DNA of 64,000 nucleotides, taken from assembly GCA_021734245.1 (NCBI GenBank), contig JAIPJH010000004.1:9645-73644 (forward strand), in the 5' to 3' direction. Of the stretch, positions 1 to 64,000 are shown piece after piece (within the stretch, counting starts at the first letter, position 1; every line of letters begins with the position of its first letter). The notes beneath the pieces were generated by a model. That model was not told the origin of the DNA. It was given only the letters and a program-made list of their open reading frames with translations, and did not search any database. Position numbers and translations under genes: made by a program. Origin of the DNA: Candidatus Cloacimonadota bacterium. Its GTDB lineage: Bacteria > Cloacimonadota > Cloacimonadia > Cloacimonadales > TCS61.

Positions 1-849
1 ACCAATGAACTGAAAATCAAATACGATCTGGAAACCAAGGAAGTGGAAAATGATCTTCTGAAAAAAGATCTTGAGATTATAAATATGCAGAAGAAGCATT
101 TGTTATATGTTCTGATTGCCGCCCTGATCATCATAACTCTGGTTATCATATTTTTGATTTCGAGCCGACGAATGAATAAAAAATTAAAACATTTGAACAT
201 AGCTCTCACGATTGCCAAACAGGAAGCTGAAAGAAACGAAAAGCAGATTTTGCTGATCAATAAAATGCTGCGGCATGACATCACCAATAATCTGGCGGTG
301 GTTGTTTCCGCTATCCGGCTCTACCAAAAAGAACAAGATAAAAGCTATCTGGATGAGGCAGCAAAGAAGTGCAATATCGGCATCGAACTGATCAAAAATC
401 TGCACAGTATGGAAAGAAAAAATATAGATTTCGAACATCGGCACCCCATTAATCTGGAAAAAATATTAGATAAGATAATTAACGATAATTCTGAGATCAA
501 CATTTCCTACAAAGGATCGGCTGTAGTGTTGGCAGATGACAGCATCGAATCTGTTTTCCGCAATCTGATCGAAAATGCTGTCAATCACGGCCAGGCAAAG
601 CAGATCGAGATTTCGATCCTGGAAGTGAATAATATTTGTGAGATTAGAGTTTTCAATGACGGCAGGCAGATAGATGAAGAAGTCATAGATAAAATATTTG
701 AAGAGAAATTCTCTCATGGCAAAAATGGCAATACCGGTCTGGGTTTGTATCTGGTAAAACAAAATGTACAACGTTACGGCGGTTCGATTTATGTGGAAAA
801 TACTCCGCCTTCCGGAGTTACTTTTATTCTGAGTCTGAAAAAAGCCTAA
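1..849 (+). CDS. Sensor histidine kinase, 5'-truncated by the window edge
   Basis: The frame is open from base 1 (TNELKIKYDLETKE...), so the tracked GTG at 43 is probably internal. TM segment LLYVLIAALIIITLVIIFLI. H-box-like MLRHDITNNL, N-box ENAVNHG, G-boxes NDGRQI and GNTGLGLYLV. The TAA stop overlaps the next ATG (TAATG). Confidence 0.8.
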   Translation, partial: TNELKIKYDLETKEVENDLLKKDLEIINMQKKHLLYVLIAALIIITLVIIFLISSRRMNKKLKHLNIALTIAKQEAERNEKQILLINKMLRHDITNNLAVVVSAIRLYQKEQDKSYLDEAAKKCNIGIELIKNLHSMERKNIDFEHRHPINLEKILDKIINDNSEINISYKGSAVVLADDSIESVFRNLIENAVNHGQAKQIEISILEVNNICEIRVFNDGRQIDEEVIDKIFEEKFSHGKNGNTGLGLYLVKQNVQRYGGSIYVENTPPSGVTFILSLKKA

Positions 850-1952
850 TGAGAATTTTTCTTTCCTTCCTGATATTAATTGCCTTTTCACATCAGCTGA
901 TTGGAAGTGTAAATTTTACCAATCTCAGCGGGTCTGATCTGGCTTTGGGTATCGGCTCACAACAAATTGCTTTGGGTGGTGCCGGAACACTTGTGGAAGA
1001 TGCTCCCGGTTCTATTTTCTGGAATGCGGCTGGAATCTCTCGAATTTCACATTCTCAGATTCAAATTGATTTTCAATCATTTACAGATTTTAAAAATGCA
1101 ATTTTAATTTGGAAACCGGATTTTTTCAAAGTATACTCTAAACAAGTTACGATTGGAATAAGTGCGATAAATCGTCTGAGATTTATAGGCAGCAGCGATC
1201 AGGTTTGGAGCGGTTATGCTGCCCATCTTTTGGACTTAACTATGATTGATCTAACTGATTTCACAGGTAAAATCAATTCCAATACTTACGATTATCGTTT
1301 TAACTTAGCCCTAAACCTGTCATCCAAATTAAATGCCGGTATTACTTTTGTTAGACTGGTCTGACGGACCGAAATTGAAAGAACCGGTGGTTCTGACCCG
1401 CATTATGAAGTAGGAATAGAATATAATACCTTTGATCTTGGCATTACTTATCAATTCAATAAAAATCTATCTGTCAGCCTGGTTAATAGAAATCTGCTTC
1501 ATTTTGGTGAAAACCGCTATAGTAATAAAGAAAATTCCACTCAAGAAACTGATGTAGAATTTTCTTTTCCCGATTATTTTACTTTTGGAATAGCATGGAA
1601 AAAAAATATTAATATTTATATGGATAATGAATTCATGATAGGAAAATATGGTGGAAAAACTTTGAAAGATATGAAAATCTGGTTTTTAAAAATAGGTGTG
1701 GAAAAAACTTATTTAAAGAAACTTGATTTGAGAGCTGGAATCACTGCTCCCATAATGGCAGAAACCACTACACTGGGAAATTTGTTAGATAAAATTCCAG
1801 ATCCAAAACTAAATCTATCATGCGGAATCGGCTACAAATGGAAAAGATTTACATTTGATTCAGCTTTATTCTTTAATCCTGGCCTTAGCTATGCAGAAAG
1901 AAAACCCGTTCCAGACTTATCTATTTCAATATCGTATCAATTATCAATTTAA
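849..1952 (+). CDS. FadL/PorV-like outer-membrane beta-barrel protein, paralog 1, with one in-frame TGA at 1362-1364 (candidate Sec or recoding site)
   Basis: Tracked ORFs 849..1364 and 1620..1952 share one frame, and 1365-1619 has no other stop. Signal peptide MRIFLSFLILIAF. IFWNAAGIS motif (NPAGL-like). OMP-style C-terminus SISISYQLSI. Collinear homology to the neighbouring paralog runs across the TGA. Confidence 0.6.
1380..1394 (+). promoter_or_regulatory. Hairpin AGAACC-GGT-GGTTCT, 15 nt downstream of the in-frame TGA (SECIS-like or recoding stimulator candidate)
   Basis: Perfect 6-bp stem. The loop starts 21 nt after the UGA and begins with GG. The geometry matches the hairpin in paralog 2, with a compensatory change. 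Confidence 0.4.
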
Positions 1953-1964
1953 AAGGATATAAAA

Positions 1965-3056
1965 TTGAAAAAAATATCAATTATCATTTTATTAATTTTA
2001 AACACACTTTTGTCTGCAGTAGATTTTGATTACCTAACTGGCTCTGACCTTTTTATTGGAGTTGGTGCTAAGCAGATCGGAATGGGTGGAACCGGATCTT
2101 TAATAGAAAATTCTGCTGCGTCCATTTACTGGAACCCTGCTGGCTTGAATAGTATTCGTGGAAACCAATTGGAAATTGATCTTGAAATTCCCTGGGATGC
2201 AAAAAATGCCATATTTATCTTCAAACCAGATTTTCTTAAACTAAATGGAAGACAGATCACAATTGGCTTAGCCAGAATTAACCGTTTAAAATTTAAAGGT
2301 TATAGTGAAGATGTCTGGGATGGATATTCCGAACATATTCTAAATCTTTCATTTAATTCAATCTCTAATTTTCGGGGAGGAATCGATACAGATACAAATG
2401 ATTATCGATTTGCTATGGCTTATGATATTTCCAAACGATTTGATTTTGGTTTCGCTCTTATTCGCTATGTATGACGAACCAAAGTGAACAGAATCGGAGA
2501 TTCTGCTGAAAAATATGAATTTGGTGTAGATTTTACAACCTTCGATTTAGGGTTGATTTACAAAATCAATCCCAAAACTTCTGCCAGTCTGGTTTATCGA
2601 AATATAGTAGATTTCTGGGGCAGACGAATACATGAAGACGAAGATTCCAACTACGAAAAGGCTGCGGATTTCAGTTCGCCAAATTTCCTAACTCTTGGAG
2701 TTTCCTATAAATACAAATCTTATAATTTATATTTGGATAGTGAACTTTTAAGTGGATATTATGGTTCAAATAAGAAATACATGAAATTCTGGTTTATCAG
2801 AGCTGGCGCAGAGAAATTTCTTACTAAATCCCTCATCGTTCGATCAGGAATTACCTATCCGGTAATGGCTGAAACTTCATCGCTGGGCAATATTCTTGAT
2901 ACAATTCCAAATCCCAAATTCAATGCTGCTGTTGGTTTAGGCTATCAAATTAAAAACTGGATTCTTGACACCACACTTTTTTTCAATCCCGGAATGAGCT
3001 ACGTAGAACATAAACCCGTTCCCGGTGGATCGATTAGTATAAGATACAACTACTAA
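1965..3056 (+). CDS. FadL/PorV-like outer-membrane beta-barrel protein, paralog 2, with one in-frame TGA at 2472-2474
   Basis: Tracked ORFs 1965..2474 and 2484..3056 share one frame. Signal peptide MKKISIIILLILNTLLSA. IYWNPAGLNS motif. C-terminus SISIRYNY. The TGA sits at the codon homologous to paralog 1 (..RLV-TGA-RTEIERTG vs ..RYV-TGA-RTKVNRIG). Confidence 0.6.
2489..2505 (+). promoter_or_regulatory. Hairpin CAGAATC-GGA-GATTCTG, 14 nt downstream of the in-frame TGA (SECIS-like or recoding stimulator candidate)
   Basis: Perfect 7-bp stem. The loop starts 21 nt after the UGA and begins with GG. The stem differs from paralog 1 by a paired C>T / G>A change that keeps base pairing. Confidence 0.4.
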
Positions 3057-3108
3057 AAAAGGGTCACAGTAAATACTGCAACCCTTTATAATATATTGTG
3101 GGTATACT

Positions 3109-5139
3109 TTATTTTACCTTCTTTTCTACCAATTTTTCGATCAACTTTTCATCAGGAATAAATGGCAATGTAATATGATCGGTGTCTTTACATCTTTCGT
3201 TATGTTCCATGCAGGTTGCGATAGAATTTTCATTTCTTGCCCATGCTCGGCGCGCCACGCCGCCCATCACGTCCCACCGGAATGAACGTTCCAAAATGTA
3301 ATCGACTCTTTCGCTGCCATCCAGAACCATACCGAAACCACCATTAATAACTTTGCCGATTCCCACTCCACCGCCGTTGTGTAGTGCAATCAAACTCATG
3401 CCGCGAGCCGCATTTCCGGCAAAACACTGCGTGGCCATATCTGCCATCACGTTACTGCCGTCCTTGATATTGGAAGTTTCACGGAAAGGACTGTCCGTGC
3501 CGCCGGTATCATGATGATCACGTCCCAGCATGATCGGTCCAACTTCTCCATTTTTCACCATTTCATTGAACTTGAGAGCAATGTTCATGCGTCCCATAGC
3601 ATCCTGATACAAAATTCGAGCCTGCGTTCCAACCACCAGTTTATTTTTGATCGCATCACGAACCCAGATGTAATTATCACGATCTTGATAACGTAATTCT
3701 TCCCGGCAATTTTGAATAACTTCAGCTGCCGCAGCATCGGTTTTGATAAGATCTTCTTCTTTTCCACTCAAACAAACCCAGCGGAAAGGTCCGTAACCGT
3801 AATCGAAAAGTTCCGGTCCCAGAATATCTTCCACATAACTGGGATAGATAAATCCATCATAGGTATTATCAGGATTTTTGGAAATTTCTTTCACTCCGGC
3901 ATCATAAACCGCTTTCATAAAGCTGTTGCCGTAATCGAAGAAATAAGTTCCATTTTCTACCAGCTTTTTGATCGCTTCGAAATGACGGCGCAAAGATTTA
4001 TCGACCAGTTGGCAGAACTTTTTTCTATCTTTGGAAAGCATTTCAGTTCGTTCTGCAAAACTTAAATCAACCGGACAATATCCACCTTCATAAGCTGCAT
4101 GACAGGAAGTCTGATCGCTGAGCAGATCGATGTGTTTCTGATTTTCTGCAGCGAATTCCAGCAGATCAACGATATTTCCATTATAAGCGATTGAAATTGA
4201 TTCCTCTTTCTGCAGATATTCTTCTGCTTGTTGGAAAGCTTCTTCAGCACTTTGAGTTACTAAACTTACCCAACCCTGATCGTGTCGCGTCTGGATGCGA
4301 GATTCATCAACTTCAGCAAAAATTCCTACGCCACCTGCAATTTCCACAGCTTTGGGTTGAGCACCGCTCATACCTCCCAAACCGGAGGACACAAATAATT
4401 TCCCTTTCAAATCGCCATCTTCAGGCACGCCAAGTTTCAGGCGCCCGGCAATTAAAATTGTGTTATAAGTTCCATGCACAATTCCCTGCGGTCCGATATA
4501 CATCCAGCCGCCGGCTGTCATCTGTCCGTAATTTGCCACGCCCAGGGCATTGGCACGATTAAAATCCTGCTGATTATCGAACATGCCGATCATTAATCCG
4601 TTTGTTAAAATAACTCTTGGTGCTTTGGGATGTGATTTGAATAATCCTAATGGGTGGCCACTTTCCAGAACAAGTGTATGTTCATGAGTGAGATTTTCCA
4701 GATATTTTTTGATAAGCCGATATTGCATCCAGTTCTGGCAGACCGAACCGGTTTCACCGTAAGTTACCAATTCGTATGGATAAAGAGCTGTAGCAAAATC
4801 TAAATTATTGTCGATCATCACCTGAAAAGCTTTTCCTTCTAAACATTTGCCTTTATATTCTTCTACAGGCTTTCCTTTCAAACATCCTTCCGGTCGATAA
4901 CGATAGCCATAGATATGACCATGTTCCATCAATTCATCCAGAAATTCCGGTGCTAAAGTTTCATGCAGCTCTTCTGGAATATAACGAAGGGCATTCTTAA
5001 GTGCTAAAGCAATTTCCTTTTTATTCAAGGGCATTTGACGTCGAGGAGCTCGACGGATTCCTTCCACAAATTTCGGATATTTTGGTAAATTAGAATCAAG
5101 TTTTATTGTCATAGCATTTGAAATATCAAGATTATTCAT
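3109..5139 (-). CDS. hutU: Urocanate hydratase (urocanase), long form
   Basis: 676 aa. The full-length sequence looks urocanase-like: RAPRRQMPLNKKE, GGWMYIGPQGIVHGT, GLGGMSGAQPKA, NGGGVGIG. Confidence 0.93.
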   Translation of the reverse strand: MNNLDISNAMTIKLDSNLPKYPKFVEGIRRAPRRQMPLNKKEIALALKNALRYIPEELHETLAPEFLDELMEHGHIYGYRYRPEGCLKGKPVEEYKGKCLEGKAFQVMIDNNLDFATALYPYELVTYGETGSVCQNWMQYRLIKKYLENLTHEHTLVLESGHPLGLFKSHPKAPRVILTNGLMIGMFDNQQDFNRANALGVANYGQMTAGGWMYIGPQGIVHGTYNTILIAGRLKLGVPEDGDLKGKLFVSSGLGGMSGAQPKAVEIAGGVGIFAEVDESRIQTRHDQGWVSLVTQSAEEAFQQAEEYLQKEESISIAYNGNIVDLLEFAAENQKHIDLLSDQTSCHAAYEGGYCPVDLSFAERTEMLSKDRKKFCQLVDKSLRRHFEAIKKLVENGTYFFDYGNSFMKAVYDAGVKEISKNPDNTYDGFIYPSYVEDILGPELFDYGYGPFRWVCLSGKEEDLIKTDAAAAEVIQNCREELRYQDRDNYIWVRDAIKNKLVVGTQARILYQDAMGRMNIALKFNEMVKNGEVGPIMLGRDHHDTGGTDSPFRETSNIKDGSNVMADMATQCFAGNAARGMSLIALHNGGGVGIGKVINGGFGMVLDGSERVDYILERSFRWDVMGGVARRAWARNENSIATCMEHNERCKDTDHITLPFIPDEKLIEKLVEKKVK

Positions 5140-5154
5140 TTAAAAAACTCCCAA

Positions 5155-5970
5155 TTATCTTATAATACCTGTCTCCACAAAATTGCCGGGAACATCATCA
5201 TGACCGGCCAACAGGCTATCAATCATTTCTGACAATCTCTCTACAACGTCAAATGAAATTGGCATCAAATTTTCGTTGCTATACTGCTTTCTTAAAACAA
5301 AAACTGCTTCAATAGGAAGTGAGCGAACATCTGGAGTGAGTTCTTTATCCAAGGTTTCAGTCACAATTATCGTTTTTACTTTTCTGAAAGTAGCTTTTGC
5401 CATATTTGCATAGTATTCTGAACGAATCAGATCATTCAGGTCGAGATTTGTAAAAGTGTGAAAAACAAGAAGCGGAAATTTCAGCTGATATTTATTGAAT
5501 CTTCTTTTCCCGGTAATACGAAACTGAAAATCTATATTTTGAATAAGAGATAAAAACATAGGCGAATCATCGATCTCAAAATTAGGATTTTTTTCCATCT
5601 CTCCAAAGCTTAAAGGATTGAAATTCATTCCCGTGGTAAATGATTGTCTTCCCCATTCGATACCCAGATTTTTTAAAATGCTTTTCTTTGATAGGAAAAT
5701 TGAAATAAAATCATCCAGATATAGTGAACTGAAAATTTCAGAATCAGGTTTAAATCCTTTCTTTGTCCCTTCCAGATATTTGAATTTTCTGCTATTTAAG
5801 TTCTTCAAAAACTTATTGAATTCTTGAACTATTAATTCATTGGTCAGTTTCTTCTCATCCAGGATTTTCTCAAATCCTTTCCATTTTAGTTTCAGCTCGG
5901 TCAGATACATTTTGTTAACCGGATTTTCTTCTTCCGGAATTAATCTATCCAATAGATCGGCATAAAACAT
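5155..5970 (-). CDS. Hypothetical protein, apparently co-transcribed with hutU
   Basis: Strong RBS (AGGAGGAATT-ATG). The 271-aa ORF ends 15 nt before the hutU start. No motif I can assign. Confidence 0.6.
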   Translation of the reverse strand: MFYADLLDRLIPEEENPVNKMYLTELKLKWKGFEKILDEKKLTNELIVQEFNKFLKNLNSRKFKYLEGTKKGFKPDSEIFSSLYLDDFISIFLSKKSILKNLGIEWGRQSFTTGMNFNPLSFGEMEKNPNFEIDDSPMFLSLIQNIDFQFRITGKRRFNKYQLKFPLLVFHTFTNLDLNDLIRSEYYANMAKATFRKVKTIIVTETLDKELTPDVRSLPIEAVFVLRKQYSNENLMPISFDVVERLSEMIDSLLAGHDDVPGNFVETGIIR

Positions 5971-6081
5971 AATTCCTCCTAAATTTCGGAAATTATTTTC
6001 TGATTTACCCTCTTCGTTTATAATGCGAAAAAATACTTTTACTCATTTATTGTCAAACAACTTTTAGATTTGATAATTTAT

Positions 6082-6110
6082 TTGACAAATCTTTTGTTGA
6101 ATTGAATTTT
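6082..6110 (+). promoter_or_regulatory. Promoter candidate TTGACA-N17-AATTTT
   Basis: TTGACA at 6082-6087, 17-nt spacer, AATTTT at 6105-6110, 17 nt before ATG 6127. One instance of a motif that recurs in this window. Confidence 0.45.
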
Positions 6111-6126
6111 CTTTGTGAGGTAGGAA

Positions 6127-7500
6127 ATGAAACTGATAAAAAATGCTGTAATTTCGAATGATAAGGAACTTGTTGATATTCTATATGAAGATAAAATAAT
6201 TCAAATCGGAAAAAATATTTCTCAATTCGAATTTGAAGAAATTATCGATCTGGAAGGAAAGATCCTGATTCCAGGCTGCATCGATGCTCATGTTCATTTC
6301 AACGATCCCGGCTACAACGAGCATGAAGATTTTATAACCGGCACAACTGCTGCAGCTTTTGGCGGTATCACCACGATCATCGATATGCCTTGCACTTCCA
6401 TTCCACCGGTTACGAATACTGAAAATCTTGAATCAAAACTATCTGTAATCAGGAATAAAGCCGTCATAGATTTTGCGCTCTGGGGTGGTATTCGCAGGAA
6501 TGATTTTCCAATTGAAATAGAAAAAATTCATCAATTATGGAAAGCGGGAATTGTCGGATTTAAAATTTACACAATTTCCGGAATGGACACTTTTGCAGCA
6601 CTTTCTTATGAAGATATAAAACAAATTTTTGAGAGATTCCCTGAAATGCTTTTTGCCTTCCATGCCGAGGATGCAGAAATTATCAAGAAAGCTGCCGATA
6701 AACTTTCTGAACTTGAAAAGATGAAGCCGGAAAATTATTTAAAATCACGACCTGCAGAAGCAGAAGTAAAAGCAGTTGGAAATATTTTGGAACTTGCCGA
6801 AAAAAATCATCTCCATTTCGTTCATATCAGTACCAAAAAAGCTGCTGAATCTATCTTGAAAGCAAAATCCAAATTGGATGTAAGCTGGGAAACATGTCCG
6901 CATTATCTGCAATTTACTGCTGCTGATTTTCCTCAGCTGAAAGGCAGATTAAAAACTGCTCCACCAGTTAAATGCGAAGATGATAAAAAATTTCTAAGAG
7001 CTGCCTTAAAAACAGGAAAAGTGGATTTTATTACAACAGATCACGCCGGATGTGATTGGAAAACAGAAAAAGATTTGGAAGATTTTTCCAAAGTTTATAA
7101 TGGAATTCCAGGAACACAATTAATGATTCCATATTTATTATCGGAATTTTATGTGAAGGAAAAAGTGCCACTATCCACTTTGATAAAGTTAACCTCGGAA
7201 AATGCTGCCAGAAGATACGGTTTATTTCCTCAAAAAGGAAGTTTACAAATTGGTTCTGACGCAGATTTTACGGTGATAGATCAAAATAGATCATTCTTGG
7301 TTAATGAAACAAAATTGAAATCGAAAGGAAAATATTCACCGTTTCATGGACAAACTTTTTCCTGTTCAATAGCAAAAACAATTGTCCGTGGAGAAACTGT
7401 TTTTGATCGAGAAAAAGGATTAATGGTCGATCCTGGTTTTGGAAATTGGGTAAAAAAAAAAGTAAATTATCTTATCGCGAAATCGGCAAAATTAGTTTGA
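6127..7500 (+). CDS. Cyclic amidohydrolase of the allantoinase/dihydroorotase family
   Basis: PGCIDAHVHFNDPG metal-binding motif, AAAFGGITTIIDMP, HFVHIST, ETCPHYL, TTDHAG. The 3' end overlaps convergent nrdG by 34 nt. Confidence 0.8.
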   Translation: MKLIKNAVISNDKELVDILYEDKIIQIGKNISQFEFEEIIDLEGKILIPGCIDAHVHFNDPGYNEHEDFITGTTAAAFGGITTIIDMPCTSIPPVTNTENLESKLSVIRNKAVIDFALWGGIRRNDFPIEIEKIHQLWKAGIVGFKIYTISGMDTFAALSYEDIKQIFERFPEMLFAFHAEDAEIIKKAADKLSELEKMKPENYLKSRPAEAEVKAVGNILELAEKNHLHFVHISTKKAAESILKAKSKLDVSWETCPHYLQFTAADFPQLKGRLKTAPPVKCEDDKKFLRAALKTGKVDFITTDHAGCDWKTEKDLEDFSKVYNGIPGTQLMIPYLLSEFYVKEKVPLSTLIKLTSENAARRYGLFPQKGSLQIGSDADFTVIDQNRSFLVNETKLKSKGKYSPFHGQTFSCSIAKTIVRGETVFDREKGLMVDPGFGNWVKKKVNYLIAKSAKLV

Positions 7501-8156
7501 AGTTCACGCGCCAGAAAGTTAAGATTTTCCTGTGAGAAAGAAGAAAATTTTACATAATCTTCATTCAGGGTTTTGGATGGTACAAACTTCTGAAGCAGAT
7601 ATCGTTTTGCTTTTCCCAGCATTTGCCCCATGATCAAAACATCATCTGTTGTTAGTAAATTTTGCACCAGTGTACTGCGAAATTCATAATCGATATTGGA
7701 ATTTTCAATAAGTTTAATGCTTCTTTTTATCGATTTTGAATCTACATTTGAACAAGTAACTTCCGCATATTTTGGCAGTGGTGCTTTTATATCCATCGCC
7801 AGATAATCCACTAATTTCAACCTGATGATTTTTTCTAAGATATCAGGATTTGTACCGTTGGTGTCAAGCTTAATGCTAAATCCCATAGATCGGCATTCTA
7901 ACAAGAAGTTTATCAAATCTGAATGCAAGGTCGGTTCACCGCCAGTTATACTCACAGCATCCAGTTTGCCTTTCCTATTTTCCAGGAAGTTAATAATTTC
8001 TTCTTCCGGTATTGGGTTGCAAAATTTATCAGCTTCAACAAGTTCGGGATTGTGACAATATGGACACCGGAAATTGCAGCCCTGAGTAAAAACAATTGCG
8101 CAGATTTTTCCGGGATAATCAATCAGCGAAAACTTCTGAAAACCACCGATTTTCAT
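7467..8156 (-). CDS. nrdG: Anaerobic ribonucleoside-triphosphate reductase activating protein (radical SAM)
   Basis: CNFRCPYCHNPE radical-SAM cluster motif. The start overlaps the nrdD stop (TAATG). Confidence 0.9.
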   Translation of the reverse strand: MKIGGFQKFSLIDYPGKICAIVFTQGCNFRCPYCHNPELVEADKFCNPIPEEEIINFLENRKGKLDAVSITGGEPTLHSDLINFLLECRSMGFSIKLDTNGTNPDILEKIIRLKLVDYLAMDIKAPLPKYAEVTCSNVDSKSIKRSIKLIENSNIDYEFRSTLVQNLLTTDDVLIMGQMLGKAKRYLLQKFVPSKTLNEDYVKFSSFSQENLNFLARELQTNFADFAIR

Positions 8157-10252
8157 TATTCTACCATCTTGAATGTCTTCCTGATATCGAACTCCGCTTT
8201 TTTACCATCGTTCCATTGCTGCACCGGTCGCAAATAACCGACAACACGAGAATATACTTCACAAGCCGTATTGCAATGCGGACATTTGTAATGTTCACCA
8301 TCGATGTAGCCATGAGTTTTGCAAACGCTGAAAGTTGGTGAAAATGTGAAATAAGGCAATTTGTAATTACTACAGATTTTATTCACCAGATTTTTTAAAC
8401 TATCAATGTTTCCAATTCTTTCTCCGGCAAAAAGATGCAATACTGTTCCGCCGGTATATTTTGTTTGAATCTCATCTTGAAGATCCAGAGTTTCAAAAAT
8501 ATCATCGGTATAATTTACCGGGAGTTGAGTTGAATTTGTGTAAAATGGTTCTGCCTGATGACTGTTATAATCTTTTTCGTTGGCAACCACGATATCTGGA
8601 AATCTCATTTTATCTATTTTTGCCAGACGATAAGTTGTACCTTCTGCTGGAGTTGCTTCCAGATTATAATTATTTCCGGTTTCTTCCTGATAATCTATCA
8701 ATTTATCTCGCATGAAATCCATGATCTCAATTGCAAAACCATGACCTTCTTCCATGCCAATATTGGCTCCAATCAAATTCAGGCTGGCTTCATTCATGCC
8801 AATAAGCCCAATCGTGGAAAAGTGATTTTTCCAATATTGACCGAACCTGCCTTTGATATCTCTAAGATAATATTTTGTATATGGATAAAGCGAATTATCG
8901 GTTAGTTTTTCCAGTACTTTACGCTTGATTTCCAAACTATTTTTGGCTTTTTCCATCAATTCATCAAGCCGCTGCAAAAAATCATATTTATTTTTGGAAA
9001 GATAAGCAATCCTGGGAAGATTTATGGTAACAACTCCGATAGAACCTGTAAGTGGATTTGCACCAAACAATCCTCCACCGCGAGCTTCCAATTTTCTTGT
9101 ATCCAAACGAAGACGACAACACATACTACGTGCATCATCAGGACTCATATCTGAATTCACAAAATTAGAAAAATACGGAATTCCATATTTGGCAGTAGCT
9201 TGCCACAGGTAATCCAAAGTAGGATTATCCCAATCAAAATCGGTAGTAATATTATAAGTAGGAATTGGAAATGTAAAAACTCGTCCTTTCGCATCACCTT
9301 CACTCATCACTTCCAGGAAAGCTTTGTTGATAACATTCATTTCCTCCTGAAAATCAGAATAAGTTAATTCCAGATGTTCGCCGCCCAGAATTACAGGATG
9401 ATCAGCATAAGTAGATGGAATAACCAGATCCATTGTAATGTTTGTAAAAGGTGTTTGGAAACCGACCCGAGTGGGAACGTTCACATTAAAAATAAATTCC
9501 TGCAAAGCCTGCTTTACTTCTTTGTAGGAAAGTTTATCGAAACGAATAAAAGGAGCCAGCAGAGTATCGAAATTTGAAAATGCCTGCGCACCGGCAGCTT
9601 CACCCTGCAGTGTGTAGAAGAAATTTACGATCTGGCCCAAAGCGCTGCGGAAATGTTTAGCAGGACCACTTTCAATTTTGCCGGAAGCTCCTTTAAAACC
9701 GATCATCAGAAGATCTTTGAGATCCCAGCCGACACAATAAACCGAGATCAATCCCAAATCGTGAATATGAAGTTCACCATTGATGTGAAGTTCTTTAACT
9801 TCTGGTGGATAAATTTTATTCAACCAGTAAATTTTGCTGATTTCCGAAGCAATATAATTATTTAAACCCTGTAGAGAATAAGCCATATTACTATTTTCTT
9901 TTACCTGCCAATCCAATCTCTCCAGGTATTTGTCGATCAGAGAAATTTCGGCATTGGAAACGATTTCGCGAATTTTGGCATGTTGATCTCGATAGATAAT
10001 GTAAGCTTTTGCGGATTTTTTGAAAGGAGAGGAAAGCAGAACTTCTTCTACAATATCCTGAATTTCTTCCACGCAGGGAACTTGCTTCTCAATCATTTGC
10101 TGAGCAAGATTGATAACTTGCAGTGAAAGTTTCTTGGCTATCGATTCATCAAATTCGTCCGTAGCTTCACCAGCTTTCAGGATGGCATGAGTGATTTTAT
10201 CAAACTCAAATTTTACTATCTGATTGTCGCGTTTTTTTATAAACTTAAACAT
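8156..10252 (-). CDS. nrdD: Anaerobic (class III) ribonucleoside-triphosphate reductase
   Basis: N-terminal ATP-cone (KRDNQIVKFEFDKITHAILKA). C-terminal Zn ribbon CPHCN plus glycyl-radical motif SRVVGYLRP. I prefer ATG 10252 (GGAGAG 7 nt upstream) over the tracked TTG at 10267. Confidence 0.93.
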   Translation of the reverse strand: MFKFIKKRDNQIVKFEFDKITHAILKAGEATDEFDESIAKKLSLQVINLAQQMIEKQVPCVEEIQDIVEEVLLSSPFKKSAKAYIIYRDQHAKIREIVSNAEISLIDKYLERLDWQVKENSNMAYSLQGLNNYIASEISKIYWLNKIYPPEVKELHINGELHIHDLGLISVYCVGWDLKDLLMIGFKGASGKIESGPAKHFRSALGQIVNFFYTLQGEAAGAQAFSNFDTLLAPFIRFDKLSYKEVKQALQEFIFNVNVPTRVGFQTPFTNITMDLVIPSTYADHPVILGGEHLELTYSDFQEEMNVINKAFLEVMSEGDAKGRVFTFPIPTYNITTDFDWDNPTLDYLWQATAKYGIPYFSNFVNSDMSPDDARSMCCRLRLDTRKLEARGGGLFGANPLTGSIGVVTINLPRIAYLSKNKYDFLQRLDELMEKAKNSLEIKRKVLEKLTDNSLYPYTKYYLRDIKGRFGQYWKNHFSTIGLIGMNEASLNLIGANIGMEEGHGFAIEIMDFMRDKLIDYQEETGNNYNLEATPAEGTTYRLAKIDKMRFPDIVVANEKDYNSHQAEPFYTNSTQLPVNYTDDIFETLDLQDEIQTKYTGGTVLHLFAGERIGNIDSLKNLVNKICSNYKLPYFTFSPTFSVCKTHGYIDGEHYKCPHCNTACEVYSRVVGYLRPVQQWNDGKKAEFDIRKTFKMVE

Positions 10253-10445
10253 ATCCCAACTCTCCAACTCTGTTTTAAATCGACAACTCTTTATTTTTCA
10301 TAAACTTACAAAAATGAACCCAGAAAACGCATTTTTGGACTCACTATATCTACTTGACTTAAAGATAAGGACTTAATGTTCTTGTCAAGAGCATTATAAA
10401 TTCATATTTTATTAAACTGCTCGAATCAAGCTTTATAAAGGTGTT

Positions 10446-10477
10446 TAAGCAGCGAATAAAAAATTATTCTGCTTAAC
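10446..10477 (-). terminator. Interrupted 13-bp hairpin downstream of nrdJ (possible terminator)
   Basis: TTAAGCA(gc)GAATAA-AAAA-TTATTC-TGCTTAA, about 50 nt after the nrdJ stop. It is followed only by a weak T tract on the minus strand. Confidence 0.35.
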
Positions 10478-10526
10478 TATACAGTAAAATCCCTAGATTC
10501 TTCGTCAAACAAAGCTGGTCTATTTT

Positions 10527-12785
10527 TTAGCATTTCGACCAACCACAGGAATTACACTTCAAACATCCTTCCGAATGTTCGATTGAACTACCACAATCTG
10601 GACAGGTTGCCATAGAACTTGATGAGATTTTTTTTGAAGATTCATCTTTGGCTTTTTTATTTAACTCCTCGATGTTTCTCAAGCTGTCTTGATCCAGTTG
10701 CAAAAACTTATCCAACGACTTTGCTACGCTGTCTGCACAGGAAGTTACCATACTGCCATTGCTCCACATGGGAGATGGACAGCGAATTCCTTTTAACTGC
10801 CTGGAAATGGAACTCACTTTCACATTAGATCGAAGACAAAGAGAAGTAAGACGGGCAATCGCTTCCAATTGAGCCGAGGCACATCCACCAACTTTTCCCA
10901 TTTGAGTAAAGATCTCACATGCACCCTTTTCATCGGAATTGATAGTTACGTACATATGTCCGCAACCGGTTTCGATCTTTTGTGTCGTTCCAATGGTGAT
11001 ATCCGGTCTTTCTCTGGGAGCAATACGATGACCGTTAGAAGTTTTTTGTTCTTTTATTTCCTTACCTTTGTTCAAAACCTGATTTTGACGACTACCGTCA
11101 CGATAAACAGTAACACCTTTGCAGCCAAGTTCATAAGAAAGTTCATAAGCCATCTGAATATCTTCCTTGCTGGCATTTTGGTTGAAATTAATCGTTTTGG
11201 AAACTGCATTATCGGTATATTTCTGAAAAGCTGCCTGCATCTGGATATGCCATTTTGGAGTTATATCATGACTTGTAACAAAAATCTTTTTCAGTTCTTC
11301 CGGAATTTCATCGATATGAGAGATACTGCCTGTTTCAGAAACTTTTTCCATCAACTCTTTGGAATAAATTCCTGCCTCCTTTACTGCTTTTTCAAAATGT
11401 GGATTGATGTATAACAATTTCTCTCCATCCATCACATTTTTTACATAAACCAGCGAAAACTGTGGTTCGATTCCACCGGAAGTATTCAGGATCATACTGA
11501 TGGTTCCGGTTGGTGCAATTGTGGTTGTGGTTGCATTCCTGATACCATTCTTTTTTATGTCTTTTTTCAGATTTTCCCAATCCATTTTTTCCGATTCTCT
11601 CGGCAGATTTCCTTCATCATAGACGCTACTCGTAAAATTGGGGAATGCTCCATCGATCTTTGCCAGTTTCATAGATTTAAGTTTGGAATGATAATCGATG
11701 AATTCCATGATTTCGGCTGCCAAATGCAAAGCTTGCTGACTATTGTAAGGAATTTTTAATCGGAAGAGAAGATCTGCCCAACCCATGATGCCAAGACCAA
11801 TTTTGCGATTGGCTTTTACCATCTCATCAATTTCGGGAAGTGGGAATTTGGAACGATTAATCACATCATCCAAAAACTCAACACTTTCATAAACAACCTG
11901 CTTAAGAAGTTCCCAATCAAATTTTTGCTTTTCTACCATTACAGAAAGATTTATCGATCCCAGATTGCAGGCTTCATTTGGTAGAAGCGGTTGTTCACCG
12001 CACGGATTTGTAGATTCAATCTTTCCGATATGCGGAGTTGGATTGTATTTATTAATTCTATCAATGAAAACTATTCCCGGTTCACCATTTTGATGCGCCA
12101 TTTTTATGATGAGCTTGAAAACATCACGCGCAGCAAGTTCTTTGACAATTTTGCCGGTATGAGGAGCAATGAGTTCGTATTTTTCGTCTTCATAAACTGC
12201 CTTCATGAACTTGTCTGTAATTCCTACAGAAATATTAAAATTAGTAAGTTTTGTAATATCTTCCTTGCAGGTTATAAATTCCAGGATTTCGGGATGATCC
12301 ACACTGAGAATTGCCATGTTGGCTCCACGACGAGTACCACCTTGTTTCACAGCATCTGTAGCTGCGTTAAAAACATTCAAAAAAGAGATCGGACCGCTGG
12401 AAACACCGTTGGTACTGCGGACCCTGGCATTTGCCTGCCGCAATTTACTGAAACTGAAACCTGTTCCGCCACCGCTTTTATGAATGAGAGCTGCATTTTT
12501 TACTGTTTCAAAAATACTATCCATGCTGTCTTCCAAAGGTAAAACAAAACAGGCAGAAAGCTGTTGAAGATCGTTTCCGGCATTCATCAATGTTGGTGAA
12601 TTTGGCAGGAAGCAACCAGAATCGAGTAATGCATAATATTTTTTTCTTTTATCTTCGTTGCCACCGCTGATATCAGTCGCAACGCGGTTTATCATTTGAT
12701 CCCAGTTTTCAATTGGTTCATCATTTTTATCATGTTTAAAATAACGTTTTTTGAGCACAGTAAGTGCATTTTCTGTTAAAATCAT
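10527..12785 (-). CDS. nrdJ: Class II (adenosylcobalamin-dependent) ribonucleotide reductase
   Basis: 752 aa. TLMNAG, NPCGEQPL, TIAPTGT and VSKTINF motifs. C-terminal Cys-rich tail CPDCGSSIEHSEGCLKCNSCGWSKC. Confidence 0.93.
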   Translation of the reverse strand: MILTENALTVLKKRYFKHDKNDEPIENWDQMINRVATDISGGNEDKRKKYYALLDSGCFLPNSPTLMNAGNDLQQLSACFVLPLEDSMDSIFETVKNAALIHKSGGGTGFSFSKLRQANARVRSTNGVSSGPISFLNVFNAATDAVKQGGTRRGANMAILSVDHPEILEFITCKEDITKLTNFNISVGITDKFMKAVYEDEKYELIAPHTGKIVKELAARDVFKLIIKMAHQNGEPGIVFIDRINKYNPTPHIGKIESTNPCGEQPLLPNEACNLGSINLSVMVEKQKFDWELLKQVVYESVEFLDDVINRSKFPLPEIDEMVKANRKIGLGIMGWADLLFRLKIPYNSQQALHLAAEIMEFIDYHSKLKSMKLAKIDGAFPNFTSSVYDEGNLPRESEKMDWENLKKDIKKNGIRNATTTTIAPTGTISMILNTSGGIEPQFSLVYVKNVMDGEKLLYINPHFEKAVKEAGIYSKELMEKVSETGSISHIDEIPEELKKIFVTSHDITPKWHIQMQAAFQKYTDNAVSKTINFNQNASKEDIQMAYELSYELGCKGVTVYRDGSRQNQVLNKGKEIKEQKTSNGHRIAPRERPDITIGTTQKIETGCGHMYVTINSDEKGACEIFTQMGKVGGCASAQLEAIARLTSLCLRSNVKVSSISRQLKGIRCPSPMWSNGSMVTSCADSVAKSLDKFLQLDQDSLRNIEELNKKAKDESSKKISSSSMATCPDCGSSIEHSEGCLKCNSCGWSKC

Positions 12786-12886
12786 AATTCTTCCTCTCCC
12801 CGATAAACAATAAGTTGTTGAAATTTAAGACTTTACAGACAAAATCATTTAATTTCTCAATTCCAACTCATCATTATTTATTAGTT

Positions 12887-12915
12887 CAAATTCAAGCAAT
12901 TAGCTGTGGTGTCAA
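12887..12915 (-). promoter_or_regulatory. Promoter candidate TTGACA-N17-AATTTG for nrdJ
   Basis: Minus-strand TTGACA (12915-12910), 17-nt spacer, AATTTG (12892-12887). About 100 nt upstream of the nrdJ ATG. Confidence 0.45.
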
Positions 12916-13105
12916 GACAGAAAAAAAATGAAAAAAACTTAAAATTTCCTAATCCTTATTTGGTGGGAATTAACAATGATTATTTTTTTTCAGAAAATTT
13001 ATTTGCTGAAATTTTATTCAATCTGGTCTTAATTTTGCCCTAATTTATAAAAGATAATTTAAATCATTTTATCATATTATTTTATACTGATATTTTTAAA
13101 TTTCG

Positions 13106-14320
13106 TTAGTTTCTAATGATCTTTATTGGATCGATTTTGACGGTTTTTTTGGCAGGTAAAATAGTAGACACAAAACTAATTATGATCGCAATAAGTGGAA
13201 CAAGTATGAAATCGATAGTTCGCATTTCGACAGGAAGCCATTGCAGAGGAAAACCAGGAACAGGAATTTGCACGATTTGCCATTTCAACTGAGCCCAAAG
13301 CAGACCCAATGCTAAAACTAAAGCAAACAGAACTCCGATAATACCAATCAGAGTTCCAGCAAAAATGAAGATCTTGATAATATCTTTTTCACTGGCTCCC
13401 ATTGCTTTCAAAACGCCGATCTCCACTTTTTTCTCTGTTACCAGTTTAACGAAATTACCAGTCATATTGAAGGAAGCGATGATTATCATGAGTGCCAGAA
13501 CCAGATACATGATGATCTTTTCCATCTTCATGGCATTGAACAGATTAGCATCGAAAACGCTCCAATCTTCTACAACATATTCGCTGCCAAGAAGTTTTTG
13601 AATTTTAACAGCATAAGAACGCGATCTATTTGCATCGATCGTTTTTACTTCTACAGAATTAACTTCATCGGAAAATCCTAGATAATATTGTGCATTATTC
13701 AGCGAAATGTATACGTGTAGCTGATCATATTCCGGCATTCCTGATGAGAAAATTCCCACAACTTTCAATTTCTTGCTTTTGGGTAAAAGTCCAAATGGAG
13801 AAGGCTCCGTTCCGACTGGTGAAATAAGTTGAACATATTCTCCAACAGTTGCATTGATGGTAAGCGACAAATCCAGGCCGATAATAATGCCGTCTTCTTC
13901 CAGATCTTTTTTTTCGGGAACGCCAACTACAATCTTGTTAATAATCTCTGTTATTTTGTGATGTTTTTCATAATCAATTCCAAAACAAAGTGTAGATGCC
14001 AGATTCTGATCTTTCTGAATCATCAATTCTGTTTCACAGACAGGAGCGGAAGCTTTGATAAAAGAAAAAGAAGATATTTTTTCCCCGATTTCCCGATAAT
14101 CCTTAATTGGTGAATAATCATTTTGATGAATCTTGATCTCTGCCTTTGAGCCGATCACTCTTTTGCGCATATCAGTATCAAATCCGTTCATCACGGAAGA
14201 CACAACCAGCAGTGCAAACACTCCAATAATAATTCCACAAACTGAAAGCAGGTTTGTTAAACTGAAAAATATTTTATTTCTGCCCTTCAAATAGCGAAGA
14301 GCGATAAGATAATGAAACAC
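13106..14320 (-). CDS. LolC/LolE-type (FtsX/MacB-fold) lipoprotein-release ABC permease
   Basis: N-terminus FHYLIALRYLKGR, MacB-type periplasmic domain, C-terminal FtsX helices (KAMGASEKDI). GTG start. Confidence 0.85.
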   Translation of the reverse strand: MFHYLIALRYLKGRNKIFFSLTNLLSVCGIIIGVFALLVVSSVMNGFDTDMRKRVIGSKAEIKIHQNDYSPIKDYREIGEKISSFSFIKASAPVCETELMIQKDQNLASTLCFGIDYEKHHKITEIINKIVVGVPEKKDLEEDGIIIGLDLSLTINATVGEYVQLISPVGTEPSPFGLLPKSKKLKVVGIFSSGMPEYDQLHVYISLNNAQYYLGFSDEVNSVEVKTIDANRSRSYAVKIQKLLGSEYVVEDWSVFDANLFNAMKMEKIIMYLVLALMIIIASFNMTGNFVKLVTEKKVEIGVLKAMGASEKDIIKIFIFAGTLIGIIGVLFALVLALGLLWAQLKWQIVQIPVPGFPLQWLPVEMRTIDFILVPLIAIIISFVSTILPAKKTVKIDPIKIIRN

Positions 14321-14323
14321 CTT

Positions 14324-15568
14324 TTACTCCGATGAATTTTGAGAAATCTTTCGATAAAGCTCTAAAATATTCTTATGAATTTGTTTCCGAGTAAAATTAT
14401 TCTTCAGCTGATTAAAAGAATTCTGTATCAGTCGAACTCTGAAACCGGAATTTGTTCTTACAAAATTCAAAGAATCGGCCAAAGATCGAAGGTCATCTTT
14501 TTTATAAAGGTAACAATTTTTTTTATTATCAAACAGAAATCCACTTCCTTCACTTTGAAAAGAGATAACTGGAACTCGGCTGGCCCAGGCTTTTAAGATC
14601 TGTTCGTTTTGCGACCATTTGGTAGCTGGATTGATAAAATAATCTGCAGCTTCATAAGCCTGCTTCAAGAAATTCAGATCGGAGCTTAAATCGGAAATAA
14701 TGGTTATCATATTATGAAGTTTGGCTTCATCTATCTTCTGCTGCATTTTTTGTAGATAATTCTTTGATTTTATTTTGCCAATGAATAAGAAATGAAAATT
14801 TTCTTTTTGCGATCTTAAATGTTCTGCCAGCTCCAGCAACCTAATTTGATTTGCTCCAAGATCAATATCAGATTCAAACAGGACCAATTCCGAAGTTGGA
14901 GATATTTTGTATTTTTTCCTGAAATCATGAGAACCTACGATCTGAAATTCTTCAAGATCAATCGCACAGAAAGCTGGAATTATGTTTTTATCAGGATATT
15001 TTTCTTTTAAAAGTATAAACTTTTTGTGATCGTAGCAAATTATTCCAGCTGCTTCAGAAAAAATGTCGATATCTTTTGAGAAAGCATCGATAAATTTACC
15101 ATAATCAATTATTCGTTTTTTTATTTTTTCCAATTTTTCAAAATGCAGTTTATCGGCATCGGTGAACACAGAAACAATATAGGGAATTTTATATTTCTTT
15201 GCAATATTGGTAACACTAACTGCAATGCGACCACTTGTATGAATATGATAGATATCTACATCACTGCTTTTTTTCAAAAACTTACTAATTCCTTTGCAAT
15301 GAGGATTTCCAATTGTTTCGTCCAAGAATTCTCTATCTTGCTTATTTAGATTTAAATACGGATAGTTATGGTGAAATCTTTTAACCGAATAATTTTCATA
15401 CATTTCTTCGGTTATGCTTGCACCAGCCAGTGTAGAGATCACTGTATTTTGATGCTCCTTTTTCTGTAAAAAATCCATAAGTTCATGAATTTTTTTCTCG
15501 GTTTCAGAAGCATTTTCCGGCACAAAACGCCGTGTAATATGATAGCAATTTATCTGATATTTATTCAT
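14324..15568 (-). CDS. Glycosyltransferase, GT-B fold (family 1/4-like)
   Basis: Has the general layout of a GT1/GT4 enzyme (HIHTSGRIA..., C-terminal VPVISFQSEG). I prefer ATG 15568 (MNKYQ...), which overlaps the upstream stop by 8 nt (ATGAATAA), over the tracked 15625. Confidence 0.65.
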   Translation of the reverse strand: MNKYQINCYHITRRFVPENASETEKKIHELMDFLQKKEHQNTVISTLAGASITEEMYENYSVKRFHHNYPYLNLNKQDREFLDETIGNPHCKGISKFLKKSSDVDIYHIHTSGRIAVSVTNIAKKYKIPYIVSVFTDADKLHFEKLEKIKKRIIDYGKFIDAFSKDIDIFSEAAGIICYDHKKFILLKEKYPDKNIIPAFCAIDLEEFQIVGSHDFRKKYKISPTSELVLFESDIDLGANQIRLLELAEHLRSQKENFHFLFIGKIKSKNYLQKMQQKIDEAKLHNMITIISDLSSDLNFLKQAYEAADYFINPATKWSQNEQILKAWASRVPVISFQSEGSGFLFDNKKNCYLYKKDDLRSLADSLNFVRTNSGFRVRLIQNSFNQLKNNFTRKQIHKNILELYRKISQNSSE

Positions 15569-18068
15569 TTGATAAATCAACCTCGATAATAGTTTCGTTA
15601 ATGATATCGTATCTGTTCTTTTCAATTCGGGATACCAGCTGATAAATTATCTGCATTCCCATTCCTCTGAATTTATCAGGTTCGGCAATATTTTTGTCTT
15701 CTGCTTCCGGCAGTTCCCAATCCATTCCATTATCTATGAATTTCATAGAGATTTTGTCATCAATATCGAAGTAAAATGCAATTATCGTATCTTTCTTTGT
15801 TTGTAATCCATGTTCAATAATATTGTTCAAAAACTCATTGATTACAAGTTCGATCTCAGTTGCCATTTTTTCATTTCCCACATATTCCATAATTGCTCGG
15901 AAGCATTCATTAGCAATTTCGGTAGTATTCTGAGAAAGAGAATTCACCATAAATAATTTATTGAATTTACCTTTTTTCTTTTTCTTCATTTTCTGGAATG
16001 TTAGCATGGTAAAATCATCTGCATTTATATCATATTTCAGATCCATCAATCTCTGTTTGAAAAGATGAGGAAGAATTATTCCTGTATCGATATTTGACTG
16101 TTCTTCCAAAAACTGAGTAAAACCAGCAAGTCCCAATTGATGACCATCAGGATTTTCACATTCGAAAATACCATCTGTATACAAAATATAGGATTTATTA
16201 TTTTTAAATTGGATAACATCTTCATGATCGGAAGTATAGTCAAAATCTTCATCCCAACCCACAGGAATGGAACCGCTATCTCCCATAACTTTTGTTTCAC
16301 CCGTTTTAAGATCGTATTCGATGATAGAAGGATGACCAGCATTTATGTAGCGGATCTCGTTCTTCTTAAGATCAATTAAACCTAAAGTTATAGTCATATA
16401 ATCATTATCGAACAGGCGGCGACAAAGAATTTTATTTAGCCGTTTGATGATAAAATGTGGTTTTATATTCTTCTTTTCACTTTCGATAACCATGCTGATT
16501 ATCGATTTTACAGCTGTCATCATAAGCGCAGCTTTTACACCATGCCCAGAAATATCTCCTACATAATAAACATATTTGCTGTTTGATATTTTGAGGATAT
16601 CAAAAAGGTCTCCTCCAATAGAACTGGAAGGTTTATAAATCGATGAAAAAACGATATCATTTTCCAGGCGTAACCATTGTGGAACCAGATAAGTTTGCAC
16701 GGAAGATGCCAGATCTATTTCCTGTTTCAATGAATTATAGAGGTTTTCAATTTCTTCTGCTGCTCTCTTACGTTGCAGAGCATTCACGATTATTTCGACC
16801 AGTATTTTGAGAAGTTTTATCGTGTCGTTGTCCCAATGTTTTTCATATTGGATGCTGCAAAGTCCTACAAATCCCAGAAGGTTATGCTCATAAACCATTG
16901 GCAGGAAAATGATAGAACGAGCTTTGATAGATGTTAGAAGCTCCTTTTCTTTCTCGGCCTGGGGTGGCATGGTAAAAATTGTAGGAATAAAAACCATATC
17001 CTGATTTTGCAATTGATCATGAAGCCAGGGAATTTCATCAACCATCAATTCATTTTTAAAATCTTGAGCAACATCAATTTCTGTGGAATACCAGTTGTTC
17101 GATCTTACAAAATTCGTTTTCTTTTCGTCCAATCGATACACAAAGGCACGATCGATATTTATGAAATTGCCGATTTTCATTAAACTTTCATCTACAGCAG
17201 CTTCTATTTTGTTTGTAGTCAAATTTATAAAATTTGTAGAAATTTGATTGATTAGTTTTTCGAACTTTACCCTGAATTCCAAAGCCTGCTTCACTTTTCT
17301 TTCTTCGGTCACATCCTCTTTTACGGCAATCAAATGAATAATATTGCCTTCATCATCGAACACAGGAGAAATGGAGGCTAATTCCCAATAACGCAAACCG
17401 TTTTTCTTCTGATTCAAAAATTCACCGGTCCAGGTTTTACCGGAAAGCACAGTATCCCAGAGTTCTTCATAAAATTCTTGTTCATGATATTCTGTTTTAA
17501 GAATTCGCGGATTTTTGCCGATCACTTCTTCCGATTTGTAACCGGTGACTTTCACAAATTTCGGATTTACATATTCTATATTTCCATTCGGATCGGTGAT
17601 CACCACCGAAGCAGAACTTTGTTCCACAGCATGAAAAAGCATCTTGATCTTATTTTCTGCTTCTGTTTGGGTTCGCAACAACTCGTTGTGCCTTACAGCT
17701 TGTTCCACCGTTACCGGCAAGAGCTGCAGATAATGGCGTTCGTTATCTTTGATCAGATAATCATGCGCACCTTCTTTCATTGCTTTTACTGCCACTTCTT
17801 CATCACCGCTTCCGGTAACAAAAATGAAAGGAATTTTAGTAGATTTATCAAGTATATCAAAGGCATTTCCATCACCAAGATTAAAATCGGCAATGATGAT
17901 ATCAAAATCATTTTCATTTAAGATTTTCTTAGCATTTTCCACCGAATCTGCTATCATAAAATCATAGGGAAGGTCCTGATTTTTTACAAGACGTTTAAAA
18001 GCCATTTGATCTATCACATCATCTTCTACCAGCAATACTTTTATTTTTTTGTCTTCAATATCCACCAT
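15561..18068 (-). CDS. Multidomain signalling protein: REC - PAS - GAF - PP2C/SpoIIE phosphatase - RsbW-like HATPase
   Basis: REC (KVLLVEDDVID, IIIADFNLGD). PAS (VVITDPNGNIEYVNPKFVKVTGY). GAF-like middle region. SpoIIE motifs (GGDLFD, VGDISGHGVKAALMM, YTDG). C-terminal anti-sigma-kinase-like segment (ELVINEFLNNIIEHG, GMGMQI). Confidence 0.85.
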   Translation of the reverse strand: MVDIEDKKIKVLLVEDDVIDQMAFKRLVKNQDLPYDFMIADSVENAKKILNENDFDIIIADFNLGDGNAFDILDKSTKIPFIFVTGSGDEEVAVKAMKEGAHDYLIKDNERHYLQLLPVTVEQAVRHNELLRTQTEAENKIKMLFHAVEQSSASVVITDPNGNIEYVNPKFVKVTGYKSEEVIGKNPRILKTEYHEQEFYEELWDTVLSGKTWTGEFLNQKKNGLRYWELASISPVFDDEGNIIHLIAVKEDVTEERKVKQALEFRVKFEKLINQISTNFINLTTNKIEAAVDESLMKIGNFINIDRAFVYRLDEKKTNFVRSNNWYSTEIDVAQDFKNELMVDEIPWLHDQLQNQDMVFIPTIFTMPPQAEKEKELLTSIKARSIIFLPMVYEHNLLGFVGLCSIQYEKHWDNDTIKLLKILVEIIVNALQRKRAAEEIENLYNSLKQEIDLASSVQTYLVPQWLRLENDIVFSSIYKPSSSIGGDLFDILKISNSKYVYYVGDISGHGVKAALMMTAVKSIISMVIESEKKNIKPHFIIKRLNKILCRRLFDNDYMTITLGLIDLKKNEIRYINAGHPSIIEYDLKTGETKVMGDSGSIPVGWDEDFDYTSDHEDVIQFKNNKSYILYTDGIFECENPDGHQLGLAGFTQFLEEQSNIDTGIILPHLFKQRLMDLKYDINADDFTMLTFQKMKKKKKGKFNKLFMVNSLSQNTTEIANECFRAIMEYVGNEKMATEIELVINEFLNNIIEHGLQTKKDTIIAFYFDIDDKISMKFIDNGMDWELPEAEDKNIAEPDKFRGMGMQIIYQLVSRIEKNRYDIINETIIEVDLSNE

Positions 18069-18095
18069 TTTATCACCTTTAAAAAATAATTTCTG

Positions 18096-19997
18096 TTATT
18101 CTTTTTTTTGCTTCAATTTTGGAATTGTAAATATCACTTTTAGGCCTTCTCCCGGTTCTGATTCCAACCAGATTTTGCCGTCGTATTTATCGATGATCTT
18201 TTTTACAATTGCCAAACCTATTCCGGTTCCGTCGATATCATCTTTGCTTTCCAGAGTCTGGAATATCTGGAATACTTTACTGAAGTATTTTGCATCAATT
18301 CCGGGTCCGTTATCTTCCACAGAGAATTGCCATTCCGATCCCTTATCTTCAGATTTTATCTGGATCAGCCCTGTATCTTTATCATTATATTTTATCGAGT
18401 TTTCAATAAGATTTTCAAATATCTGTTCTACCCTGGTCCTTTCAAATACAATTTCAGGAAGATTTTCCTGAACTTTAATTTGAATTTTTTGCGGAATTGA
18501 TAGTTTGTGGGTAACATTTTTAATGAGTTTGTTCATGTTTACTTTGATCTTTTCTGCATCAAAATTCACGACATTCACATACTCAAAAATTGCTTCAATT
18601 AGCTGATGCATTCTTTCAGTTCTTCCCACAAGAAGATTCATGTTCTTTTTGCCTTCCTCTGTCAGATTATTCTCTTCATCCATCAGAACCCAATTTGCCA
18701 AAGTGTTTATTGCTCTGAGAGGAGATTTCAGATCGTGGGAAGTTATGTTAGCAAAATCCATGAGATCTTTGTTGGTCTTCTTCAATTCTCTCAAGGCTTT
18801 CAGCATTTTTTCTTCATCAATTTTTCTTTCGGTTACGTTTCGGATCGAACCGATTATCTTTATCCCATCACTCGAATCATCTTTTAAAACTCTGGCACTA
18901 ATTGAGCACGGAATAAAATTTCCATCAGGATCAGAGAAAGAAATATCAAAATTATCGATCTCTTTTTGCTGTCTGATCACTTTCAAGAAAACATCTTCAC
19001 ATTCCAGATCGGTACAAATGAACCCAAGTTTCTTGCCAATAATCTGATCTCGATCGAGATGAATCAGGTTTCTGATAGATGGACTTATATCTTTGATCCA
19101 ACCCTCTTCATCAAGCTCAAAATAAACATCTTTCATATTATCGAAAATACTCTGATATTCATTTTTGGTGTCTTCAGGTTCTTCTACGCCTTTAAATTTT
19201 GAAGTAGTTATGTCGTCTATCTGCATGAAGGAAATAACGATCGCAAGAGGATTTTTTTCAGCATCGCGAAGTAATTCCGGTTTTGCTAAAAGATACTTGG
19301 AATTTTCTTCATCTCCTTTGGTTCTTAAATAAAAATCTGTACTTCGCCACTGATCCAGATTATCAAAAGATGGTATTGGATTATCATCTGCTTTAAAAAA
19401 AATCTTTATATTTTTCTCCAGTAAATTGCTTGTTTTTATACCAAAAAGGTTGGCCATTTCCGGATTGCAGAAAATGATCTTTCCCTGCAAATTGGTAATG
19501 GAAACAGGATGTTTGATGGAAATAATTGCTTTCTTAAGAAGATCGAGTCTCGAAGTATTTTTCTGCATTTCTTCAAAAGATATCTGCATTTTCTTATATG
19601 TAGAAGATATTTTACGAAGTCGATTCAATTCGCTGGTCTGTTCTTCCAGAGATTTTAGCAATGTTCTAGATTTATAGCGATATTTCTTTTCTTCCTTTTC
19701 TTCAACTTGCCTCAATTCATTTCGCAGTTTAAACTGAATCATCATTAAAACAATGATGAAAATAAAGGCAATTATAAGAAGTATCAGAATGACATATGAC
19801 AGAGTTCCCCAAGATGATTTTGATGATCTTATATTAGGATTTGAATTGGATGTTCTATTGAATTGTCCTGAGGAATTGCCAAGAACGATGGAATCTTTTT
19901 TTGTAGAATTTTCCTGGGTTCGAATAAAATTGTCCTGAGAAAATAAGCTAAAGCAAATTATAGTGAGTAATAAAAGAATTAGTGATTTTTTTCTCAT
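18096..19997 (-). CDS. Membrane-anchored PAS sensor histidine kinase
   Basis: Signal/TM segments, two PAS-like regions, H-box ITSHDLKSPLRAI, N-box ENLIENSIKY, G-boxes DNGPGID and GTGIGLAIVKK. Confidence 0.87.
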   Translation of the reverse strand: MRKKSLILLLLTIICFSLFSQDNFIRTQENSTKKDSIVLGNSSGQFNRTSNSNPNIRSSKSSWGTLSYVILILLIIAFIFIIVLMMIQFKLRNELRQVEEKEEKKYRYKSRTLLKSLEEQTSELNRLRKISSTYKKMQISFEEMQKNTSRLDLLKKAIISIKHPVSITNLQGKIIFCNPEMANLFGIKTSNLLEKNIKIFFKADDNPIPSFDNLDQWRSTDFYLRTKGDEENSKYLLAKPELLRDAEKNPLAIVISFMQIDDITTSKFKGVEEPEDTKNEYQSIFDNMKDVYFELDEEGWIKDISPSIRNLIHLDRDQIIGKKLGFICTDLECEDVFLKVIRQQKEIDNFDISFSDPDGNFIPCSISARVLKDDSSDGIKIIGSIRNVTERKIDEEKMLKALRELKKTNKDLMDFANITSHDLKSPLRAINTLANWVLMDEENNLTEEGKKNMNLLVGRTERMHQLIEAIFEYVNVVNFDAEKIKVNMNKLIKNVTHKLSIPQKIQIKVQENLPEIVFERTRVEQIFENLIENSIKYNDKDTGLIQIKSEDKGSEWQFSVEDNGPGIDAKYFSKVFQIFQTLESKDDIDGTGIGLAIVKKIIDKYDGKIWLESEPGEGLKVIFTIPKLKQKKE

Positions 19998-20027
19998 AAA
20001 TCTCCTGTTTTCGAGATTAATAAATTC

Positions 20028-20441
20028 CTAAATAGGGAACTCACAGATATCCCAATAATTTTCTATCTTTTTTATCATTTCCACAAATTCCTGGTAATTT
20101 ACCGATTTGATAATATATCCGGCAACCCCAAGTTTATAGGAATCCAACTTATCTTGTTCCGAACGAGATGTAGTGAGTACAACAACAGGAATGCTAAGTA
20201 ATTTCTCATCTTGTTTTATAGTACGCAAGAATTCAATTCCATTCATACGGGGCATATTCAAATCCAATAGAATAATTGCCGGAAGCTCCATGATTTCACT
20301 TTGCAGGTATTCCAAAGCATCTTCCCCATTTTGTTTCACAATAACTTCATTCGAAACTTCGATCTCTTTTAAAGCTCGTTTCACCGTCATAGCATCTACC
20401 AGATCGTCTTCAACAACTAAAATTGGTCTGTTACTTTTCAT
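20028..20441 (-). CDS. Single-domain response regulator (CheY-like receiver)
   Basis: ILVVEDDLVD, ILLDLNMPRMNG, VVVLTTS and AGYIIKS motifs. 137 aa. Confidence 0.9.
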   Translation of the reverse strand: MKSNRPILVVEDDLVDAMTVKRALKEIEVSNEVIVKQNGEDALEYLQSEIMELPAIILLDLNMPRMNGIEFLRTIKQDEKLLSIPVVVLTTSRSEQDKLDSYKLGVAGYIIKSVNYQEFVEMIKKIENYWDICEFPI

Positions 20442-20457
20442 AAATAAACCCCAAAAT

Positions 20458-21771
20458 CTATTCTTCTGTTTTCATTTTTGGAAGTGTAAAATAAAAAGTT
20501 GTTCCTTCTCCCAATTTGGAATTCAACCATACTTTTCCGCCATACATTTCTACAATTTTTTTGATAACCGTAAGGCCCACACCCGTGCTGTTATTTTGAT
20601 CTCTGGGTTGTAACATATGAAAGATCTTGAAGATCTTATCATAATCCTTTTCCGCAATTCCAGGTCCGTTATCCGAAACAGAAAATTTCCAGAATTCTGC
20701 ATTATCTTCACATCCTATCTTGATCTCACCCTTTGGTTTATCGATATATTTTAGCGCATTGCTGAGCAGATTTTGGAAAATTTGTTTTATTCTGGTTTTT
20801 TCCAATTTCACAGTAGGAAGTACATTAACTATCTCGATATTCATGTTCTTCGGTGGAGCCAGAAGATCGATAATATCCGGAACTGTTTTACTAAGATCTA
20901 ATTCTACATGCTCTTCATGCAACCGTCCAATTCTGGAATATTCCAGAACTCCATTTATCAATCTATCCATGCGTTTCACGCGTGATTTCAGTAAGTTCAA
21001 CTGTTCTTTTCCATCTTCATCAAATTTATCTTCATAATCACTTACAAGCCAGGTCGCCAATGAATTTATTCCTCGAAGTGGTGCCTTCAAATCGTGAGAA
21101 ACAATATAGGCAAAATCTTTTAATTCAGTATTTATGCTTTCAATTTTGACCATTGCTTTCTCCAATTCTTTCTCATGTTTATGGGAAAGCATAAACAAGG
21201 TTTGAAAATTTCTGGTAGATTTTATACGTAGATAATTTGCCAGGAAAGAAACATAAAATGAAAGCAGAAGAATTACCGAAATATCCTTCCAATATTCAGT
21301 GAAATTATTGAGGATAAGTTGATGGACCACAGTTAACAGGATGATAATAATTGAAATAAAATACCATTTAAAAGAAAGATAAAATATGCCACATCCAATA
21401 ATAAGTAAAATTATGTAAATTATGTAAATGATATCACCTGTAAATTTTATATATTGGATGCTGTTGAAAAGTAAAATACCTAAAATTATCGTGCCTAATA
21501 AATGACTATATTTTGGCTTCATTTTTATGCTCATCACCAGGTTCATAACGGCAAAAAGCAGCAAGAATGACATCACAGTCTGCAGCACTGTCATCATGTT
21601 TGCGTTGAACATTGTAAGATGAGCAATAGCAAATATCAAGAAAAGAAATGTAACAGCAAAAGAAAGAGCTTTTACACTGGAATAGAAAATTTCATCGATG
21701 CGATTTTCGAGTTCTTTTGGTTCTACTTCAATATTGATCTTTTTCTTTGGTTTTACATCGTCTATGCTCAT
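20458..21771 (-). CDS. Polytopic membrane sensor histidine kinase
   Basis: About 6 TM helices, then H-box VSHDLKAPLRGI, N-box NLLSNALKY, and DNGPGIA / GVGLTVIKK. I prefer ATG 21771 (AGGGG RBS) over the tracked TTG at 21777. Confidence 0.87.
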   Translation of the reverse strand: MSIDDVKPKKKINIEVEPKELENRIDEIFYSSVKALSFAVTFLFLIFAIAHLTMFNANMMTVLQTVMSFLLLFAVMNLVMSIKMKPKYSHLLGTIILGILLFNSIQYIKFTGDIIYIIYIILLIIGCGIFYLSFKWYFISIIIILLTVVHQLILNNFTEYWKDISVILLLSFYVSFLANYLRIKSTRNFQTLFMLSHKHEKELEKAMVKIESINTELKDFAYIVSHDLKAPLRGINSLATWLVSDYEDKFDEDGKEQLNLLKSRVKRMDRLINGVLEYSRIGRLHEEHVELDLSKTVPDIIDLLAPPKNMNIEIVNVLPTVKLEKTRIKQIFQNLLSNALKYIDKPKGEIKIGCEDNAEFWKFSVSDNGPGIAEKDYDKIFKIFHMLQPRDQNNSTGVGLTVIKKIVEMYGGKVWLNSKLGEGTTFYFTLPKMKTEE

Positions 21772-21882
21772 ATCCAACCCCTTATGAAAAAATTAATAAT
21801 CATCAATTAATTTTACGTTTGTAATTTATAAATTATATAGCTTGATTTGTAAATACTTTTTTTATATGAAATTAATTTTTAT

Positions 21883-21908
21883 AAAAAAAAGGGCAGCAAT
21901 AGCTGCCC
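21883..21908 (-). terminator. Rho-independent terminator of lysS
   Basis: GGGCAGC-tatt-GCTGCCC followed by T8 on the minus strand, 10 nt after the lysS stop. Confidence 0.8.
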
Positions 21909-21918
21909 ATTCAATAAT

Positions 21919-23415
21919 TTATTCTTCTGGTTTCATTTGGGGAAAGAGGATTACTTCCTTGATAGAAGTATTACCCGTGAATAGCATTACCAGACGGTCG
22001 ATGCCGATTCCCAATCCACCAGTCGGCGGCATTCCATATTCCAATGCTTCCAGGAAATCTTCATCTACCACGTTTGCTTCAACGTCTCCCATTTCTCGCA
22101 GTTTGGACTGCGCTTCCAGCCTTTCTCTTTGCTCGATAGGATCATTTAATTCTGTGAAAGCATTTCCATACTCGTTTCCATTTATGAACAATTCGAATCT
22201 TTCCGTAAGAAGTGGATTTCCAGGTTTTTCTTTTGCCAGAGGAGAAATCTCTTTCGGAAAATCGGTAACAAATGTCGGTTGAACCAACTTTGGTTCCACG
22301 AAATGTTCAAATAAAGCTTCGATCAATTTTCCTGCTCCGGCAGTTGGTTCGATTTCGATCTCATGTTTTTCGCAAAATGTTTTGATCTTTTTATAATCAA
22401 AATCGGAAGCATCAAAACCACTTTCTTCTTTTATCAATTCGATCATTCCGGCTCTTCGCCAGGGCTTTTTTAGATGAATTTCCGTTCCCATAAAATCGAT
22501 GGTTTCAATTCCAAAAACTTCCTTGGCAATATGAAGGATCATATCTTCCGTGATATCCATCATTCCGTTTATATCGGTATAAGATTGATACAATTCCATC
22601 ATGGTAAATTCGGGATTGTGAGTTCTGTCCATTCCTTCATTTCGGAAATTTTTACCGATTTCATAAACACGTTCAATTCCGCCCACGATCAATCTTTTCA
22701 GATAAAGTTCCAGAGCAATTCGCAAGTACAGATCGATGTCCAAAGTATTATGATGAGAAATGAAAGGTCGGGCATTTGCCCCGCCATAAAGTGGCTGCAA
22801 GATTGGGGTTTCCACTTCCACGAAACCTTTAGAATCCAGGAAATCCCGCATCGCTTTTATCATTCGAGAGCGAATAACAAATGTATCTTTCACTTCCGGA
22901 TTCAAAAGCAGATCGAGATAGCGTTTACGATAACGCAGTTCAATGTCATGAAATTCATCATAACGCTGCAGCTTACCGTCTACAACTTTTTCTTTTACAG
23001 TGGGAAGTGGTTTCAAACTTTTTGCCAGCATCGTCACCTGGCTGGCTCGAATGGAATATTCTCCTATTTTGGTTATAAAACACTCACCTTCGATCTGCAC
23101 GAAATCTCCCAGATCAAATAACTTGTAAACTTCGTAATTTTCTTCGCCAACGTTATCTTTTCTCACGAAGATCTGAATTCTGCCGGAATCATCAGAAATA
23201 TTGCCAAATCCTACTTTTCCCTGGCGCCGCATCGCATTCAAACGTCCAGTGATTGTAACCTTTTCACCACTTTCCAAAAATTTATCTTTTTGCTCAATCA
23301 GTTCACCGATCTTATGAGTTCGTTTACAGCGATTGGGAAACGGATTGATTCCCAAATCCCTCACTTTCTGCAGTTTTTCTCGTCGTACTTTCAGCAACTG
23401 ATTAATGTTTTCCAT
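21919..23415 (-). CDS. lysS: Lysine--tRNA ligase, class II
   Basis: 498 aa. OB-fold N-terminus, class II motifs (FRNEG, ELNDP..., GGLGIGIDRLVM). Confidence 0.95.
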   Translation of the reverse strand: MENINQLLKVRREKLQKVRDLGINPFPNRCKRTHKIGELIEQKDKFLESGEKVTITGRLNAMRRQGKVGFGNISDDSGRIQIFVRKDNVGEENYEVYKLFDLGDFVQIEGECFITKIGEYSIRASQVTMLAKSLKPLPTVKEKVVDGKLQRYDEFHDIELRYRKRYLDLLLNPEVKDTFVIRSRMIKAMRDFLDSKGFVEVETPILQPLYGGANARPFISHHNTLDIDLYLRIALELYLKRLIVGGIERVYEIGKNFRNEGMDRTHNPEFTMMELYQSYTDINGMMDITEDMILHIAKEVFGIETIDFMGTEIHLKKPWRRAGMIELIKEESGFDASDFDYKKIKTFCEKHEIEIEPTAGAGKLIEALFEHFVEPKLVQPTFVTDFPKEISPLAKEKPGNPLLTERFELFINGNEYGNAFTELNDPIEQRERLEAQSKLREMGDVEANVVDEDFLEALEYGMPPTGGLGIGIDRLVMLFTGNTSIKEVILFPQMKPEE

Positions 23416-23475
23416 TTTTTTTCTCCATTTATCTAATTTGTGATTCTACGGTTAGTTATGCCGCAGTCACGTTTC

Positions 23476-23504
23476 CTAATTTATGAGAGTGGTTTTTGTG
23501 TCAA
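23476..23504 (-). promoter_or_regulatory. Promoter candidate TTGACA-N17-AATTAG for lysS
   Basis: Minus-strand TTGACA (23504-23499), 17-nt spacer, AATTAG (23481-23476). About 60 nt upstream of the lysS ATG. Confidence 0.4.
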
Positions 23505-23706
23505 GTTTGGTATAAGATTTGCCACTAAGACACGAAGCCACAAAGAATCTACAATTGTCTTTCTGAGGAATTCTTGCAAAGGCAATCGACGAAGAATCTT
23601 AACAAAACTTTCTAACTCTGAATGTGCTTTTCGTAAGACTTTGTGAAAGAAGCCTTTTCACTAATTCAACTTATTTAATTCTGCTGTTACATAGAACAAG
23701 CTTCAA

Positions 23707-23758
23707 GACTTGTCACATGCCAAAAGGTTATGTGATAAGTCGATTTTTACTTTTTTTT
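23707..23758 (+). terminator. Orphan plus-strand terminator-like hairpin with T tract
   Basis: GACTTGTCACAT-(11 nt)-ATGTGATAAGTC, a 12-bp stem with one G-U that pairs only in plus-strand RNA. It is followed by GATTTTTACTTTTTTTT. No plus-strand gene lies upstream. Confidence 0.4.
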
Positions 23759-23859
23759 ATCGAGATGGTCAAACCAACATAAATTCAAAACGTATCCCCC
23801 GAATAATATTTATTTTTCAGTAATCAACAAAAACACAATAATTTCATTTTTTTCAAGCT

Positions 23860-24117
23860 CATGAATTTTTAATCTGTGAAATCAATTCAATTTCACTGGG
23901 TTATTCATGGGAAAAGCAAACAAAGCCTTTTATAGTAACCATTTCAATGGTTTTTTATTTGTGTAAACGGTTGAAACCGTTGTCAGAAATATTTCTCGTA
24001 TCAAGATTCCCACGAATGAATTCGTGGGCTTTACTGGATAAGGTTTTGGACAGTTAATAAAGCAACAATTTCATTTATTACAATAAATTAGGTTTATACC
24101 TTCCAAATTTTTCGGGG
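23860..24117. repeat. ~260-bp multi-hairpin interspersed repeat, copy 1
   Basis: Collinear with 48496-48753 (my by-eye alignment). Contains hairpins GTGAAAT-N7-ATTTCAC, ACCATT-tc-AATGGT, AACGGTT-ga-AACCGTT and CCCACGAAT-ga-ATTCGTGGG. Ends in ATTTTTCGGGG. Confidence 0.8.
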
Positions 24118-24173
24118 GGAAGCGTGAATATAAATTTAATTTTGTTTCTGTGTTAATCGATGCTATTCGGTAT

Positions 24174-25088
24174 TTATTCCTTCTCTTCCTCCGGCATTTC
24201 GAATTTCAGTTTTACAACTACCGGACGATGATCGGTGATGTATTTATAGCGCGCATCATCTCCGCCTTCCATGAATTTATCGATGGTAACCACTTTTACA
24301 AATTCTTGTGAGCTTTCAAATTCATCATAAAGTTCGTTGGAGATGAGAATGTGATCGATATGACCACGATATTTCCAGTAAGGATAACTCCAGTCGGCAC
24401 TGTCGTTCTGGGCAATTTCATAATCGACAAATCTGTATTCAGCAGGTTTTTGCAAAAGGCTGGTAAAAACATTGGCAGCGCCTTCATCTATCAATTGATC
24501 ATTCAAATCACCCAGAACGATCACATTGTCGTCGGGATGGTTTGCCAAAATCCAGGCATCCAGTTTTTCTACAGCAGCCCGACGGCGTGCTTCATTTTCG
24601 GCTCCCGTTCTGGCTTTAAAATGATTATTTACAATGATGATCTCCTGGTCGGCAAAAGTACATTCCAATACCAGCGGACTGCGTGGGAATGGCTGCCATT
24701 CTCCAAAAAAAATCTCATAAATTCCACTCACTCCGATCAGATCGGTTTTGTAGATAAAAGCCAGTTCCAGCTTCCAGTAATTGCGATTGGCTCGATAGCC
24801 GCTCCAGTTATGTTTATCCAGTGCATTAAGTTGATCGATCAAACAAAAGAAAGCTGAATCACTTTCGATCTCCTGGAAACCGATAATATCAGGATCGACA
24901 GCATTGATTATGTCAGCTGCATAATCTATTGTAAAATCACTTTTGGGAAAGTTTTGAATATTCCAGGTCATCACTTCCAAAGTTTGCTCTTCACCCACTT
25001 CCAGTTTATCATATTCAATTTCGGGAAGTTCTTCGCTCTCTAAAATTGCAAAAAGCAGAAAGCAGAAAGCAAAAATAATTTTTCTCAT
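24174..25088 (-). CDS. Secreted endonuclease/exonuclease/phosphatase (EEP) family hydrolase
   Basis: Signal peptide MRKIIFAFCFLLFAIL. TWNIQNFPK, GFQEIE, VLGDLND and ITDHRPVVV motifs. ATG 25088 with a GGAG RBS is preferred over the tracked TTG at 25109. Confidence 0.8.
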   Translation of the reverse strand: MRKIIFAFCFLLFAILESEELPEIEYDKLEVGEEQTLEVMTWNIQNFPKSDFTIDYAADIINAVDPDIIGFQEIESDSAFFCLIDQLNALDKHNWSGYRANRNYWKLELAFIYKTDLIGVSGIYEIFFGEWQPFPRSPLVLECTFADQEIIIVNNHFKARTGAENEARRRAAVEKLDAWILANHPDDNVIVLGDLNDQLIDEGAANVFTSLLQKPAEYRFVDYEIAQNDSADWSYPYWKYRGHIDHILISNELYDEFESSQEFVKVVTIDKFMEGGDDARYKYITDHRPVVVKLKFEMPEEEKE

Positions 25089-25179
25089 AATATCTCCAAT
25101 TTTTTCCAACTTCGGAATGTACGAAGTTCTTCCGAATGTTGAATTTAGTAAATTTTAACTCATAAACATTCGAATGATC

Positions 25180-25227
25180 TCGAAAAAATTCGAAAACAAT
25201 TCGAAAAAATTCGAAAACAATTCGAAG
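25180..25227. repeat. 21-bp direct tandem repeat (TCGAAAAAATTCGAAAACAAT, 2.3 copies)
   Basis: Exact copies at 25180-25200 and 25201-25221 plus a partial third. It lies between the S8 stop and the EEP start. TTCGAA cores recur through 25108-25228. Confidence 0.8.
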
Positions 25228-25228
25228 A

Positions 25229-26947
25229 TTATTTCATCAATACCATTTTCCTTGTAAAAATCTGGTTTCCAGCTTGCAATCTGGCAAAATAAATGCCCGA
25301 AGAAACAGGTTTGTTGTTGTTATCGGTACCGTTCCAGACAACAGAATAACTCGGTGACGTGCCATATCCTTCGACAGGCTCAGGATGACTTTTTCCCTCT
25401 CTCTTTGCTAAACTCCCGCTTGGGAACGTAAATGTTTTCACTTTCTGGCCTTTCAGATTAAAAATTTCAATTGTCGCAAAGACAGAGCTTTGCGTTACGC
25501 TGAAGCTGATTGTCGTGCTGGGATTGAAAGGATTGGGATAATTTGTAATATGAATTTGAGATTCAGGAATATTATTTTGAGCAGAAACCGGATTCAACAT
25601 CAAATCCAAAGAATTGAATACATTTAACCTTCCTCCGGAAACAGTCACATTTTCCAGATCGGGAATAATATCAACACCATCCAATAAAAACTGTTTGATT
25701 TCCAGACATTTTGTAGGGTCTGCTTCATATTCCAGCAGCCAATCCTGAGGTGCTGCAGAAAACATAAGAGCAACCGCTCCTGCCAAATGCGGTGCCGCCA
25801 TTGAAGTTCCAGTTTTCCACGTATAATCGTTATTCCAATTTGTAGAGTAAATACTGCTGCCTGGAGCTCCCAGATCAATGCATTCCAAGCCATAAGCCGC
25901 ACTGTTGTGTTTTGTATCGTCATTCATCGTATTGGTTACTGTTAAAAGATAATCACTTTCGCAAGCTGTTGGCATGTCGCCGCAATTATCAATATTTACG
26001 CCAGCATTCATAGTCGCAGCTGAACTGAGAACACCAGCTACACCTAGAGAATCGTAAATTGCGCTCCACAGTGGGTACTGGTTGGGATTGCCGTAATCTA
26101 TTCCAAAAGAAGCATTCGTAGAAATTACAAAAGCTCCCAAAGCTCCTGCTGTTTCGTTCCATAACTTTCTCATTTCCAATACATATCCATAACCTTCCAC
26201 CACAACCGATTCTACACTGGAATCAGCCGCTATCGGCATGATTTTGCCATTCCAGCAAACTCCGGTTACACCTAAATTGTTGTTTCCGATCGCTGCGGCA
26301 ATTCCTGCCACGTGAGTTCCGTGGCTGTCTGTAGGAATAATACCGCAATGTGTATAACCATTCCAACCGTCGTAATCATCTACATAACCATTACAGTCAT
26401 CATCAATATTATTATTGGGAATTTCATTGATATTTTTGAAATAGTTTATATCATCATGGTTCAGATCGGCACCACCATCCACAATGGCAATTACTAAAGT
26501 ATCTCCAAAAGCTGTTACTCCACCGTTTGTAATATTCCAGGCTTCAGGTGCGTCGATATCACTATCTTCAATGCCGTTCATCTGCCCGGTATTGTGCATG
26601 TTCCATTGCAGATCAAAACTTTCATCATCAGGAAATTCACGTTGTTCGATGTAATGATTGAATTGTGAAATCATAACATATTTACTTTCATTCAAAGAAA
26701 TTTTCACATCTTCATCTTTCCATCGATCGGGAACAAAAGAGCACAACCAGATATTCATTCTTCTGGTTAGAAGTCGTTCAAATTTCAGATCAATCTCACT
26801 GAATTCATTCTCCAATTTTCGTATCTGCTCCTGGCTGGGAAAGGAAGGATTCAGCTGCACCATTATTTCTCCGGATTTATAGAGAGTTTCAGATGCAAAA
26901 AGTGTACTAAATATAAAAATCATTAAAATAATAATTGATTTTCTCAT
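25229..26947 (-). CDS. Subtilisin-family (S8) serine protease with T9SS C-terminal sorting domain
   Basis: Catalytic-triad contexts IAIVDGGAD, HGTHVAGIAA and GTSMAAPHLAG. CTD NYPNPFNPSTTISF...KMVLMK. Signal peptide from ATG 26947 (GGAGG RBS). Confidence 0.9.
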   Translation of the reverse strand: MRKSIIILMIFIFSTLFASETLYKSGEIMVQLNPSFPSQEQIRKLENEFSEIDLKFERLLTRRMNIWLCSFVPDRWKDEDVKISLNESKYVMISQFNHYIEQREFPDDESFDLQWNMHNTGQMNGIEDSDIDAPEAWNITNGGVTAFGDTLVIAIVDGGADLNHDDINYFKNINEIPNNNIDDDCNGYVDDYDGWNGYTHCGIIPTDSHGTHVAGIAAAIGNNNLGVTGVCWNGKIMPIAADSSVESVVVEGYGYVLEMRKLWNETAGALGAFVISTNASFGIDYGNPNQYPLWSAIYDSLGVAGVLSSAATMNAGVNIDNCGDMPTACESDYLLTVTNTMNDDTKHNSAAYGLECIDLGAPGSSIYSTNWNNDYTWKTGTSMAAPHLAGAVALMFSAAPQDWLLEYEADPTKCLEIKQFLLDGVDIIPDLENVTVSGGRLNVFNSLDLMLNPVSAQNNIPESQIHITNYPNPFNPSTTISFSVTQSSVFATIEIFNLKGQKVKTFTFPSGSLAKREGKSHPEPVEGYGTSPSYSVVWNGTDNNNKPVSSGIYFARLQAGNQIFTRKMVLMK

Positions 26948-26978
26948 TTTTCCTCCGTGGTTATAGATCATTCATTCA

Positions 26979-28175
26979 TTATTCTTCCAGGTCAAGATTC
27001 AATCCTACCGGACGATGATCTGAAACATAATTATCGTATTCACCCCAGTTTCCATCCAGATACTCGTCTAATAAAATTGTCTCGACACTCGAATCTGAAA
27101 AAGCAAATTCATCGAACAATTCATTTGTAATCATAATGTGATCGAGATGGCTGGGCCAGCCGGGATAAGACCAGTAATTATTGGGTCCCCAAGCAATATC
27201 CATATCTACAAAAAGATATTCACTGGAATTATCGATCAAATTCTGAAAAACATTATTTGCTGAATTATCATCCAATTCATCATTCAAATCTCCGATCACA
27301 AAAACGTTTGCGTCTGGCAGATTTTCAGAGATAAAATCATCCAGAAGATTGCTGGCATCATATCTGCGGGTTTCTTCATCCCAGGGATCATTCAAATTCA
27401 TAATCCCATCTCCCGAAGCTTTGAAATGATTGTTGATAATGAAGTATTCTTCTGTGTCATAAATACAATTCATTACCAGTGGATTTCTGGGAAATGGTCT
27501 ATTGTCATTTTCAAAAATCTCGTAAATATCAATAACTTGAACTAAATCGGATTTATAGATAAACGCCAGATTTATATCATACGATGCTGAATAGGCTCGA
27601 TGTCCTTCCCAATTGTGATTTACATCTATGGAATTTAATTGATCGACTAAAGTATAAAAAAAATCTTGATTTTCAATTTCCTGCAATCCGAAAATTTCTG
27701 CATTCATTCCCAAAATAGCATAAGTTACGTAATCTACCGTTGTCTGGTTCTGTTTTGGAAAATGCTCGATATTCCAGGTAACCACATCGAAAGTTTCGTC
27801 AGTGCCGAATTCCAGACCGCCAAAATAGAACTGATGCAGGATTTCAATTTCATTGCTCCAGTCCGATATTTCATCATCGAAAACCGCAGCTACTCGGTAG
27901 ATGTAATATTCATTTTCTTCCACATCGTCATCCAGATATTCGCTTTGATTGATTTCGGTGGTATCGATGATTACAAATTCTGATCTGCCTGTCTGACGTG
28001 AAATCAAAAAACCGATCTCCTGATTGCTGTTGTCATCCCAATTCAGATGAATTTCATCATTCAAAGTATTTACCGCTTTCAGATTGGTTGGTTTATCTCT
28101 TTTGCCTGAAGGTTCGGTAGATATACCGCAGGAAATGAGTAAAATCATCACAAATAACAAAATTATATTTTTCAC
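26979..28175 (-). CDS. EEP-family hydrolase lipoprotein with N-terminal FN3-like domain
   Basis: Lipobox LLISC. FN3-like PTNLKAV...LNWDDNS. EEP motifs TWNIEHFPK, GLQEIE, VIGDLND and VSDHRPVGL. Paralog of 24174..25088. Confidence 0.8.
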   Translation of the reverse strand: MKNIILLFVMILLISCGISTEPSGKRDKPTNLKAVNTLNDEIHLNWDDNSNQEIGFLISRQTGRSEFVIIDTTEINQSEYLDDDVEENEYYIYRVAAVFDDEISDWSNEIEILHQFYFGGLEFGTDETFDVVTWNIEHFPKQNQTTVDYVTYAILGMNAEIFGLQEIENQDFFYTLVDQLNSIDVNHNWEGHRAYSASYDINLAFIYKSDLVQVIDIYEIFENDNRPFPRNPLVMNCIYDTEEYFIINNHFKASGDGIMNLNDPWDEETRRYDASNLLDDFISENLPDANVFVIGDLNDELDDNSANNVFQNLIDNSSEYLFVDMDIAWGPNNYWSYPGWPSHLDHIMITNELFDEFAFSDSSVETILLDEYLDGNWGEYDNYVSDHRPVGLNLDLEE

Positions 28176-28753
28176 TTTTTCTTCTCCAATTTTTCTATTA
28201 ATAAAACAGCATGCAAAAGATGTTCCGCAATAAAATCCGGCTTGTATTTCCAGTTCTTTCTATTCTCCAGGAATTCCTTCTCTCCATAGCCCGTTCGTAC
28301 TAAAATCGTCGTTAAACCGGCTTTTTTACCAAATTCAATATCGGCATATTTATCGCCAATCATATAAGACTCTTTTATTGAGAAATTGTATTTTTCACAG
28401 GCTTTTTTGAACATTCCCAAACCCGGTTTTCTATCTTCATGATCGATGGTGAAAGGTGCAATTTTACCATCTTTGTGATATGGAGAATGGAAGATCTCAG
28501 TGATCTCTGCATTATGTTTTTGTAGTTCTTTCAGCATTTTTTGATGGATTTTATTCATCTCATTTTCAGTATAAAATCCTCTCGCAATCCCAGATTGATT
28601 TGTAATCACAAAAACCAGAAAATCCATCTCATTCAATTTTCTGATAGCTTCGGCTGTGAATTCGTAAAGTTCAAAATCTTCCGGTTTATTTATATATCCA
28701 TTTTCGTCGGAATTTATTGTACCATCACGATCTAAAAAAACTGCTTTTTTCAT
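28172..28753 (-). CDS. gmhB: D,D-heptose 1,7-bisphosphate phosphatase (HAD-IIIA)
   Basis: FLDRDGTIN, VITNQSGIARG and MIGDKYADIEFGKKAG motifs. ATGA overlap with the downstream gene. Confidence 0.8.
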   Translation of the reverse strand: MKKAVFLDRDGTINSDENGYINKPEDFELYEFTAEAIRKLNEMDFLVFVITNQSGIARGFYTENEMNKIHQKMLKELQKHNAEITEIFHSPYHKDGKIAPFTIDHEDRKPGLGMFKKACEKYNFSIKESYMIGDKYADIEFGKKAGLTTILVRTGYGEKEFLENRKNWKYKPDFIAEHLLHAVLLIEKLEKKK

Positions 28754-28801
28754 TTAACTAATAAAACTCCTTTTTCTCCCCCTGTTAAGGGGAAACTATT
28801 T

Positions 28802-28932
28802 CTCAAAGACGGAGCTTTGAGTTACTTTGTACCGAAAACATCTTGTTTGCGATCCTCAAAGACGAAGCTTTGAGTTACTTTGTACCGAAAACATCTTGTT
28901 TGCGATTCTCAAAGACGGAGCTTTGAGTTGCT
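28802..28932. repeat. 53-bp tandem repeat, 2.5 copies, each with a CTCAAAG-N6-CTTTGAG hairpin
   Basis: Units at 28802-28854 and 28855-28907, plus a partial unit from 28908. They differ at 2 positions. Confidence 0.85.
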
Positions 28933-28938
28933 TTTGTT

Positions 28939-28958
28939 CACGTTCAGGAGTGAACGTG
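28939..28958. other. Perfect 8-bp hairpin CACGTTCA-GGAG-TGAACGTG
   Basis: Sits 27 nt downstream of the LptD-like stop. There is no flanking T tract, so its role as a terminator is uncertain. Confidence 0.5.
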
Positions 28959-28984
28959 TTACAATACTTTTTCTGCACGTTACA

Positions 28985-31516
28985 CTACTTTTTATGATCC
29001 GATGTTCTGAATTTAAGAGCATCAGGTAATTTTATGTTAAAAAGCTGGAATCTGTAATTCCAGTAATCACCTTGTTGTGTATAGCGGAAAAAAACTTTCC
29101 AGCAATGCAATTCTCTGGTAATCGTAAAACTGTGAGAAACCAATTCATCTTTTTGCAGATCGATATAATTGTCATAGGCAATGATCCAATTCTTTGATAT
29201 TTTAGCACTTAGTGCCATGCGAAGATTACTGGAATAATCGTTAGCCTCGTGTGACGCTTTGTTTGTGTCATAATTATGAGTAAAAGTGAGTGACCAATTT
29301 TTCTTGCTTTTCTGCAGCTCATCCATTTCTTTTATTGTATTTATAACGTTATCTTCTTCTGTACTCAAGGTGTCGGAAGCAAAAAAATCGCTGGTTTCAA
29401 ATTTATTTTCTGCGATCGGGAAATAATCGATATAATTAGCATCACCGGAAAGAGTTAATTTTGTAGTTGTTCCAAAGCTCCAGTTCTTTACGCCATAATT
29501 CCAATCTTTATGGTTCCAGTTTTTAAATTTGAGATCATAAGTTCCCTGCGAAACAGATCCATCAGGATCAAAACTCAAGCTCAGGAATTTCCATTTGAAA
29601 TTATTGAAATTGAAATTAATCGAGTGAGAAATATCTGAGTATCCATTTCCTTCTTTTTCAAAATCGTAGGAAATACTCGATTTTATCTTAAAAAAATCGT
29701 TGATCTTTCTTTCATCAATTTTTTCTGTTCCAAGCAGTTTCAGTGACCATTTATTATCCAAAGACAAAGTGATACTACGGGATTTTTCACCATTTTTAAC
29801 GTTGATACCACTGAAGCTGTAATATTTATCGTTTTCCGTAAAATCGGGTTGGTAATAAAAAGTAGCGCTGGGAGTGATAACATGACGAACTGCTCTTACA
29901 TAAATATCTCCAAAATCTCGTATTCCATAAAGGTTGAATGAGGCAGTTGTATTTGCGCTGTAATCTGAAGCTCTCACAAATTCATTATCATTTTTATCTC
30001 TGTCAAACCAGACTTCGTTTCCCGAAATGGATGGTGTGATGTTCAGCCAGCCTTTAAATTTGTAACTGAAACTGATACCTCCGGAATGTTTGGCTCCGGC
30101 ATGATGTTCGTTTATATCAGTTCCTTCATCATCTTTTTTGTTACTCCAGATGATCTCATCGAAAGAAGAATTTCTATCGGATGTAAAACCGGATTGAACG
30201 GCTTTGAATCTGTATGAATAGGAAAAACCTTTCCACCAGGAATCTTCTGGAATTTCTTCATCTTCTGCCAGGAAAATCTCGTAAAAAGGTTTGGATGGAA
30301 GGGAATATGAAATGGAAGGCAGCACAATATCTTTTCTTTCACCGTTCCAGGTTAATGTATCACCATCAATCACATAAGTTTTATCTTCTCCCAGAAGGTC
30401 GTGTGTATAATTTGCACTCACGTTCAGATAACTTCCCAGGAACGGTTTTTTGAAAGACATTGATGATTTGATCTCTTCCGCCAGACGTTCGTTCACATCT
30501 TCGCTGCCCTGCCAAACTTTGGAACTGCTTACAAAATTCAAATTGGCATCAAAAGTTGTATGATTACCAAATTCATGATGATGACGACTGTGAACATTCC
30601 ACTCATAAGTTGCCTGATCGGGTCCATTTATTCGTTTCTGCAAGATTGCTGAGAAATTGCCATTAAAAATATAGCGTTTTATATATTCAGAAGTCAAGCC
30701 AAACTGCCATCCGGTTTTCTCGTAATAATCCAAAGCCAGAGTTGCATCGGCATAATCTTTGTAAGCATAATAATAAGCGATATTTTCCAAGTATTTACCT
30801 TCAGTTTCGCTCCAACCGGGAGATGGAACCAGAATTCCTGATTGCCTACCGCGTTTTATGGTAAAGGTTCCAAAAGGTAGAGCCATTACAGGAAAATGAT
30901 TAACATAAAAAATGATAGGTTTGCCCACAACTTTGTCATTCTGATACAATCGCAGTTTTTTGCTTCCAATATAAAAATGCGGATGAAGCGCATCACAAGT
31001 GGTAAAAATGCCATTATCTACATCGAATGTTTTCTTATCTATTTTGCGAATCTCATCTCCGTAATAAAAACCTTTATCGAATTTGCTGGCACCTTGCTTT
31101 AGAAGTCCCCATTGCGTATCCAGATCATAGTACACATTTTCTCCCAGAATAAGCTGACTGCCATCTTCCATAAAAGATTCACCTTTGGCAAAAGCCTGCT
31201 CTTTTTTCATATCGATCGAGATCGTATCCGATTGAATATCGGAGGTGTGGTATTTAACGTTTGCCTCTCCAGCCAACAATATCAATTCATCATCCACAGA
31301 ATAAAACACGCTGTCGGCAGCATAGAAAACAGAATCGACTTCCATCGAATCTTTTTTTACAAGTGAATCGGAAATTGCTGATAAAGAATCAGGTTTCTGA
31401 TCGATAAGTGATTCAGCACTTTCCTGAGTGTAAACAACCACACTCCAGAATAAGCTGATGATAACCAGCAATAGCGTTATTCTTCTTCTCAATATCGACC
31501 TTTTCATTATGCGCAT
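28985..31516 (-). CDS. LptD/OstA-like outer-membrane LPS-assembly protein
   Basis: Signal peptide after ATG 31516 (MRIMKRSILRRRITLLLVIISLF). OstA-like N-terminal segment. Long aromatic-rich beta-barrel region. The tracked start 31603 runs into the divergent promoter region. Confidence 0.65.
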   Translation of the reverse strand: MRIMKRSILRRRITLLLVIISLFWSVVVYTQESAESLIDQKPDSLSAISDSLVKKDSMEVDSVFYAADSVFYSVDDELILLAGEANVKYHTSDIQSDTISIDMKKEQAFAKGESFMEDGSQLILGENVYYDLDTQWGLLKQGASKFDKGFYYGDEIRKIDKKTFDVDNGIFTTCDALHPHFYIGSKKLRLYQNDKVVGKPIIFYVNHFPVMALPFGTFTIKRGRQSGILVPSPGWSETEGKYLENIAYYYAYKDYADATLALDYYEKTGWQFGLTSEYIKRYIFNGNFSAILQKRINGPDQATYEWNVHSRHHHEFGNHTTFDANLNFVSSSKVWQGSEDVNERLAEEIKSSMSFKKPFLGSYLNVSANYTHDLLGEDKTYVIDGDTLTWNGERKDIVLPSISYSLPSKPFYEIFLAEDEEIPEDSWWKGFSYSYRFKAVQSGFTSDRNSSFDEIIWSNKKDDEGTDINEHHAGAKHSGGISFSYKFKGWLNITPSISGNEVWFDRDKNDNEFVRASDYSANTTASFNLYGIRDFGDIYVRAVRHVITPSATFYYQPDFTENDKYYSFSGINVKNGEKSRSITLSLDNKWSLKLLGTEKIDERKINDFFKIKSSISYDFEKEGNGYSDISHSINFNFNNFKWKFLSLSFDPDGSVSQGTYDLKFKNWNHKDWNYGVKNWSFGTTTKLTLSGDANYIDYFPIAENKFETSDFFASDTLSTEEDNVINTIKEMDELQKSKKNWSLTFTHNYDTNKASHEANDYSSNLRMALSAKISKNWIIAYDNYIDLQKDELVSHSFTITRELHCWKVFFRYTQQGDYWNYRFQLFNIKLPDALKFRTSDHKK

Positions 31517-31635
31517 TTTTTTGGTTCTCTCTTTTGTGTCAAGAAAAGGTCTTCGGCTGCAATAGCTGTAGATATCCGATTTATTTGACAACTCAAACGA
31601 CAAAATATTCCTCGTTCCAAGATATTGGAGGAAAG

Positions 31636-32367
31636 ATGGAATTGAATGTGCTGATATTTGGAATTATTGTTTTTCTGATTTCCGGGATGCTGCAGGGGCT
31701 TTCCGGATTCGGTTTTTCAATTTTAGCCGTTCCTCTGATAACTTTGATAATTCCTCCCAGAACTGCTGTTCCTATTCTGATGCTTTATTCTATTATCATC
31801 AATCTGGTCGTTTTATATTCCACGCGTAAATCTGTTGATCTGAAAAAGATCTGGATTCTGCTGGCTGCCGGAATTGTTGGATTGCCATTTGGAGCTCATT
31901 TACTGGTTATATTGGATAGCAGTATTCTAAAGATCTTTATTGGTGGAGTTATCATCGTGTTTGGATTGCTGCTTTTGATGGGTTATCGAAAAACACTGAA
32001 GCATGAGAAAATCACGATGATTCCGATAGGCATATTCAGTGGACTTTTGAGTGGAAGTATTTCTATCAGCGGGCCACCGATTATTATATTCCTGGCAAAT
32101 CAAGATCTTGGAAAACATTCATTTCGAGGAAATCTTGCGATCTATTTTTTTCTATTGAATATTTTCACAATTCCAGTATTCTGGTTAAATGGACTTTTTA
32201 CAGAAGATGTAATGCATTATTCTTTACGATTTTTACCCGGGCTTCTGGTTGGTGTAATTCTGGGAAACTTGTTTTCTCATAAAGTTCAGGAACAGCATTT
32301 CAGAAAATTTACTTTAGTTTTGCTTCTGATAATGGGAGTGCTGGCAGTAATTTCGGGTTTAAGATAA
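31636..32367 (+). CDS. TSUP/TauE-SafE family membrane transporter
   Basis: ATG 31636 with a GGAGGAAAG RBS. Polytopic. GLSGFGFSILAVPL and ISGPPIIIFL motifs typical of TauE/TSUP. Confidence 0.8.
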   Translation: MELNVLIFGIIVFLISGMLQGLSGFGFSILAVPLITLIIPPRTAVPILMLYSIIINLVVLYSTRKSVDLKKIWILLAAGIVGLPFGAHLLVILDSSILKIFIGGVIIVFGLLLLMGYRKTLKHEKITMIPIGIFSGLLSGSISISGPPIIIFLANQDLGKHSFRGNLAIYFFLLNIFTIPVFWLNGLFTEDVMHYSLRFLPGLLVGVILGNLFSHKVQEQHFRKFTLVLLLIMGVLAVISGLR

Positions 32368-32451
32368 TTTTTCGACCACGGATAAACGCAGATAAACACC
32401 GATAACTCTTTAATTCTGTCATTCTACCTGCCAAGCCGAAGTTCTGAATGT

Positions 32452-32544
32452 ATAGGAACGAAGTCTGCTCTTTTAAAGCGACAATGTCGCTTTGCATCAA
32501 AAAATTGATGCAGTCCAAAGTTTTGCATCAAACAAACTCCAAAA
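32452..32544. repeat. Three-hairpin island repeat, copy A (5'-degenerate; hairpins 2 and 3 intact)
   Basis: AGCGAC-aat-GTCGCT and TGCATCAA-aaaa-TTGATGCA, identical to copy D. Ends in CTCCAAAA. Confidence 0.75.
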
Positions 32545-32585
32545 AATTTATTGCCAAAAATCACTATATTTTCATATCTAAACAC

Positions 32586-33302
32586 ATGAAAATCTTAATA
32601 TCTTTTATCGGGAATCATGATCCTTTTGCAGATGATAAAGAAGAACTCGGACCAATTCTTTCTATATTAAAAAAACATAAATTCGATAAACTTTTTCTAT
32701 TATTTAATAATGAGAAATACTGGGATTCACTAAATCGAACACAGCAATTCTGTAATCAGAACTATCCACAAATGAAAGTAGAGTATCGTCTAGCAGAAAC
32801 TTTGAGTCCAATTGATTACAATTTTGTTTATCCTGCTATGTATCAGGTGATTCAGAAATTGAAAAAAGATAATCCAAAAGCGAAATTTACCATTTCGGTT
32901 ACTTCTGGTACACCGACCATGCATGCTTGCTGGCTTTTTTTAGTTCAAGGTGGAGTTATTAACGCAAAACTTATTCAAGTTTCTCGTGAGGCTGGAATTC
33001 AGGAGATAACATTTAAACTAGATGATTTCCCAAAAATAGAAGAAACTCCCGAGATCAAAGCAAAACTTACTCAACTTGCTAGAGAAAACGAGCAACTTAA
33101 GAATTCATTAGATCTCGAGACAGCTCTTAAAAAAGGTTTTTATATACCTGAAGAAGGTTTAGACCTAATAAATGAAATATTACCAGCATATTACAAAGGA
33201 GCTTTAAAGCTTGCTGGTGGAAATGCAGCGAAGGCAGCAAAACTTTTGGGTCTGAAACCACATACTTTCAGAAAGAGGTTAAGAAAATTAGAAATAAAGT
33301 AA
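32586..33302 (+). CDS. RtcR-type CARF domain fused directly to a Fis-type HTH (no sigma54 AAA+ module)
   Basis: MKILISFIGNHDPF... and VTSGTPTMHACWLFLVQGG..AKLIQVS closely parallel E. coli RtcR ITTGTHVAQICWFLL..ARLIQ. The C-terminal GGNAAKAAKLLGLKPHTFRKRLRKL is an HTH_8. Only 238 aa. The tracked 5' extension (32448) only translates the repeat. Confidence 0.75.
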   Translation: MKILISFIGNHDPFADDKEELGPILSILKKHKFDKLFLLFNNEKYWDSLNRTQQFCNQNYPQMKVEYRLAETLSPIDYNFVYPAMYQVIQKLKKDNPKAKFTISVTSGTPTMHACWLFLVQGGVINAKLIQVSREAGIQEITFKLDDFPKIEETPEIKAKLTQLARENEQLKNSLDLETALKKGFYIPEEGLDLINEILPAYYKGALKLAGGNAAKAAKLLGLKPHTFRKRLRKLEIK

Positions 33303-33429
33303 TTTGGAGTAAGGTAATTATTTCCTTTTAGAGTCGGAACGACTATGCTCTTTCAAGCGACTGCGACGCTTTGCATCAAACACTCTACAAGTCTTTCAGA
33401 CTTCTGAGTGATATTGATTCACTCCAAAA
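33303..33429. repeat. Three-hairpin island repeat, copy B (3' half diverged)
   Basis: TTTGGAGTAAGGTAATTATTTCCTTTTAGAGTCGGAACGACT..AGCGACTGCGACGCTTTGCATCAAA.., ending in CTCCAAAA. Begins 1 nt after the CARF-HTH stop. Confidence 0.75.
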
Positions 33430-33516
33430 GTTAAACGTAACAAAAGTTACGCATGTATTTAAAATCGATAAACCATGAAAATAGTGTTAATTTCTTTTAT
33501 GATAACACTTTAAGTT

Positions 33517-33545
33517 TTGACCATTGTTTTTCAACTGGACAGAAT
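33517..33545 (+). promoter_or_regulatory. Promoter candidate TTGACC-N17-CAGAAT for the island operon
   Basis: TTGACC at 33517-33522, 17-nt spacer, CAGAAT at 33540-33545. About 50 nt upstream of ATG 33596. Confidence 0.35.
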
Positions 33546-33595
33546 GTGATTTTTAATTATGGTAGGTTAAGTAAATTGAAATCTATGGAGGTCAT

Positions 33596-34852
33596 ATGGA
33601 CATCAGAAAATTTTTAGAGCAATTTGATGATTCGGAACTGAAAAATATTGGCGTATTAAATACAAAAAGAAATCTATTAAATTCTAAAAGTGTTGAAAGT
33701 TTAATACAATTAATGAAACAAAGTAATATAGATAAACTAGAAGGACCAGAAGATTGGTTTTTAGATATAAATTATAATTTTTGTAATCCCAAATCAAATC
33801 TAAAACAAACTGGAAATTTAAAACAAAGTCAAACAAGACTTGGAGTTGTTTTTGATTTCCAAAATAACATTTTGAATCCTCATTATAGATCTTTTGATAA
33901 AAACCAAAACAATGAAAATTCCAGTCAAAATTCTCCCCAAGAAATTTACAAACAAAAAATCATATTAGATACTACTGTTTTTGCTAATGAAGATATTTCA
34001 AAACCTGAAAATAGAATCAATTTATCACTTTTCAGTTTATTCCTAATTGATGATTTCAGATCCTGGTTTTTAGAACAGTTTGATCTTCCACAAGATTCTG
34101 TTATTTTCCCTTCGACTAATTTAAAAGGTGGAATCAGACCTGATTTTGCAGTAAATAACAAAGAAGATAAACCAATAGCTTATATAGAAGTTGAGATCGG
34201 AAGAGAAGATATTGGTCAATTACAAAATTTTAGAAGTATGCTAAATGTCCCGGTCTTTTCAGTTTGTGGAAAAAAAGAACATGAAGGACATCTGAGTCTT
34301 TTAGAAATTTATGATAAATTAAACGAAGTAAAAGAAAAAATTAAATCCAAACAATTCAATAAGAATTTTGCTGTTTATGAAACCTTGATTTATGAAAACG
34401 TTCTTTCATATGGACGTGAGAGATATAAATCAACTACAATATCAGATGAAATGAGAAATTCTTTTCTTATTCAAAATCTGATGGATCATTTGGAGATTCA
34501 CGAAGATGTGGGAAGAACTATGAGACCTGGTGAATTTCTGCTTGAAACAAAGAAAGAATTCGGATTCTCTCTTAGAATTTATTCACGAGAATCAAAAATT
34601 AGGAATAGCTTATCCATTATGGCACGATCCGGTGGTAGACCAAGAATCATATTCCCTTCTAAAGAAAAATTAGAGAAATATTTACCTTCGTATAAACAGC
34701 CTGCAATTAACGAATTATGTAATTTTCTAAAAAGGTTTGGTTATCATATTGATACATTACCGGAAAGATCACAAGCAAGAATCGATATAAACCTCGTTGA
34801 GGGAAATATTGATAAATTTATTGCGATTTTGGAAAAATTGGGTGAAATATGA
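33596..34852 (+). CDS. Hypothetical protein with a PD-(D/E)xK-like nuclease core
   Basis: GGAGG RBS. 418 aa. The candidate core GGIRPDFAVNNKEDKPIAYIEVEIGRED has the spacing typical of restriction-endonuclease-fold proteins. The rest is unassignable. Confidence 0.55.
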   Translation: MDIRKFLEQFDDSELKNIGVLNTKRNLLNSKSVESLIQLMKQSNIDKLEGPEDWFLDINYNFCNPKSNLKQTGNLKQSQTRLGVVFDFQNNILNPHYRSFDKNQNNENSSQNSPQEIYKQKIILDTTVFANEDISKPENRINLSLFSLFLIDDFRSWFLEQFDLPQDSVIFPSTNLKGGIRPDFAVNNKEDKPIAYIEVEIGREDIGQLQNFRSMLNVPVFSVCGKKEHEGHLSLLEIYDKLNEVKEKIKSKQFNKNFAVYETLIYENVLSYGRERYKSTTISDEMRNSFLIQNLMDHLEIHEDVGRTMRPGEFLLETKKEFGFSLRIYSRESKIRNSLSIMARSGGRPRIIFPSKEKLEKYLPSYKQPAINELCNFLKRFGYHIDTLPERSQARIDINLVEGNIDKFIAILEKLGEI

Positions 34853-34968
34853 AAATAGATAGAAACGATCCAATTAACAAAATAATATTTCCTGATAAGA
34901 AATCAACAACTGGTTGTATGACATTAATTGTTTGTATTTTATTATGTTTTGAGAGGTTGCATGGATAG
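34849..34968 (+). CDS. 39-aa micro-ORF with a hydrophobic Cys-rich tail, translationally coupled on both sides
   Basis: MKIDRNDPINKIIFPDKKSTTGCMTLIVCILLCFERLHG. Its ATG overlaps the upstream TGA (ATATGA) and its TAG overlaps the downstream ATG (ATGGATAG). It is below the track length cutoff. Confidence 0.3.
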   Translation: MKIDRNDPINKIIFPDKKSTTGCMTLIVCILLCFERLHG

Positions 34969-37378
34969 AAAAAAACAAATTCTAAATGCTATAATCAACA
35001 AGAATTGCAATGAGTTAGTATTTCAAGAAAGTTATGAAGACATTTTAGTAGAAATAACTGATGATTTACTTAAAAATAATGATTTTGTTCCTTGCAGTGT
35101 ATTAAACAGAAGTTTATTTTTATATACATCAGGTTCTGATTTTATACCTTTGGACGAAGAACAAGCCAAAAGAAACAGAATCATTAAACCAATCAAAACA
35201 AAGGTTGAAGCAAGGATTTCAGAAAAATTAATATCCCTTATCAAAACAAATGAAGTTGATTTATTCAATGATTTTTTTCGGGTATTATACAAAAATGAGG
35301 AAGACTATAAAGATTTATTATTCACCTATGACGATAATATTTTTATAGAACTAATTTCTTACATCATTTCAAATGATGATCTTGAATTATTGTTTGATAT
35401 TTTTAAATATTTAAACGACAATTTTAATGTTGATTATAATGAACCAATTGAAAAGATATTCATATACTTCATGGAAAACCGTGATAATAGATTCTATCCT
35501 CAGTTTAAAAAAGAATTAGTGATTTGGTTCAATGAATTTGTTTTTGACGGAACCCCATTAGACATATTCTATGAGCGAAATTTCTTGGATCTTATTGTTA
35601 AATATGATGTTGAGTTAACTGCTGATATTTTAGAGCAATCTCTTCATATTACTAATGATCAAACTGAGGATATGAATATAATTGATATGTTATTAGAATA
35701 TTCGAATTTTTTTGACACTTCAATTGAAAATACCAAAAGAAAAAATATATATGAAGCTCTTAATAAATTTGCTTCCAAATATCCGAGTAGCGAATCAATG
35801 TCTTTATTATTATTTTTTTCAATTATTCAAAATGTAAATGAACCAATTAAAATCTTTAAAAAAATAAAAACTAAAAATCTTAAAAATGAAGTAATCAATT
35901 TAATTTGTAAGAAATATCTGAATCCCAGATTAATTAGATTAGATTTAAAGAATAGAAAAAAAATTGTGGATTTTCTATTAGATCAAAATTTAGATTTCGA
36001 TTTTGAACTAAAAATACTAGAAGCATTTATATCTAACCAAACCACGTTAACTTTACAAAAGGATATATTCAATTTATCAGATTATATTAGAAAATTATAT
36101 CATGCTATGATAGAAGGAATAAACAGAAACAGTGTTGAAAAATCTATAAAAAATGACCTAAAATCGCTTTTGCTTATTATAATTAGATTGTACGATAATA
36201 ATTTTGATATTGAAAATCATAAATTATTTACAAAAATATGTAATTATTTATTTAATTTTACCCCACAAAGATACTATTCTATGTATAATTATTTTGATTC
36301 TATCGATTTATCATATAGTGAATTTGCAAAAACGGGTATAACATCTGGTCCTAGTTTTCATGATCTCAAGTATGAAAAATATGATACATCAATAAAAAAA
36401 GATTATTTTACTTTTAAAATATTTCATAAAATATTCTTCAAATTGAATAAAATATCAGATAACAATAACGAACTTAAAAAATATGTTGATTTGATACATA
36501 AATTGTATAGTTCATTATTTGTCTATACTAGAAATGTGATTTTTATTAATTCAGCTGTCGAAAAAAAAGATGAAATTACTAAAGCACGGGTTGAAGAACG
36601 CAATCGTATTTTGGCAAATCTATCTCATACGGTCAAAAACATGATCGGTACGATTATAGATCCTTTGGAAAATATGAAAAGCCAAAATAAACTTCAACCA
36701 GTTGCAATAGATAATGCAATAAGAGGAGCCAATCTGGTTCGCGGTTTAGTAAATGCAATGAACCTTAGTTTCAAAGGTTCAATAGAAGACTTCCAATACG
36801 ACATAAAAAATGCAGAATACAATAATTCTACTTCTCTAAAACAAATGTTTATAGAGTCCCTTAAATATTCCATTAGCTCGATGTTCGACGGTAAATATTT
36901 TGAAAAATTTATGAGAAATTATTTTCCCAACAAAGCTGAATTTCTGGTAGCAAAAACCAAATGGAACGATGTTTCTCAAACAACAGAAATTCAAAAAATA
37001 ATGGATTTTATGAACACATATATGCTGAAAGCAGAAATTGATCTGGATTCGGCACAGGATTTTGTAATAGGTAATGATAAGGGATCTTCTCTTAAATTCC
37101 TAATTATGATCCAGGAAATGGTTTTCAATGCTGTTAAATATTCTTCCTTCGTTCCCCAGGATGAACGTTTTATCAAAATTGAGTTTTCGGCTGATAATGA
37201 ATATGTTTCCATTCAAGTAAGCAATAAATTCCAACCTAAAACTAAAGTGAAATCTAGTGGTCTTGGACATGAGATAATTAACAATTTTTCTAAATTGCTG
37301 CAAACAAAACCTGATATTAGAACTGAAAATGAAATATATTCGGTAGAAGTGAAGTTCCAAAATTTGTGGGAGGTATAA
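34961..37378 (+). CDS. Atypical histidine-kinase-like protein: ~560-aa uncharacterised helical N-terminal region plus DHp-like and HATPase_c-like C-terminus
   Basis: ATG 34961 with a GAGAGG RBS. H-box-like RILANLSHTVKNMIG, N-box-like QEMVFNAVKYSS, G-box-like SSGLGHEIINNF. No TM segment or signal peptide. Codon usage is very AT-rich. Confidence 0.7.
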   Translation: MDRKKQILNAIINKNCNELVFQESYEDILVEITDDLLKNNDFVPCSVLNRSLFLYTSGSDFIPLDEEQAKRNRIIKPIKTKVEARISEKLISLIKTNEVDLFNDFFRVLYKNEEDYKDLLFTYDDNIFIELISYIISNDDLELLFDIFKYLNDNFNVDYNEPIEKIFIYFMENRDNRFYPQFKKELVIWFNEFVFDGTPLDIFYERNFLDLIVKYDVELTADILEQSLHITNDQTEDMNIIDMLLEYSNFFDTSIENTKRKNIYEALNKFASKYPSSESMSLLLFFSIIQNVNEPIKIFKKIKTKNLKNEVINLICKKYLNPRLIRLDLKNRKKIVDFLLDQNLDFDFELKILEAFISNQTTLTLQKDIFNLSDYIRKLYHAMIEGINRNSVEKSIKNDLKSLLLIIIRLYDNNFDIENHKLFTKICNYLFNFTPQRYYSMYNYFDSIDLSYSEFAKTGITSGPSFHDLKYEKYDTSIKKDYFTFKIFHKIFFKLNKISDNNNELKKYVDLIHKLYSSLFVYTRNVIFINSAVEKKDEITKARVEERNRILANLSHTVKNMIGTIIDPLENMKSQNKLQPVAIDNAIRGANLVRGLVNAMNLSFKGSIEDFQYDIKNAEYNNSTSLKQMFIESLKYSISSMFDGKYFEKFMRNYFPNKAEFLVAKTKWNDVSQTTEIQKIMDFMNTYMLKAEIDLDSAQDFVIGNDKGSSLKFLIMIQEMVFNAVKYSSFVPQDERFIKIEFSADNEYVSIQVSNKFQPKTKVKSSGLGHEIINNFSKLLQTKPDIRTENEIYSVEVKFQNLWEV

Positions 37379-37379
37379 G

Positions 37380-38426
37380 TTGAAAATACTTTATGTGGAA
37401 GATGAACTGACAAAGAATGTTCCCAAAATTATCAGGTTATTCGAGAAATATCTTGGACCTAAAAGAGTAAAGCAGTTAGAAAAACTAGAAAATGATGAGA
37501 GTGGTTACGGTGCTGAACCTCAGGAAATTAAGAGAATAGTTGAATCGTGTGGAGTTGTAGATATTGAATATTGCTTTACTGATAGTTTAAAGAAAATAGT
37601 AGAATTCCAAAATGAATATACAATTTTCATAATTGATAGAAACTTATCTGAAGTAGAGTATGAGTTGGAAGATATACAAAAAATCGGAACAAGCTACAAA
37701 AATGAGTTTTATGATAAATTCTTTGAACGTGAGGGAGATTATTTTCTTGAACTACTTATCTCAGCTAAATTTGATGTAATTAATAATTTTTACTTTCTTA
37801 CAGCTAATTCCCGCGATGATCTGCGAAATGCAGATAGATTAAAAGAGCATTTTGATTTTGGATTATTTAAAGCAAGTAACATCATTGATAAATCTGATAA
37901 TCTGGAAATGCATAAACTAAAGATGCGAATTGAAAATGATGAAAAACTTCAGGTTTTGAAAGATAATATTAGATATGTGCGTATATTGGAAAAAATCGAT
38001 TCTGACGTTTCGGAAAACTTCCTTGACCTTTTAACTCATAAAGATGATTCAAATCAAAATACCATAAGAAAAAATCTTACTACAATAAGAAATATCCTTT
38101 CCGATAATATTCTTCCGGAAATTGCCAGGTTGAAAAATGCTCCTGATTTTTGCTGGAATCCCAAGAATAAGAATCAGATTGTTATGAGAGGAGTTATAAG
38201 TTGGATATGTAATTTCGATAAAGATACGAGAATAAATAATTTTCAATTTAATTCTAATGCTATTATAAAGAATTTTCTATATGATATTCAGGAGATAGCA
38301 AGTGATTATGGTGATCATAAAAATTACAAAAAAAAAGAAAAAACACTTGCTACTAGTGATACCGTAAATTCACTAATATATGCTTTAAAAGATATTATCG
38401 TGTGGTATGATAAGATTCTGGAGTAA
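37380..38426 (+). CDS. Receiver (REC)-like domain protein with an uncharacterised C-terminal effector-like domain
   Basis: TTG start 1 nt after the upstream stop, with a GGGAGG RBS 6 nt upstream. KILYVEDE, TIFIIDRNL (candidate phospho-Asp) and YFLTAN. The C-terminal ~180 aa (TIRKNLTTIRNILSDN ... IQEIASDYGDH ... LIYALKDIIVWY) has no DNA-binding motif that I recognise. Confidence 0.65.
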   Translation: MKILYVEDELTKNVPKIIRLFEKYLGPKRVKQLEKLENDESGYGAEPQEIKRIVESCGVVDIEYCFTDSLKKIVEFQNEYTIFIIDRNLSEVEYELEDIQKIGTSYKNEFYDKFFEREGDYFLELLISAKFDVINNFYFLTANSRDDLRNADRLKEHFDFGLFKASNIIDKSDNLEMHKLKMRIENDEKLQVLKDNIRYVRILEKIDSDVSENFLDLLTHKDDSNQNTIRKNLTTIRNILSDNILPEIARLKNAPDFCWNPKNKNQIVMRGVISWICNFDKDTRINNFQFNSNAIIKNFLYDIQEIASDYGDHKNYKKKEKTLATSDTVNSLIYALKDIIVWYDKILE

Positions 38427-38513
38427 AAGAATTATTTCCTTTTAGAGTCGGAACGACTCTGTTCTTTTCAAGCGACTGCGTCGCTTTGCATCAAAGGATT
38501 GATGCAGTCCAAG
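38420..38513. repeat. Three-hairpin island repeat, copy C
   Basis: GGAGTAA (supplies the stop of the REC gene), then AGAGTCG-gaa-CGACTCT (38444-38460), AGCGAC-tgc-GTCGCT (38471-38485) and TGCATCAA-agga-TTGATGCA (38487-38506). Confidence 0.85.
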
Positions 38514-38545
38514 GGTGTTTTGGAGTACAGCGATCATTCGCTATT

Positions 38546-38656
38546 TTTTGGAGTAAAGGAATTATTTCCTTTTAGAGTCGGAACGACTCTGCTTTTTGGA
38601 AGCGACAATGTCGCTTTGCATCAAAAAATTGATGCAGTCCAAAATTCTCTCCAAAA
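38546..38656. repeat. Three-hairpin island repeat, copy D (most complete; TTTTGGAG...CTCCAAAA termini)
   Basis: Hairpins at 38574-38590, 38601-38615 and 38617-38636. Terminal 8-bp inverted repeat TTTTGGAG (38546-38553) / CTCCAAAA (38649-38656). It abuts the stop of the convergent permease gene. Confidence 0.85.
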
Positions 38657-41074
38657 TTATTCGTATTTCAATGTTTCTACCGGATTCAGGTTAGCTGCTT
38701 TTATGGTTTGCGTACTTATCGTGAAAAGTGCAATAAGTAATATGATAACGCCTGACAAGATAAAAATCCATACACTCATAACAGTTCGATAAGCAAAATT
38801 CTGCAGCCATTTATCCATGGCATACCAGGCAATTGGAATTGCGATAAGATTCGCAACTAAAACCCATTTCACGAAATCTGTCGTCAGCAGTTTTACAACA
38901 CCGGTAGTTGTGGAGCCCAGAACTTTTCTTATACCGATCTCACGATTTCTCTGTTCACTCAAAAAAGAAGCCAGCCCGAATATTCCCAGACAGGCAACGA
39001 AAATTATCAAGATCGAAAAGAAGAAAAACAGCTTTCCCATTTTTTCTTCAGCATTATATAATTGATTATACTCTTCATCCACAAAGCTGTAATCAAACTC
39101 TTCATTCGGAAAAAGCTTCTGATATTCGGTTTTCACTTTTCCAATTAGTTCAGGAAGATCAGTATTATCGGAATATTTAATAATTACATTCTGAAAATAT
39201 GTGTTTTCCATAAATAGTGCTACCGGACTGATCTCTTCTCTTAGAGAGCGATAATGAAAATCTTTCAGAACTCCGATAACTTCGGGTCTGGGAAGTTCTT
39301 CATTCACGTTCATTGTTTGAGATCCTCCACCGATCGGCAGATCAAATTCTGCTCCAATCGGATTTTGCAAACCAAACTCTTTTACAGCAGCTTCATTGAT
39401 GATCACAGCCATATTTTTATCGGAAGCAATATCAGGATCAAAATTTCTGCCTTCCACCAATTCCAGATCGAAGAGCGGAATATAATCATAATCGCAAGTT
39501 AGCGCATTTATCATCATTCCTTCCGGTGGTGTTTCATCATCTCCATCATCTGTTACAGCGTTCATCACCAAAGCTCCACCCGAGCCCGGAGGAGCAAAAC
39601 AGCTTGTTGCCATTTCCACTCCAGGAATTTTCAGTACTTCTTCTTTTAATATTTCTGTATTTTGTCCAGAATCTGGGGTGGGAATGATCAATTTATTTTC
39701 TTTGTCAAATCCCAGATCAACGTTCTTCACATAACTTATCTGTTTAAAAACCGTTATTGTAATAATTATCAAGGAGATCGCAATTGTAAATTGAGTGATC
39801 ACCATGATCTTACGAAATAAAGTTTTTGCTTTTCCGCTTCTGGCTTGGATTGCAGAGATCGGCTTGAAACGTGAAAGGAAAAATGCGGGATACAAACCAG
39901 CCAGAATTCCCACAATGACAGCCAAAACCAAAATGACCAAAATAGTTAAAGGATTTTTCAGATAATTCACGCTCAATTCCCGTCCGATAAAATTATTTAA
40001 CTCCGGGTACAGGAACGAAAAAATGATCAATCCCAAAACTACCGAAATCAGAGTTATTAAAATTGATTCACTCAAAAATTGACGGATCAATTGAGATTTA
40101 TTGGATCCGAAAACTTTTCGCATTCCCACTTCCTTGGAGCGATGGGCAGAACGAGCAGTAGAAAGATTCATGAAATTAAGGCAGGCAATCAGCATTATGA
40201 GAAACGCAATTGCCGAAAACAGGTACACCTGATCGATATCTCCACTGGGACTGAACTCATTATTGATATGAGAATAAAAATAAATTTCTTTGAAAGGCTG
40301 CACCATCAGAATTATCATAGAAGCCATTGCTGAATTTGTTTTTTTCAATACCAGGTCGGGAAGTTTAGCTTCAAATTCTTCCGGAATAAGATTTTCATCT
40401 GCCAGAATATATACATGATCTGTTCCGAACTGTCCCCATTGTTCACTATACATCCCCATTGCTTTCAAACTGGAATAAGAAGCCAGAACATCAAAATCCA
40501 TTTGAGTATTGGTTGCCGGTTTTTCCATAATTCCTGTAATAGTGAATATGTTGCCATTTTCGTCGGAAAGTGTTTTGCCCACAATAAATTCATTTCCAAA
40601 ATATTTTTCAGCTGTTTGTTGTGATATTACTATCGAAAATGGTTCGGTCAATACATCCTGCTTATCACCAGAAATAAGTTCAAAACTGAAAATATCGAAA
40701 AAAGAAGATTCTGTAAACACAACATCCATCTCACCCAATTCTCTGTTATCATATTCAAATTGGTAATCCGGCTGCATCTGCCGAATTCGTACTGCATCAA
40801 TTACTTCGGGAAATTCTTCTTCCAGAGCTGGAGCCAGGGGCGGCATTACAGAAGCAAAGGGGATTTTGTTGTCGCCGTGAGACAAATTTACAGCTATCCG
40901 GTAGATATTATCACCATTCTTGTGCATTTTTTCGAAGCTGATTTCATTATTCACAAATAATAAAATTAGTAAACAACTCGCCAATCCAATAGCAAAACCA
41001 ATGATGTTTATGGCTGAATAAGTTTTGTTTTTCCAAATATTGCGAAAGGCAATTTTAAAATAATTTTTAATCAT
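38657..41074 (-). CDS. MacB/FtsX-type ABC transporter permease (two FtsX modules)
   Basis: 805 aa. N-terminus IKNYFKIAFRNIWKNKTYSAINIIGFAIG. Two MacB_PCD/FtsX repeats (RSKEVGMRKVFGS, RNREIGIRKVLGS). Confidence 0.88.
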   Translation of the reverse strand: MIKNYFKIAFRNIWKNKTYSAINIIGFAIGLASCLLILLFVNNEISFEKMHKNGDNIYRIAVNLSHGDNKIPFASVMPPLAPALEEEFPEVIDAVRIRQMQPDYQFEYDNRELGEMDVVFTESSFFDIFSFELISGDKQDVLTEPFSIVISQQTAEKYFGNEFIVGKTLSDENGNIFTITGIMEKPATNTQMDFDVLASYSSLKAMGMYSEQWGQFGTDHVYILADENLIPEEFEAKLPDLVLKKTNSAMASMIILMVQPFKEIYFYSHINNEFSPSGDIDQVYLFSAIAFLIMLIACLNFMNLSTARSAHRSKEVGMRKVFGSNKSQLIRQFLSESILITLISVVLGLIIFSFLYPELNNFIGRELSVNYLKNPLTILVILVLAVIVGILAGLYPAFFLSRFKPISAIQARSGKAKTLFRKIMVITQFTIAISLIIITITVFKQISYVKNVDLGFDKENKLIIPTPDSGQNTEILKEEVLKIPGVEMATSCFAPPGSGGALVMNAVTDDGDDETPPEGMMINALTCDYDYIPLFDLELVEGRNFDPDIASDKNMAVIINEAAVKEFGLQNPIGAEFDLPIGGGSQTMNVNEELPRPEVIGVLKDFHYRSLREEISPVALFMENTYFQNVIIKYSDNTDLPELIGKVKTEYQKLFPNEEFDYSFVDEEYNQLYNAEEKMGKLFFFFSILIIFVACLGIFGLASFLSEQRNREIGIRKVLGSTTTGVVKLLTTDFVKWVLVANLIAIPIAWYAMDKWLQNFAYRTVMSVWIFILSGVIILLIALFTISTQTIKAANLNPVETLKYE

Positions 41075-41236
41075 AATTTTTCCTTTTTACGACATCAATA
41101 TTATTTACAATCAAAAACGGAATAATTGATAATTGTTACAATAATTTTATTTTTCTTGTGTAAAATACTTGCCTGAAATAATGATTTTATCTTATTTGTT
41201 TTATGAAAAATTAGTTCAAAATTCTGGGAGGAATTG

Positions 41237-42223
41237 ATGAAGATTTTTAAATTTATTTTGTTATTAAGTTTAGTACTTTTTATAGTTTCCTGCGGTCCCG
41301 ATTATAAGCCCAAAGAAGTAAGGAAGGAAAATGTGCCCACGCTCGATAAGCAACTTAACAATCTCACGTCACAGATCATTGCCAGTTTCAATCAGTCAAA
41401 TGTCAGTAAAATTGCTGTTATCGAATTCGCTGACTTGGAAGGGAATGTAACACAACTTGGCAGATTCATTGCCGAAGAATTGATAACTCGGATTTTTACA
41501 ACCGGCAGATTTGATGTAGTAGAAAGAAACCTTCTGCAAAAAGTTCTGGAAGAACAGAAACTTGGAATGACAGGCTACATCGATCAGGAAACCGCAATAA
41601 GTTTAGGTCAGATTTTAGGTGTCGATGCAATCATCAGCGGATCTATCAGCGATCTGGGTAAGAACGTAAAAATTAATGCCAGATTAATTTCTACCGAATC
41701 CGGTTCTGTTTTTGCTGTTGCTTCTGTAAATGTTCAGAAAGATGATACCATCAAACTCTTATTAGGAGAAAGTATTCAACAAACTTTTGAAACTAACGAT
41801 AATAGTATATCTGAACCTCAACTTTCCGGCATAAAACCTCCAGTTGTAGAACATGGTATTCAATTTGTTTTGAAAGAATGCTTTTATACAAACGGAATTG
41901 TATCTGTAATCTTGGATGTTACAAACTTGGATATGGATAAGAACATATCTCTACTAGATAGAAAAGATCAATATTATATCAGGATCATCGATGATCAAGG
42001 CAGAGAATTTAAAAGCCGAGAACAATTTTTGGGAACTCACTCAAAAGGTTGGAATGGAATTCGCGATGTGATGCTGGTGCAAGATGTTGCAACGCAATAT
42101 ACAGTTAAATTTTCTGGTGTGAAAACTAAACCCGAAATGGTAAAAAGACTGGACCTGCTCTTGGAAATTCCTGATATTCAGAATTATTTCTCGATTACTT
42201 TCAGGGATATTCCAGTTCAATAA
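41237..42223 (+). CDS. Lipoprotein with CsgG/LpoB-like N-terminal domain
   Basis: Lipobox FIVSC. KIAVIEFADLEG...RFDVVERNLLQKVLEEQKLGMTG...GVDAIISGSI resembles CsgG/FlgO/LpoB-type periplasmic domains. GGGAGG RBS before ATG 41237. Confidence 0.65.
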   Translation: MKIFKFILLLSLVLFIVSCGPDYKPKEVRKENVPTLDKQLNNLTSQIIASFNQSNVSKIAVIEFADLEGNVTQLGRFIAEELITRIFTTGRFDVVERNLLQKVLEEQKLGMTGYIDQETAISLGQILGVDAIISGSISDLGKNVKINARLISTESGSVFAVASVNVQKDDTIKLLLGESIQQTFETNDNSISEPQLSGIKPPVVEHGIQFVLKECFYTNGIVSVILDVTNLDMDKNISLLDRKDQYYIRIIDDQGREFKSREQFLGTHSKGWNGIRDVMLVQDVATQYTVKFSGVKTKPEMVKRLDLLLEIPDIQNYFSITFRDIPVQ

Positions 42224-42244
42224 ATTCATTATTGATTTTTTTAT

Positions 42245-42277
42245 AAAGCTCCTGCTAACTTTCAGGAGCTTTTTTTA
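42245..42277 (+). terminator. Rho-independent terminator
   Basis: AAAGCTCCTG-ctaacttt-CAGGAGCTTT followed by TTTT, 22 nt after the stop. Confidence 0.85.
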
Positions 42278-42316
42278 GTATAGAAAGCATCATAAATATT
42301 GTTAACAGCTTTTAAT

Positions 42317-42345
42317 TTGACAGAAAAACTCACATTCAAAATTTG
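42317..42345 (+). promoter_or_regulatory. Promoter candidate TTGACA-N17-AATTTG for gcvPA-gcvPB
   Basis: TTGACA at 42317-42322, 17-nt spacer, AATTTG at 42340-42345. 34 nt upstream of ATG 42379. Confidence 0.45.
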
Positions 42346-42378
42346 TATTTAAAAAATAATAAATTAAGGAGTTAAAAG

Positions 42379-43722
42379 ATGCCTTTTATTTCCAATACAG
42401 ACAAGGAACGCAAGGAAATGCTGGCAACCATCGGAGTGGAAAAATTCGATGATCTGCTGGTGAATATTCCCCGCAAATTCCTGCAAGACAAAGAGTGCTG
42501 TCTGGAACCTGCCTACTCCGAAATGGAGATTACTTCGAAGATAGCAAAACTAGCAGCAAAAAATGTTTCTACCTTTCAGGCTAATTCATTTCTGGGTGGT
42601 GGAGTTTACGATCATTTCATTCCTGCTGCTGTCGATCATGTTATTTTAAAACCTGAATTTCATAGCGCTTACACACCTTATCAGGCTGAAGTAAGCCAGG
42701 GAACATTGCAATATATTTATGAATATCAAACCATGATATGCGATCTTACCGGAATGGAAATTTCCAACGCCGGTATGTACGACGGAGCTTCTGCAGCTGC
42801 GGAAGCGATACTTATGGCAGCTCGTAAAACAAGACTTTTCAAAGCTGTTATTGCTGGAACGATCCATCCCTGGTACAAAGAAGTTATTAAAACTTATACC
42901 GAAGGTATCGGTGTGGAATTAATTTTTATTTCAACTAAAAATGGACTTGTCGATCTTGAAGAATTAAAGAAAGCTGTTGATGATAAAACAGGTTGTGTAC
43001 TTCTGCAAACTCCGAATTTCTTCGGAAATATCGAAAATGCTTTTGCGGTGGAAGAGATAACTCATTCTGCTAAGAAAGCACTTTTCATCACAGCAGTAGA
43101 TCCAATTTCATTGGCTGTAATGAATGCTCCTGCAGAATACAGAGCAGACATCGTGGTTGGAGAAGGACAGGCTTTGGGAAATGCTCAGAATTATGGTGGT
43201 CCATTATTTGGATTTCTGGCAACTAATTTGAAACTGAGCCGTGTTATGCCAGGCAGAATTGTTGGTGCTACCCTGGATGCTGATGGCAAACGAAGTTATG
43301 CTCTTACTTTGCAAGCCCGTGAACAGCATATCCGTCGAGCAAAAGCAACTTCCAATATCTGTTCCAATCAAGCTCTGTGCAATCTGGCAGCTACAGCTTA
43401 CATGACTTTGATGGGAAAAGAAGGATTGAAAGAAGTGGCAATTCAAAGTACTACTAAAGCTCATTATTTAGCTGAAGCAATTGCTGAAATTGATGGTTTT
43501 GAAATGGCTTTTGATGCACCATTTTTCAAAGAATTTGCTGTAAAAACACCGCTTCCGGCTGCTGAAATTATTTCCAAATTAAAATCTAAAAATATTTTCC
43601 CAGGAATCGATCTTGAAACTTTCGGACATGAAAACTTACTGTTAATAGCAGTTACTGAAAAGAAGAGGAAATGCGATTTAGATGAACTTGTGAAATCTCT
43701 GCAGGAGGTGAATGATGGCTAA
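42379..43722 (+). CDS. gcvPA: Glycine dehydrogenase (decarboxylating) subunit 1
   Basis: 447 aa. FLGGGVYDHFIPAAV, SAYTPYQAEVSQGTLQ and SNICSNQAL motifs. AAGGAG RBS. Confidence 0.93.
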   Translation: MPFISNTDKERKEMLATIGVEKFDDLLVNIPRKFLQDKECCLEPAYSEMEITSKIAKLAAKNVSTFQANSFLGGGVYDHFIPAAVDHVILKPEFHSAYTPYQAEVSQGTLQYIYEYQTMICDLTGMEISNAGMYDGASAAAEAILMAARKTRLFKAVIAGTIHPWYKEVIKTYTEGIGVELIFISTKNGLVDLEELKKAVDDKTGCVLLQTPNFFGNIENAFAVEEITHSAKKALFITAVDPISLAVMNAPAEYRADIVVGEGQALGNAQNYGGPLFGFLATNLKLSRVMPGRIVGATLDADGKRSYALTLQAREQHIRRAKATSNICSNQALCNLAATAYMTLMGKEGLKEVAIQSTTKAHYLAEAIAEIDGFEMAFDAPFFKEFAVKTPLPAAEIISKLKSKNIFPGIDLETFGHENLLLIAVTEKKRKCDLDELVKSLQEVNDG

Positions 43723-45166
43723 AACGATTTTTGAACGAACCAGCCCCGGACGTAAAGGTTACACACTTCCAGCTAATGATGTAAATATAAAACCTGAGAG
43801 CTGTATTCCTGAAAAATATCAGAGAAAAAGCGAAGTAAAATTACCTGAAGTTAGCGAACTTGATGTGATGCGTCACTTCTTGGAACTGGCCCACATGAAT
43901 CACTGCATCGAAAAAGGATTCTATCCGCTGGGTTCCTGTACCATGAAATACAATCCCAAAATAAATGAAACTTTAGCTCGAAATACAGGCTTGAATAATC
44001 TGCATCCTTTGCAGGATGAAGATACAGTTCAGGGTGCATTGGAAATTCTTTTTGATCTGCAGGAAATGCTGGCAGAAATTTCTGGTTTCAACCAAGTTAC
44101 TTTGCAGCCGGTTGCTGGAGCTCATGGTGAATTTACCGGACTTAAAGTGATGAAAGCCTATCATGAATCTAAAGGAAATTCTCATAAGAATAAGATCATC
44201 CTGCCGGATTCAGCTCACGGAACAAATCCCGCCAGTGTAACTTTGACAGGTTATGAAGTTGTAGAAATAAAATCCAATGCAGATGGCATGGTTGATATTG
44301 AAGATCTAATAGCACACGTGGACGAAAACACAGCCGGATTTATGCTGACCAATCCCAACACTCTGGGACTTTTCGAAAAACAGGTAGAGGAAATCGCTGA
44401 GATCATTCATGCTGTAGATGGTCTGATTTACATGGATGGCGCTAATTTCAACGCTATTTTAGGAATTGTAAAACCAGGTCAGATCGGTTTTGATATCATG
44501 CATTACAATCTGCACAAAACTTTCGCAACTCCTCATGGTGGAGGCGGTCCTGGTTCTGGTCCTATTGGTGTTCGTGAAGATTTAGCTAAATTTCTTCCAG
44601 CTCCGCTAATCGGGAGAATAGATGATAAATATTTTCTGGATTTTGGTCATGAAGAATCTACCTTTGGTAAAGTTCATTCCTTCTTTGGTAACTTTCTGGT
44701 GAACGTGCGAGCTTATATCTACATCAAAATGGTAGGAAATAAAGGATTGCGTGATATTGCTGAAAATGCGGTCATCAATGCGAACTATCTTATGAAAAAC
44801 CTGGAAAATTTTTACAATATACCACACAAAGATATTTACTGTATGCATGAATTTGTAGCCAGCGGAGAATGGCAGAAACAGAAATATGGAATCAAAACTT
44901 TAGATATTGCCAAACGCATTCTGGATAAAGGTTTCCATGCACCAACCATCTACTTTCCGCTTATCGTGCACGAAGCTATGATGATCGAACCGACCGAAAC
45001 CGAAAGCAAGGAAACCCTGGATGAATTTGTTGCTGCCATGATCGAGATCGCCAAAGAGTGCGAGGAAAATCCTGAACTGCTGACAAATGCACCGCAGAAT
45101 ACACCAGTAAAACGCGTGGATGATACGCTGGCAGTGCGGCAATTAAATGTGAAATTTGAGTGGTAA
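43712..45166 (+). CDS. gcvPB: Glycine dehydrogenase (decarboxylating) subunit 2
   Basis: 484 aa. LGSCTMKYNP, NLHKTFATPHGGGGPG (PLP lysine context). Overlaps the gcvPA stop. Confidence 0.93.
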   Translation: MMAKTIFERTSPGRKGYTLPANDVNIKPESCIPEKYQRKSEVKLPEVSELDVMRHFLELAHMNHCIEKGFYPLGSCTMKYNPKINETLARNTGLNNLHPLQDEDTVQGALEILFDLQEMLAEISGFNQVTLQPVAGAHGEFTGLKVMKAYHESKGNSHKNKIILPDSAHGTNPASVTLTGYEVVEIKSNADGMVDIEDLIAHVDENTAGFMLTNPNTLGLFEKQVEEIAEIIHAVDGLIYMDGANFNAILGIVKPGQIGFDIMHYNLHKTFATPHGGGGPGSGPIGVREDLAKFLPAPLIGRIDDKYFLDFGHEESTFGKVHSFFGNFLVNVRAYIYIKMVGNKGLRDIAENAVINANYLMKNLENFYNIPHKDIYCMHEFVASGEWQKQKYGIKTLDIAKRILDKGFHAPTIYFPLIVHEAMMIEPTETESKETLDEFVAAMIEIAKECEENPELLTNAPQNTPVKRVDDTLAVRQLNVKFEW

Positions 45167-45248
45167 GGTTTAGCAACGAACCTGTCTTCGCAAAAGCTTC
45201 GCCAAGGCAGGCAAAACTAACAAAAACGAACTTTTGAATAAATTGTGC

Positions 45249-45278
45249 CGGACGGTTTGCAAGCCGTCCGCTTTTTTT
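45249..45278 (+). terminator. Rho-independent terminator of gcvPB
   Basis: CGGACGG-tttgcaag-CCGTCCG followed by CTTTTTTT. Confidence 0.8.
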
Positions 45279-45295
45279 CTCTCTACTATCTTCCT

Positions 45296-45360
45296 ATAGC
45301 TTCTCCCATGAATTCCATGGGCTGAAAAAATGAGAATATTATTTCCCTTGATTGATTACT
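45296..45360. repeat. Partial copy of the ~260-bp multi-hairpin repeat (3' portion)
   Basis: TTCTCCCATGAATTCCATGGGCT...ATTATTTCCCTTGATTGATTA parallels TTCCCACGAATAAATTCATGGGCT...ATTTTCTTTTATTTCAATTGATTA in copy 2. Confidence 0.5.
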
Positions 45361-45470
45361 AAAAAAGATCCTTTTTCGCAGGATGCGTGTAGTTTTTTTT
45401 TGATTTGACAGTAAATGGTATTTTTTAAGAATCAAGAAACGTTGAATCATTATCAAAGAGGGGGGAAAAG

Positions 45471-46580
45471 ATGCAAAAAATTAAAATCATTTTTATCTTG
45501 ATTGTTCCTATTGTTTTTTTTCTGATTTTAGCAGGTTGTTGTGAAGATTGTACCGCACCGGATAACGTCACTCCAGATCTGCTGGGTTGGGCAGTGGGAG
45601 GTGAAATTGGAGGCGACGGGATCATTCTTCACACAGAAGATGGCGGTATCACCTGGGAACAGCAACAGGATTCACTGCTTTTTGACGGAGTGCATTTTTC
45701 GGATATCTGCATCATAGATCAAAATACATTAATCGCTGTTGGTGGTCTGAAATCTGATGGAACTTACAGTGTACTAAAGTCGGAAGATGCCGGAGAAACC
45801 TGGGAATTATCGGGTGATCATTCTCTGGAAAATGTTTCGTACGAATGCATCTTTGCTCTTGATGAAAACAACATCTGGATCGTAGGTGAGCAGGGTTGTC
45901 TGTATTACTCCAGCGATATTGCAGAAACGTGGACGAAAATCGAAGTTCCAACAGATTATCAACAGGATCTTCTGCTGCGTATTGCTGCTGTTAGCACCGA
46001 TGAATTGTGGATCGGTACGGATAAACATATTGACGGTAATCTAAATTATCCGCGCCTGCTGCATACAACCGATGGCGGAGCAAACTGGGAAGTTTTAAAT
46101 GTATTGGAAGATCTTCAGGTTCAGGGAACAGAAAACGGCCATTTTCTGGGTATCAAGACTTTTGGAAACAGCGTGTGGGCAATTGGCGGCTTTGGAAAAT
46201 TTGTATTACGTTCTGGTGATAATGGCAACACCTGGGAAGATATTTTTCAATCAAATTCAAATTGTGATGCAAACGATCTTTTCGTGCTGAGTGAAACCGA
46301 AGCCTACATGGTTGCTGACTATGGGGGAATCTTCAGTACAAATGATGGTGGAATGCATTGGACAGAATACCATGCTAACACAAATACCTGGGTTGTGGGA
46401 TTGGCTGTAATAGACAAGACCAACCTGTGGATTACCGGCAGCCCAGGAGGATGGGGAGAAACTTCGATCATTATGCACTCTTCGGATGGCGGTTTTTCCT
46501 GGCAGGATCAAACACCTCAACTCCTGCTGGATAATTCTGACAGAAGTATGTATAAGATCAGATTTATGAAGGATGAATGA
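45471..46580 (+). CDS. BNR/Asp-box repeat beta-propeller lipoprotein (Ycf48-like)
   Basis: Lipobox LAGC. Seven S/TxDxGxxW repeats (TEDGGITW, SEDAGETW, SSDIAETW, TTDGGANW, SGDNGNTW, TNDGGMHW, SSDGGFSW). Confidence 0.85.
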   Translation: MQKIKIIFILIVPIVFFLILAGCCEDCTAPDNVTPDLLGWAVGGEIGGDGIILHTEDGGITWEQQQDSLLFDGVHFSDICIIDQNTLIAVGGLKSDGTYSVLKSEDAGETWELSGDHSLENVSYECIFALDENNIWIVGEQGCLYYSSDIAETWTKIEVPTDYQQDLLLRIAAVSTDELWIGTDKHIDGNLNYPRLLHTTDGGANWEVLNVLEDLQVQGTENGHFLGIKTFGNSVWAIGGFGKFVLRSGDNGNTWEDIFQSNSNCDANDLFVLSETEAYMVADYGGIFSTNDGGMHWTEYHANTNTWVVGLAVIDKTNLWITGSPGGWGETSIIMHSSDGGFSWQDQTPQLLLDNSDRSMYKIRFMKDE

Positions 46581-46598
46581 AAGTCTACAAATTCAATT

Positions 46599-46625
46599 GG
46601 GCGATTTTTACATCGCCCTTTTTAT
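46599..46625. terminator. Terminator hairpin between convergent genes
   Basis: GGGCGAT-ttttac-ATCGCCC followed by TTTTTATTT on the plus strand. It lies between the 46580 (+) and 46668 (-) gene ends. Confidence 0.75.
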
Positions 46626-46667
46626 TTACATATTACAATGTTGTTAAAAAAAATTGTGATATTTCCT

Positions 46668-47783
46668 TCACAAACCAAATACAAATTGATTCTTCATAAT
46701 TGCCTGTTCAAACTCATAAACCAGTGAATCCATTAATTCCTTAACAGAAATAATTTTTTCAACACGCCAGGCATTGGCTCCGGCAAAGCTGAAACCGTTT
46801 TTCAATTCACCGATCTTGGCTTTCATCAAAGCATTGGCTATGCAATAAAGTGATGTTTTGAAATCACAGGTTTTCAGGCATTTCCAGGGACAGCGAAAAG
46901 GTTTTTTTATTCCTGCTTTCACGTCATTCAAAAAGTCATTTAAAATGGCTCTTCCCGGCAAGCCGACAGGGCTTTGAATAATGACAATATCTTCCTTTTT
47001 GCATTTGATGTATTGATTTTTAAATTCGATATCAGCATCACATTCTTCGGTAGCTACAAATCGCGTTCCCAGTTGTACTCCGCTGGCACCAAGATGCAAA
47101 AATTTGAAAATATCATTTCCATCATAAATTCCTCCACCTGCAATTACGGGAATAGTTTTTCGATATTTGCTTTCATAAACTTTAAGTTCATCACAAACAG
47201 CTGGTGTAATTTTTTCCAATGAAAAGTCTGGATCATCTAATTGCTCCGGTTTGAAACCAAGATGTCCACCAGCCAGCGGTCCTTCCACAACTACTGCATC
47301 TGGTACAAAACCAAAATGTTTATCCCAGCTTTTAAAGATAAGTTTTGCAGCTCTTGCAGATGAAACGATCGGCGCAACTTTGGTCTCAGAATTTCTTAGT
47401 GTATCTAATGAAATTCCTTGTGGTAATTTTATGGGTAATCCTGCTCCCAGAAAGAGAATATCTATCTTCTCTTCTAATGCAACTCTTACCATGTCATCAA
47501 AATCCGATATTGCCACCATGATATTCAATCCAATGATTCCATCTGATAGTTTTCTGGCTTTACGAATTTCCTGCCGTAAGGCTATCTGGTTATCTTCCTG
47601 ATATGTTTTTCGGGTAGAATGGTTAAGTAAACCCAACCCTACAGATGAAATTACACCTATTCCACCGGCATTAGCTACTGCTGAAGCTAAACCCGCCATT
47701 GATATTCCAACTCCCATTCCACCTTGGATTATGGGAAGTTTTGCAACTAAATTTCCTATTTTTAATTCTGGTATTCTAATCAT
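46668..47783 (-). CDS. Nitronate monooxygenase / FabK-like FMN oxidoreductase (NPD family)
   Basis: PIIQGGMGVGIS..ANAGGIGVIS, AGGGIYDG and GVQLGTRF motifs. AGGAGG RBS. Confidence 0.8.
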   Translation of the reverse strand: MIRIPELKIGNLVAKLPIIQGGMGVGISMAGLASAVANAGGIGVISSVGLGLLNHSTRKTYQEDNQIALRQEIRKARKLSDGIIGLNIMVAISDFDDMVRVALEEKIDILFLGAGLPIKLPQGISLDTLRNSETKVAPIVSSARAAKLIFKSWDKHFGFVPDAVVVEGPLAGGHLGFKPEQLDDPDFSLEKITPAVCDELKVYESKYRKTIPVIAGGGIYDGNDIFKFLHLGASGVQLGTRFVATEECDADIEFKNQYIKCKKEDIVIIQSPVGLPGRAILNDFLNDVKAGIKKPFRCPWKCLKTCDFKTSLYCIANALMKAKIGELKNGFSFAGANAWRVEKIISVKELMDSLVYEFEQAIMKNQFVFGL

Positions 47784-47843
47784 ATTTCCTCCTAAAATAT
47801 TCGACTATTTTTGTTTTTTAGTCGAATATTAATTAAAAAAAAT

Positions 47844-48416
47844 TCAGTTTCTCACTTCAATTCCTTTAAAAATTATTTCCATCATCTGTTTGCTGTCCCG
47901 CTCCAGATCTTGCGACTTTTGCACAAAAAGTGGATACTCTAAACCTTTGATGGCTATTGCGATCATTCTAACTACGACATCCACTTTGCAAGGTGTGAAA
48001 GCACTCTGAGAAATTCCTTCATTTATCAGATTACTTAATACATTTGATTCGAAGTTATAGAAATCTTCTCTTACCTGTTCTATAAAAAAATAATGGTCCA
48101 GGTATTCATTTGTAAGAGTTTTGTAATAATTGCTAAGCTCTTTTAAATGGAGCATTCGTGTGCGTACATACTGCATGATTTTATCTTGCGGAGAATATGC
48201 TTTACTGATAGCGTCTTGCAATTTTATTCTGAAAAGTTCCGAGTCAATTCTCACAATTTCCGCAAAGATATCTTCTTTATTTTTGAAGTAATAATACATG
48301 GTCGATTTTGCCATTCTCGCTTTAGCAGCAATTTCGTTCATAGTGGTTTTTTTGAAACCGTAAGTGACAATAAGTTCTTTTGCTGCTTGTACTATCCTAT
48401 CCTTTTTTTCATCCAT
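47844..48416 (-). CDS. TetR/AcrR family transcriptional regulator
   Basis: N-terminal HTH FKKTTMNEIAAKARMAKSTMYYYFKNKEDIF. 190 aa. Lies upstream of the NPD gene on the same strand. Confidence 0.88.
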   Translation of the reverse strand: MDEKKDRIVQAAKELIVTYGFKKTTMNEIAAKARMAKSTMYYYFKNKEDIFAEIVRIDSELFRIKLQDAISKAYSPQDKIMQYVRTRMLHLKELSNYYKTLTNEYLDHYFFIEQVREDFYNFESNVLSNLINEGISQSAFTPCKVDVVVRMIAIAIKGLEYPLFVQKSQDLERDSKQMMEIIFKGIEVRN

Positions 48417-48442
48417 AAATTCTCCATTTCACAACTATCGAC

Positions 48443-48471
48443 CAAAAAAGTATTTTGTTCGAATATGTCAA
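48443..48471 (-). promoter_or_regulatory. Promoter candidate TTGACA-N17-TTTTTG for the tetR operon
   Basis: Minus-strand TTGACA (48471-48466), 17-nt spacer containing a TTCGAA palindrome, TTTTTG (48448-48443). Confidence 0.4.
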
Positions 48472-48495
48472 ATAAAAATATTTATTTTTCACGAC

Positions 48496-48753
48496 CATGA
48501 ATTTTTAACCTGTGAAATCAATTCAATTTCACTGGGTCATTAAGGGGAAAATTTTTCAATCCCCTTTATAATAACCATTTTAATGGTTTCAATTTACCAA
48601 AACGGTTGAAACCGTTGCCTTCTATGTTTCCCACATCTCGGTTCCCACGAATAAATTCATGGGCTTTATTGGAGTTGAATATCGGTAAAATTATGGTGGT
48701 ATTTTCTTTTATTTCAATTGATTAGGCTTACTTTACTTGAAGATTTTTCGGGG
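48496..48753. repeat. ~260-bp multi-hairpin interspersed repeat, copy 2
   Basis: Collinear with 23860-24117. Same hairpin series, plus AAGGGGA-N11-TCCCCTT. Same orientation and same context: 3' of a secreted-hydrolase gene and 5' of the next minus-strand gene. Confidence 0.8.
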
Positions 48754-48852
48754 ATAGTTGATAATATTTTTTTAATTGAAAATTATTATCGTGAACTTTG
48801 TGACCTTTAAACTACACGACTGAATCCCGTCAATCCTGCGATCCTGTCCAAT

Positions 48853-48879
48853 AAAAAAACGCCCTGGAAAACCAGGGCG
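48853..48879 (-). terminator. Rho-independent terminator of the C25 peptidase gene
   Basis: Minus strand CGCCCTGG-tttt-CCAGGGCG followed by TTTTTTTATT, 60 nt after the stop. Confidence 0.85.
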
Positions 48880-48938
48880 CTTGTGTTTTGAGACCCAAGA
48901 ATGGAAAACTAAATTTCCGGTCTCAGGTTTATCTTTGC

Positions 48939-51900
48939 TTATTTCAGCATTATCATTTTGCGAGTACTGGTATATCTGCCACCAGCTCTCATTTTATAGA
49001 AATAAACTCCACTTGATACATTTTTCTTATTGGAATCTTTGCCATCCCAACGCGCTGTATAGAATCCAGGTTCCATTTCTTCATTCACCAGAGTAGTTAC
49101 TTTTGCACCTTTAATATTGTAAATATCGATAGTAACTTTACCGGCATCCTTTATAGCGAATTTGATGTCTGTAGTTGGATTGAATGGATTTGGATAATTG
49201 CCGGTAAGTTCTGTTTTGGTTGGAATAAGATTAGGATCGTTTCCAACCATAATTCCGGTTCCTTCCAAAGCGATCTCCAGAGTCGGCTGATTTATCGCAT
49301 TGCTGTTGATTACCAGATCTCCACTGTAAACCATTCCTTCCGTAGGAATAAATTCAACTTCAAATGTCTGGCTGTCTCCAGCATCAATTGTAAAGTTGTC
49401 AACTGCCAGACTAAATCCGGCTGGAGCTGTCATAGTTCCTGTCAGTTCTTCAGTTCCGGGGTTGGAAAGTGTAAACTCTTCGATCACACTTTCACCAACT
49501 TCCACTTCACCAAAATCAATTGAAGAGATATTGGCGTTGACAGCAGGGCCGCTGGCTCCGCCACCACCTAAAATCACATCATCAACATACCAGTTGTTAA
49601 TATCCCATGAGTCACCATCAAATACAAATGCTAGTTGAAAAGTAGTAGAACCTACATCAGAAGTTGTAATTTCAGTTTGCACAATTTCCGGTCCAATATC
49701 ACCGTTTGGATTAATAACCCAGGCATCGTTCCAGGTATTTCCATCCGATGTGGTTTGAATTTTGAGGGCATAACCACCACCGAAATCATCCACCATATGT
49801 TTAAATTCCAGATCAAGACTTTGATTTCCTGTAGTATTGATAACTGGGCAAACCAGTCTTTGAGTTGCCAAAGTAGATGGAGACCAGTAGAATTCGGCTT
49901 CTGGAGCTGTTCCGCCGGCGTTATTTCCTGTACCTGCTATCCAGTTGGTTCCACCTTCTGTATACCAGTCGGTTGGTAGGAATGTATCGAAATATTCTTC
50001 GATAAGATATCCACCGATCTGAGCTCCAAATTGTCCATAACCGGTAATTCCATTATCTCCAGATATATTTAAACTAAAAGTGGCAACGTAAGCTTGTGGT
50101 GTATTAGCAGCAGAAGTTACATTGAAAGAAGCAACCTCTGTGTCTCCAGTAAGAACGTCACCTACTGTACTGTTGGAACTGTTTATTGTAATATATTGAT
50201 CGTTACTTACCAATTCTCCCAACACGTTGAAAGCATCAGCTGAACCGTTGTTTAAAACATCAACCAGAATATCTACAGTTTCGCCAGCATCCCAGAAATA
50301 ATCACCATTTCCAGCTGCTGTGTCATCTATTGTGAATGGCCCCATTTCCAAAATTGGAGCATGAGCCATAAGAGTAAAATTACTTATCCAGGTTTCTGTT
50401 CCATCTGTTGCTTCCATTTCGAAAGCGATAGCATGCATATCAGGAACTGCCGGATCGATTTCGATGGTAAATGCACCCATTTCGGTAACAGTTCCTCCAG
50501 AAGCAATATCACCAAAATCTTGGCTATCGTCTGTAATTGTAACATATTGATCTGAACTGGAAAGTGTAGCAGAAACACCTGTTGCAGGATCGGTTCCCAC
50601 ATTGATCAAAGTCACATCCAAATCTGCTGTTTCAGCATAATCCAGCATGCCGTTATCATTAGCCGCCGAATCATCGATCACACAACTATCAAACATCACA
50701 TAAGCTCCACCAGGAGGAATCACGGAAATATCATCATAAATTGTATCACCGTTGAAAGCTGTTACTGTAAGCTTTGCATCACCGGCTGCCAGATTATGAG
50801 AAAGTGTAACAGATCCAGTAGCATCTGTAATGCCAGTAGCAACTTCACCATCCTGATAAAGTGTAACCATCGCACCTTCGATTGGATTTCCATTGGCGCT
50901 GACGATTGTGGTAAAATCAACTCCCATCAGAACTGCATTATTTGAAAGTGTTAGAGCAGCTGGTGAATCTGTTCTTACTTGTAATGTTGCATCACCAAAA
51001 ACTGTCCATTTTGCCATTTCTTCGGCACCCTGATATCCGTCTTCCATTGCCATTAAAATCGTACCATTGAAACACATTGAACCATAAGTTGTTTTTTGTA
51101 CATCTGTGGTTGTTCCATTTTGGCCTGGATGTAAAGAATAATCATAACCTCCAATAAGCAGGTCATTCATATAATCCTGACCCATCATAGGAGGATTCCA
51201 GGATTGATTTTGGGTAGAGGCTAACATACCAATAGCTCCACCATTCTCTTTCCTTAACCAGGCTTCGGCGAAACAGGTACCACCATTGAAGTTTCCATTT
51301 ACACAGGCAACCGAGATAATGAAGGGAAGCATTTCACCATTGGTCAGCATATTCACATGTGAATTACTGAAACCTGAAGAACCCCAGGAAGTTGTAGAAC
51401 CATGTCCAGTATAATTAATAATACTAACCCCATTATTTACAGCTGTTCCCACGCCGGCAGCGCTGGCAGATGGATCGAACTGAGTTTCATGTGAAGTATA
51501 AGTTAGTTGAGAAAGTTTATCATCATAGATCACATTAATGTGTTCATAATCCAATTCATTATCATCGCCAGGACCTTGATTGGAAGCAATTCCCAAAGCT
51601 GTTGTATACCAACTTGCTCCGGTTTGAGGAGTTTGTTCATATGTAATCGATTTATTAACTTGAGTAATTACATCTGTTTCGTTACTTGCACTGAATCTTC
51701 CAATAACCAGATCAGGATAAACATCCGTTCCAACTACACAACCCAAATTGGGATCTGCCGGATCTCCACCCATCACAGCGCCAGAAATGTCTTCCCAATC
51801 TCCAACGATTTGAACATAAAGAATATCATTATTGTTATTGTATGAAGTTTCCACTAATGTTTGCACATTTGTTCCCGTAGCAACCAACTCTTCATAAACG

Positions 51901-52664
51901 GTATAACCCATTTCTTTTTTCCACTGAATCCAGGGTTGGATAGCATTTTCGTCTCGAGCAGTATAGATAACCAGGATTGAGCCGTATTGATCTAATTCAT
52001 TAACGAATCTGGAATTGTCATAATTGATAAATAAGGTGCTGTACATGAAATGTGATTCGCGGGTAATTCTGGAGCTGTCTACAGGAAGAGGATTGATAAC
52101 TGAAGTATTATTTTCCACCAGGGAAACAGTTACAGAAGTATAAACTCTCAGCACGTTTCTAGCTGCATTGTATTGGAAGGGATAAACGTAAACATTTGTA
52201 CCACGAACTGATCTAATTACAAAAGGCTCTCCAACTTCTGCCACATTTTCCGGATAAAATTCATCTGTAATGGAATTAGGATCGATCAAATATGGGATCA
52301 GATCAGGATTTTGATTACGATAGATCGTTCCACGAGAAGGAAGCATTGGATAGTTCAGATCATATTCTTCATATTCAAAATCTGTAACCATCGGTGTTAC
52401 ATTCCTGTTCTCCAATTGCACGGTTGCATTGATATAAGGAAGTTCTGCCCAACCTGCTTTTTTGGTTGTAACGCCTCCACCAAATTCAATTTTGGAATAC
52501 ATTTCTCCATTTTTCATGGTTTCGTCCAGTCGAAAATCTCCTAATTCAAAATCCAGTTGATATTCCGAAAAGGAAGGACGACTGAAACTTACATCAAATC
52601 CATTGTTGGCAAACAGCATCAAGCTGCCAAGAATGAGTAATAAAACTAATAAATTCTTTTTCAT
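48939..52664 (-). CDS. Gingipain-like cysteine peptidase (C25 family) with T9SS C-terminal sorting domain
   Basis: 1241 aa. Signal peptide. YVQIVGDWEDI, GRFSASN, INYTGHGSTTSW (His) and FIISVACVNGNF (Cys). Ig-like repeats. CTD NYPNPFNPTTDIKF...KMIMLK. Confidence 0.85.
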   Translation of the reverse strand: MKKNLLVLLLILGSLMLFANNGFDVSFSRPSFSEYQLDFELGDFRLDETMKNGEMYSKIEFGGGVTTKKAGWAELPYINATVQLENRNVTPMVTDFEYEEYDLNYPMLPSRGTIYRNQNPDLIPYLIDPNSITDEFYPENVAEVGEPFVIRSVRGTNVYVYPFQYNAARNVLRVYTSVTVSLVENNTSVINPLPVDSSRITRESHFMYSTLFINYDNSRFVNELDQYGSILVIYTARDENAIQPWIQWKKEMGYTVYEELVATGTNVQTLVETSYNNNNDILYVQIVGDWEDISGAVMGGDPADPNLGCVVGTDVYPDLVIGRFSASNETDVITQVNKSITYEQTPQTGASWYTTALGIASNQGPGDDNELDYEHINVIYDDKLSQLTYTSHETQFDPSASAAGVGTAVNNGVSIINYTGHGSTTSWGSSGFSNSHVNMLTNGEMLPFIISVACVNGNFNGGTCFAEAWLRKENGGAIGMLASTQNQSWNPPMMGQDYMNDLLIGGYDYSLHPGQNGTTTDVQKTTYGSMCFNGTILMAMEDGYQGAEEMAKWTVFGDATLQVRTDSPAALTLSNNAVLMGVDFTTIVSANGNPIEGAMVTLYQDGEVATGITDATGSVTLSHNLAAGDAKLTVTAFNGDTIYDDISVIPPGGAYVMFDSCVIDDSAANDNGMLDYAETADLDVTLINVGTDPATGVSATLSSSDQYVTITDDSQDFGDIASGGTVTEMGAFTIEIDPAVPDMHAIAFEMEATDGTETWISNFTLMAHAPILEMGPFTIDDTAAGNGDYFWDAGETVDILVDVLNNGSADAFNVLGELVSNDQYITINSSNSTVGDVLTGDTEVASFNVTSAANTPQAYVATFSLNISGDNGITGYGQFGAQIGGYLIEEYFDTFLPTDWYTEGGTNWIAGTGNNAGGTAPEAEFYWSPSTLATQRLVCPVINTTGNQSLDLEFKHMVDDFGGGYALKIQTTSDGNTWNDAWVINPNGDIGPEIVQTEITTSDVGSTTFQLAFVFDGDSWDINNWYVDDVILGGGGASGPAVNANISSIDFGEVEVGESVIEEFTLSNPGTEELTGTMTAPAGFSLAVDNFTIDAGDSQTFEVEFIPTEGMVYSGDLVINSNAINQPTLEIALEGTGIMVGNDPNLIPTKTELTGNYPNPFNPTTDIKFAIKDAGKVTIDIYNIKGAKVTTLVNEEMEPGFYTARWDGKDSNKKNVSSGVYFYKMRAGGRYTSTRKMIMLK

Positions 52665-52689
52665 TTTTCACCTACCTATTTTAATTTGT

Positions 52690-55600
52690 TTATTTCAATA
52701 ACAACATTTTCTTAACGCTGGTATAGTCGGTTTCTCCCACGAATAACTCGTAGAAATAAACGCCACTTGTAACCTGCTTATTATTATCGTCTTTTCCGTT
52801 CCAGGTAAGATTGTAATAACCTGCCTGTTGAACTTCGTTTACGAGTATTTTTACTTTCTGACCTTTGGTATTAAATATCACTAATTTAACATCAGAATTC
52901 TGATTCAATCCATAACTGATATTTGTAGTCGGATTGAAAGGATTCGGATGATTTCCATACAATTCAGTTACCAATGGAATAAGGTCATTTGTTCCTGTTG
53001 CCACACCGGTTCCACTTACAGGAATTTCAATCAATGCCTGATTCGGGTCATTACTGCTGATCTCGATATTGCCGTCATAAAGCATTCCTTGTGTTGGGGC
53101 AAATTCAATTTCTACAGTGATGTCTTCATTTGGAGGAATTGTGAAATTTTCTTCATTTCTGGTGGGAAGTGTTACGGTAAATCCATCTGGAGTTAAAATC
53201 GTTCCGGTAAGTTCTGCCGTTCCCAGATTCTGAAGTGTAAAATCTTCGATTACTGTTTCACCAACATTCACATCACCAAAAGCTATTTCTGTGATATTTA
53301 CATTTATAATAGGAGTAGCTGTTCCGCCGATTCCCGGGAATACGATGTAATCGATCCAGGCACAATCGCTGCCGCTGCTGACTGAATAATCTTTTTCATA
53401 AGACCATTTGAATTCTGTATCATCGCCAGCTGTTACTGCATAAGTTACTTCACTCCAGCTTTCTTCACCTGCCCATTCTTCTTTCAAAGTTCCATTTATA
53501 TAAAATCTCAGATAATCGTAATTATCTTCCGAAGATACTTTCCTGAAGAAACTGATCTCGTCGTCGGCAGGAATATCCAGAACCAATGTAAGTTCGGCAT
53601 TCTGATTGTGAGAAATAGTTTGCGACTTGGCACTGTAAACACCTTCGTAAGGATTTAAGTTTGTTACTTCCCAGCCATAGGTTCCCATCTGCCAGTCGAA
53701 CATACTGAAATCGCCTGTTTCGAAATCTTCAAAAACAAGACCGATAGGAAGATTGAGAGTTTCAGATGCATTATACTCACCTGCATTGGCTGCAAATCCT
53801 AAAGTTGCAATAGTTCCGGGTTGAGCATCATCAGCTACTTCCACCTCAAAATCTGCCCAAACTTCCTCGCCGATATTTACAGCAGGAATATTAACCGTGT
53901 CTACCAGAAGTGTGATAACATCAGGAGATGCATTGGTCAATTCTGCGATCATGTCAGGTGATAAAGCATTACCGGCATTGGTTATTGGAATTGAAACTGT
54001 AGCAGTTTCGCCGGGATCTAAAAGACCATTTCCGCCATTATCATCTATCACATAAGGTCCTACATCAAAAGCAGGAGCATTGAAAGTTATATTTATTGTT
54101 GAACCCCAGGTAGAAGAACCTGTGATTTCCACATTGAACATTGCAATATGCTGATCTGGAATATCATCAGCTACTTCAATTTCAAAAGCATCCAGAATCT
54201 CAACGATCGTACCGGTTGTGATGTCTCCAATATTTGTTGTGGAACCTGTAATGTTTACATAAGTATCGGTTGTGCTGAGTGTAGCAGTTACATTTGTAGC
54301 ATTATCAGTTCCCACATTCTCAAAACTCATATCAAGACCGATCGTCTCATTGTATTCGGGAATGTTATTGTTATCATCTGTGATTTCAAATGATTCTACA
54401 ACCACATACGGTCCACCACTTGGAATCACTTCGATCTGAGCGATAACAGGGATTTTATTTTGTCTGGAAATCACAATATCAGCCATGCCAGGATTTGTAA
54501 ATGCATCAAATCCCAAAGTTGCAACGCCTGTTTCATCTACAAGAACGGTACCATGAATTACGCCATCCAATGAAAGCGAAACATAGGAATAGGGTTCTGC
54601 ACTCACTTGAATTTCATCCAGACCCAGGAAAATCACATCGGGATAACTGACCATATTTTCGGCAGGAACGCCCAGATAAACCTCCAGAGAAGGATCGCCC
54701 ATGATGGCATAAATTTCCCAGTAATAATTGATCATGCCACCACCTTCAGTTACAGACAGGTTGCCGCGATAGATCATTCCGGCGGTAGTTGTATACCAAT
54801 CTTCAAATGGCTCACCATTATCATGGAAAAGTCCGTCATAAACTCCTAATCCGGTAGTAGCATAAGTTGGGTTTGCAGTAACTGTTCCGGCTCCAACACC
54901 CCACCAGTAATCTTCATCCCAGTAAGTGCTGTTCGTTCCACCAATGTAACCAATTGCCCCTTTATCTTCAGCACGAAGCCAGGCTTCACCAAAACAGGTT
55001 CCAACTTCAAATTTATTGGTAAGACAGCAGTTCCCTACAGCAAGGCAGTATTCTCCGCTGTTCTGTAAACTGTTTATGTTTGCAATTGTAAATGATGGAT
55101 CGCTCCAACTTGTGGAACTTCCATGAGCAGTATAATTGATATAGCCTACACCATCGCTTACATTTTGTACGATCTGAGAAGAAGAACTTCCAGAAGAAGG
55201 ATACAGATATGTGTGAGAAGTAATTCCATGAGCAAGATTAAAATAATTTTCTGTGCCATAATTGATCTGCCCATTTCCCCAGGTGCTGCCATGCGATGAA
55301 TCCATTCCGGCTATCATTACCACTTCGCCCAGATAACTTGGATCGGGCATGTCAAATTTCTCATACATCAACGTTTTATCTATTTGCGGTTGGAGTTGAG
55401 CTGTTGTTTGAGCAGAAAATCTTCCATAATACATATCGGGAACTATATCAGGACCATCCAATTTTACATAATTCAAATCTGTTACATGGCTTCCTGTAGA
55501 ACCACTCCAAGCTGGAATTTGCTGTACATCACCCACGAAAAGTACAAATGACGGTGCCGGATCGTCTGGAGTAGCAGCATCATATAGACCCTGCAGATAA

Positions 55601-56463
55601 TTGTGAATACTTGTTGGTGAGGTACCCACATTCGGTTCATCAGTATATGCTTCGATTACATCAAATCCTTTTTGAATTTTCCATTCGATAAAAGGTTGAA
55701 GCTGAGTTTCAAACATTGGATCAGAAACAATAACATATTTCACAGGATATTGCGTAATATTATCTCGGTAATTTATAGAGTTACTATTCAACAACGTGCT
55801 GTTAAAGAGATTTTGGAAATAATGGGAATAAGCTTTTTCTCGCAGATAATTTGTAGCTGCAATGTTTGAATTTATAAATTCAACATTCACATCGATATTA
55901 TTGTAAACCCGGATACTACCTCTAACTGGATTGTATTTAACAGGTTCTACAATAACTGCAAAAATTCTAACTCCCCGCATGCTGCCAATCTCTTCCACAG
56001 AAACAAGCGGATCCGAATTATATGAATTTGAATTATAATTTGCAGCTTCATAAATAAATTCAATTTTGCTGGGATCTGCACTTTTGGGAAGAGGTGGTTG
56101 TGCTGGTATGATAGAATTATCTATGCCGAATTCAGCTAAGATATACTCAGTTTCCTCAAAATCTGCAGCTGAAATTCTTACTTCTGCACCAATCGGTACA
56201 GCTATCAATTTTCGAATAATCGGCAATCTTGGTTCTCCAATTCTGGTTGAATACGTTCCTTCTGGTATTGCGATCTGATCAAAATCACCTTCATCCGAAT
56301 TTACTGTAAACGAATTGATTCGGGATAATTTATAATTTAAATTCAATCCAAAATCATCACTTCTCAGAACCTCGACTTTCGTGCCGGAAAATCCAAGTTC
56401 AATTGTACCTGCAAATATAATTGCAAATGACATTAAAAAACAAATCAATAATAACTTCTTCAT
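52690..56463 (-). CDS. Gingipain-like cysteine peptidase (C25 family) with T9SS C-terminal sorting domain, tandem paralog
   Basis: ATG 56463 (GGAGAG RBS, signal peptide MKKLLLICFLMSFAIIFA). FVLFVGDVQQIPAW, GRFSAQT, INYTAHGSSTSW and CLAVGNCCLTNKF. CTD NHPNPFNPTTNISY...KMLLLK. Confidence 0.85.
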   Translation of the reverse strand: MKKLLLICFLMSFAIIFAGTIELGFSGTKVEVLRSDDFGLNLNYKLSRINSFTVNSDEGDFDQIAIPEGTYSTRIGEPRLPIIRKLIAVPIGAEVRISAADFEETEYILAEFGIDNSIIPAQPPLPKSADPSKIEFIYEAANYNSNSYNSDPLVSVEEIGSMRGVRIFAVIVEPVKYNPVRGSIRVYNNIDVNVEFINSNIAATNYLREKAYSHYFQNLFNSTLLNSNSINYRDNITQYPVKYVIVSDPMFETQLQPFIEWKIQKGFDVIEAYTDEPNVGTSPTSIHNYLQGLYDAATPDDPAPSFVLFVGDVQQIPAWSGSTGSHVTDLNYVKLDGPDIVPDMYYGRFSAQTTAQLQPQIDKTLMYEKFDMPDPSYLGEVVMIAGMDSSHGSTWGNGQINYGTENYFNLAHGITSHTYLYPSSGSSSSQIVQNVSDGVGYINYTAHGSSTSWSDPSFTIANINSLQNSGEYCLAVGNCCLTNKFEVGTCFGEAWLRAEDKGAIGYIGGTNSTYWDEDYWWGVGAGTVTANPTYATTGLGVYDGLFHDNGEPFEDWYTTTAGMIYRGNLSVTEGGGMINYYWEIYAIMGDPSLEVYLGVPAENMVSYPDVIFLGLDEIQVSAEPYSYVSLSLDGVIHGTVLVDETGVATLGFDAFTNPGMADIVISRQNKIPVIAQIEVIPSGGPYVVVESFEITDDNNNIPEYNETIGLDMSFENVGTDNATNVTATLSTTDTYVNITGSTTNIGDITTGTIVEILDAFEIEVADDIPDQHIAMFNVEITGSSTWGSTINITFNAPAFDVGPYVIDDNGGNGLLDPGETATVSIPITNAGNALSPDMIAELTNASPDVITLLVDTVNIPAVNIGEEVWADFEVEVADDAQPGTIATLGFAANAGEYNASETLNLPIGLVFEDFETGDFSMFDWQMGTYGWEVTNLNPYEGVYSAKSQTISHNQNAELTLVLDIPADDEISFFRKVSSEDNYDYLRFYINGTLKEEWAGEESWSEVTYAVTAGDDTEFKWSYEKDYSVSSGSDCAWIDYIVFPGIGGTATPIINVNITEIAFGDVNVGETVIEDFTLQNLGTAELTGTILTPDGFTVTLPTRNEENFTIPPNEDITVEIEFAPTQGMLYDGNIEISSNDPNQALIEIPVSGTGVATGTNDLIPLVTELYGNHPNPFNPTTNISYGLNQNSDVKLVIFNTKGQKVKILVNEVQQAGYYNLTWNGKDDNNKQVTSGVYFYELFVGETDYTSVKKMLLLK

Positions 56464-56572
56464 TTTTAACTCTCCTTCCTTAATACTTTTTTTTAATTTT
56501 GAACGCAAAAATGAAACCAAACGCTAAATTATTTATCATAATATTAAGCATATTTTGAACTGTTAAAAATAA

Positions 56573-56600
56573 TTGACAAAAATGCTTCCTTACTAATTTT
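56573..56600 (+). promoter_or_regulatory. Promoter candidate TTGACA-N16-AATTTT
   Basis: TTGACA at 56573-56578, AATTTT at 56595-56600. Upstream of the small ORF and the ruvX-mltG gene string. Confidence 0.4.
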
Positions 56601-56622
56601 AAAGGAAAAATTGGAGGTAACA

Positions 56623-56946
56623 TTGGATAAGAAGCCGTTTCAAAACAACTCAACAAAACCTGCATCTTCTGCATTTATAAAGGGTTTAAGAAGAATTAAT
56701 TCGCTGGGAAAAAGTGCTTTGATCCACATGAAAATACACTCGTTAAAAAGAAGAATCAAAGATGTAAAAGCCCAGATAGGTGATTATGTTTTCAACCACC
56801 AAAGCAAATTCAAAGATGATGAATTCATCTCCGGATTATTCGCAATGATAGAAACTTACAACAACAAGATTTTGAGCCAAAAAACAGCATTAAATTCTAT
56901 TCACCAAGAACTTAATTCACTAAACGACAAGAAGATAGATGAATAA
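56623..56946 (+). CDS. Small hypothetical coiled-coil protein
   Basis: The ORF is open from 56611. With the promoter candidate at 56573-56600 and GGAGG at 56613-56617, the TTG at 56623 is the more plausible start. No recognisable motif. Confidence 0.4.
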   Translation: MDKKPFQNNSTKPASSAFIKGLRRINSLGKSALIHMKIHSLKRRIKDVKAQIGDYVFNHQSKFKDDEFISGLFAMIETYNNKILSQKTALNSIHQELNSLNDKKIDE

Positions 56947-57023
56947 ATGAAAACTGTATACTTTGTTTACACTTTGAAGTCTTGCGTTAATTATTGATAG
57001 TGATAAATAAGGTTTAATCGATT

Positions 57024-57440
57024 GTGGCAATGTTTAGAATTTTAGCGATAGATTATGGAGAAAAAAGGATTGGAATCGCCATCACCGATCCTTTACAAAT
57101 AATTGCCAGACCTTATAAAGTATTAGCCAATGACGGAATAAATGCTTTGAACACTATCGAAGAGATAATCCAAACAGAAAAAGCTGGGAAAGTGATCTTA
57201 GGTTTACCGGTTAATCTGGCAGGAGAAGATACAAAGAAAACCCTGGAAGTGAAAGAGTTTGCTACTAAACTGAAATCTGTAATTTCTGTTCCCCTGGAAT
57301 TCTGGGATGAAAGATACACTACAGATGAAGCAAAGAAAACAATAAAAAAGATGAATATAAACACCAGAGAAGCACGTCAAATCGTAGATAAGATAGCTGC
57401 TTCGGTAATTTTGAAAGATTATCTGGAAAACCACAAGTAA
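57024..57440 (+). CDS. ruvX: Putative pre-16S rRNA nuclease / Holliday junction resolvase-like YqgF
   Basis: ILAIDYGEKRIGIAITD and ERYTT motifs. 138 aa. GTG 57024 or ATG 57030 as start. Confidence 0.88.
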   Translation: MAMFRILAIDYGEKRIGIAITDPLQIIARPYKVLANDGINALNTIEEIIQTEKAGKVILGLPVNLAGEDTKKTLEVKEFATKLKSVISVPLEFWDERYTTDEAKKTIKKMNINTREARQIVDKIAASVILKDYLENHK

Positions 57441-57442
57441 TA

Positions 57443-58441
57443 ATGAAATTACACTTCAAGATTCTTCTTCCTATTCTGCTTATCATTATAATATTAGGTA
57501 GTTATCTCTATTATCTTTTGTATTCTCCCAAACAGATCAAAGAAACGATCATCGAAATCGAAAAAGGTGAACCTGCTCTTTCCATTGCCGATAAACTTTA
57601 CGACAAAAATCTTATCCACAGCCGGGAAGCATTTTATTTATATATAAAATTTACAGGTGCTCAAGGTGACCTGAGTTACGGAAAATATTTGTTCAAAGGC
57701 AACTTGAACATGATCGATATCATCAAACTAATCCAATCCGGGAAAGTACTGTTGCGTAAAATTACCATCCAGGAAGGCCTGCCAGCCTGGAAAACCTGTA
57801 AACTGCTTTCACAAAAAGGATTTGGAGACTATAGAACCTTTATTAAGCTTTATTCAGATTCTACCTTTGCCAAAAAACTGACAGGATTCAATATTCCGAA
57901 TCTGGAAGGATTCTTATATCCTGAAACCTATTTTTTCCCCGAGGAATCCAGTGAAGCATTTATTTTGGAACATTTGGTAAAAGAATTTTTTAATCAAACT
58001 TCCGATCTGGATTTCAAGCCAAATAAATTATTGAATTTTTATGAGACGATCATTTTGGCTTCTATCGTGGAGCGTGAAGCCAGATTAATGCGCGAGAAAC
58101 CCACCATTGCCAGCGTTTACATAAACAGATTGGAAGATAATTACAAACTACAGGCCGATCCGACTGTAGCTTATGTCTTGGAACTGCAAGGTAAAAACCG
58201 CAAAAAAATATATTATAAAGATCTACTGATAGATTCTCCATACAACACGTACAAACATTACGGTTTACCTCCCACGCCGATTTGCAGCCCATCCAGAACT
58301 TCTATTGAAGCAGTTCTCAATCCGGCTGAAACAGATTTCTATTTCTTCTTCGCAGACGGTACTGGCGGACATGAATTCACTAAAACCTATAAACAACATA
58401 TTTTCAGACAAAATCAGATAAAGGCTAATAATGGAAAATAA
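57443..58441 (+). CDS. mltG: Endolytic murein transglycosylase (YceG family)
   Basis: N-terminal TM anchor. GFLYPETYFF, ILASIVEREA and LQADPTVAY motifs. Confidence 0.9.
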   Translation: MKLHFKILLPILLIIIILGSYLYYLLYSPKQIKETIIEIEKGEPALSIADKLYDKNLIHSREAFYLYIKFTGAQGDLSYGKYLFKGNLNMIDIIKLIQSGKVLLRKITIQEGLPAWKTCKLLSQKGFGDYRTFIKLYSDSTFAKKLTGFNIPNLEGFLYPETYFFPEESSEAFILEHLVKEFFNQTSDLDFKPNKLLNFYETIILASIVEREARLMREKPTIASVYINRLEDNYKLQADPTVAYVLELQGKNRKKIYYKDLLIDSPYNTYKHYGLPPTPICSPSRTSIEAVLNPAETDFYFFFADGTGGHEFTKTYKQHIFRQNQIKANNGK

Positions 58442-58461
58442 GGAAAAACATAACATAAACC

Positions 58462-59640
58462 ATGGAAAATAGTCATCTATTATTGCATTTAGCTATCATC
58501 ATATTCTTCTCCAAAATATTAGGAGCGATCTCTCGCAAATTAAAACAGCCACCGGTTATTGGAATGCTGCTTTTGGGAATTCTGCTGGGACCTACTTTTC
58601 TGCATTTCATAGAACCAGATGCAGTGATCAGCTGGATCGCAAAAATCGGTGTACTTTTCCTGCTTTTTGAAGCTGGATTGGAAACTGATTTGAAAAGGAT
58701 AAAACAGGATTCTAAACAGGCAATTTTGCCTGCTTCCGGTGGAATTTTGCTGCCTTTCATATTGGGCGGAGGTTTTACATATCTGCTTTTCCATAATGTT
58801 TCACAAGCTCTCATCGTCGGTGTTATTTTTACTGCTACCAGTGTAAGTGTGAGTGTGATGACGCTGATCGATTTAAAGAAATTGAAAGGTCTGGAAGGAA
58901 GATGTATTGTAAATTCTGCAATTATCGATGACATTGTTGGAATTTTGCTGCTGACAATAATTTTTGGTGTAACTTCGCATACAACCTCCGGAGAAGGAAC
59001 TTTAACTATTTCTGTTGTTAAGATCATCTTTTTCTTTGTGATAGCATTTGCCATGGGAATTTTTGTGCTACAACCGTTTTTTTTGAATTTGAAAAAAATC
59101 AATCTTGATAATGTTGTAATTTCGCTGGCGATAGCTGTGGTCATGTTATATTCCTGGATTGCTGAAATAAGCGGATTAGCAGCAATTACAGGAGCTTATT
59201 TTGCTGGATTATTTTTGGGACAAACCCAACACAAAAATGCTGTGCAGACAGGAATTACAAATATCGGAAAATCATTTTTTGTAGATGTGTTTTTTGTTAA
59301 TATCGGTTTGGAATTCAATCTTTTTGATATTGAAGCAGAACCATTCTTTTTGACCGGTTTTGTTCTTTTGGCTATTTTTGGAAAAATAATCGGAAGCGGA
59401 GTAGGAGCCAAACTTACAAATTTCGATCTGATCAGATCATTTAGAATTGGATCGGGAATGATCCCACGAGGAGAAGTAGCATTAATAGTTGCGAATATGG
59501 CTTTGGAAAAAGGTCTTGTTTCCACCGATATACTTTCCGCAACTATTATGATGGTAATCGTATCAGCTTTGATAACACCTTTTTTGTTGAAAATTGGATT
59601 CACCAAAATGGGCAAAAAAAGTTTTGCAGATAATAATTAA
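58462..59640 (+). CDS. Cation:proton antiporter (CPA2, Kef/NapA-like)
   Basis: 392 aa, polytopic. LKQPPVIGMLLLGILLGP, LLFEAGLETD and ATSVSV motifs. Confidence 0.85.
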   Translation: MENSHLLLHLAIIIFFSKILGAISRKLKQPPVIGMLLLGILLGPTFLHFIEPDAVISWIAKIGVLFLLFEAGLETDLKRIKQDSKQAILPASGGILLPFILGGGFTYLLFHNVSQALIVGVIFTATSVSVSVMTLIDLKKLKGLEGRCIVNSAIIDDIVGILLLTIIFGVTSHTTSGEGTLTISVVKIIFFFVIAFAMGIFVLQPFFLNLKKINLDNVVISLAIAVVMLYSWIAEISGLAAITGAYFAGLFLGQTQHKNAVQTGITNIGKSFFVDVFFVNIGLEFNLFDIEAEPFFLTGFVLLAIFGKIIGSGVGAKLTNFDLIRSFRIGSGMIPRGEVALIVANMALEKGLVSTDILSATIMMVIVSALITPFLLKIGFTKMGKKSFADNN

Positions 59641-59662
59641 TTAATTTTTTTTAGGAGACCTT

Positions 59663-60487
59663 ATGTGGAGAAAAAGCATAAATAAAAATCTTATCATTAT
59701 CAATCCTGATGTAAGTTCCAAAAAAGAACTATTTGAGGAAATGGTCAATCATGTTTATAATCTTGACCTGGTGATGAACAAAAAGAAATTCTTGAATGCG
59801 CTTTTGGAACGTGAAAAAATGGCCAATACAGAATTGATACCGGGAATAGCACTTCCTCATGCCAGAACAAATGCTACAAACAAAATGTTTATTAGTATTG
59901 TCATCCTAAAAAAAGGTTTGGATTATGGCAATCCTGACATGGGGCCGGTGAGAATAATTTTCTTTTTCGGCTGTGATGAAGATCACAACAAAGAATATCT
60001 GCAACTTCTGGCAAAATCTAACCGTATCCTGAAAATGAAAGGTTTCCAGGAAAAACTTCTGCAAAGTAATAAACCTGAAGAAATTATGGAACTCCTCACA
60101 GCTTTTGATGATGAAATTGATGAAAGTGAAGAAGGCAGGAACTACCTGCTATTATTCACATTGAACATTCCTGACAAAACTACAGAAGTTATGAACAGCA
60201 TGGTAGAATTGGGTATTACAAATGCATCGATTGTTGACTCTACTTCAATGGCAAAAACGCTGGCTTATGAAATGCCGATATTTGCTGGCCTCAGCTACAT
60301 GGCTCAGGGAAAATCAAAACGATCCAGCCTGATTTTTGCACATATCGAAAACAGAAATCTGGCCAAAAAACTGGCGAAACTTCTGAAAGAAAACGGCATC
60401 GATCTAACCAAAAAAGGTGTGGGATTTCTTCAAACGATCAAGGTGGAAGATATTATCGGAAACTTCGAAGAAGATATAGATTTATAA
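59663..60487 (+). CDS. PTS EIIA(Ntr/Fru)-type domain protein with an uncharacterised C-terminal domain
   Basis: N-terminal EIIA type-2 features (ELIPGIALPHARTN with the candidate phospho-His). C-terminal ~120 aa unassigned. Lies 22 nt after the antiporter gene. Confidence 0.65.
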   Translation: MWRKSINKNLIIINPDVSSKKELFEEMVNHVYNLDLVMNKKKFLNALLEREKMANTELIPGIALPHARTNATNKMFISIVILKKGLDYGNPDMGPVRIIFFFGCDEDHNKEYLQLLAKSNRILKMKGFQEKLLQSNKPEEIMELLTAFDDEIDESEEGRNYLLLFTLNIPDKTTEVMNSMVELGITNASIVDSTSMAKTLAYEMPIFAGLSYMAQGKSKRSSLIFAHIENRNLAKKLAKLLKENGIDLTKKGVGFLQTIKVEDIIGNFEEDIDL

Positions 60488-60598
60488 AAAAATGAATAAT
60501 CTGATTCTTATTGAATATTGGAGTTGAATAATGATTCATTCAAACATTTTACTTGACGATGATTTTAAAATATTAGTTTTCTTGTCGCAGGAGTCTGA

Positions 60599-61759
60599 AT
60601 GAAAAAGTTATTAATAGTTGTAACATTGATTATCAGCGGAATCCTCTGGTCTGCAGAATACACCGTACAGCTTAGCTGGGACGAGTTTGAAGGCGAATGC
60701 AACGGATTTATGAGTGGACACATCGGCAAAGAACATGCTTTTGTAAGTGGTGGCGGCAGCGACGAAAAACTGGATGGAAAATTGATTTCAGTCGGTGAAG
60801 GAATGTCGATGGATGCCCAGCAGATTTTCAAGATCAACTCCGATGAAGGCTATTTTACTTTCTGGATCAAAGATAAATTCGCAGATGATGATATGAATAA
60901 CGATCCTACTTTGATAGCTCGAGCAAAACCTATGATCTCAATTTATGATGGAAACAATCTTATCGATCTGATAAAAGTACCGGAAGGAAGCGGTCTGGCC
61001 TGTAAAGTTTTTACTCTGGATGCAGATACCGGGGAAGTTGACCGTGAAATTCGTTTCTTTCCAAAATCCAGAATAATTCTGGGAAGAGTTTTAAATGCGG
61101 TAAATGGAGAGCCTCTGGCTGATGCGAAAGTATTAGCAACCGATTATCTGAAAGACAGTAATTATATAACAACCGATGAAACTGGATTTTTTATTTTCCC
61201 AGCCGAAATTGGCGAGTATAAGATAAACGTTTACAAAGAAGGTTTTATTGGAAATACTGCCACGATGCGAATGGGAGCAGATGAAACACCACGGGAAATG
61301 TTCTTCGCACTCTCTCCAGAAATCAAGGAATTCCGAATTGTGGTAACCTGGGGCAGTCGTCCGCGAGATCTTGATGCTCATCTCAGCGGGCCCAATCCCG
61401 ATGGTGGAAACTTCCATATCTGGTACAGGAACAAAATTTTGATAGCAGGTAGAGACTTTTTAGATAAAGATGATACCGATAAATATGGTCCGGAAACTAT
61501 CACAATTTATAAACCAGCTGTTGGTGAATATTATTATTCAGTTTATGATTATTCTAATAGGAAAAAGAAAAGAAGTAAACGACTTTCCCGCAGTAATGCT
61601 GTGGTAAACGTTTATGGCGAAAATAAACTGCTGGCAACTTTTGAAGTTCCCGAAAATGAAAAAGGAAATTGCTGGCACGTATTCAAGATCGATGAAACTC
61701 ATGAGATCATTCCCATAAATACTATTGATTTCGTGAAAGATGAACGTGATATTCAATAG
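60599..61759 (+). CDS. Secreted protein with CarboxypepD_reg-like and YfaP/DUF2135-like domains
   Basis: Signal peptide. GRVLNAVNGEPLADAKV...GEYKINVYKEGF. C-terminal RIVVTWGSRPRDLDAHL...DDTDKYGPETITI resembles the YfaP C-terminal domain. Confidence 0.55.
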   Translation: MKKLLIVVTLIISGILWSAEYTVQLSWDEFEGECNGFMSGHIGKEHAFVSGGGSDEKLDGKLISVGEGMSMDAQQIFKINSDEGYFTFWIKDKFADDDMNNDPTLIARAKPMISIYDGNNLIDLIKVPEGSGLACKVFTLDADTGEVDREIRFFPKSRIILGRVLNAVNGEPLADAKVLATDYLKDSNYITTDETGFFIFPAEIGEYKINVYKEGFIGNTATMRMGADETPREMFFALSPEIKEFRIVVTWGSRPRDLDAHLSGPNPDGGNFHIWYRNKILIAGRDFLDKDDTDKYGPETITIYKPAVGEYYYSVYDYSNRKKKRSKRLSRSNAVVNVYGENKLLATFEVPENEKGNCWHVFKIDETHEIIPINTIDFVKDERDIQ

Positions 61760-61802
61760 AAAATGAAAAGTTTTTAGCAAAAGTAATTAGGAGGAGAAGC
61801 AA

Positions 61803-62336
61803 ATGAAAAGAATTATTGTACTGTTAGTGATCGCTGTATTTGTTTTTGCTGCATGTGGCAAAGGCAACGGCGGTGGACCGAAAAAAGTTTATTATCCCGA
61901 ATGGTGGCAGCAGCAGAATAATGCCGACTATGTTCAAACATACGGCATGGCTACCAAAGTATCCCAGAATTCATCTTACGATGCAGCTTATGCCAATGCT
62001 ATGCTGGCTGCTGCTCAGTATGTGGAAACTTATGTAAAAGGTATGGTAAAGAATTACGAAGAAGAAGCCGGCGTTGAAAATCCACAGGTTTTAGCTCTTA
62101 CCAGTAAAGTGGTAAAAGCTGTTGCCAATGCAAAATTCAATAATGTGATGGTTACCAAACAGGAAACGATCGTTACTGATAATGATCGTTATCAAACCTT
62201 TGTTCGCGTAAGTGTTCCCAAAGAAGCTGTTAACAAAAATCTGATGAATCAGATCAAAAATGAAGAAGCTTTATACAACCAGTTCAAAGCATCTCAAGCT
62301 TTTGATGAGCTGGAAAGCGAAGTAGAAAAATACTGA
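61803..62336 (+). CDS. Small lipoprotein (LPP20-like?)
   Basis: Lipobox FAAC. AGGAGG RBS. 177 aa. The family assignment is a guess. Confidence 0.55.
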   Translation: MKRIIVLLVIAVFVFAACGKGNGGGPKKVYYPEWWQQQNNADYVQTYGMATKVSQNSSYDAAYANAMLAAAQYVETYVKGMVKNYEEEAGVENPQVLALTSKVVKAVANAKFNNVMVTKQETIVTDNDRYQTFVRVSVPKEAVNKNLMNQIKNEEALYNQFKASQAFDELESEVEKY

Positions 62337-62358
62337 TTTAGAGCTTCCATAAAACTTA

Positions 62359-62385
62359 AGCCCGGCAGTTTGTCGGGCTTTTTCT
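62359..62385 (+). terminator. Rho-independent terminator
   Basis: AGCCCG-gcagtttgt-CGGGCT followed by TTTTC. Confidence 0.75.
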
Positions 62386-62542
62386 TTATATAAAAAAGTT
62401 GAGCTAACTTCTGAAAGCATCTTTGTCGCTTAAAATCGAAGGATCGATTTACTCCAAGAAAACACGCGTCTTTTTGTAAGAACTTTCCTTGGCAAATTAC
62501 GTAAGATGGATCGTTTGAACGACGTTCAACTTCGTCGTATAA

Positions 62543-64000
62543 CTATTTCAACATCATTATTTTCTTCGCTGTTTCTTTTCTATTTTGTTGTAGTTTAACA
62601 ATATATTGTCCGCTGGAAACGGATTTTCCCATTTCATCTTTTCCATTCCAATTGCATTCGTAAGTTCCTGGAACGGTTGTGCAATCCAACAGTGTTTTCA
62701 CTTTTTGCCCTTTTATGTTGTAAATTGCCAGTTCTATTTTTCCAGATTCTACCAGTTCCAGTTTGATGGTTGTGGAGGGATTGAAGGGATTGGGATAATT
62801 TGATAAGTTAGTAGTTAGGAGTGAGGAGTTGGGAACTGTTGGTTCTTCGATTCCTGTGCCTTGCCATTCGTAAGCACCTATGTCGATTGTATCTCCGTAA
62901 ATGCGGGGATTTCCTGCCAAATCATATTGAGGAAGCACAACTCCGTAAGGTAAATCCAATGTTCCTGCATCGATACAGGGAGAATACTCGAAAAGGGCAT
63001 AAGGCCACTCATGTCCGGATCCAAGCCAGAGGGGATTGTTACTGAGCATTGTTGTATAATCCCAGTTAATATTATTTGTTCCGCCCATTTGTACTATTCC
63101 ACTTTCTCCACCTTCTATCAGGGAATTTCTTGCATTGAGTGTACAAGGCCCAAATGTTCCATTCAAGCAAATCTCTGAAAATACATCTCCATACAGAATG
63201 GAGTTTACAATATTAGCTTCAGATTGATCTGCGAGCTGGATGGCTGACCCCATATGTAAAGTGGAGTTATCTCCAATAGTGCAATTAACAAGATTTAACT
63301 TGGTTTGCCAATCTATGAGTATTGCCACTTCATTGGGCAGCCATTCAAATGACTCCTCCGAATTGTTGGTTATCTCAGAGTTGATAACATTAACAACTAA
63401 TGAATCCATATTAACAGTTGTTCGATATACTCTAAGTGCTCTGTTAAAACTATCCGAGTCGTTATTAATATACCTATAATTCACCACATTAAATACAGGA
63501 TTATTTTTAGCCGTATATAAATAGATCCCGGGTGTTCCATTTTGTATATCATTTACTTGGATGTTTTCTATATATATATCTGAAAATGAAGCATTTATAG
63601 AATTTCCAGTGTAAGAATATTGATCATCATTTAAAAAATGAATATTTTTAAATTTTGCCTCTGTGTTTTGTGTTATATGAATATAACCCTGATTTTTTGG
63701 ATTAATAAAAGTGAAATTTTCTATTTGATATCTGTACTGAGGATCCATTCCATATAAATGACCACCGTTAAATTCAGTATCCAGAATAGTATTTTCCATT
63801 GATTCACCCACCAAATCCACATAACTTTTAAGATGCAGAGGAAATATCTGATTATTTTGAGATACGGAATATGTTCCATCCGCAATATGAATAGTTTTCT
63901 GCATTGTGCTGTCAGAATGTATTTTTGCCAAAGCATAAGCTATCGTTTGTAAAGGTTCTTCAGCAGATATTCCACTATTATTATCATCTCCTTCCGGTGA
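62543..64000 (-). CDS. Right-handed beta-helix (DUF1565/pectate-lyase-fold-like) protein with T9SS C-terminal sorting domain, 5'-truncated by the window edge
   Basis: The frame stays open to base 64000 (SPEGDDNNSGISAEEPLQTIAYALAK..., a typical DUF1565 N-terminus), so the tracked TTG 63931 is internal. CTD NYPNPFNPSTTIKL...KIMMLK. Confidence 0.75.
   Translation of the reverse strand, partial: SPEGDDNNSGISAEEPLQTIAYALAKIHSDSTMQKTIHIADGTYSVSQNNQIFPLHLKSYVDLVGESMENTILDTEFNGGHLYGMDPQYRYQIENFTFINPKNQGYIHITQNTEAKFKNIHFLNDDQYSYTGNSINASFSDIYIENIQVNDIQNGTPGIYLYTAKNNPVFNVVNYRYINNDSDSFNRALRVYRTTVNMDSLVVNVINSEITNNSEESFEWLPNEVAILIDWQTKLNLVNCTIGDNSTLHMGSAIQLADQSEANIVNSILYGDVFSEICLNGTFGPCTLNARNSLIEGGESGIVQMGGTNNINWDYTTMLSNNPLWLGSGHEWPYALFEYSPCIDAGTLDLPYGVVLPQYDLAGNPRIYGDTIDIGAYEWQGTGIEEPTVPNSSLLTTNLSNYPNPFNPSTTIKLELVESGKIELAIYNIKGQKVKTLLDCTTVPGTYECNWNGKDEMGKSVSSGQYIVKLQQNRKETAKKIMMLK

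Follow-up and report, generated by a model that had tools for sequence, protein, structure and literature searches.

NtrC-type HTH_8 domains can work with sigma-70 RNA polymerase, as in Fis, TyrR, and Rhodobacter NtrC, in some cases from far-upstream sites. Each of these proteins either retains an AAA+ domain in degenerate form or lacks a sensor domain altogether, and none of them is known to carry a CARF domain. RtcR-like CARF regulators have been assumed to be sigma-54-dependent. Defence superoperons have such regulators at their 5′ end (PMC11090510, PMC4012209), and the mechanism of RtcR is an AAA+ oligomerisation triggered by ligand (PMC7790460). Csa3 is the precedent for a CARF transcription factor (PMC9704534, PMC8844856) and has been described as the sole experimentally characterised one (PMC9704534). 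A short regulator family described here appears to be a third solution, a bEBP-derived CARF-HTH. A member is encoded in the window (the whole stretch of DNA analysed, 64 kb in length), with the following parts.

32586..33302, plus strand: regulator gene, encoding a 238-aa CARF-linker-HTH_8 protein (open reading frame; Pfam, NCBIfam, and PADLOC profiles; AF2; Foldseek)
32586-33008, plus strand: CARF domain, aa 1-141 (profiles, AF2)
33048-33134, plus strand: linker helix, aa 155-183 (AF2)
33165-33290, plus strand: Fis-type HTH, aa 194-235 (AF2, profile)

The protein, whose N-terminus is MKILISFIGNHDPF, is matched by the Pfam RtcR profile PF06956 (residues 15-135; 40 bits, 3.6e-10; cutoff 23.1), by the Csm6 CARF profile PF22208 (Cas_Csm6_CARF; 28.4 bits, cutoff 27.5), and at residues 206-235 by HTH_8 (PF02954; 27.4 bits, 2.7e-06; gathering cutoff 22). 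The sigma-54 AAA+ domain PF00158 was not found in it by the Pfam search. Twenty PADLOC CARF models match as well, and the model RtcR_PspF2--CARF_AAA_HTH aligns in two stretches (1.3e-31), skipping the ATPase part of the model. In the AF2 model (pLDDT 82.8; about 90 in residues 1-141 and in the three helices of the HTH), residues 1-141 form a Rossmann-like CARF and residues 194-234 a three-helix HTH. The best PDB matches of this model are cOA-bound Csm6 structures (Csm6/cA6 at 8.6e-09); Can2, Card1, Cam1, Cad1, and Csa3 also match, the last only weakly (2wte, E 6.3e-04). The invariant T106-S-G-T-P-x-M-H-x-C-W116 of the family is the CARF loop after strand 4, which lines the ligand pocket. The regulator is a member of the CARF superfamily by curated profiles and by fold. 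Its linker, modelled with low confidence (pLDDT 54-71), is probably a coiled coil, and its HTH_8 is homologous to bEBP C-termini and is not a winged HTH. The earlier note had described a CARF fused to a Fis-type HTH without the sigma-54 AAA+ domain and had asked for HMM searches with CARF and HTH_8 profiles; with both domains above curated cutoffs, and with the fold in agreement, this description is borne out.

Is it then a minimal RtcR, as the earlier note called it? The NCBIfam RtcR model NF038308 gave 23.3 bits, far under its cutoff of 650, that is, no full-length match. Because of this difference (23 bits against 650), and because the proteins closest to it are enhancer-binding proteins of the non-Rtc CARF type, encoded ahead of defence-like operons, the name is apt as an architecture label but not as an identity. 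Neither rtcA, rtcB, nor any cas gene lies within about 10 kb of the regulator, as the earlier note had said of rtcA and rtcB, and for lack of a nearby rtcAB the protein is not a true RtcR. The neighbours of the region include TauE, LptD, a HAD phosphatase, and MacB/FtsX, and no CRISPR array or known RNA was found in the window by Rfam and tandem-repeat scans. Database labels for the short family are 'hypothetical', 'RtcR, partial', and 'sigma54-dependent regulator', the last two of which are misleading.

Might the short gene instead be what is left of a full-length rtcR-like gene in decay, or a product of faulty assembly? 'RtcR family protein, partial' is the NCBI annotation of some homologs, and a frameshift splits the ortholog in locus L039. 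However, about 60 homolog clusters from many samples and assemblers share a near-equal length (236-254 aa), and dN/dS is about 0.1 along the entire gene (CARF, linker, and HTH segments alike), including the junction, with purifying selection on the HTH equal to that on the CARF. Both excision junctions are conserved, and at least three other short lineages are independent of this one. The flanks also lack any AAA+ trace: with tblastn of five full-length relatives, the 64-kb window matched solely at the CARF (32580-33119) and the HTH (33111-33287), while residues ~185-427 of these relatives matched nothing. The earlier note had named two outcomes that would overturn it, profiles that fail to detect CARF and a truncated rtcR with AAA+ fragments nearby, and neither came about. 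The remnant or artefact reading is effectively refuted, and its remaining probability is negligible. As for the sampling of loci, a search with the single regulator protein gave no loci in genome contigs and one in metagenome contigs; an alignment-based search was used instead.

The closest relatives of the short regulator are CARF-AAA+-HTH activators of about 490 aa from related uncultured bacteria, with a CARF identity of 49-58%. A neighbour-joining tree built on the CARF domain recovers the short forms of this group as one clade, with the long-form clade as its sister, and the other short lineages (at least three) fall independently of the window clade. Both junctions are kept in an alignment (A4): ...LDLE/TALKKG/FYIPEEG in the short form versus ...LDLE/FNELIGQ...AAA+...PDNS/IVLPDEG in the long-form protein P0074. 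This sequence comparison shows that the short regulator arose via a clean excision of a sigma-54 ATPase module of about 255 aa from a protein of the 'RtcR_PspF2' group. The cargo points in the same direction. A kinase gene and a receiver (REC) gene lie 3′ of the short form in the window and in L001, L005, L007, L012, L039, L069, and L074, and 3′ of the long form in L014, L016, L029, L030, L032, L034, L036, L045-47, L054-56, L058, and L075. The coupling is not obligatory, since L071 and L072 have the regulator without the cargo and L078 has the cargo pair without a CARF regulator.

The earlier note had also remarked that the gene has no Shine-Dalgarno (SD) sequence. This is real for the window gene but limited to one subclade (the window, L005, L008, and L071); AGGAG-like SD sites precede the regulator in most orthologs. 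In four loci, a conserved TTATTGCCAA lies about 30 nt upstream of the regulator gene, which suggests that the SD-less start may belong to a leaderless mRNA; no convincing -10 element was found near it.

Downstream of the regulator gene, the following candidate control elements were found.

33436..33451, no strand assigned: candidate operator, perfect palindrome CGTAAC-AAAA-GTTACG (GTAAC-N4-GTTAC kept in 10/10 short-form loci)
33536..33563, plus strand: predicted sigma-70-type promoter, -35 TGGACA at 33536-33541, 16-nt spacer, -10 TATGGT at 33558-33563 (consensus match)
33587-33591, plus strand: SD sequence GGAGG of the first cargo gene, whose ATG is at 33596

All 10 short-form loci have GTAAC-N4-GTTAC at or directly after the stop codon of the regulator gene, with invariant arms (one arm is imperfect in L005) and a variable spacer. 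The exact pattern occurs once in the 64-kb window, and among the fetched loci it is nearly confined to the regulator-stop position of short-form loci. The long-form loci have analogous palindromes with different arms (GTAAA...TTTAC or GTAAT/ATTAC) at the same position. The promoter pattern T[GA]GACA-N16/17-TAnnnT was found in 9/10 short-form loci and L073, versus 0/14 long-form loci, and a strict sigma-54 motif (-24/-12, TGGCAC-N5-TTGC) in 0/10 short-form and 7/14 long-form loci; these calls are consensus matches, and the sigma-70 consensus may not follow the promoter rules of the phylum. Read in this way, the loci show that a switch from a sigma-54-type to a sigma-70-type promoter accompanies the loss of the AAA+ domain. 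TGGACA was also considered as a degenerate sigma-54 -24 element and dropped: GC stands at -12 in none of the loci, the element reads TAGACA in two of them, and every case has TAnnnT 16-17 nt further on. The distance from the palindrome centre to the -35 is 89.5-91.5 bp in eight loci (about 91 bp). The conserved palindrome, this spacing, and the promoter type, as opposed to the sigma-54 type of the AAA+ relatives, support the earlier view of a classical, AAA+-independent regulator of the adjacent operon. A candidate operator near -125 is unusually distant for a sigma-70 activator or repressor.

Repeats resembling REP elements also occur around the module.

32465..32521, plus strand: partial REP-like copy, limited to hairpins 2 and 3, ahead of the regulator gene
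33310..33385, plus strand: REP-like copy between the regulator stop codon and the candidate operator (hairpins 1 and 2)
38425..38645, plus strand: two full-length REP-like copies in tandem, following the last cargo gene (~38425-38515 and ~38555-38645)

In L008, L010, L039, and L071, an IS200-like Y1 transposase gene flanked by the same repeats sits at the position after the regulator stop. The module is flanked by the 14-mer CGCTTTGCATCAAA and by the palindrome TGCATCAA-N4-TTGATGCA. Both were considered as operators and rejected: they are parts of a three-hairpin REP-like element of about 90 bp, are absent from REP-less orthologous loci, and flank the transposase. Thus, of the two target regions that the earlier note had proposed, the downstream one (33303-33595) keeps its place with the palindrome and the promoter, but the upstream one (32368-32585) does not, its 14-mers being REP-like. 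Might the GTAAC palindrome likewise be a REP relic, or the terminator hairpin of the regulator gene, with the protein regulating something elsewhere? Positions 33436-33451 were scored terminator-like in a scan, arms of a similar kind (GTAAC-CGT-GTTAC) occur in REP hairpins of L039 and L071, and REP/RAYT insertions recur exactly at this site. However, the arms are invariant without compensatory changes while the loop varies freely, the stem is 5-6 bp, AT-rich, and without a consistent T-run, and the distance to the promoter is fixed. The palindrome is also present in loci without any REP (L001, L005, L012, L069, L070, and L073), and GTAAA...TTTAC palindromes occupy the same place in long-form loci. 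I regard this explanation as very improbable.

The reading that I favour, and hold to be probable by a modest measure, is that of a functional dimeric bEBP-derived CARF-HTH which is ligand-gated, binds the palindrome, and controls the sigma-70-type promoter of the downstream operon. The HTH dimer would bind GTAAC-N4-GTTAC (33436-33451) just 3′ of its own gene and, placed some 125 bp before the start site, would control the promoter at 33536-33563. This promoter would in turn drive the operon that encodes the 418-aa protein, the divergent histidine kinase, and the REC protein with its helical output domain. The CARF dimer would take up a nucleotide-derived ligand in its symmetric pocket, and DNA binding or HTH geometry would change as a result, by analogy with Csa3. 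Possible ligands are cyclic oligoadenylates and RNA ends or fragments that carry a 2′,3′-cyclic phosphate. Ligand-dependent activation of a weak promoter seems the most likely sign of this regulation. The opposite sign, in which the palindrome-bound regulator blocks read-through or loops DNA and silences the cargo until the ligand releases it, appears unlikely, if not lightly dismissed. The candidate operator overlaps or abuts the regulator stop codon in most loci, an ideal roadblock site; toxic defence cargo is commonly held repressed, and unliganded CARF is inhibitory in the bEBP ancestors (PMC7790460). However, a roadblock does not need a strictly fixed spacing of about 91 bp to the -35, RNA polymerase could not be occluded from a site near -125, and the -10 element is poor (TAnnnT only), which suggests that the promoter needs activation.

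What might the ligand be? Lacking the AAA+ domain, the short regulator cannot use the RtcR mechanism, since ligand-triggered AAA+ oligomerisation requires it. A link to nucleotide signalling is given by the top structural matches, CARF proteins with bound cA6 or cA4, and by the homolog P0050 (64% identical), whose gene immediately precedes a type III-A csm operon, followed by Card1; the Cas10 of this operon retains GGDD and HD. Such a type III-A neighbour was found in 1 of about 14 distinct short-form loci (L070) and not in this window; a cOA synthase is close by in this one only, so cOA may not be what the protein senses. The type III-A neighbour could also be taken to mean that the protein is mainly a ring nuclease or a cOA sponge, with the HTH accessory and the adjacent operon not regulated. 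CARF-HTH ring nucleases exist (PMC9638899), one of them, Sis0811, is among the fold matches (7pq3, E 2.4e-04), and the CARFs of Csm6, the best fold matches, have ring-nuclease activity (PMC9704534). Such a role, however, would leave unexplained both why palindrome and promoter are conserved together with the gene and why the family descends from enhancer-binding proteins, which bind DNA and stand before that cargo as well. Most loci have no type III system nearby, and purifying selection is as strong on the HTH as on the CARF. I consider it quite unlikely.

The cargo operon comprises three genes.

33596..34852, plus strand: first cargo gene, 418 aa, an optional 'slot' gene (homologs in L010, L012/L067, and L073)
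34928..37378, plus strand: divergent histidine kinase, 816 aa from TTG 34928 (C-terminal homology across more than 20 loci)
37380..38426, plus strand: 348-aa protein, divergent receiver (REC) with a helical C-terminal domain (alignment A3, AF2)

The 418-aa protein has no known domain or structure match in Pfam, NCBIfam, PADLOC, or PDB; its invariant GGIRPDFA...AYIEVEIG block is possibly a PD-(D/E)xK-like core. The true start of the kinase is likely ATG 34961. About 500 N-terminal residues are variable, while about 300 C-terminal residues are conserved with an H-box (NLSHTVKN), an N-box (NAVKY), and a G-box (SSGLG); H76, N243, and G287/G289 are invariant in the kinase alignment (A5). A scan of the kinase family found HATPase_c_5 in 9/11, HATPase_c in 7/11, and HisKA in 4/11, and the kinase profile has no significant match in PDB. 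In the 348-aa protein (AF2 pLDDT 90.3), E7, D8, D86, T141, and K171 of the REC are conserved in A3, as is SDFGxH in the helical C-terminal domain. None of the 229 homolog clusters has a Pfam domain, and neither Foldseek nor profile searches gave a significant PDB match; the weak Foldseek matches are mainly REC domains and one HEPN protein. HEPN was rejected for the C-terminal domain, since it rests on one weak match (2hsb) and the Rx4-6H motif is missing. The window kinase and REC proteins themselves fall under Pfam cutoffs, and the assignment is carried by family members and alignments. By the H, N, and G boxes of the kinase, and by the phospho-acceptor Asp, the acidic pocket, and the conserved Thr and Lys of the receiver, 34928-38426 is a two-component system. 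No defence-system match was found for the 418-, 816-, and 348-aa proteins or their homologs in PADLOC-DB 2.0.0, a release from which Detocs models may be missing; the only PADLOC match among the cargo is a small HNH of long-form loci (ZorE-type HNH models). The operon is variable and defence-like, and may serve in defence. A bolder and more tentative proposal, which I would not yet bet on, is that a bEBP was converted into a sigma-70 regulator, its AAA+ domain excised, its promoter rewritten, and its operator position kept, such that a sensor of cOA or 2′,3′-cyclic-phosphate RNA would switch on an undescribed two-component anti-phage module (a receiver-effector together with a kinase whose N-terminus is hypervariable); conversions of this kind seem to have occurred more than once, in separate lineages.

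In a short regulator of this kind, ligand binding must act directly on DNA binding or on sigma-70 polymerase. Because cargo and operator placement are shared while the promoter type differs, the long and short forms are a matched pair for the AAA+ contribution and for the rewiring from sigma-54 to sigma-70. The short family also offers a route to the still-debated ligands of RtcR-like CARF domains. With its small size, candidate 16-bp operator, and predicted promoter, it could be a convenient starting point for a ligand-responsive genetic switch, and the kinase/receiver module is itself uncharacterised, with more than 200 homolog clusters without an annotated domain.

How does the window regulator compare with known systems? 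With RtcR of E. coli and Salmonella, it shares an N-terminal RtcR-family CARF, a C-terminal Fis-type HTH_8, a gene immediately upstream of and co-oriented with the presumed target operon, and an upstream palindromic site. It differs from RtcR in having no AAA+ domain, no rtcA or rtcB nearby, a sigma-70-type target promoter, and a CARF closer to Csm6 (by fold and TIGR02672). Without the AAA+ domain, it cannot remodel the sigma-54 holoenzyme or signal via ATPase oligomerisation. With Csa3 (CARF and winged HTH, cA4-responsive, type I-A/III CRISPR loci), it shares a CARF sensor placed directly on a DNA-binding domain without an enzyme domain, and one homolog adjoins a type III CRISPR operon; Csa3 is likely its functional analogue. 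In contrast to Csa3, the window family is of independent origin, with a bEBP-derived Fis-type three-helix HTH_8 and a long helical linker, and it comes from bacteria (Cloacimonadota and relatives), with most of its loci having no link to CRISPR. Its direct evolutionary parents are the non-Rtc RtcR-like CARF-AAA+-HTH proteins ('RtcR_PspF2' of the CARF census and PADLOC), which lie before R-M systems and CoCoNuT superoperons. Both groups have the kinase and REC cargo, stand on the 5′ side of variable defence-like operons, and have a palindrome where the regulator gene stops. In the short form, the AAA+ domain is excised, the palindrome arms are GTAAC/GTTAC instead of GTAAA/TTTAC or GTAAT/ATTAC, and the promoter has changed from the sigma-54 to the sigma-70 type.

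The regulator gene encodes a protein of 238 residues at the following position in the window.

32586-33302, + strand: regulator ORF, 238 aa

As the earlier note had read from the sequence, the protein has a CARF domain together with an HTH_8 domain and lacks the sigma-54 AAA+ domain. Both domains were found by Pfam above the gathering scores: an RtcR-type CARF (PF06956, E = 3.6e-10, residues 15-135; also Cas_Csm6_CARF, 1.4e-06) and, at the C-terminus, a Fis-type HTH_8 (PF02954, 2.7e-06, residues 206-235). In NCBIfam, it is matched by Csm6 TIGR02672 (2.2e-16) and by RtcR NF038308 (2.5e-05; 23 bits, the cutoff being 650). The best PADLOC model, RtcR_PspF2--CARF_AAA_HTH (1.3e-31), matches in two stretches and skips the ATPase part. 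The AlphaFold model, made from a 36-sequence alignment (pLDDT 82.8), has a Rossmann-like domain (residues 1-141), a long helix of lower confidence (155-183), and a three-helix bundle (194-234). It was also found with Foldseek that the model has a CARF fold; the top PDB matches are cA6-bound Csm6 structures (6tug, 8.6e-09; 8pe3), followed by Thermus thermophilus Csm6, Cdn1, Csx1-Crn2, Cam1, Can2, Card1, Cad1, ring nucleases, and Csa3.

The exact protein is recorded in a Candidatus Cloacimonetes MAG, labelled 'hypothetical protein'. About 60 clusters (90% identity) of 236-254 aa are 61-85% identical to it over the full length, and their source labels are hypothetical, 'RtcR family, partial', or 'sigma54-dependent regulator'. 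The family alignment shows conservation of a T-S-G-T-P-x-M-H-x-C-W loop, of the linker, and of the HTH, and the median pairwise dN/dS values are 0.085 (CARF domain), 0.20 (linker), and 0.11 (junction plus HTH). The short-form regulators are thus a real conserved family rather than a remnant. In locus L039, the short-form regulator (7001-7722) is split into overlapping ORFs (7001-7357 and 7348-7722) upstream of an intact kinase/REC pair; the gene is a frameshift pseudogene, or the split is a sequencing error. The Shine-Dalgarno sequence reported missing is indeed absent from the window gene (32540-32585), but this is limited to one subclade (the window, L005, L008, and L071), and the other orthologs have AGGAG-like sites. 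The same four loci have TTATTGCCAA about 30 nt 5′ of the regulator ATG, and this points to a leader that is very short or missing.

A scan of 1.84 billion representatives yielded 618 relatives, most of which are about 500 aa in length and match in two stretches (CARF and HTH); they are therefore CARF-AAA+-HTH proteins. By tblastn, five full-length relatives match the window only at the CARF (32580-33119) and the HTH (33111-33287), and the two stretches abut inside the ORF. It had been considered that the gene might be a truncated rtcR with AAA+ fragments in the flanking DNA; residues ~185-427 of the five relatives, the AAA+ region, have no match anywhere in the 64 kb. In the short/long alignment, the homolog P0074 reads ...KKKLDLE, then FNELIGQ...(~255-aa AAA+)...PDNS, then IVLPDEGIDLMNEIVPQYY, and the window protein reads ...KNSLDLE, TALKKG, then FYIPEEGLDLINEILPAYY at the same junctions. 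The difference between the two forms maps to a clean excision of the AAA+ domain. In a neighbor-joining tree of the CARF domain (a distance tree carrying no support values), the short forms of the window type make up a single clade, whose sister is a long-form clade. Three further short groups (P0061; P0082/91/94; P0077/98/120/141) branch at separate places among the long forms, suggesting that the AAA+ domain was lost repeatedly and independently.

The most informative result is the co-conservation of a palindrome and a promoter behind the regulator gene.

33436-33451: palindrome (candidate operator) CGTAACAAAAGTTACG, conserved in 10/10 short-form loci
33536-33541 and 33558-33563: predicted sigma-70-type promoter in the window, followed by GGAGG and the ATG at 33596

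All ten short-form loci have the palindrome (A)AAGTAAC-N4-GTTAC at or just 3′ of the regulator stop codon; its arms are invariant, the 4-nt spacer is freely variable, and the flanking DNA has diverged. The 64-kb window has a single copy of the exact palindrome, which among the 78 fetched loci is nearly confined to this position in the short-form ones. In nine of the ten, and also in L073, T[GA]GACA comes next, then 16-17 nt and TAnnnT; the palindrome centre lies 89.5-91.5 bp from the -35 element in eight loci and 78.5 bp from it in L012. This promoter is absent from all 14 long-form loci, of which seven have a strict sigma-54 motif (TGG[CA]A[CT]-N5-NTGC[AT]), with looser versions in others; no short-form locus carries one. 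Thus, the loss of the AAA+ domain was accompanied by the replacement of a sigma-54 promoter with a sigma-70-type promoter. Long-form loci also have palindromes at the stop codon, with other arms (GTAAA...TTTAC or GTAAT...ATTAC), and the geometry of the upstream site was kept through the promoter switch. The palindrome would be bound by an HTH_8 dimer, a ligand occupying the pocket of the CARF dimer may modulate the binding by analogy with Csa3 (PMC8844856, PMC8699464), and the target would be the operon at 33596-38426. Ligand-dependent activation is favoured because the palindrome keeps a strictly fixed distance from the promoter, whose -10 element is weak; repression or a roadblock by the regulator is a serious rival.

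A REP-like repeat unit of ~90 bp with three hairpins (AGAGTCG-GAA-CGACTCT, AAGCGAC-AAT-GTCGCTT, and TGCATCAA-AAAA-TTGATGCA) has four copies in the window, restricted to the surroundings of the regulator module.

~32465-32521, + strand: REP-like copy, partial
~33310-33385, + strand: REP-like copy
~38425-38515, + strand: REP-like copy
~38555-38645, + strand: REP-like copy

A role of these repeats in the regulatory mechanism was rejected, because in four orthologous loci they lie on either side of an IS200-like Y1 (RAYT-type) transposase (PF01797, 1.2e-07). The transposase is inserted exactly between the regulator stop codon and the operator, so that the L008 palindrome lies beyond the insertion.

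L008 7711-8680: transposase/repeat region
L010 5104-6000: transposase/repeat region
L039 7722-8580: transposase/repeat region
L071 7846-8460: transposase/repeat region

The operator arms are similar to some of the REP hairpins (GTAAC-CGT-GTTAC), and this similarity might account for the repeated insertion at one site.

Downstream of the short-form gene, the window, L001, L005, L007, L012/L067, L039, L069, and L074 share a conserved gene pair. The large protein is conserved only in its C-terminal ~270-330 aa, which has H, N, and G boxes; among its family members, HATPase_c_5 was found in 9/11 (best 4.6e-07), HATPase_c in 7/11, and HisKA in 4/11. This kinase core is 42-72% identical between orthologous loci. 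The N-terminal ~500 aa (window 34928-36400) are unrelated among the loci compared (L001, L005, L069, and L074), with TPR repeats in some, as would be typical of a fast-diversifying sensor domain. The true kinase start is probably ATG 34961, not TTG 34928. The smaller protein (~335-350 aa, N-terminus MKILYVEDEL) belongs with 229 homolog clusters, and no Pfam domain is present in any of them. It keeps a REC residue pattern (E7, D8, D86, T141, and K171) and has a helical C-terminal domain with SDFGxH. Its model (pLDDT 90.3, pTM 0.85) has no significant PDB neighbour by Foldseek, and the weak matches are mostly receiver domains plus one HEPN protein. A variable gene may occupy the slot between the regulator and the kinase.

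Window 33596-34852, also L010, L012, and L073: 418-aa protein
L005: RadC-like JAB protein
Several long-form loci: ~70-aa HNH endonuclease

In the 418-aa protein, an invariant NEDxSKPENRINL block is accompanied by the block GGIRPDFA-x9-P[IL]AYIEVE[IL]G, which (D183...E198-x-E200) resembles a PD-(D/E)xK nuclease core; no profile or PDB support for such a core was found. Several long-form loci have, as the first gene behind the sigma-54 promoter, the one for the HNH protein (PF13392, 5.5e-13; also PADLOC ZorE HNH models), and these copies lie ahead of the kinase/REC pair.

L032 8623-8838: HNH gene
L046 8513-8827: HNH gene
L055 8639-8851: HNH gene
L056 8639-8851: HNH gene
L058 5315-5536: HNH gene

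The same kinase and REC pair also lies behind many long forms (L014, L016, L029, L030, L032, L034, L036, L045-47, L054-56, L058, and L075), and a second kinase-like/REC-like pair is common to short-form L002 and long-form L015, L024, and L038. In L075/L076 (3282-3744), a ParE/RHH toxin-antitoxin pair lies on the opposite strand between the long-form regulator and the kinase/REC cargo. Other cargos are a Type I R-M system (long-form L027); an ExoX-like_C protein, a ClpP-like protein, and a giant 1,900-aa N6_Mtase/HATPase protein (behind the short-form P0020); a five-gene set with two kinases of the window type and a homolog of the 418-aa protein, adjoining McrBC genes (short-form L073, 2925-9603); and a complete type III-A csm operon (short-form P0050, L070), whose Cas10 keeps GGDD and HD and which is followed by Card1. 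A Desulfococcaceae genome (L078 2930-8884) has a kinase-like/REC pair that lacks a CARF regulator within 6 kb; behind the pair stands an AAA_15/AAA_21 ATPase gene (OLD/Gabija-like class), another defence-type neighbourhood. L071/L072 (7001-8500) have the regulator at the chromosomal site of L005 (8001-12700), between SNF2 helicase and Impact_N genes upstream and radical-SAM, amidohydrolase, and ETF genes downstream, with REP/RAYT sequence instead of cargo, operator, and promoter; this is a presence/absence polymorphism of the cargo. The loci show a regulator placed at the 5′ end of an operon that is variable, island-like, and of a defence type. This pattern matches the placement described for RtcR-like CARF-ATPase-HTH proteins, which are found next to R-M systems (PMC4012209) and CoCoNuT superoperons (PMC11090510).

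No CRISPR array or Rfam match was found in the window. The genes within ~10 kb of the regulator include neither rtcA nor rtcB, in line with the earlier note, nor any cas gene; the neighbours in the window are TauE, LptD, an HAD phosphatase, two Exo_endo_phos proteins, a subtilase, MacB/FtsX, a CsgG-like protein, and glycine-cleavage P. Tandem repeats lie between the HAD-phosphatase and LptD genes (28802-28934; 53 bp, 2.5 copies, 95% identical) and 5′ of the subtilase gene (25164-25226; 11/21 bp). As for the ligand, the predicted Csm6-like fold and the L070 synteny would favour a cyclic oligoadenylate, and kinship with the RtcR family and the lack of a nearby cyclase in most loci would favour RNA ends or fragments with a cyclic phosphate.

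No description of a CARF-HTH_8 protein without an ATPase was found in the literature searched, which did not cover the 2020 CARF census. What makes the system interesting is that long and short forms come as matched pairs and that the cargo is uncharacterised. The name 'minimal RtcR' suits the architecture of the regulator only; the protein is no RtcR, having neither AAA+ nor rtcBA and scoring far below the family cutoff. It resembles Csa3 in that the CARF domain is fused directly to a DNA-binding domain. However, it is not a member of the Csa3 family; its HTH is of the bEBP/Fis type, and its ancestry is RtcR-like.

Follow-up and report, generated by a model that had tools for sequence, protein, structure and literature searches.

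The published detection rule for the Detocs defence system requires dtcA, dtcB (a stand-alone receiver) and dtcC together, and the Detocs effector is a PNP in 80% of systems and otherwise an REase, a TOPRIM domain or a transmembrane hydrolase (bioRxiv 10.1101/2023.01.24.525353). RtcR-like regulators, for their part, are reported to head defence operons that include HEPN RNases (PMC11090510). In the rtcBA RNA-repair operon and the type II/III-A superoperons of the CoCoNuTs, the RtcR-type regulator lies upstream of and co-directional with the genes that it controls, ancillary genes are sometimes placed between it and the core genes, and the controlled genes encode RtcA/RtcB or McrBC-type nucleases, with HEPN RNases among them in the CoCoNuTs (PMC11090510, PMC10159003). 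A further parallel is provided by Csm6 and Csx1 of type III CRISPR-Cas, in which an N-terminal alpha/beta sensor, a ligand-binding CARF domain, is followed by a C-terminal helical domain.

In the window, the whole stretch of 64,000 nucleotides of Candidatus Cloacimonadota DNA that was analysed, we examined a gene pair encoding an 805-aa kinase and a 348-aa receiver protein whose C-terminal domain we call X. The pair has the look of a two-component defence module that has so far gone unrecognised, not of an ordinary gene regulator. As in Detocs, a sensor kinase that is soluble, and that in many relatives has TPR repeats, is paired with a receiver carrying a non-DNA-binding C-terminus, the putative effector end is modular, and the genes are located among defence genes. 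Unlike Detocs, the pair has no DtcB, its output is an unclassified helical domain in place of a PNP, REase, TOPRIM or transmembrane hydrolase, its receiver contains large insertions, and its cassette includes an RtcR-like CARF regulator. The earlier note had assigned the pair a Detocs-like logic without a stand-alone buffer receiver. That absence was borne out, since no stand-alone receiver was found in the window and none was conserved across 25 loci, and the parallel in architecture (soluble kinase, receiver fused to a putative effector) stands; the pair nevertheless falls outside the three-gene definition, and on this gene content we rejected membership in Detocs.

Layout and conservation of the cassette

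The kinase gene runs on the forward strand from the ATG at 34961 to the TAA at 37378, with a GAGAGG ribosome-binding site in front, and the receiver gene (gene D) runs from a TTG at 37380, which lies 8 nt downstream of a GGGAGG, to 38426, leaving a single spacer base between the kinase stop and the receiver start. This confirms two adjacent open reading frames, 1 nt apart, with a GGGAGG ribosome-binding site, as first described. Neither product contains a transmembrane-like segment by the 19-residue Kyte-Doolittle mean, which peaks at 1.21 in the kinase, for which the lack of such segments had already been proposed, and at 1.13 in the receiver protein. The earlier description, however, stopped at the pair and overlooked an upstream RtcR-like CARF-HTH regulator (gene A) and gene B; the window cassette has three conserved parts (regulator, kinase and receiver-X protein), and four in this lineage with gene B.

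The surrounding island has a GC content of 0.27-0.32 against about 0.37. A multi-hairpin repeat of about 100 nt occurs in four copies, where 0.24 would be expected by chance. The left copy (32422..32518, forward strand) lies at the boundary of the low-GC island upstream of gene A, another (33303..33390, forward strand) begins at the gene A stop codon and contains a terminator-like hairpin at 33332-33344, and two tandem copies (38416..38642, forward strand) begin within the last codons of gene D. The tandem copies each contain a terminator-like hairpin and a T-run (38443-38461 and 38573-38591; fold z-score -7.0) and likely form the end of the transcription unit that comprises gene B, the kinase gene and the receiver gene.

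Gene A (32586..33302, forward strand) encodes a 238-aa protein with an N-terminal CARF domain and a C-terminal Fis-type HTH, the arrangement that defines an RtcR-type CARF regulator, and it matches models from Pfam (RtcR, 4e-10; Csm6 CARF, 2e-6; HTH_8, 4e-6), PADLOC (RtcR_PspF2 CARF_AAA_HTH, 3e-31) and NCBIfam (Csm6, 2e-16; RtcR, 2.5e-5). Its true start is probably the ATG at 32586 rather than the ORF start at 32448; the regulator of locus L001, with 68% identity, begins at the equivalent Met. Most related loci encode a CARF-sigma54 AAA+-HTH regulator (the AAA+ domain is present in L003, L013, L014, L017, L023 and others), whereas Pfam and NCBIfam detected no sigma54 AAA+ domain in the gene A product, which therefore acts in a different way from RtcR. 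As in RtcR-headed operons, the regulator lies upstream and co-directional, with an additional gene between it and the core genes, but it heads a kinase-receiver pair, and the regulators of the window and of related Cloacimonadota cannot act as sigma54 activators because they have lost the AAA+ domain. At L007, whose regulator has the AAA+ domain, a sigma54-type promoter (TGGCAT-N5-TTGCT) was located 76 nt upstream of the kinase gene; this is a single site, and the sigma54 promoter scan as a whole gave no excess over chance.

Members of this regulator family lie upstream of the pair in 14 of the 16 loci with enough upstream DNA. In each of the 24 related loci for which upstream DNA exists, drawn from several phyla, the kinase core is encoded directly upstream of the receiver-X gene, and the two genes often overlap by 4 nt. 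Neighbourhood clustering recovered only three conserved families, namely the regulator, the kinase and the receiver-X protein, and the output must therefore sit in one of these. Counting against a defence effector, no antitoxin or immunity gene was conserved in the clustering, and no relatives were found on viral contigs. X is kept where the regulator is absent (L005, L024 and most loci of the sister class described below), which counts in favour of reading it as an effector.

In this sister class (class 2), the same X domain is joined to a compact receiver, and the partner kinases are MTase_I, Specificity_I and HATPase_c fusions. They carry the HsdM-like methyltransferase and HsdS-like specificity modules of type I restriction-modification, but HsdR is not part of the unit, which has the kinase core and the receiver-X protein instead; the window kinase itself, unlike those of class 2, has neither module. 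Kinase N-termini differ among loci, TPR repeats being common, and several kinases are found in one locus at L001, L005 and L017. The neighbours in related loci include type I restriction enzymes, AriA/PtuA/AbiL-type ATPases, MNT-HEPN and ParE modules, a tally that carries no background rate. Sensors that vary and multiply, class-2 kinases that carry methyltransferase-specificity modules and neighbours that are defence genes point to a conflict system, and the low GC of the island also counts for the reading that we favour. The methyltransferase-specificity kinases suggest that surveillance for foreign nucleic acid or for proteins of an invader is the task of the whole family.

The receiver protein and its helical domain

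The N-terminus of the 348-aa protein (residues 1-172; 37380..37895, forward strand) is a true receiver that is rich in inserts, two of which are large. The motifs YVEDE at residue 5, IIDRNL at 84 and LTAN at 140, which the earlier note had placed correctly, supply the acidic pair Glu7/Asp8, the phospho-acceptor Asp86 (nt 37635-37637) and Thr141 (nt 37800-37802), and these are joined by Lys171 (nt 37890-37892). D8, D86, T141 and K171 are invariant among 32 homologues, Glu7 is nearly so, and these residues are placed at the ends of predicted strands 2-6, 80-86, 137-141 and 168-170; an invariant REGDY motif (residues 117-121) lies inside an insert. The AF2 model (pLDDT 90) has a five-stranded alpha/beta fold, for which Foldseek returned the receiver domains 3kto, 8phx and 3jte (probability 0.96-0.99, target TM about 0.6). 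The window protein has no Pfam match whatsoever, and hhalign against CheY was negative. Sequence homology to receivers is instead reached transitively: the class 1 and class 2 receiver families are linked by hhalign with a probability of 99.8%, and the compact class-2 profile matches PDB receivers (2rjn, 2.5e-7). We assign receiver identity because the AF2 fold, the Foldseek matches, the invariant residues and this transitive link agree.

X occupies residues 173-348 (about 175 residues; 37896..38426, forward strand) and is predicted to be all-helical, with four core helices and a 40-residue insert (AF2, pLDDT 92). Sequence searches of Pfam, NCBIfam, PADLOC and PDB returned nothing for it, in keeping with the original expectation of a C-terminus without HTH; no known DNA-binding or enzymatic output domain was recognised, and Pfam, with no match, gave no standard output domain. 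A search with the X-domain profile recovered 287 cluster representatives. The region contains the motifs RKNLTTIRNILSDN at 230 and ASDYGDH at 307, and its near-universal residues comprise Arg237 (nt 38088-38090) and His313 (nt 38316-38318), kept in 98-100% and 96-98% of 220 X domains, respectively, as well as Ser308, Gly311, Thr325, Thr328, Asp338 and Trp342.

HEPN domains are four-helix up-down bundles with an insert between helices 2 and 3 and an Rx4-6H catalytic motif. When the isolated X model was compared with PDB using Foldseek, HEPN domains were matched (2hsb, 1wol, 3o10, 1ufb, 2q00, 7bxo and 5hy3; query TM 0.39-0.48, E 0.9-5.5, probability at most 0.89); the HEPN assignment of X, a predicted four-helix bundle, rests on these E values. 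Nearly all PDB matches with a query TM above 0.4 were HEPN, the only other one being 8ka6, a de novo design, and the best whole-chain match of the receiver protein was the CARF-HEPN RNase Csm6 (6tug; E=0.04). As in Csm6/Csx1, an alpha/beta sensor precedes a helical domain, but the sensor here is a phospho-accepting receiver in place of CARF, and X, for which the likeness is weak at these E values, lacks the canonical motif: a conserved Ser takes the Arg position in S308-D-x-G-x-H313, and the near-universal Arg237 lies apart from this motif, in helix 2. Among 32 receiver-X members, one touched HEPN_AbiU2 (E 0.008), and no HEPN sequence similarity was found in 40 class-2 members, by hhalign against MNT-type HEPN or by the PDB profile search. 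The HEPN resemblance first judged by eye is thus retained as weak fold similarity, but not as sequence homology. On the model, X appears to be a previously undescribed helical output domain that is only weakly HEPN-like.

The HEPN-fold matches, Csm6 as the top whole-chain match and the conservation of Arg237 and His313 count for X as an effector, and we give about even chances to the reading that the pair is a phosphorylation-gated effector system, Detocs-like in logic, with a CARF regulator and a HEPN-like X. A somewhat unlikely alternative is an ordinary regulatory two-component system for an RNA-damage or stress response, with no toxic effector, in which X would be a protein-interaction output acting on the CARF/sigma54 regulator, RNA polymerase or another partner. 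The tight linkage of the CARF regulator to the class-1 pair (14/16) fits such a role, and so does the report (PMC9650030) that proteins binding the CARF domain of RtcR control RtcR itself. In addition, no catalytic motif could be recognised in X, none of its sequence relatives has a known function, and the fold matches include receiver proteins of the PhyR type, in which a helical domain binds partners. The PhyR matches, however, run through the receiver domain only, the pair survives without the regulator at the loci named above, no other partner gene is conserved, and the near-universal Arg and His look catalytic more than interface-like. The evidence for a conflict system given above (sensors, methyltransferase-specificity kinases and defence neighbours) likewise speaks against this alternative.

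A quite improbable reading is that X represents a new all-helical domain that binds nucleic acid, so that the receiver protein would serve as transcription factor to a regulon elsewhere. In favour of this, the majority of response regulators are transcription factors, DNA binding is possible for helical bundles, and X matches no family, but HTH and winged-helix models matched none of 72 receiver-X family members scanned (the 32 homologues and 40 class-2 members), and no DNA-binding domain appeared among the fold matches with a reasonable TM score. The cassette, moreover, already encodes a dedicated HTH regulator, and the methyltransferase-specificity kinases of class 2 are a better fit to an effector partner.

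The kinase

The kinase core (residues 535-805; 36563..37378, forward strand) consists of a DHp helix, an insert of about 110 residues and a probable GHKL catalytic domain. Its motifs lie where they had originally been placed: the H-box LSHTVKN at residue 554, with the putative phospho-accepting His556 (nt 36626-36628) in the DHp helix, the N-box FNAVKYS at 722, with Asn723 (nt 37127-37129), and the G-box SGLGHEI at 766, with Gly767/Gly769 (nt 37259-37267). The core shows 38-58% identity across every gene directly upstream of a receiver-X homologue. In 16 aligned cores, the H-box His, the N-box Asn and the two Gly of the G-box (Gly-x-Gly) are invariant; Pfam HisKA matches 14 (best 8e-6), HATPase_c_5 of the GHKL type 12 (best 2e-6) and HATPase_c five, which upholds the proposal of a divergent, kinase-like C-terminal module. 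Judged at the family level, where alone the case is convincing, the 805-aa protein can be classed as a divergent histidine kinase of the HisKA+GHKL type; ATP binding is putative, given a G1 box that is degenerate by inspection.

It is very improbable that the upstream protein is a GHKL-type ATPase or pseudokinase and that the pair works without His-Asp phosphotransfer, since the degenerate G1 box, a very short ATP lid, sub-threshold Pfam scores for the window kinase by itself (GHKL, E=0.005-0.07; HATPase_c, 0.03-0.2) and the lack of a significant PDB match for the family profile are set against invariant H-, N- and G-box residues, HisKA matches in 14 of 16 cores, above-threshold precomputed HisKA/HATPase_c annotations in some members (P0144) and a partner receiver in which every phospho-chemistry residue is invariant.

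The N-terminal region (residues 1-534; 34961..36562, forward strand), a presumed sensor with no transmembrane segment that to the earlier note looked helical and repeat-like, matched no family in Pfam or NCBIfam and was common only to three or four database proteins (including P0002-P0004) and a 769-aa protein of L001. Other partner kinases of the receiver-X family have TPR or other N-termini in its place. The earlier note had singled out this huge region as the notable part; by sequence comparison it is the variable, lineage-specific part, and conservation lies instead in the receiver-X protein and the core of the kinase.

Proposed mechanism and the fourth gene

For the phosphorylation-gated effector system that we favour, the core of the soluble kinase would autophosphorylate on His556, with the variable N-terminus as a putative input domain, and would then phosphorylate the conserved Asp86 of the receiver encoded by the translationally coupled next gene. 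Phosphorylation of Asp86 may release or assemble X, which would be a direct effector, not a transcription factor, and most likely a HEPN-like RNase that acts through Arg237 and His313 and leads to growth arrest or abortive infection. From synteny and the analogy with RtcR, we infer that the CARF-HTH regulator controls cassette transcription, with a nucleotide or an RNA end as the ligand that it senses. Two signals, licensing through CARF and a trigger through the kinase sensor, would then be needed, in place of the Detocs buffer receiver.

A more specific and rather unlikely version is that the cassette represents a new kind of two-key immune module, in which CARF licensing, through sensing of damaged RNA ends or a cyclic nucleotide, would be combined with an exchangeable sensor kinase and a receiver-switched helical nuclease of a hitherto unknown class, with a split Arg/His site. 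The exchangeable sensor would consist of helical or TPR repeats or of a DNA-reading type I methyltransferase-specificity module. If this version is true, class 2 would amount to restriction-modification with His-Asp phosphotransfer in the role of HsdR, and if X makes 2',3'-cyclic phosphate ends, feedback on the CARF regulator would follow.

Gene B (33596..34852, forward strand), a lineage-specific addition to the three conserved parts that sits between the regulator and kinase genes, encodes a 418-aa protein with no match in Pfam, PADLOC, NCBIfam or PDB; a PD-(D/E)xK-like stretch (GGIRPDFAV...AYIEVEIG) was noticed by eye only. An ORF in the same position at L010, where the order is also regulator, B, kinase and receiver, shows 53% identity, and over its first 97 residues the gene B product also shares 53% identity with a class-2 methyltransferase-kinase of 1917 aa at L072 (residues 943-1040).

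A widespread family behind the kinase-receiver pair

The finding is real and broader than the earlier note had seen. The pair in the window belongs to a widespread, unannotated family of receiver-effector proteins that are accompanied by dedicated kinases and a CARF regulator. Clustered at 50% identity, the family comprises about 290 groups, which are spread over Cloacimonadota, Desulfobacterota, Spirochaetota, Verrucomicrobiota, and further phyla. A role in defense and the chemistry of the effector are put forward as hypotheses.

The kinase gene runs from an ATG at 34961 to a TAA at 37378 on the forward strand (805 aa; GAGAGG ribosome-binding site) and is followed, after one spacer base, by the receiver gene, which runs from a TTG at 37380 to 38426 on the same strand (348 aa; GGGAGG ribosome-binding site). 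Both open reading frames agree exactly with the coordinates and the 1-nt gap first described, each of the quoted kinase and receiver motifs was located at its claimed position, and the hydrophobic segments of both proteins are all too short for a membrane helix, as had been claimed. The pair lies within a low-GC stretch of ~6 kb (GC 0.27-0.32 versus ~0.37 around it), which is flanked by housekeeping genes of this Candidatus Cloacimonetes MAG.

For the receiver protein, more than 229 homologues were found (36-74% identity), but it gave zero matches against Pfam, NCBIfam, and PADLOC; the whole-family profile had no significant match in the PDB. Its AF2 model (pLDDT 90) consists of a five-stranded alpha/beta domain (residues 1-172) and a helical domain (residues 174-347). 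Using Foldseek, we found that domain 1-172 aligns to receiver domains with a probability of 0.96-0.99 and a target TM of ~0.6. Across 32 homologues, Asp8, Asp86, Thr141, and Lys171 never vary and Glu7 hardly does; these residues mark the ends of strands 1, 3, 4, and 5, where CheY-like receivers carry their phospho-chemistry. Comparison of the family with E. coli CheY by hhalign was negative, and homology was instead shown transitively. When the C-terminal domain, here named X (residues 173-348), served as the query of a profile search, it retrieved a sister class whose members are ~300 aa long and have a compact N-terminal domain (class 2; the window type, rich in inserts, is class 1). By sequence, class 2 matches PDB receivers (2rjn, 2.5e-7; 3a0r, 2e-5), and hhalign pairs it with the window family at a probability of 99.8%, the alignment beginning at strand 3 and reaching the C-terminus. 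Because the fold matches, the invariant phospho-residues, and the transitive link through class 2 agree, the assignment of domain 1-172 as a receiver is secure.

The window kinase alone only grazed the Pfam GHKL and HATPase_c models (E 0.005-0.2). Its last ~270 residues share 38-58% identity with the C-termini of all proteins encoded directly 5' of receiver gene homologues, and an alignment of 16 such cores has an invariant H-box Ser-His, N-box Asn, and G-box Gly-x-Gly. Pfam HisKA matched 14 of these cores (best 8e-6), GHKL 12 (best 2e-6), and HATPase_c 5. On the basis of this family comparison, we accept the 805-aa protein as a predicted divergent HisKA-type histidine kinase, with the caveats that the G1 box is degenerate and that the kinase-core profile has no significant match among PDB sequences. 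The N-terminal ~535 residues matched nothing in Pfam or NCBIfam and are common to five proteins only; partner kinases in other loci carry TPR repeats or unrelated sequence at this end. The N-terminus is the variable part of the family and not its hallmark.

The output domain X

X is the new output domain of the family, lies outside the coverage of Pfam, NCBIfam, and PADLOC, and is not a known DNA-binding domain. The earlier note had seen, by eye, a weak resemblance of this tail to HEPN domains. Sequence methods did not bear this out: Pfam, a profile search of the PDB (no significant match), and hhalign, which was negative against three MNT-type HEPN proteins from neighboring loci, assigned X to no known family. 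The structural comparison pointed weakly toward HEPN. In the AF2 model of X (pLDDT 92), four helices make up the core and an insert of 40 residues interrupts it, and although no E-value was significant in Foldseek against the PDB, HEPN domains account for nearly all matches whose query TM exceeds 0.4 (2hsb, 1wol, sacsin 3o10, 1ufb, 2q00, and the LsoA toxin 5hy3), the sole exception being the de novo designed 8ka6. The HEPN toxin 7bxo matched at a TM of 0.39, and a whole-chain Foldseek search with the receiver protein returned Csm6, a CARF-HEPN RNase, as its best match. A viral fold search (BFVD) gave nothing informative.

Conservation was computed over 177 class-1 and 43 class-2 domains. Trp342 is conserved in 100%, Arg237 in 98-100%, His313 in 96-98%, Ser308, Gly311, and Thr328 in about 90%, and Thr325 in 77-89%. 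The segment S-D-x-G-x-H occupies the place of the HEPN Rx4-6H motif with Ser in the Arg position, and X is not a canonical HEPN protein. A HEPN-like fold with a non-canonical site is a lead from the models, not a result.

Neighborhoods, regulator, and transcription units

We compared 25 class-1 loci, obtained from exact-protein look-ups and from a scan in which each species was represented by a single genome. Upstream DNA is present in 24 loci, and in every one of them the gene directly 5' of the receiver gene encodes the kinase core; the two genes often overlap by 4 nt. Sixteen loci extend 4 kb or more upstream, and 14 of these encode a CARF-(sigma54 AAA+)-HTH protein there on the same strand. 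The weaker regulator matches also align across the CARF part; on the short contig of locus L022, the regulator lies downstream on the opposite strand. Residues 35-421 of the regulator of locus L003 match the RtcR model (E 5e-82). This conserved RtcR-like regulator belongs to the system. In the window, it is gene A (32586-33302, forward strand), which has CARF and HTH but not the AAA+ domain. All-against-all clustering of the class-1 neighborhoods revealed no conserved family beyond regulator, kinase, and receiver-X. Among the neighbors, listed without a background comparison, are type I restriction enzymes, AriA/PtuA/AbiL-type ATPases, and modules of the MNT-HEPN and ParE kinds; a scan of viral contigs found no relatives.

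Gene B (33596-34852, forward strand) encodes an unannotated protein of 418 aa with a PD-(D/E)xK-like stretch, judged by eye. Because a counterpart occupies the same position in the Cloacimonadota locus L010 (5411-6652) and its N-terminal ~97 residues recur fused into the 1917-aa methyltransferase-kinase of class-2 locus L072 (residues 943-1040), gene B is a lineage-specific accessory.

A multi-hairpin repeat of ~100-130 nt with four short hairpins occurs at 32422-32518, 33303-33390, 38416-38512, and 38546-38642, all on the forward strand; in the window it is confined to the borders of the low-GC island and to the sites directly after gene A and the receiver gene. It has terminator-like stems followed by T-runs and folds much better than shuffled sequence (z = -7). 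The reading of the repeat as a system-specific RNA was rejected, given the lack of an Rfam match, its absence from related loci, and the terminator-like hairpins. Since such hairpins directly follow gene A and the receiver gene, the arrangement suggests two transcription units, gene A alone and gene B with kinase and receiver. The mechanical ORF of gene A begins 46 codons too early, the excess (32448-32585) being translated left repeat copy, and a 97-aa ORF (38499-38792) is read-through of the right copies.

Scans for sigma54 promoters gave match numbers not above chance overall. The only well-placed site, TGGCATGAGGGTTGCT, lies in locus L007 (5511-5526), 76 nt 5' of the kinase gene, and the regulator there carries the sigma54 AAA+ domain. 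The intergenic regions 5' of gene B and of the kinase gene in the window contain no sigma54-type site, in keeping with the lack of an AAA+ domain in gene A.

Proposed phosphorelay and its variants

Kinase and receiver form a cognate pair with intact phospho-chemistry residues. We propose that the variable N-terminus of the kinase senses an invader-related cue, that phosphotransfer from His556 to Asp86 would switch on X, which would itself be the effector and possibly an RNase, and that the CARF regulator, by analogy with RtcR, may gate expression of the cassette. RtcR senses tRNA fragments having cyclic phosphate ends (PMC10159003), and HEPN-containing defense operons are headed by RtcR homologues (PMC11090510). 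The family also ties RtcR-type RNA-damage sensing to phosphorelay signaling in a concrete way that can be tested. An action of X on the CARF regulator is less likely, as the receiver-kinase pair persists in loci without it; we favor X as the direct effector.

To our knowledge, Detocs is the sole validated two-component phosphorelay serving directly as an immune system. The proposed working logic of the window system is the same, as had been suggested, with no DtcB and a different effector, but the system is not a member of Detocs. It is set apart by gene content and effector and not by Dtc profiles; PADLOC was discarded as a Detocs test because CheY matched no Dtc model. The family would represent a second, structurally different branch of phosphorelay immunity, in which self-damage would be avoided by CARF-controlled transcription instead of a buffer receiver.

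Class 2 was sampled in 56 metagenome loci (L028-L083) with a narrower alignment, the broader first one being too diverse for searching. A kinase precedes the receiver-X gene in 38 of 53 loci. The kinases sampled fuse a type I N6-adenine methyltransferase and an HsdS-like specificity (TRD) module to a HATPase_c core (for example, L031:3530-6178, L072:2238-7991, L030:785-2962, and L081:5256-7865), so that DNA methyltransferase-specificity modules are wired to the kinase, and the CARF regulator is also present in three or four loci. Class 2 has the appearance of restriction-modification coupled to a phosphorelay. In the searchable literature, an incomplete corpus, we found no description of these fusions or of the receiver-X family.

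The 614-aa protein P0199 (L027:140-1984) joins TPR repeats straight to X without kinase or receiver and may be a one-component version, to which we give little weight as it comes from a single short 2-kb contig. Multiple kinases or paralogous pairs occur in loci L001, L005, and L017. The L017 array (6283-16835) encodes a kinase (870 aa), a receiver-X (335 aa), a second kinase (824 aa), and an enlarged receiver-X (532 aa), and ends with two stand-alone kinase cores of 262 and 270 aa.
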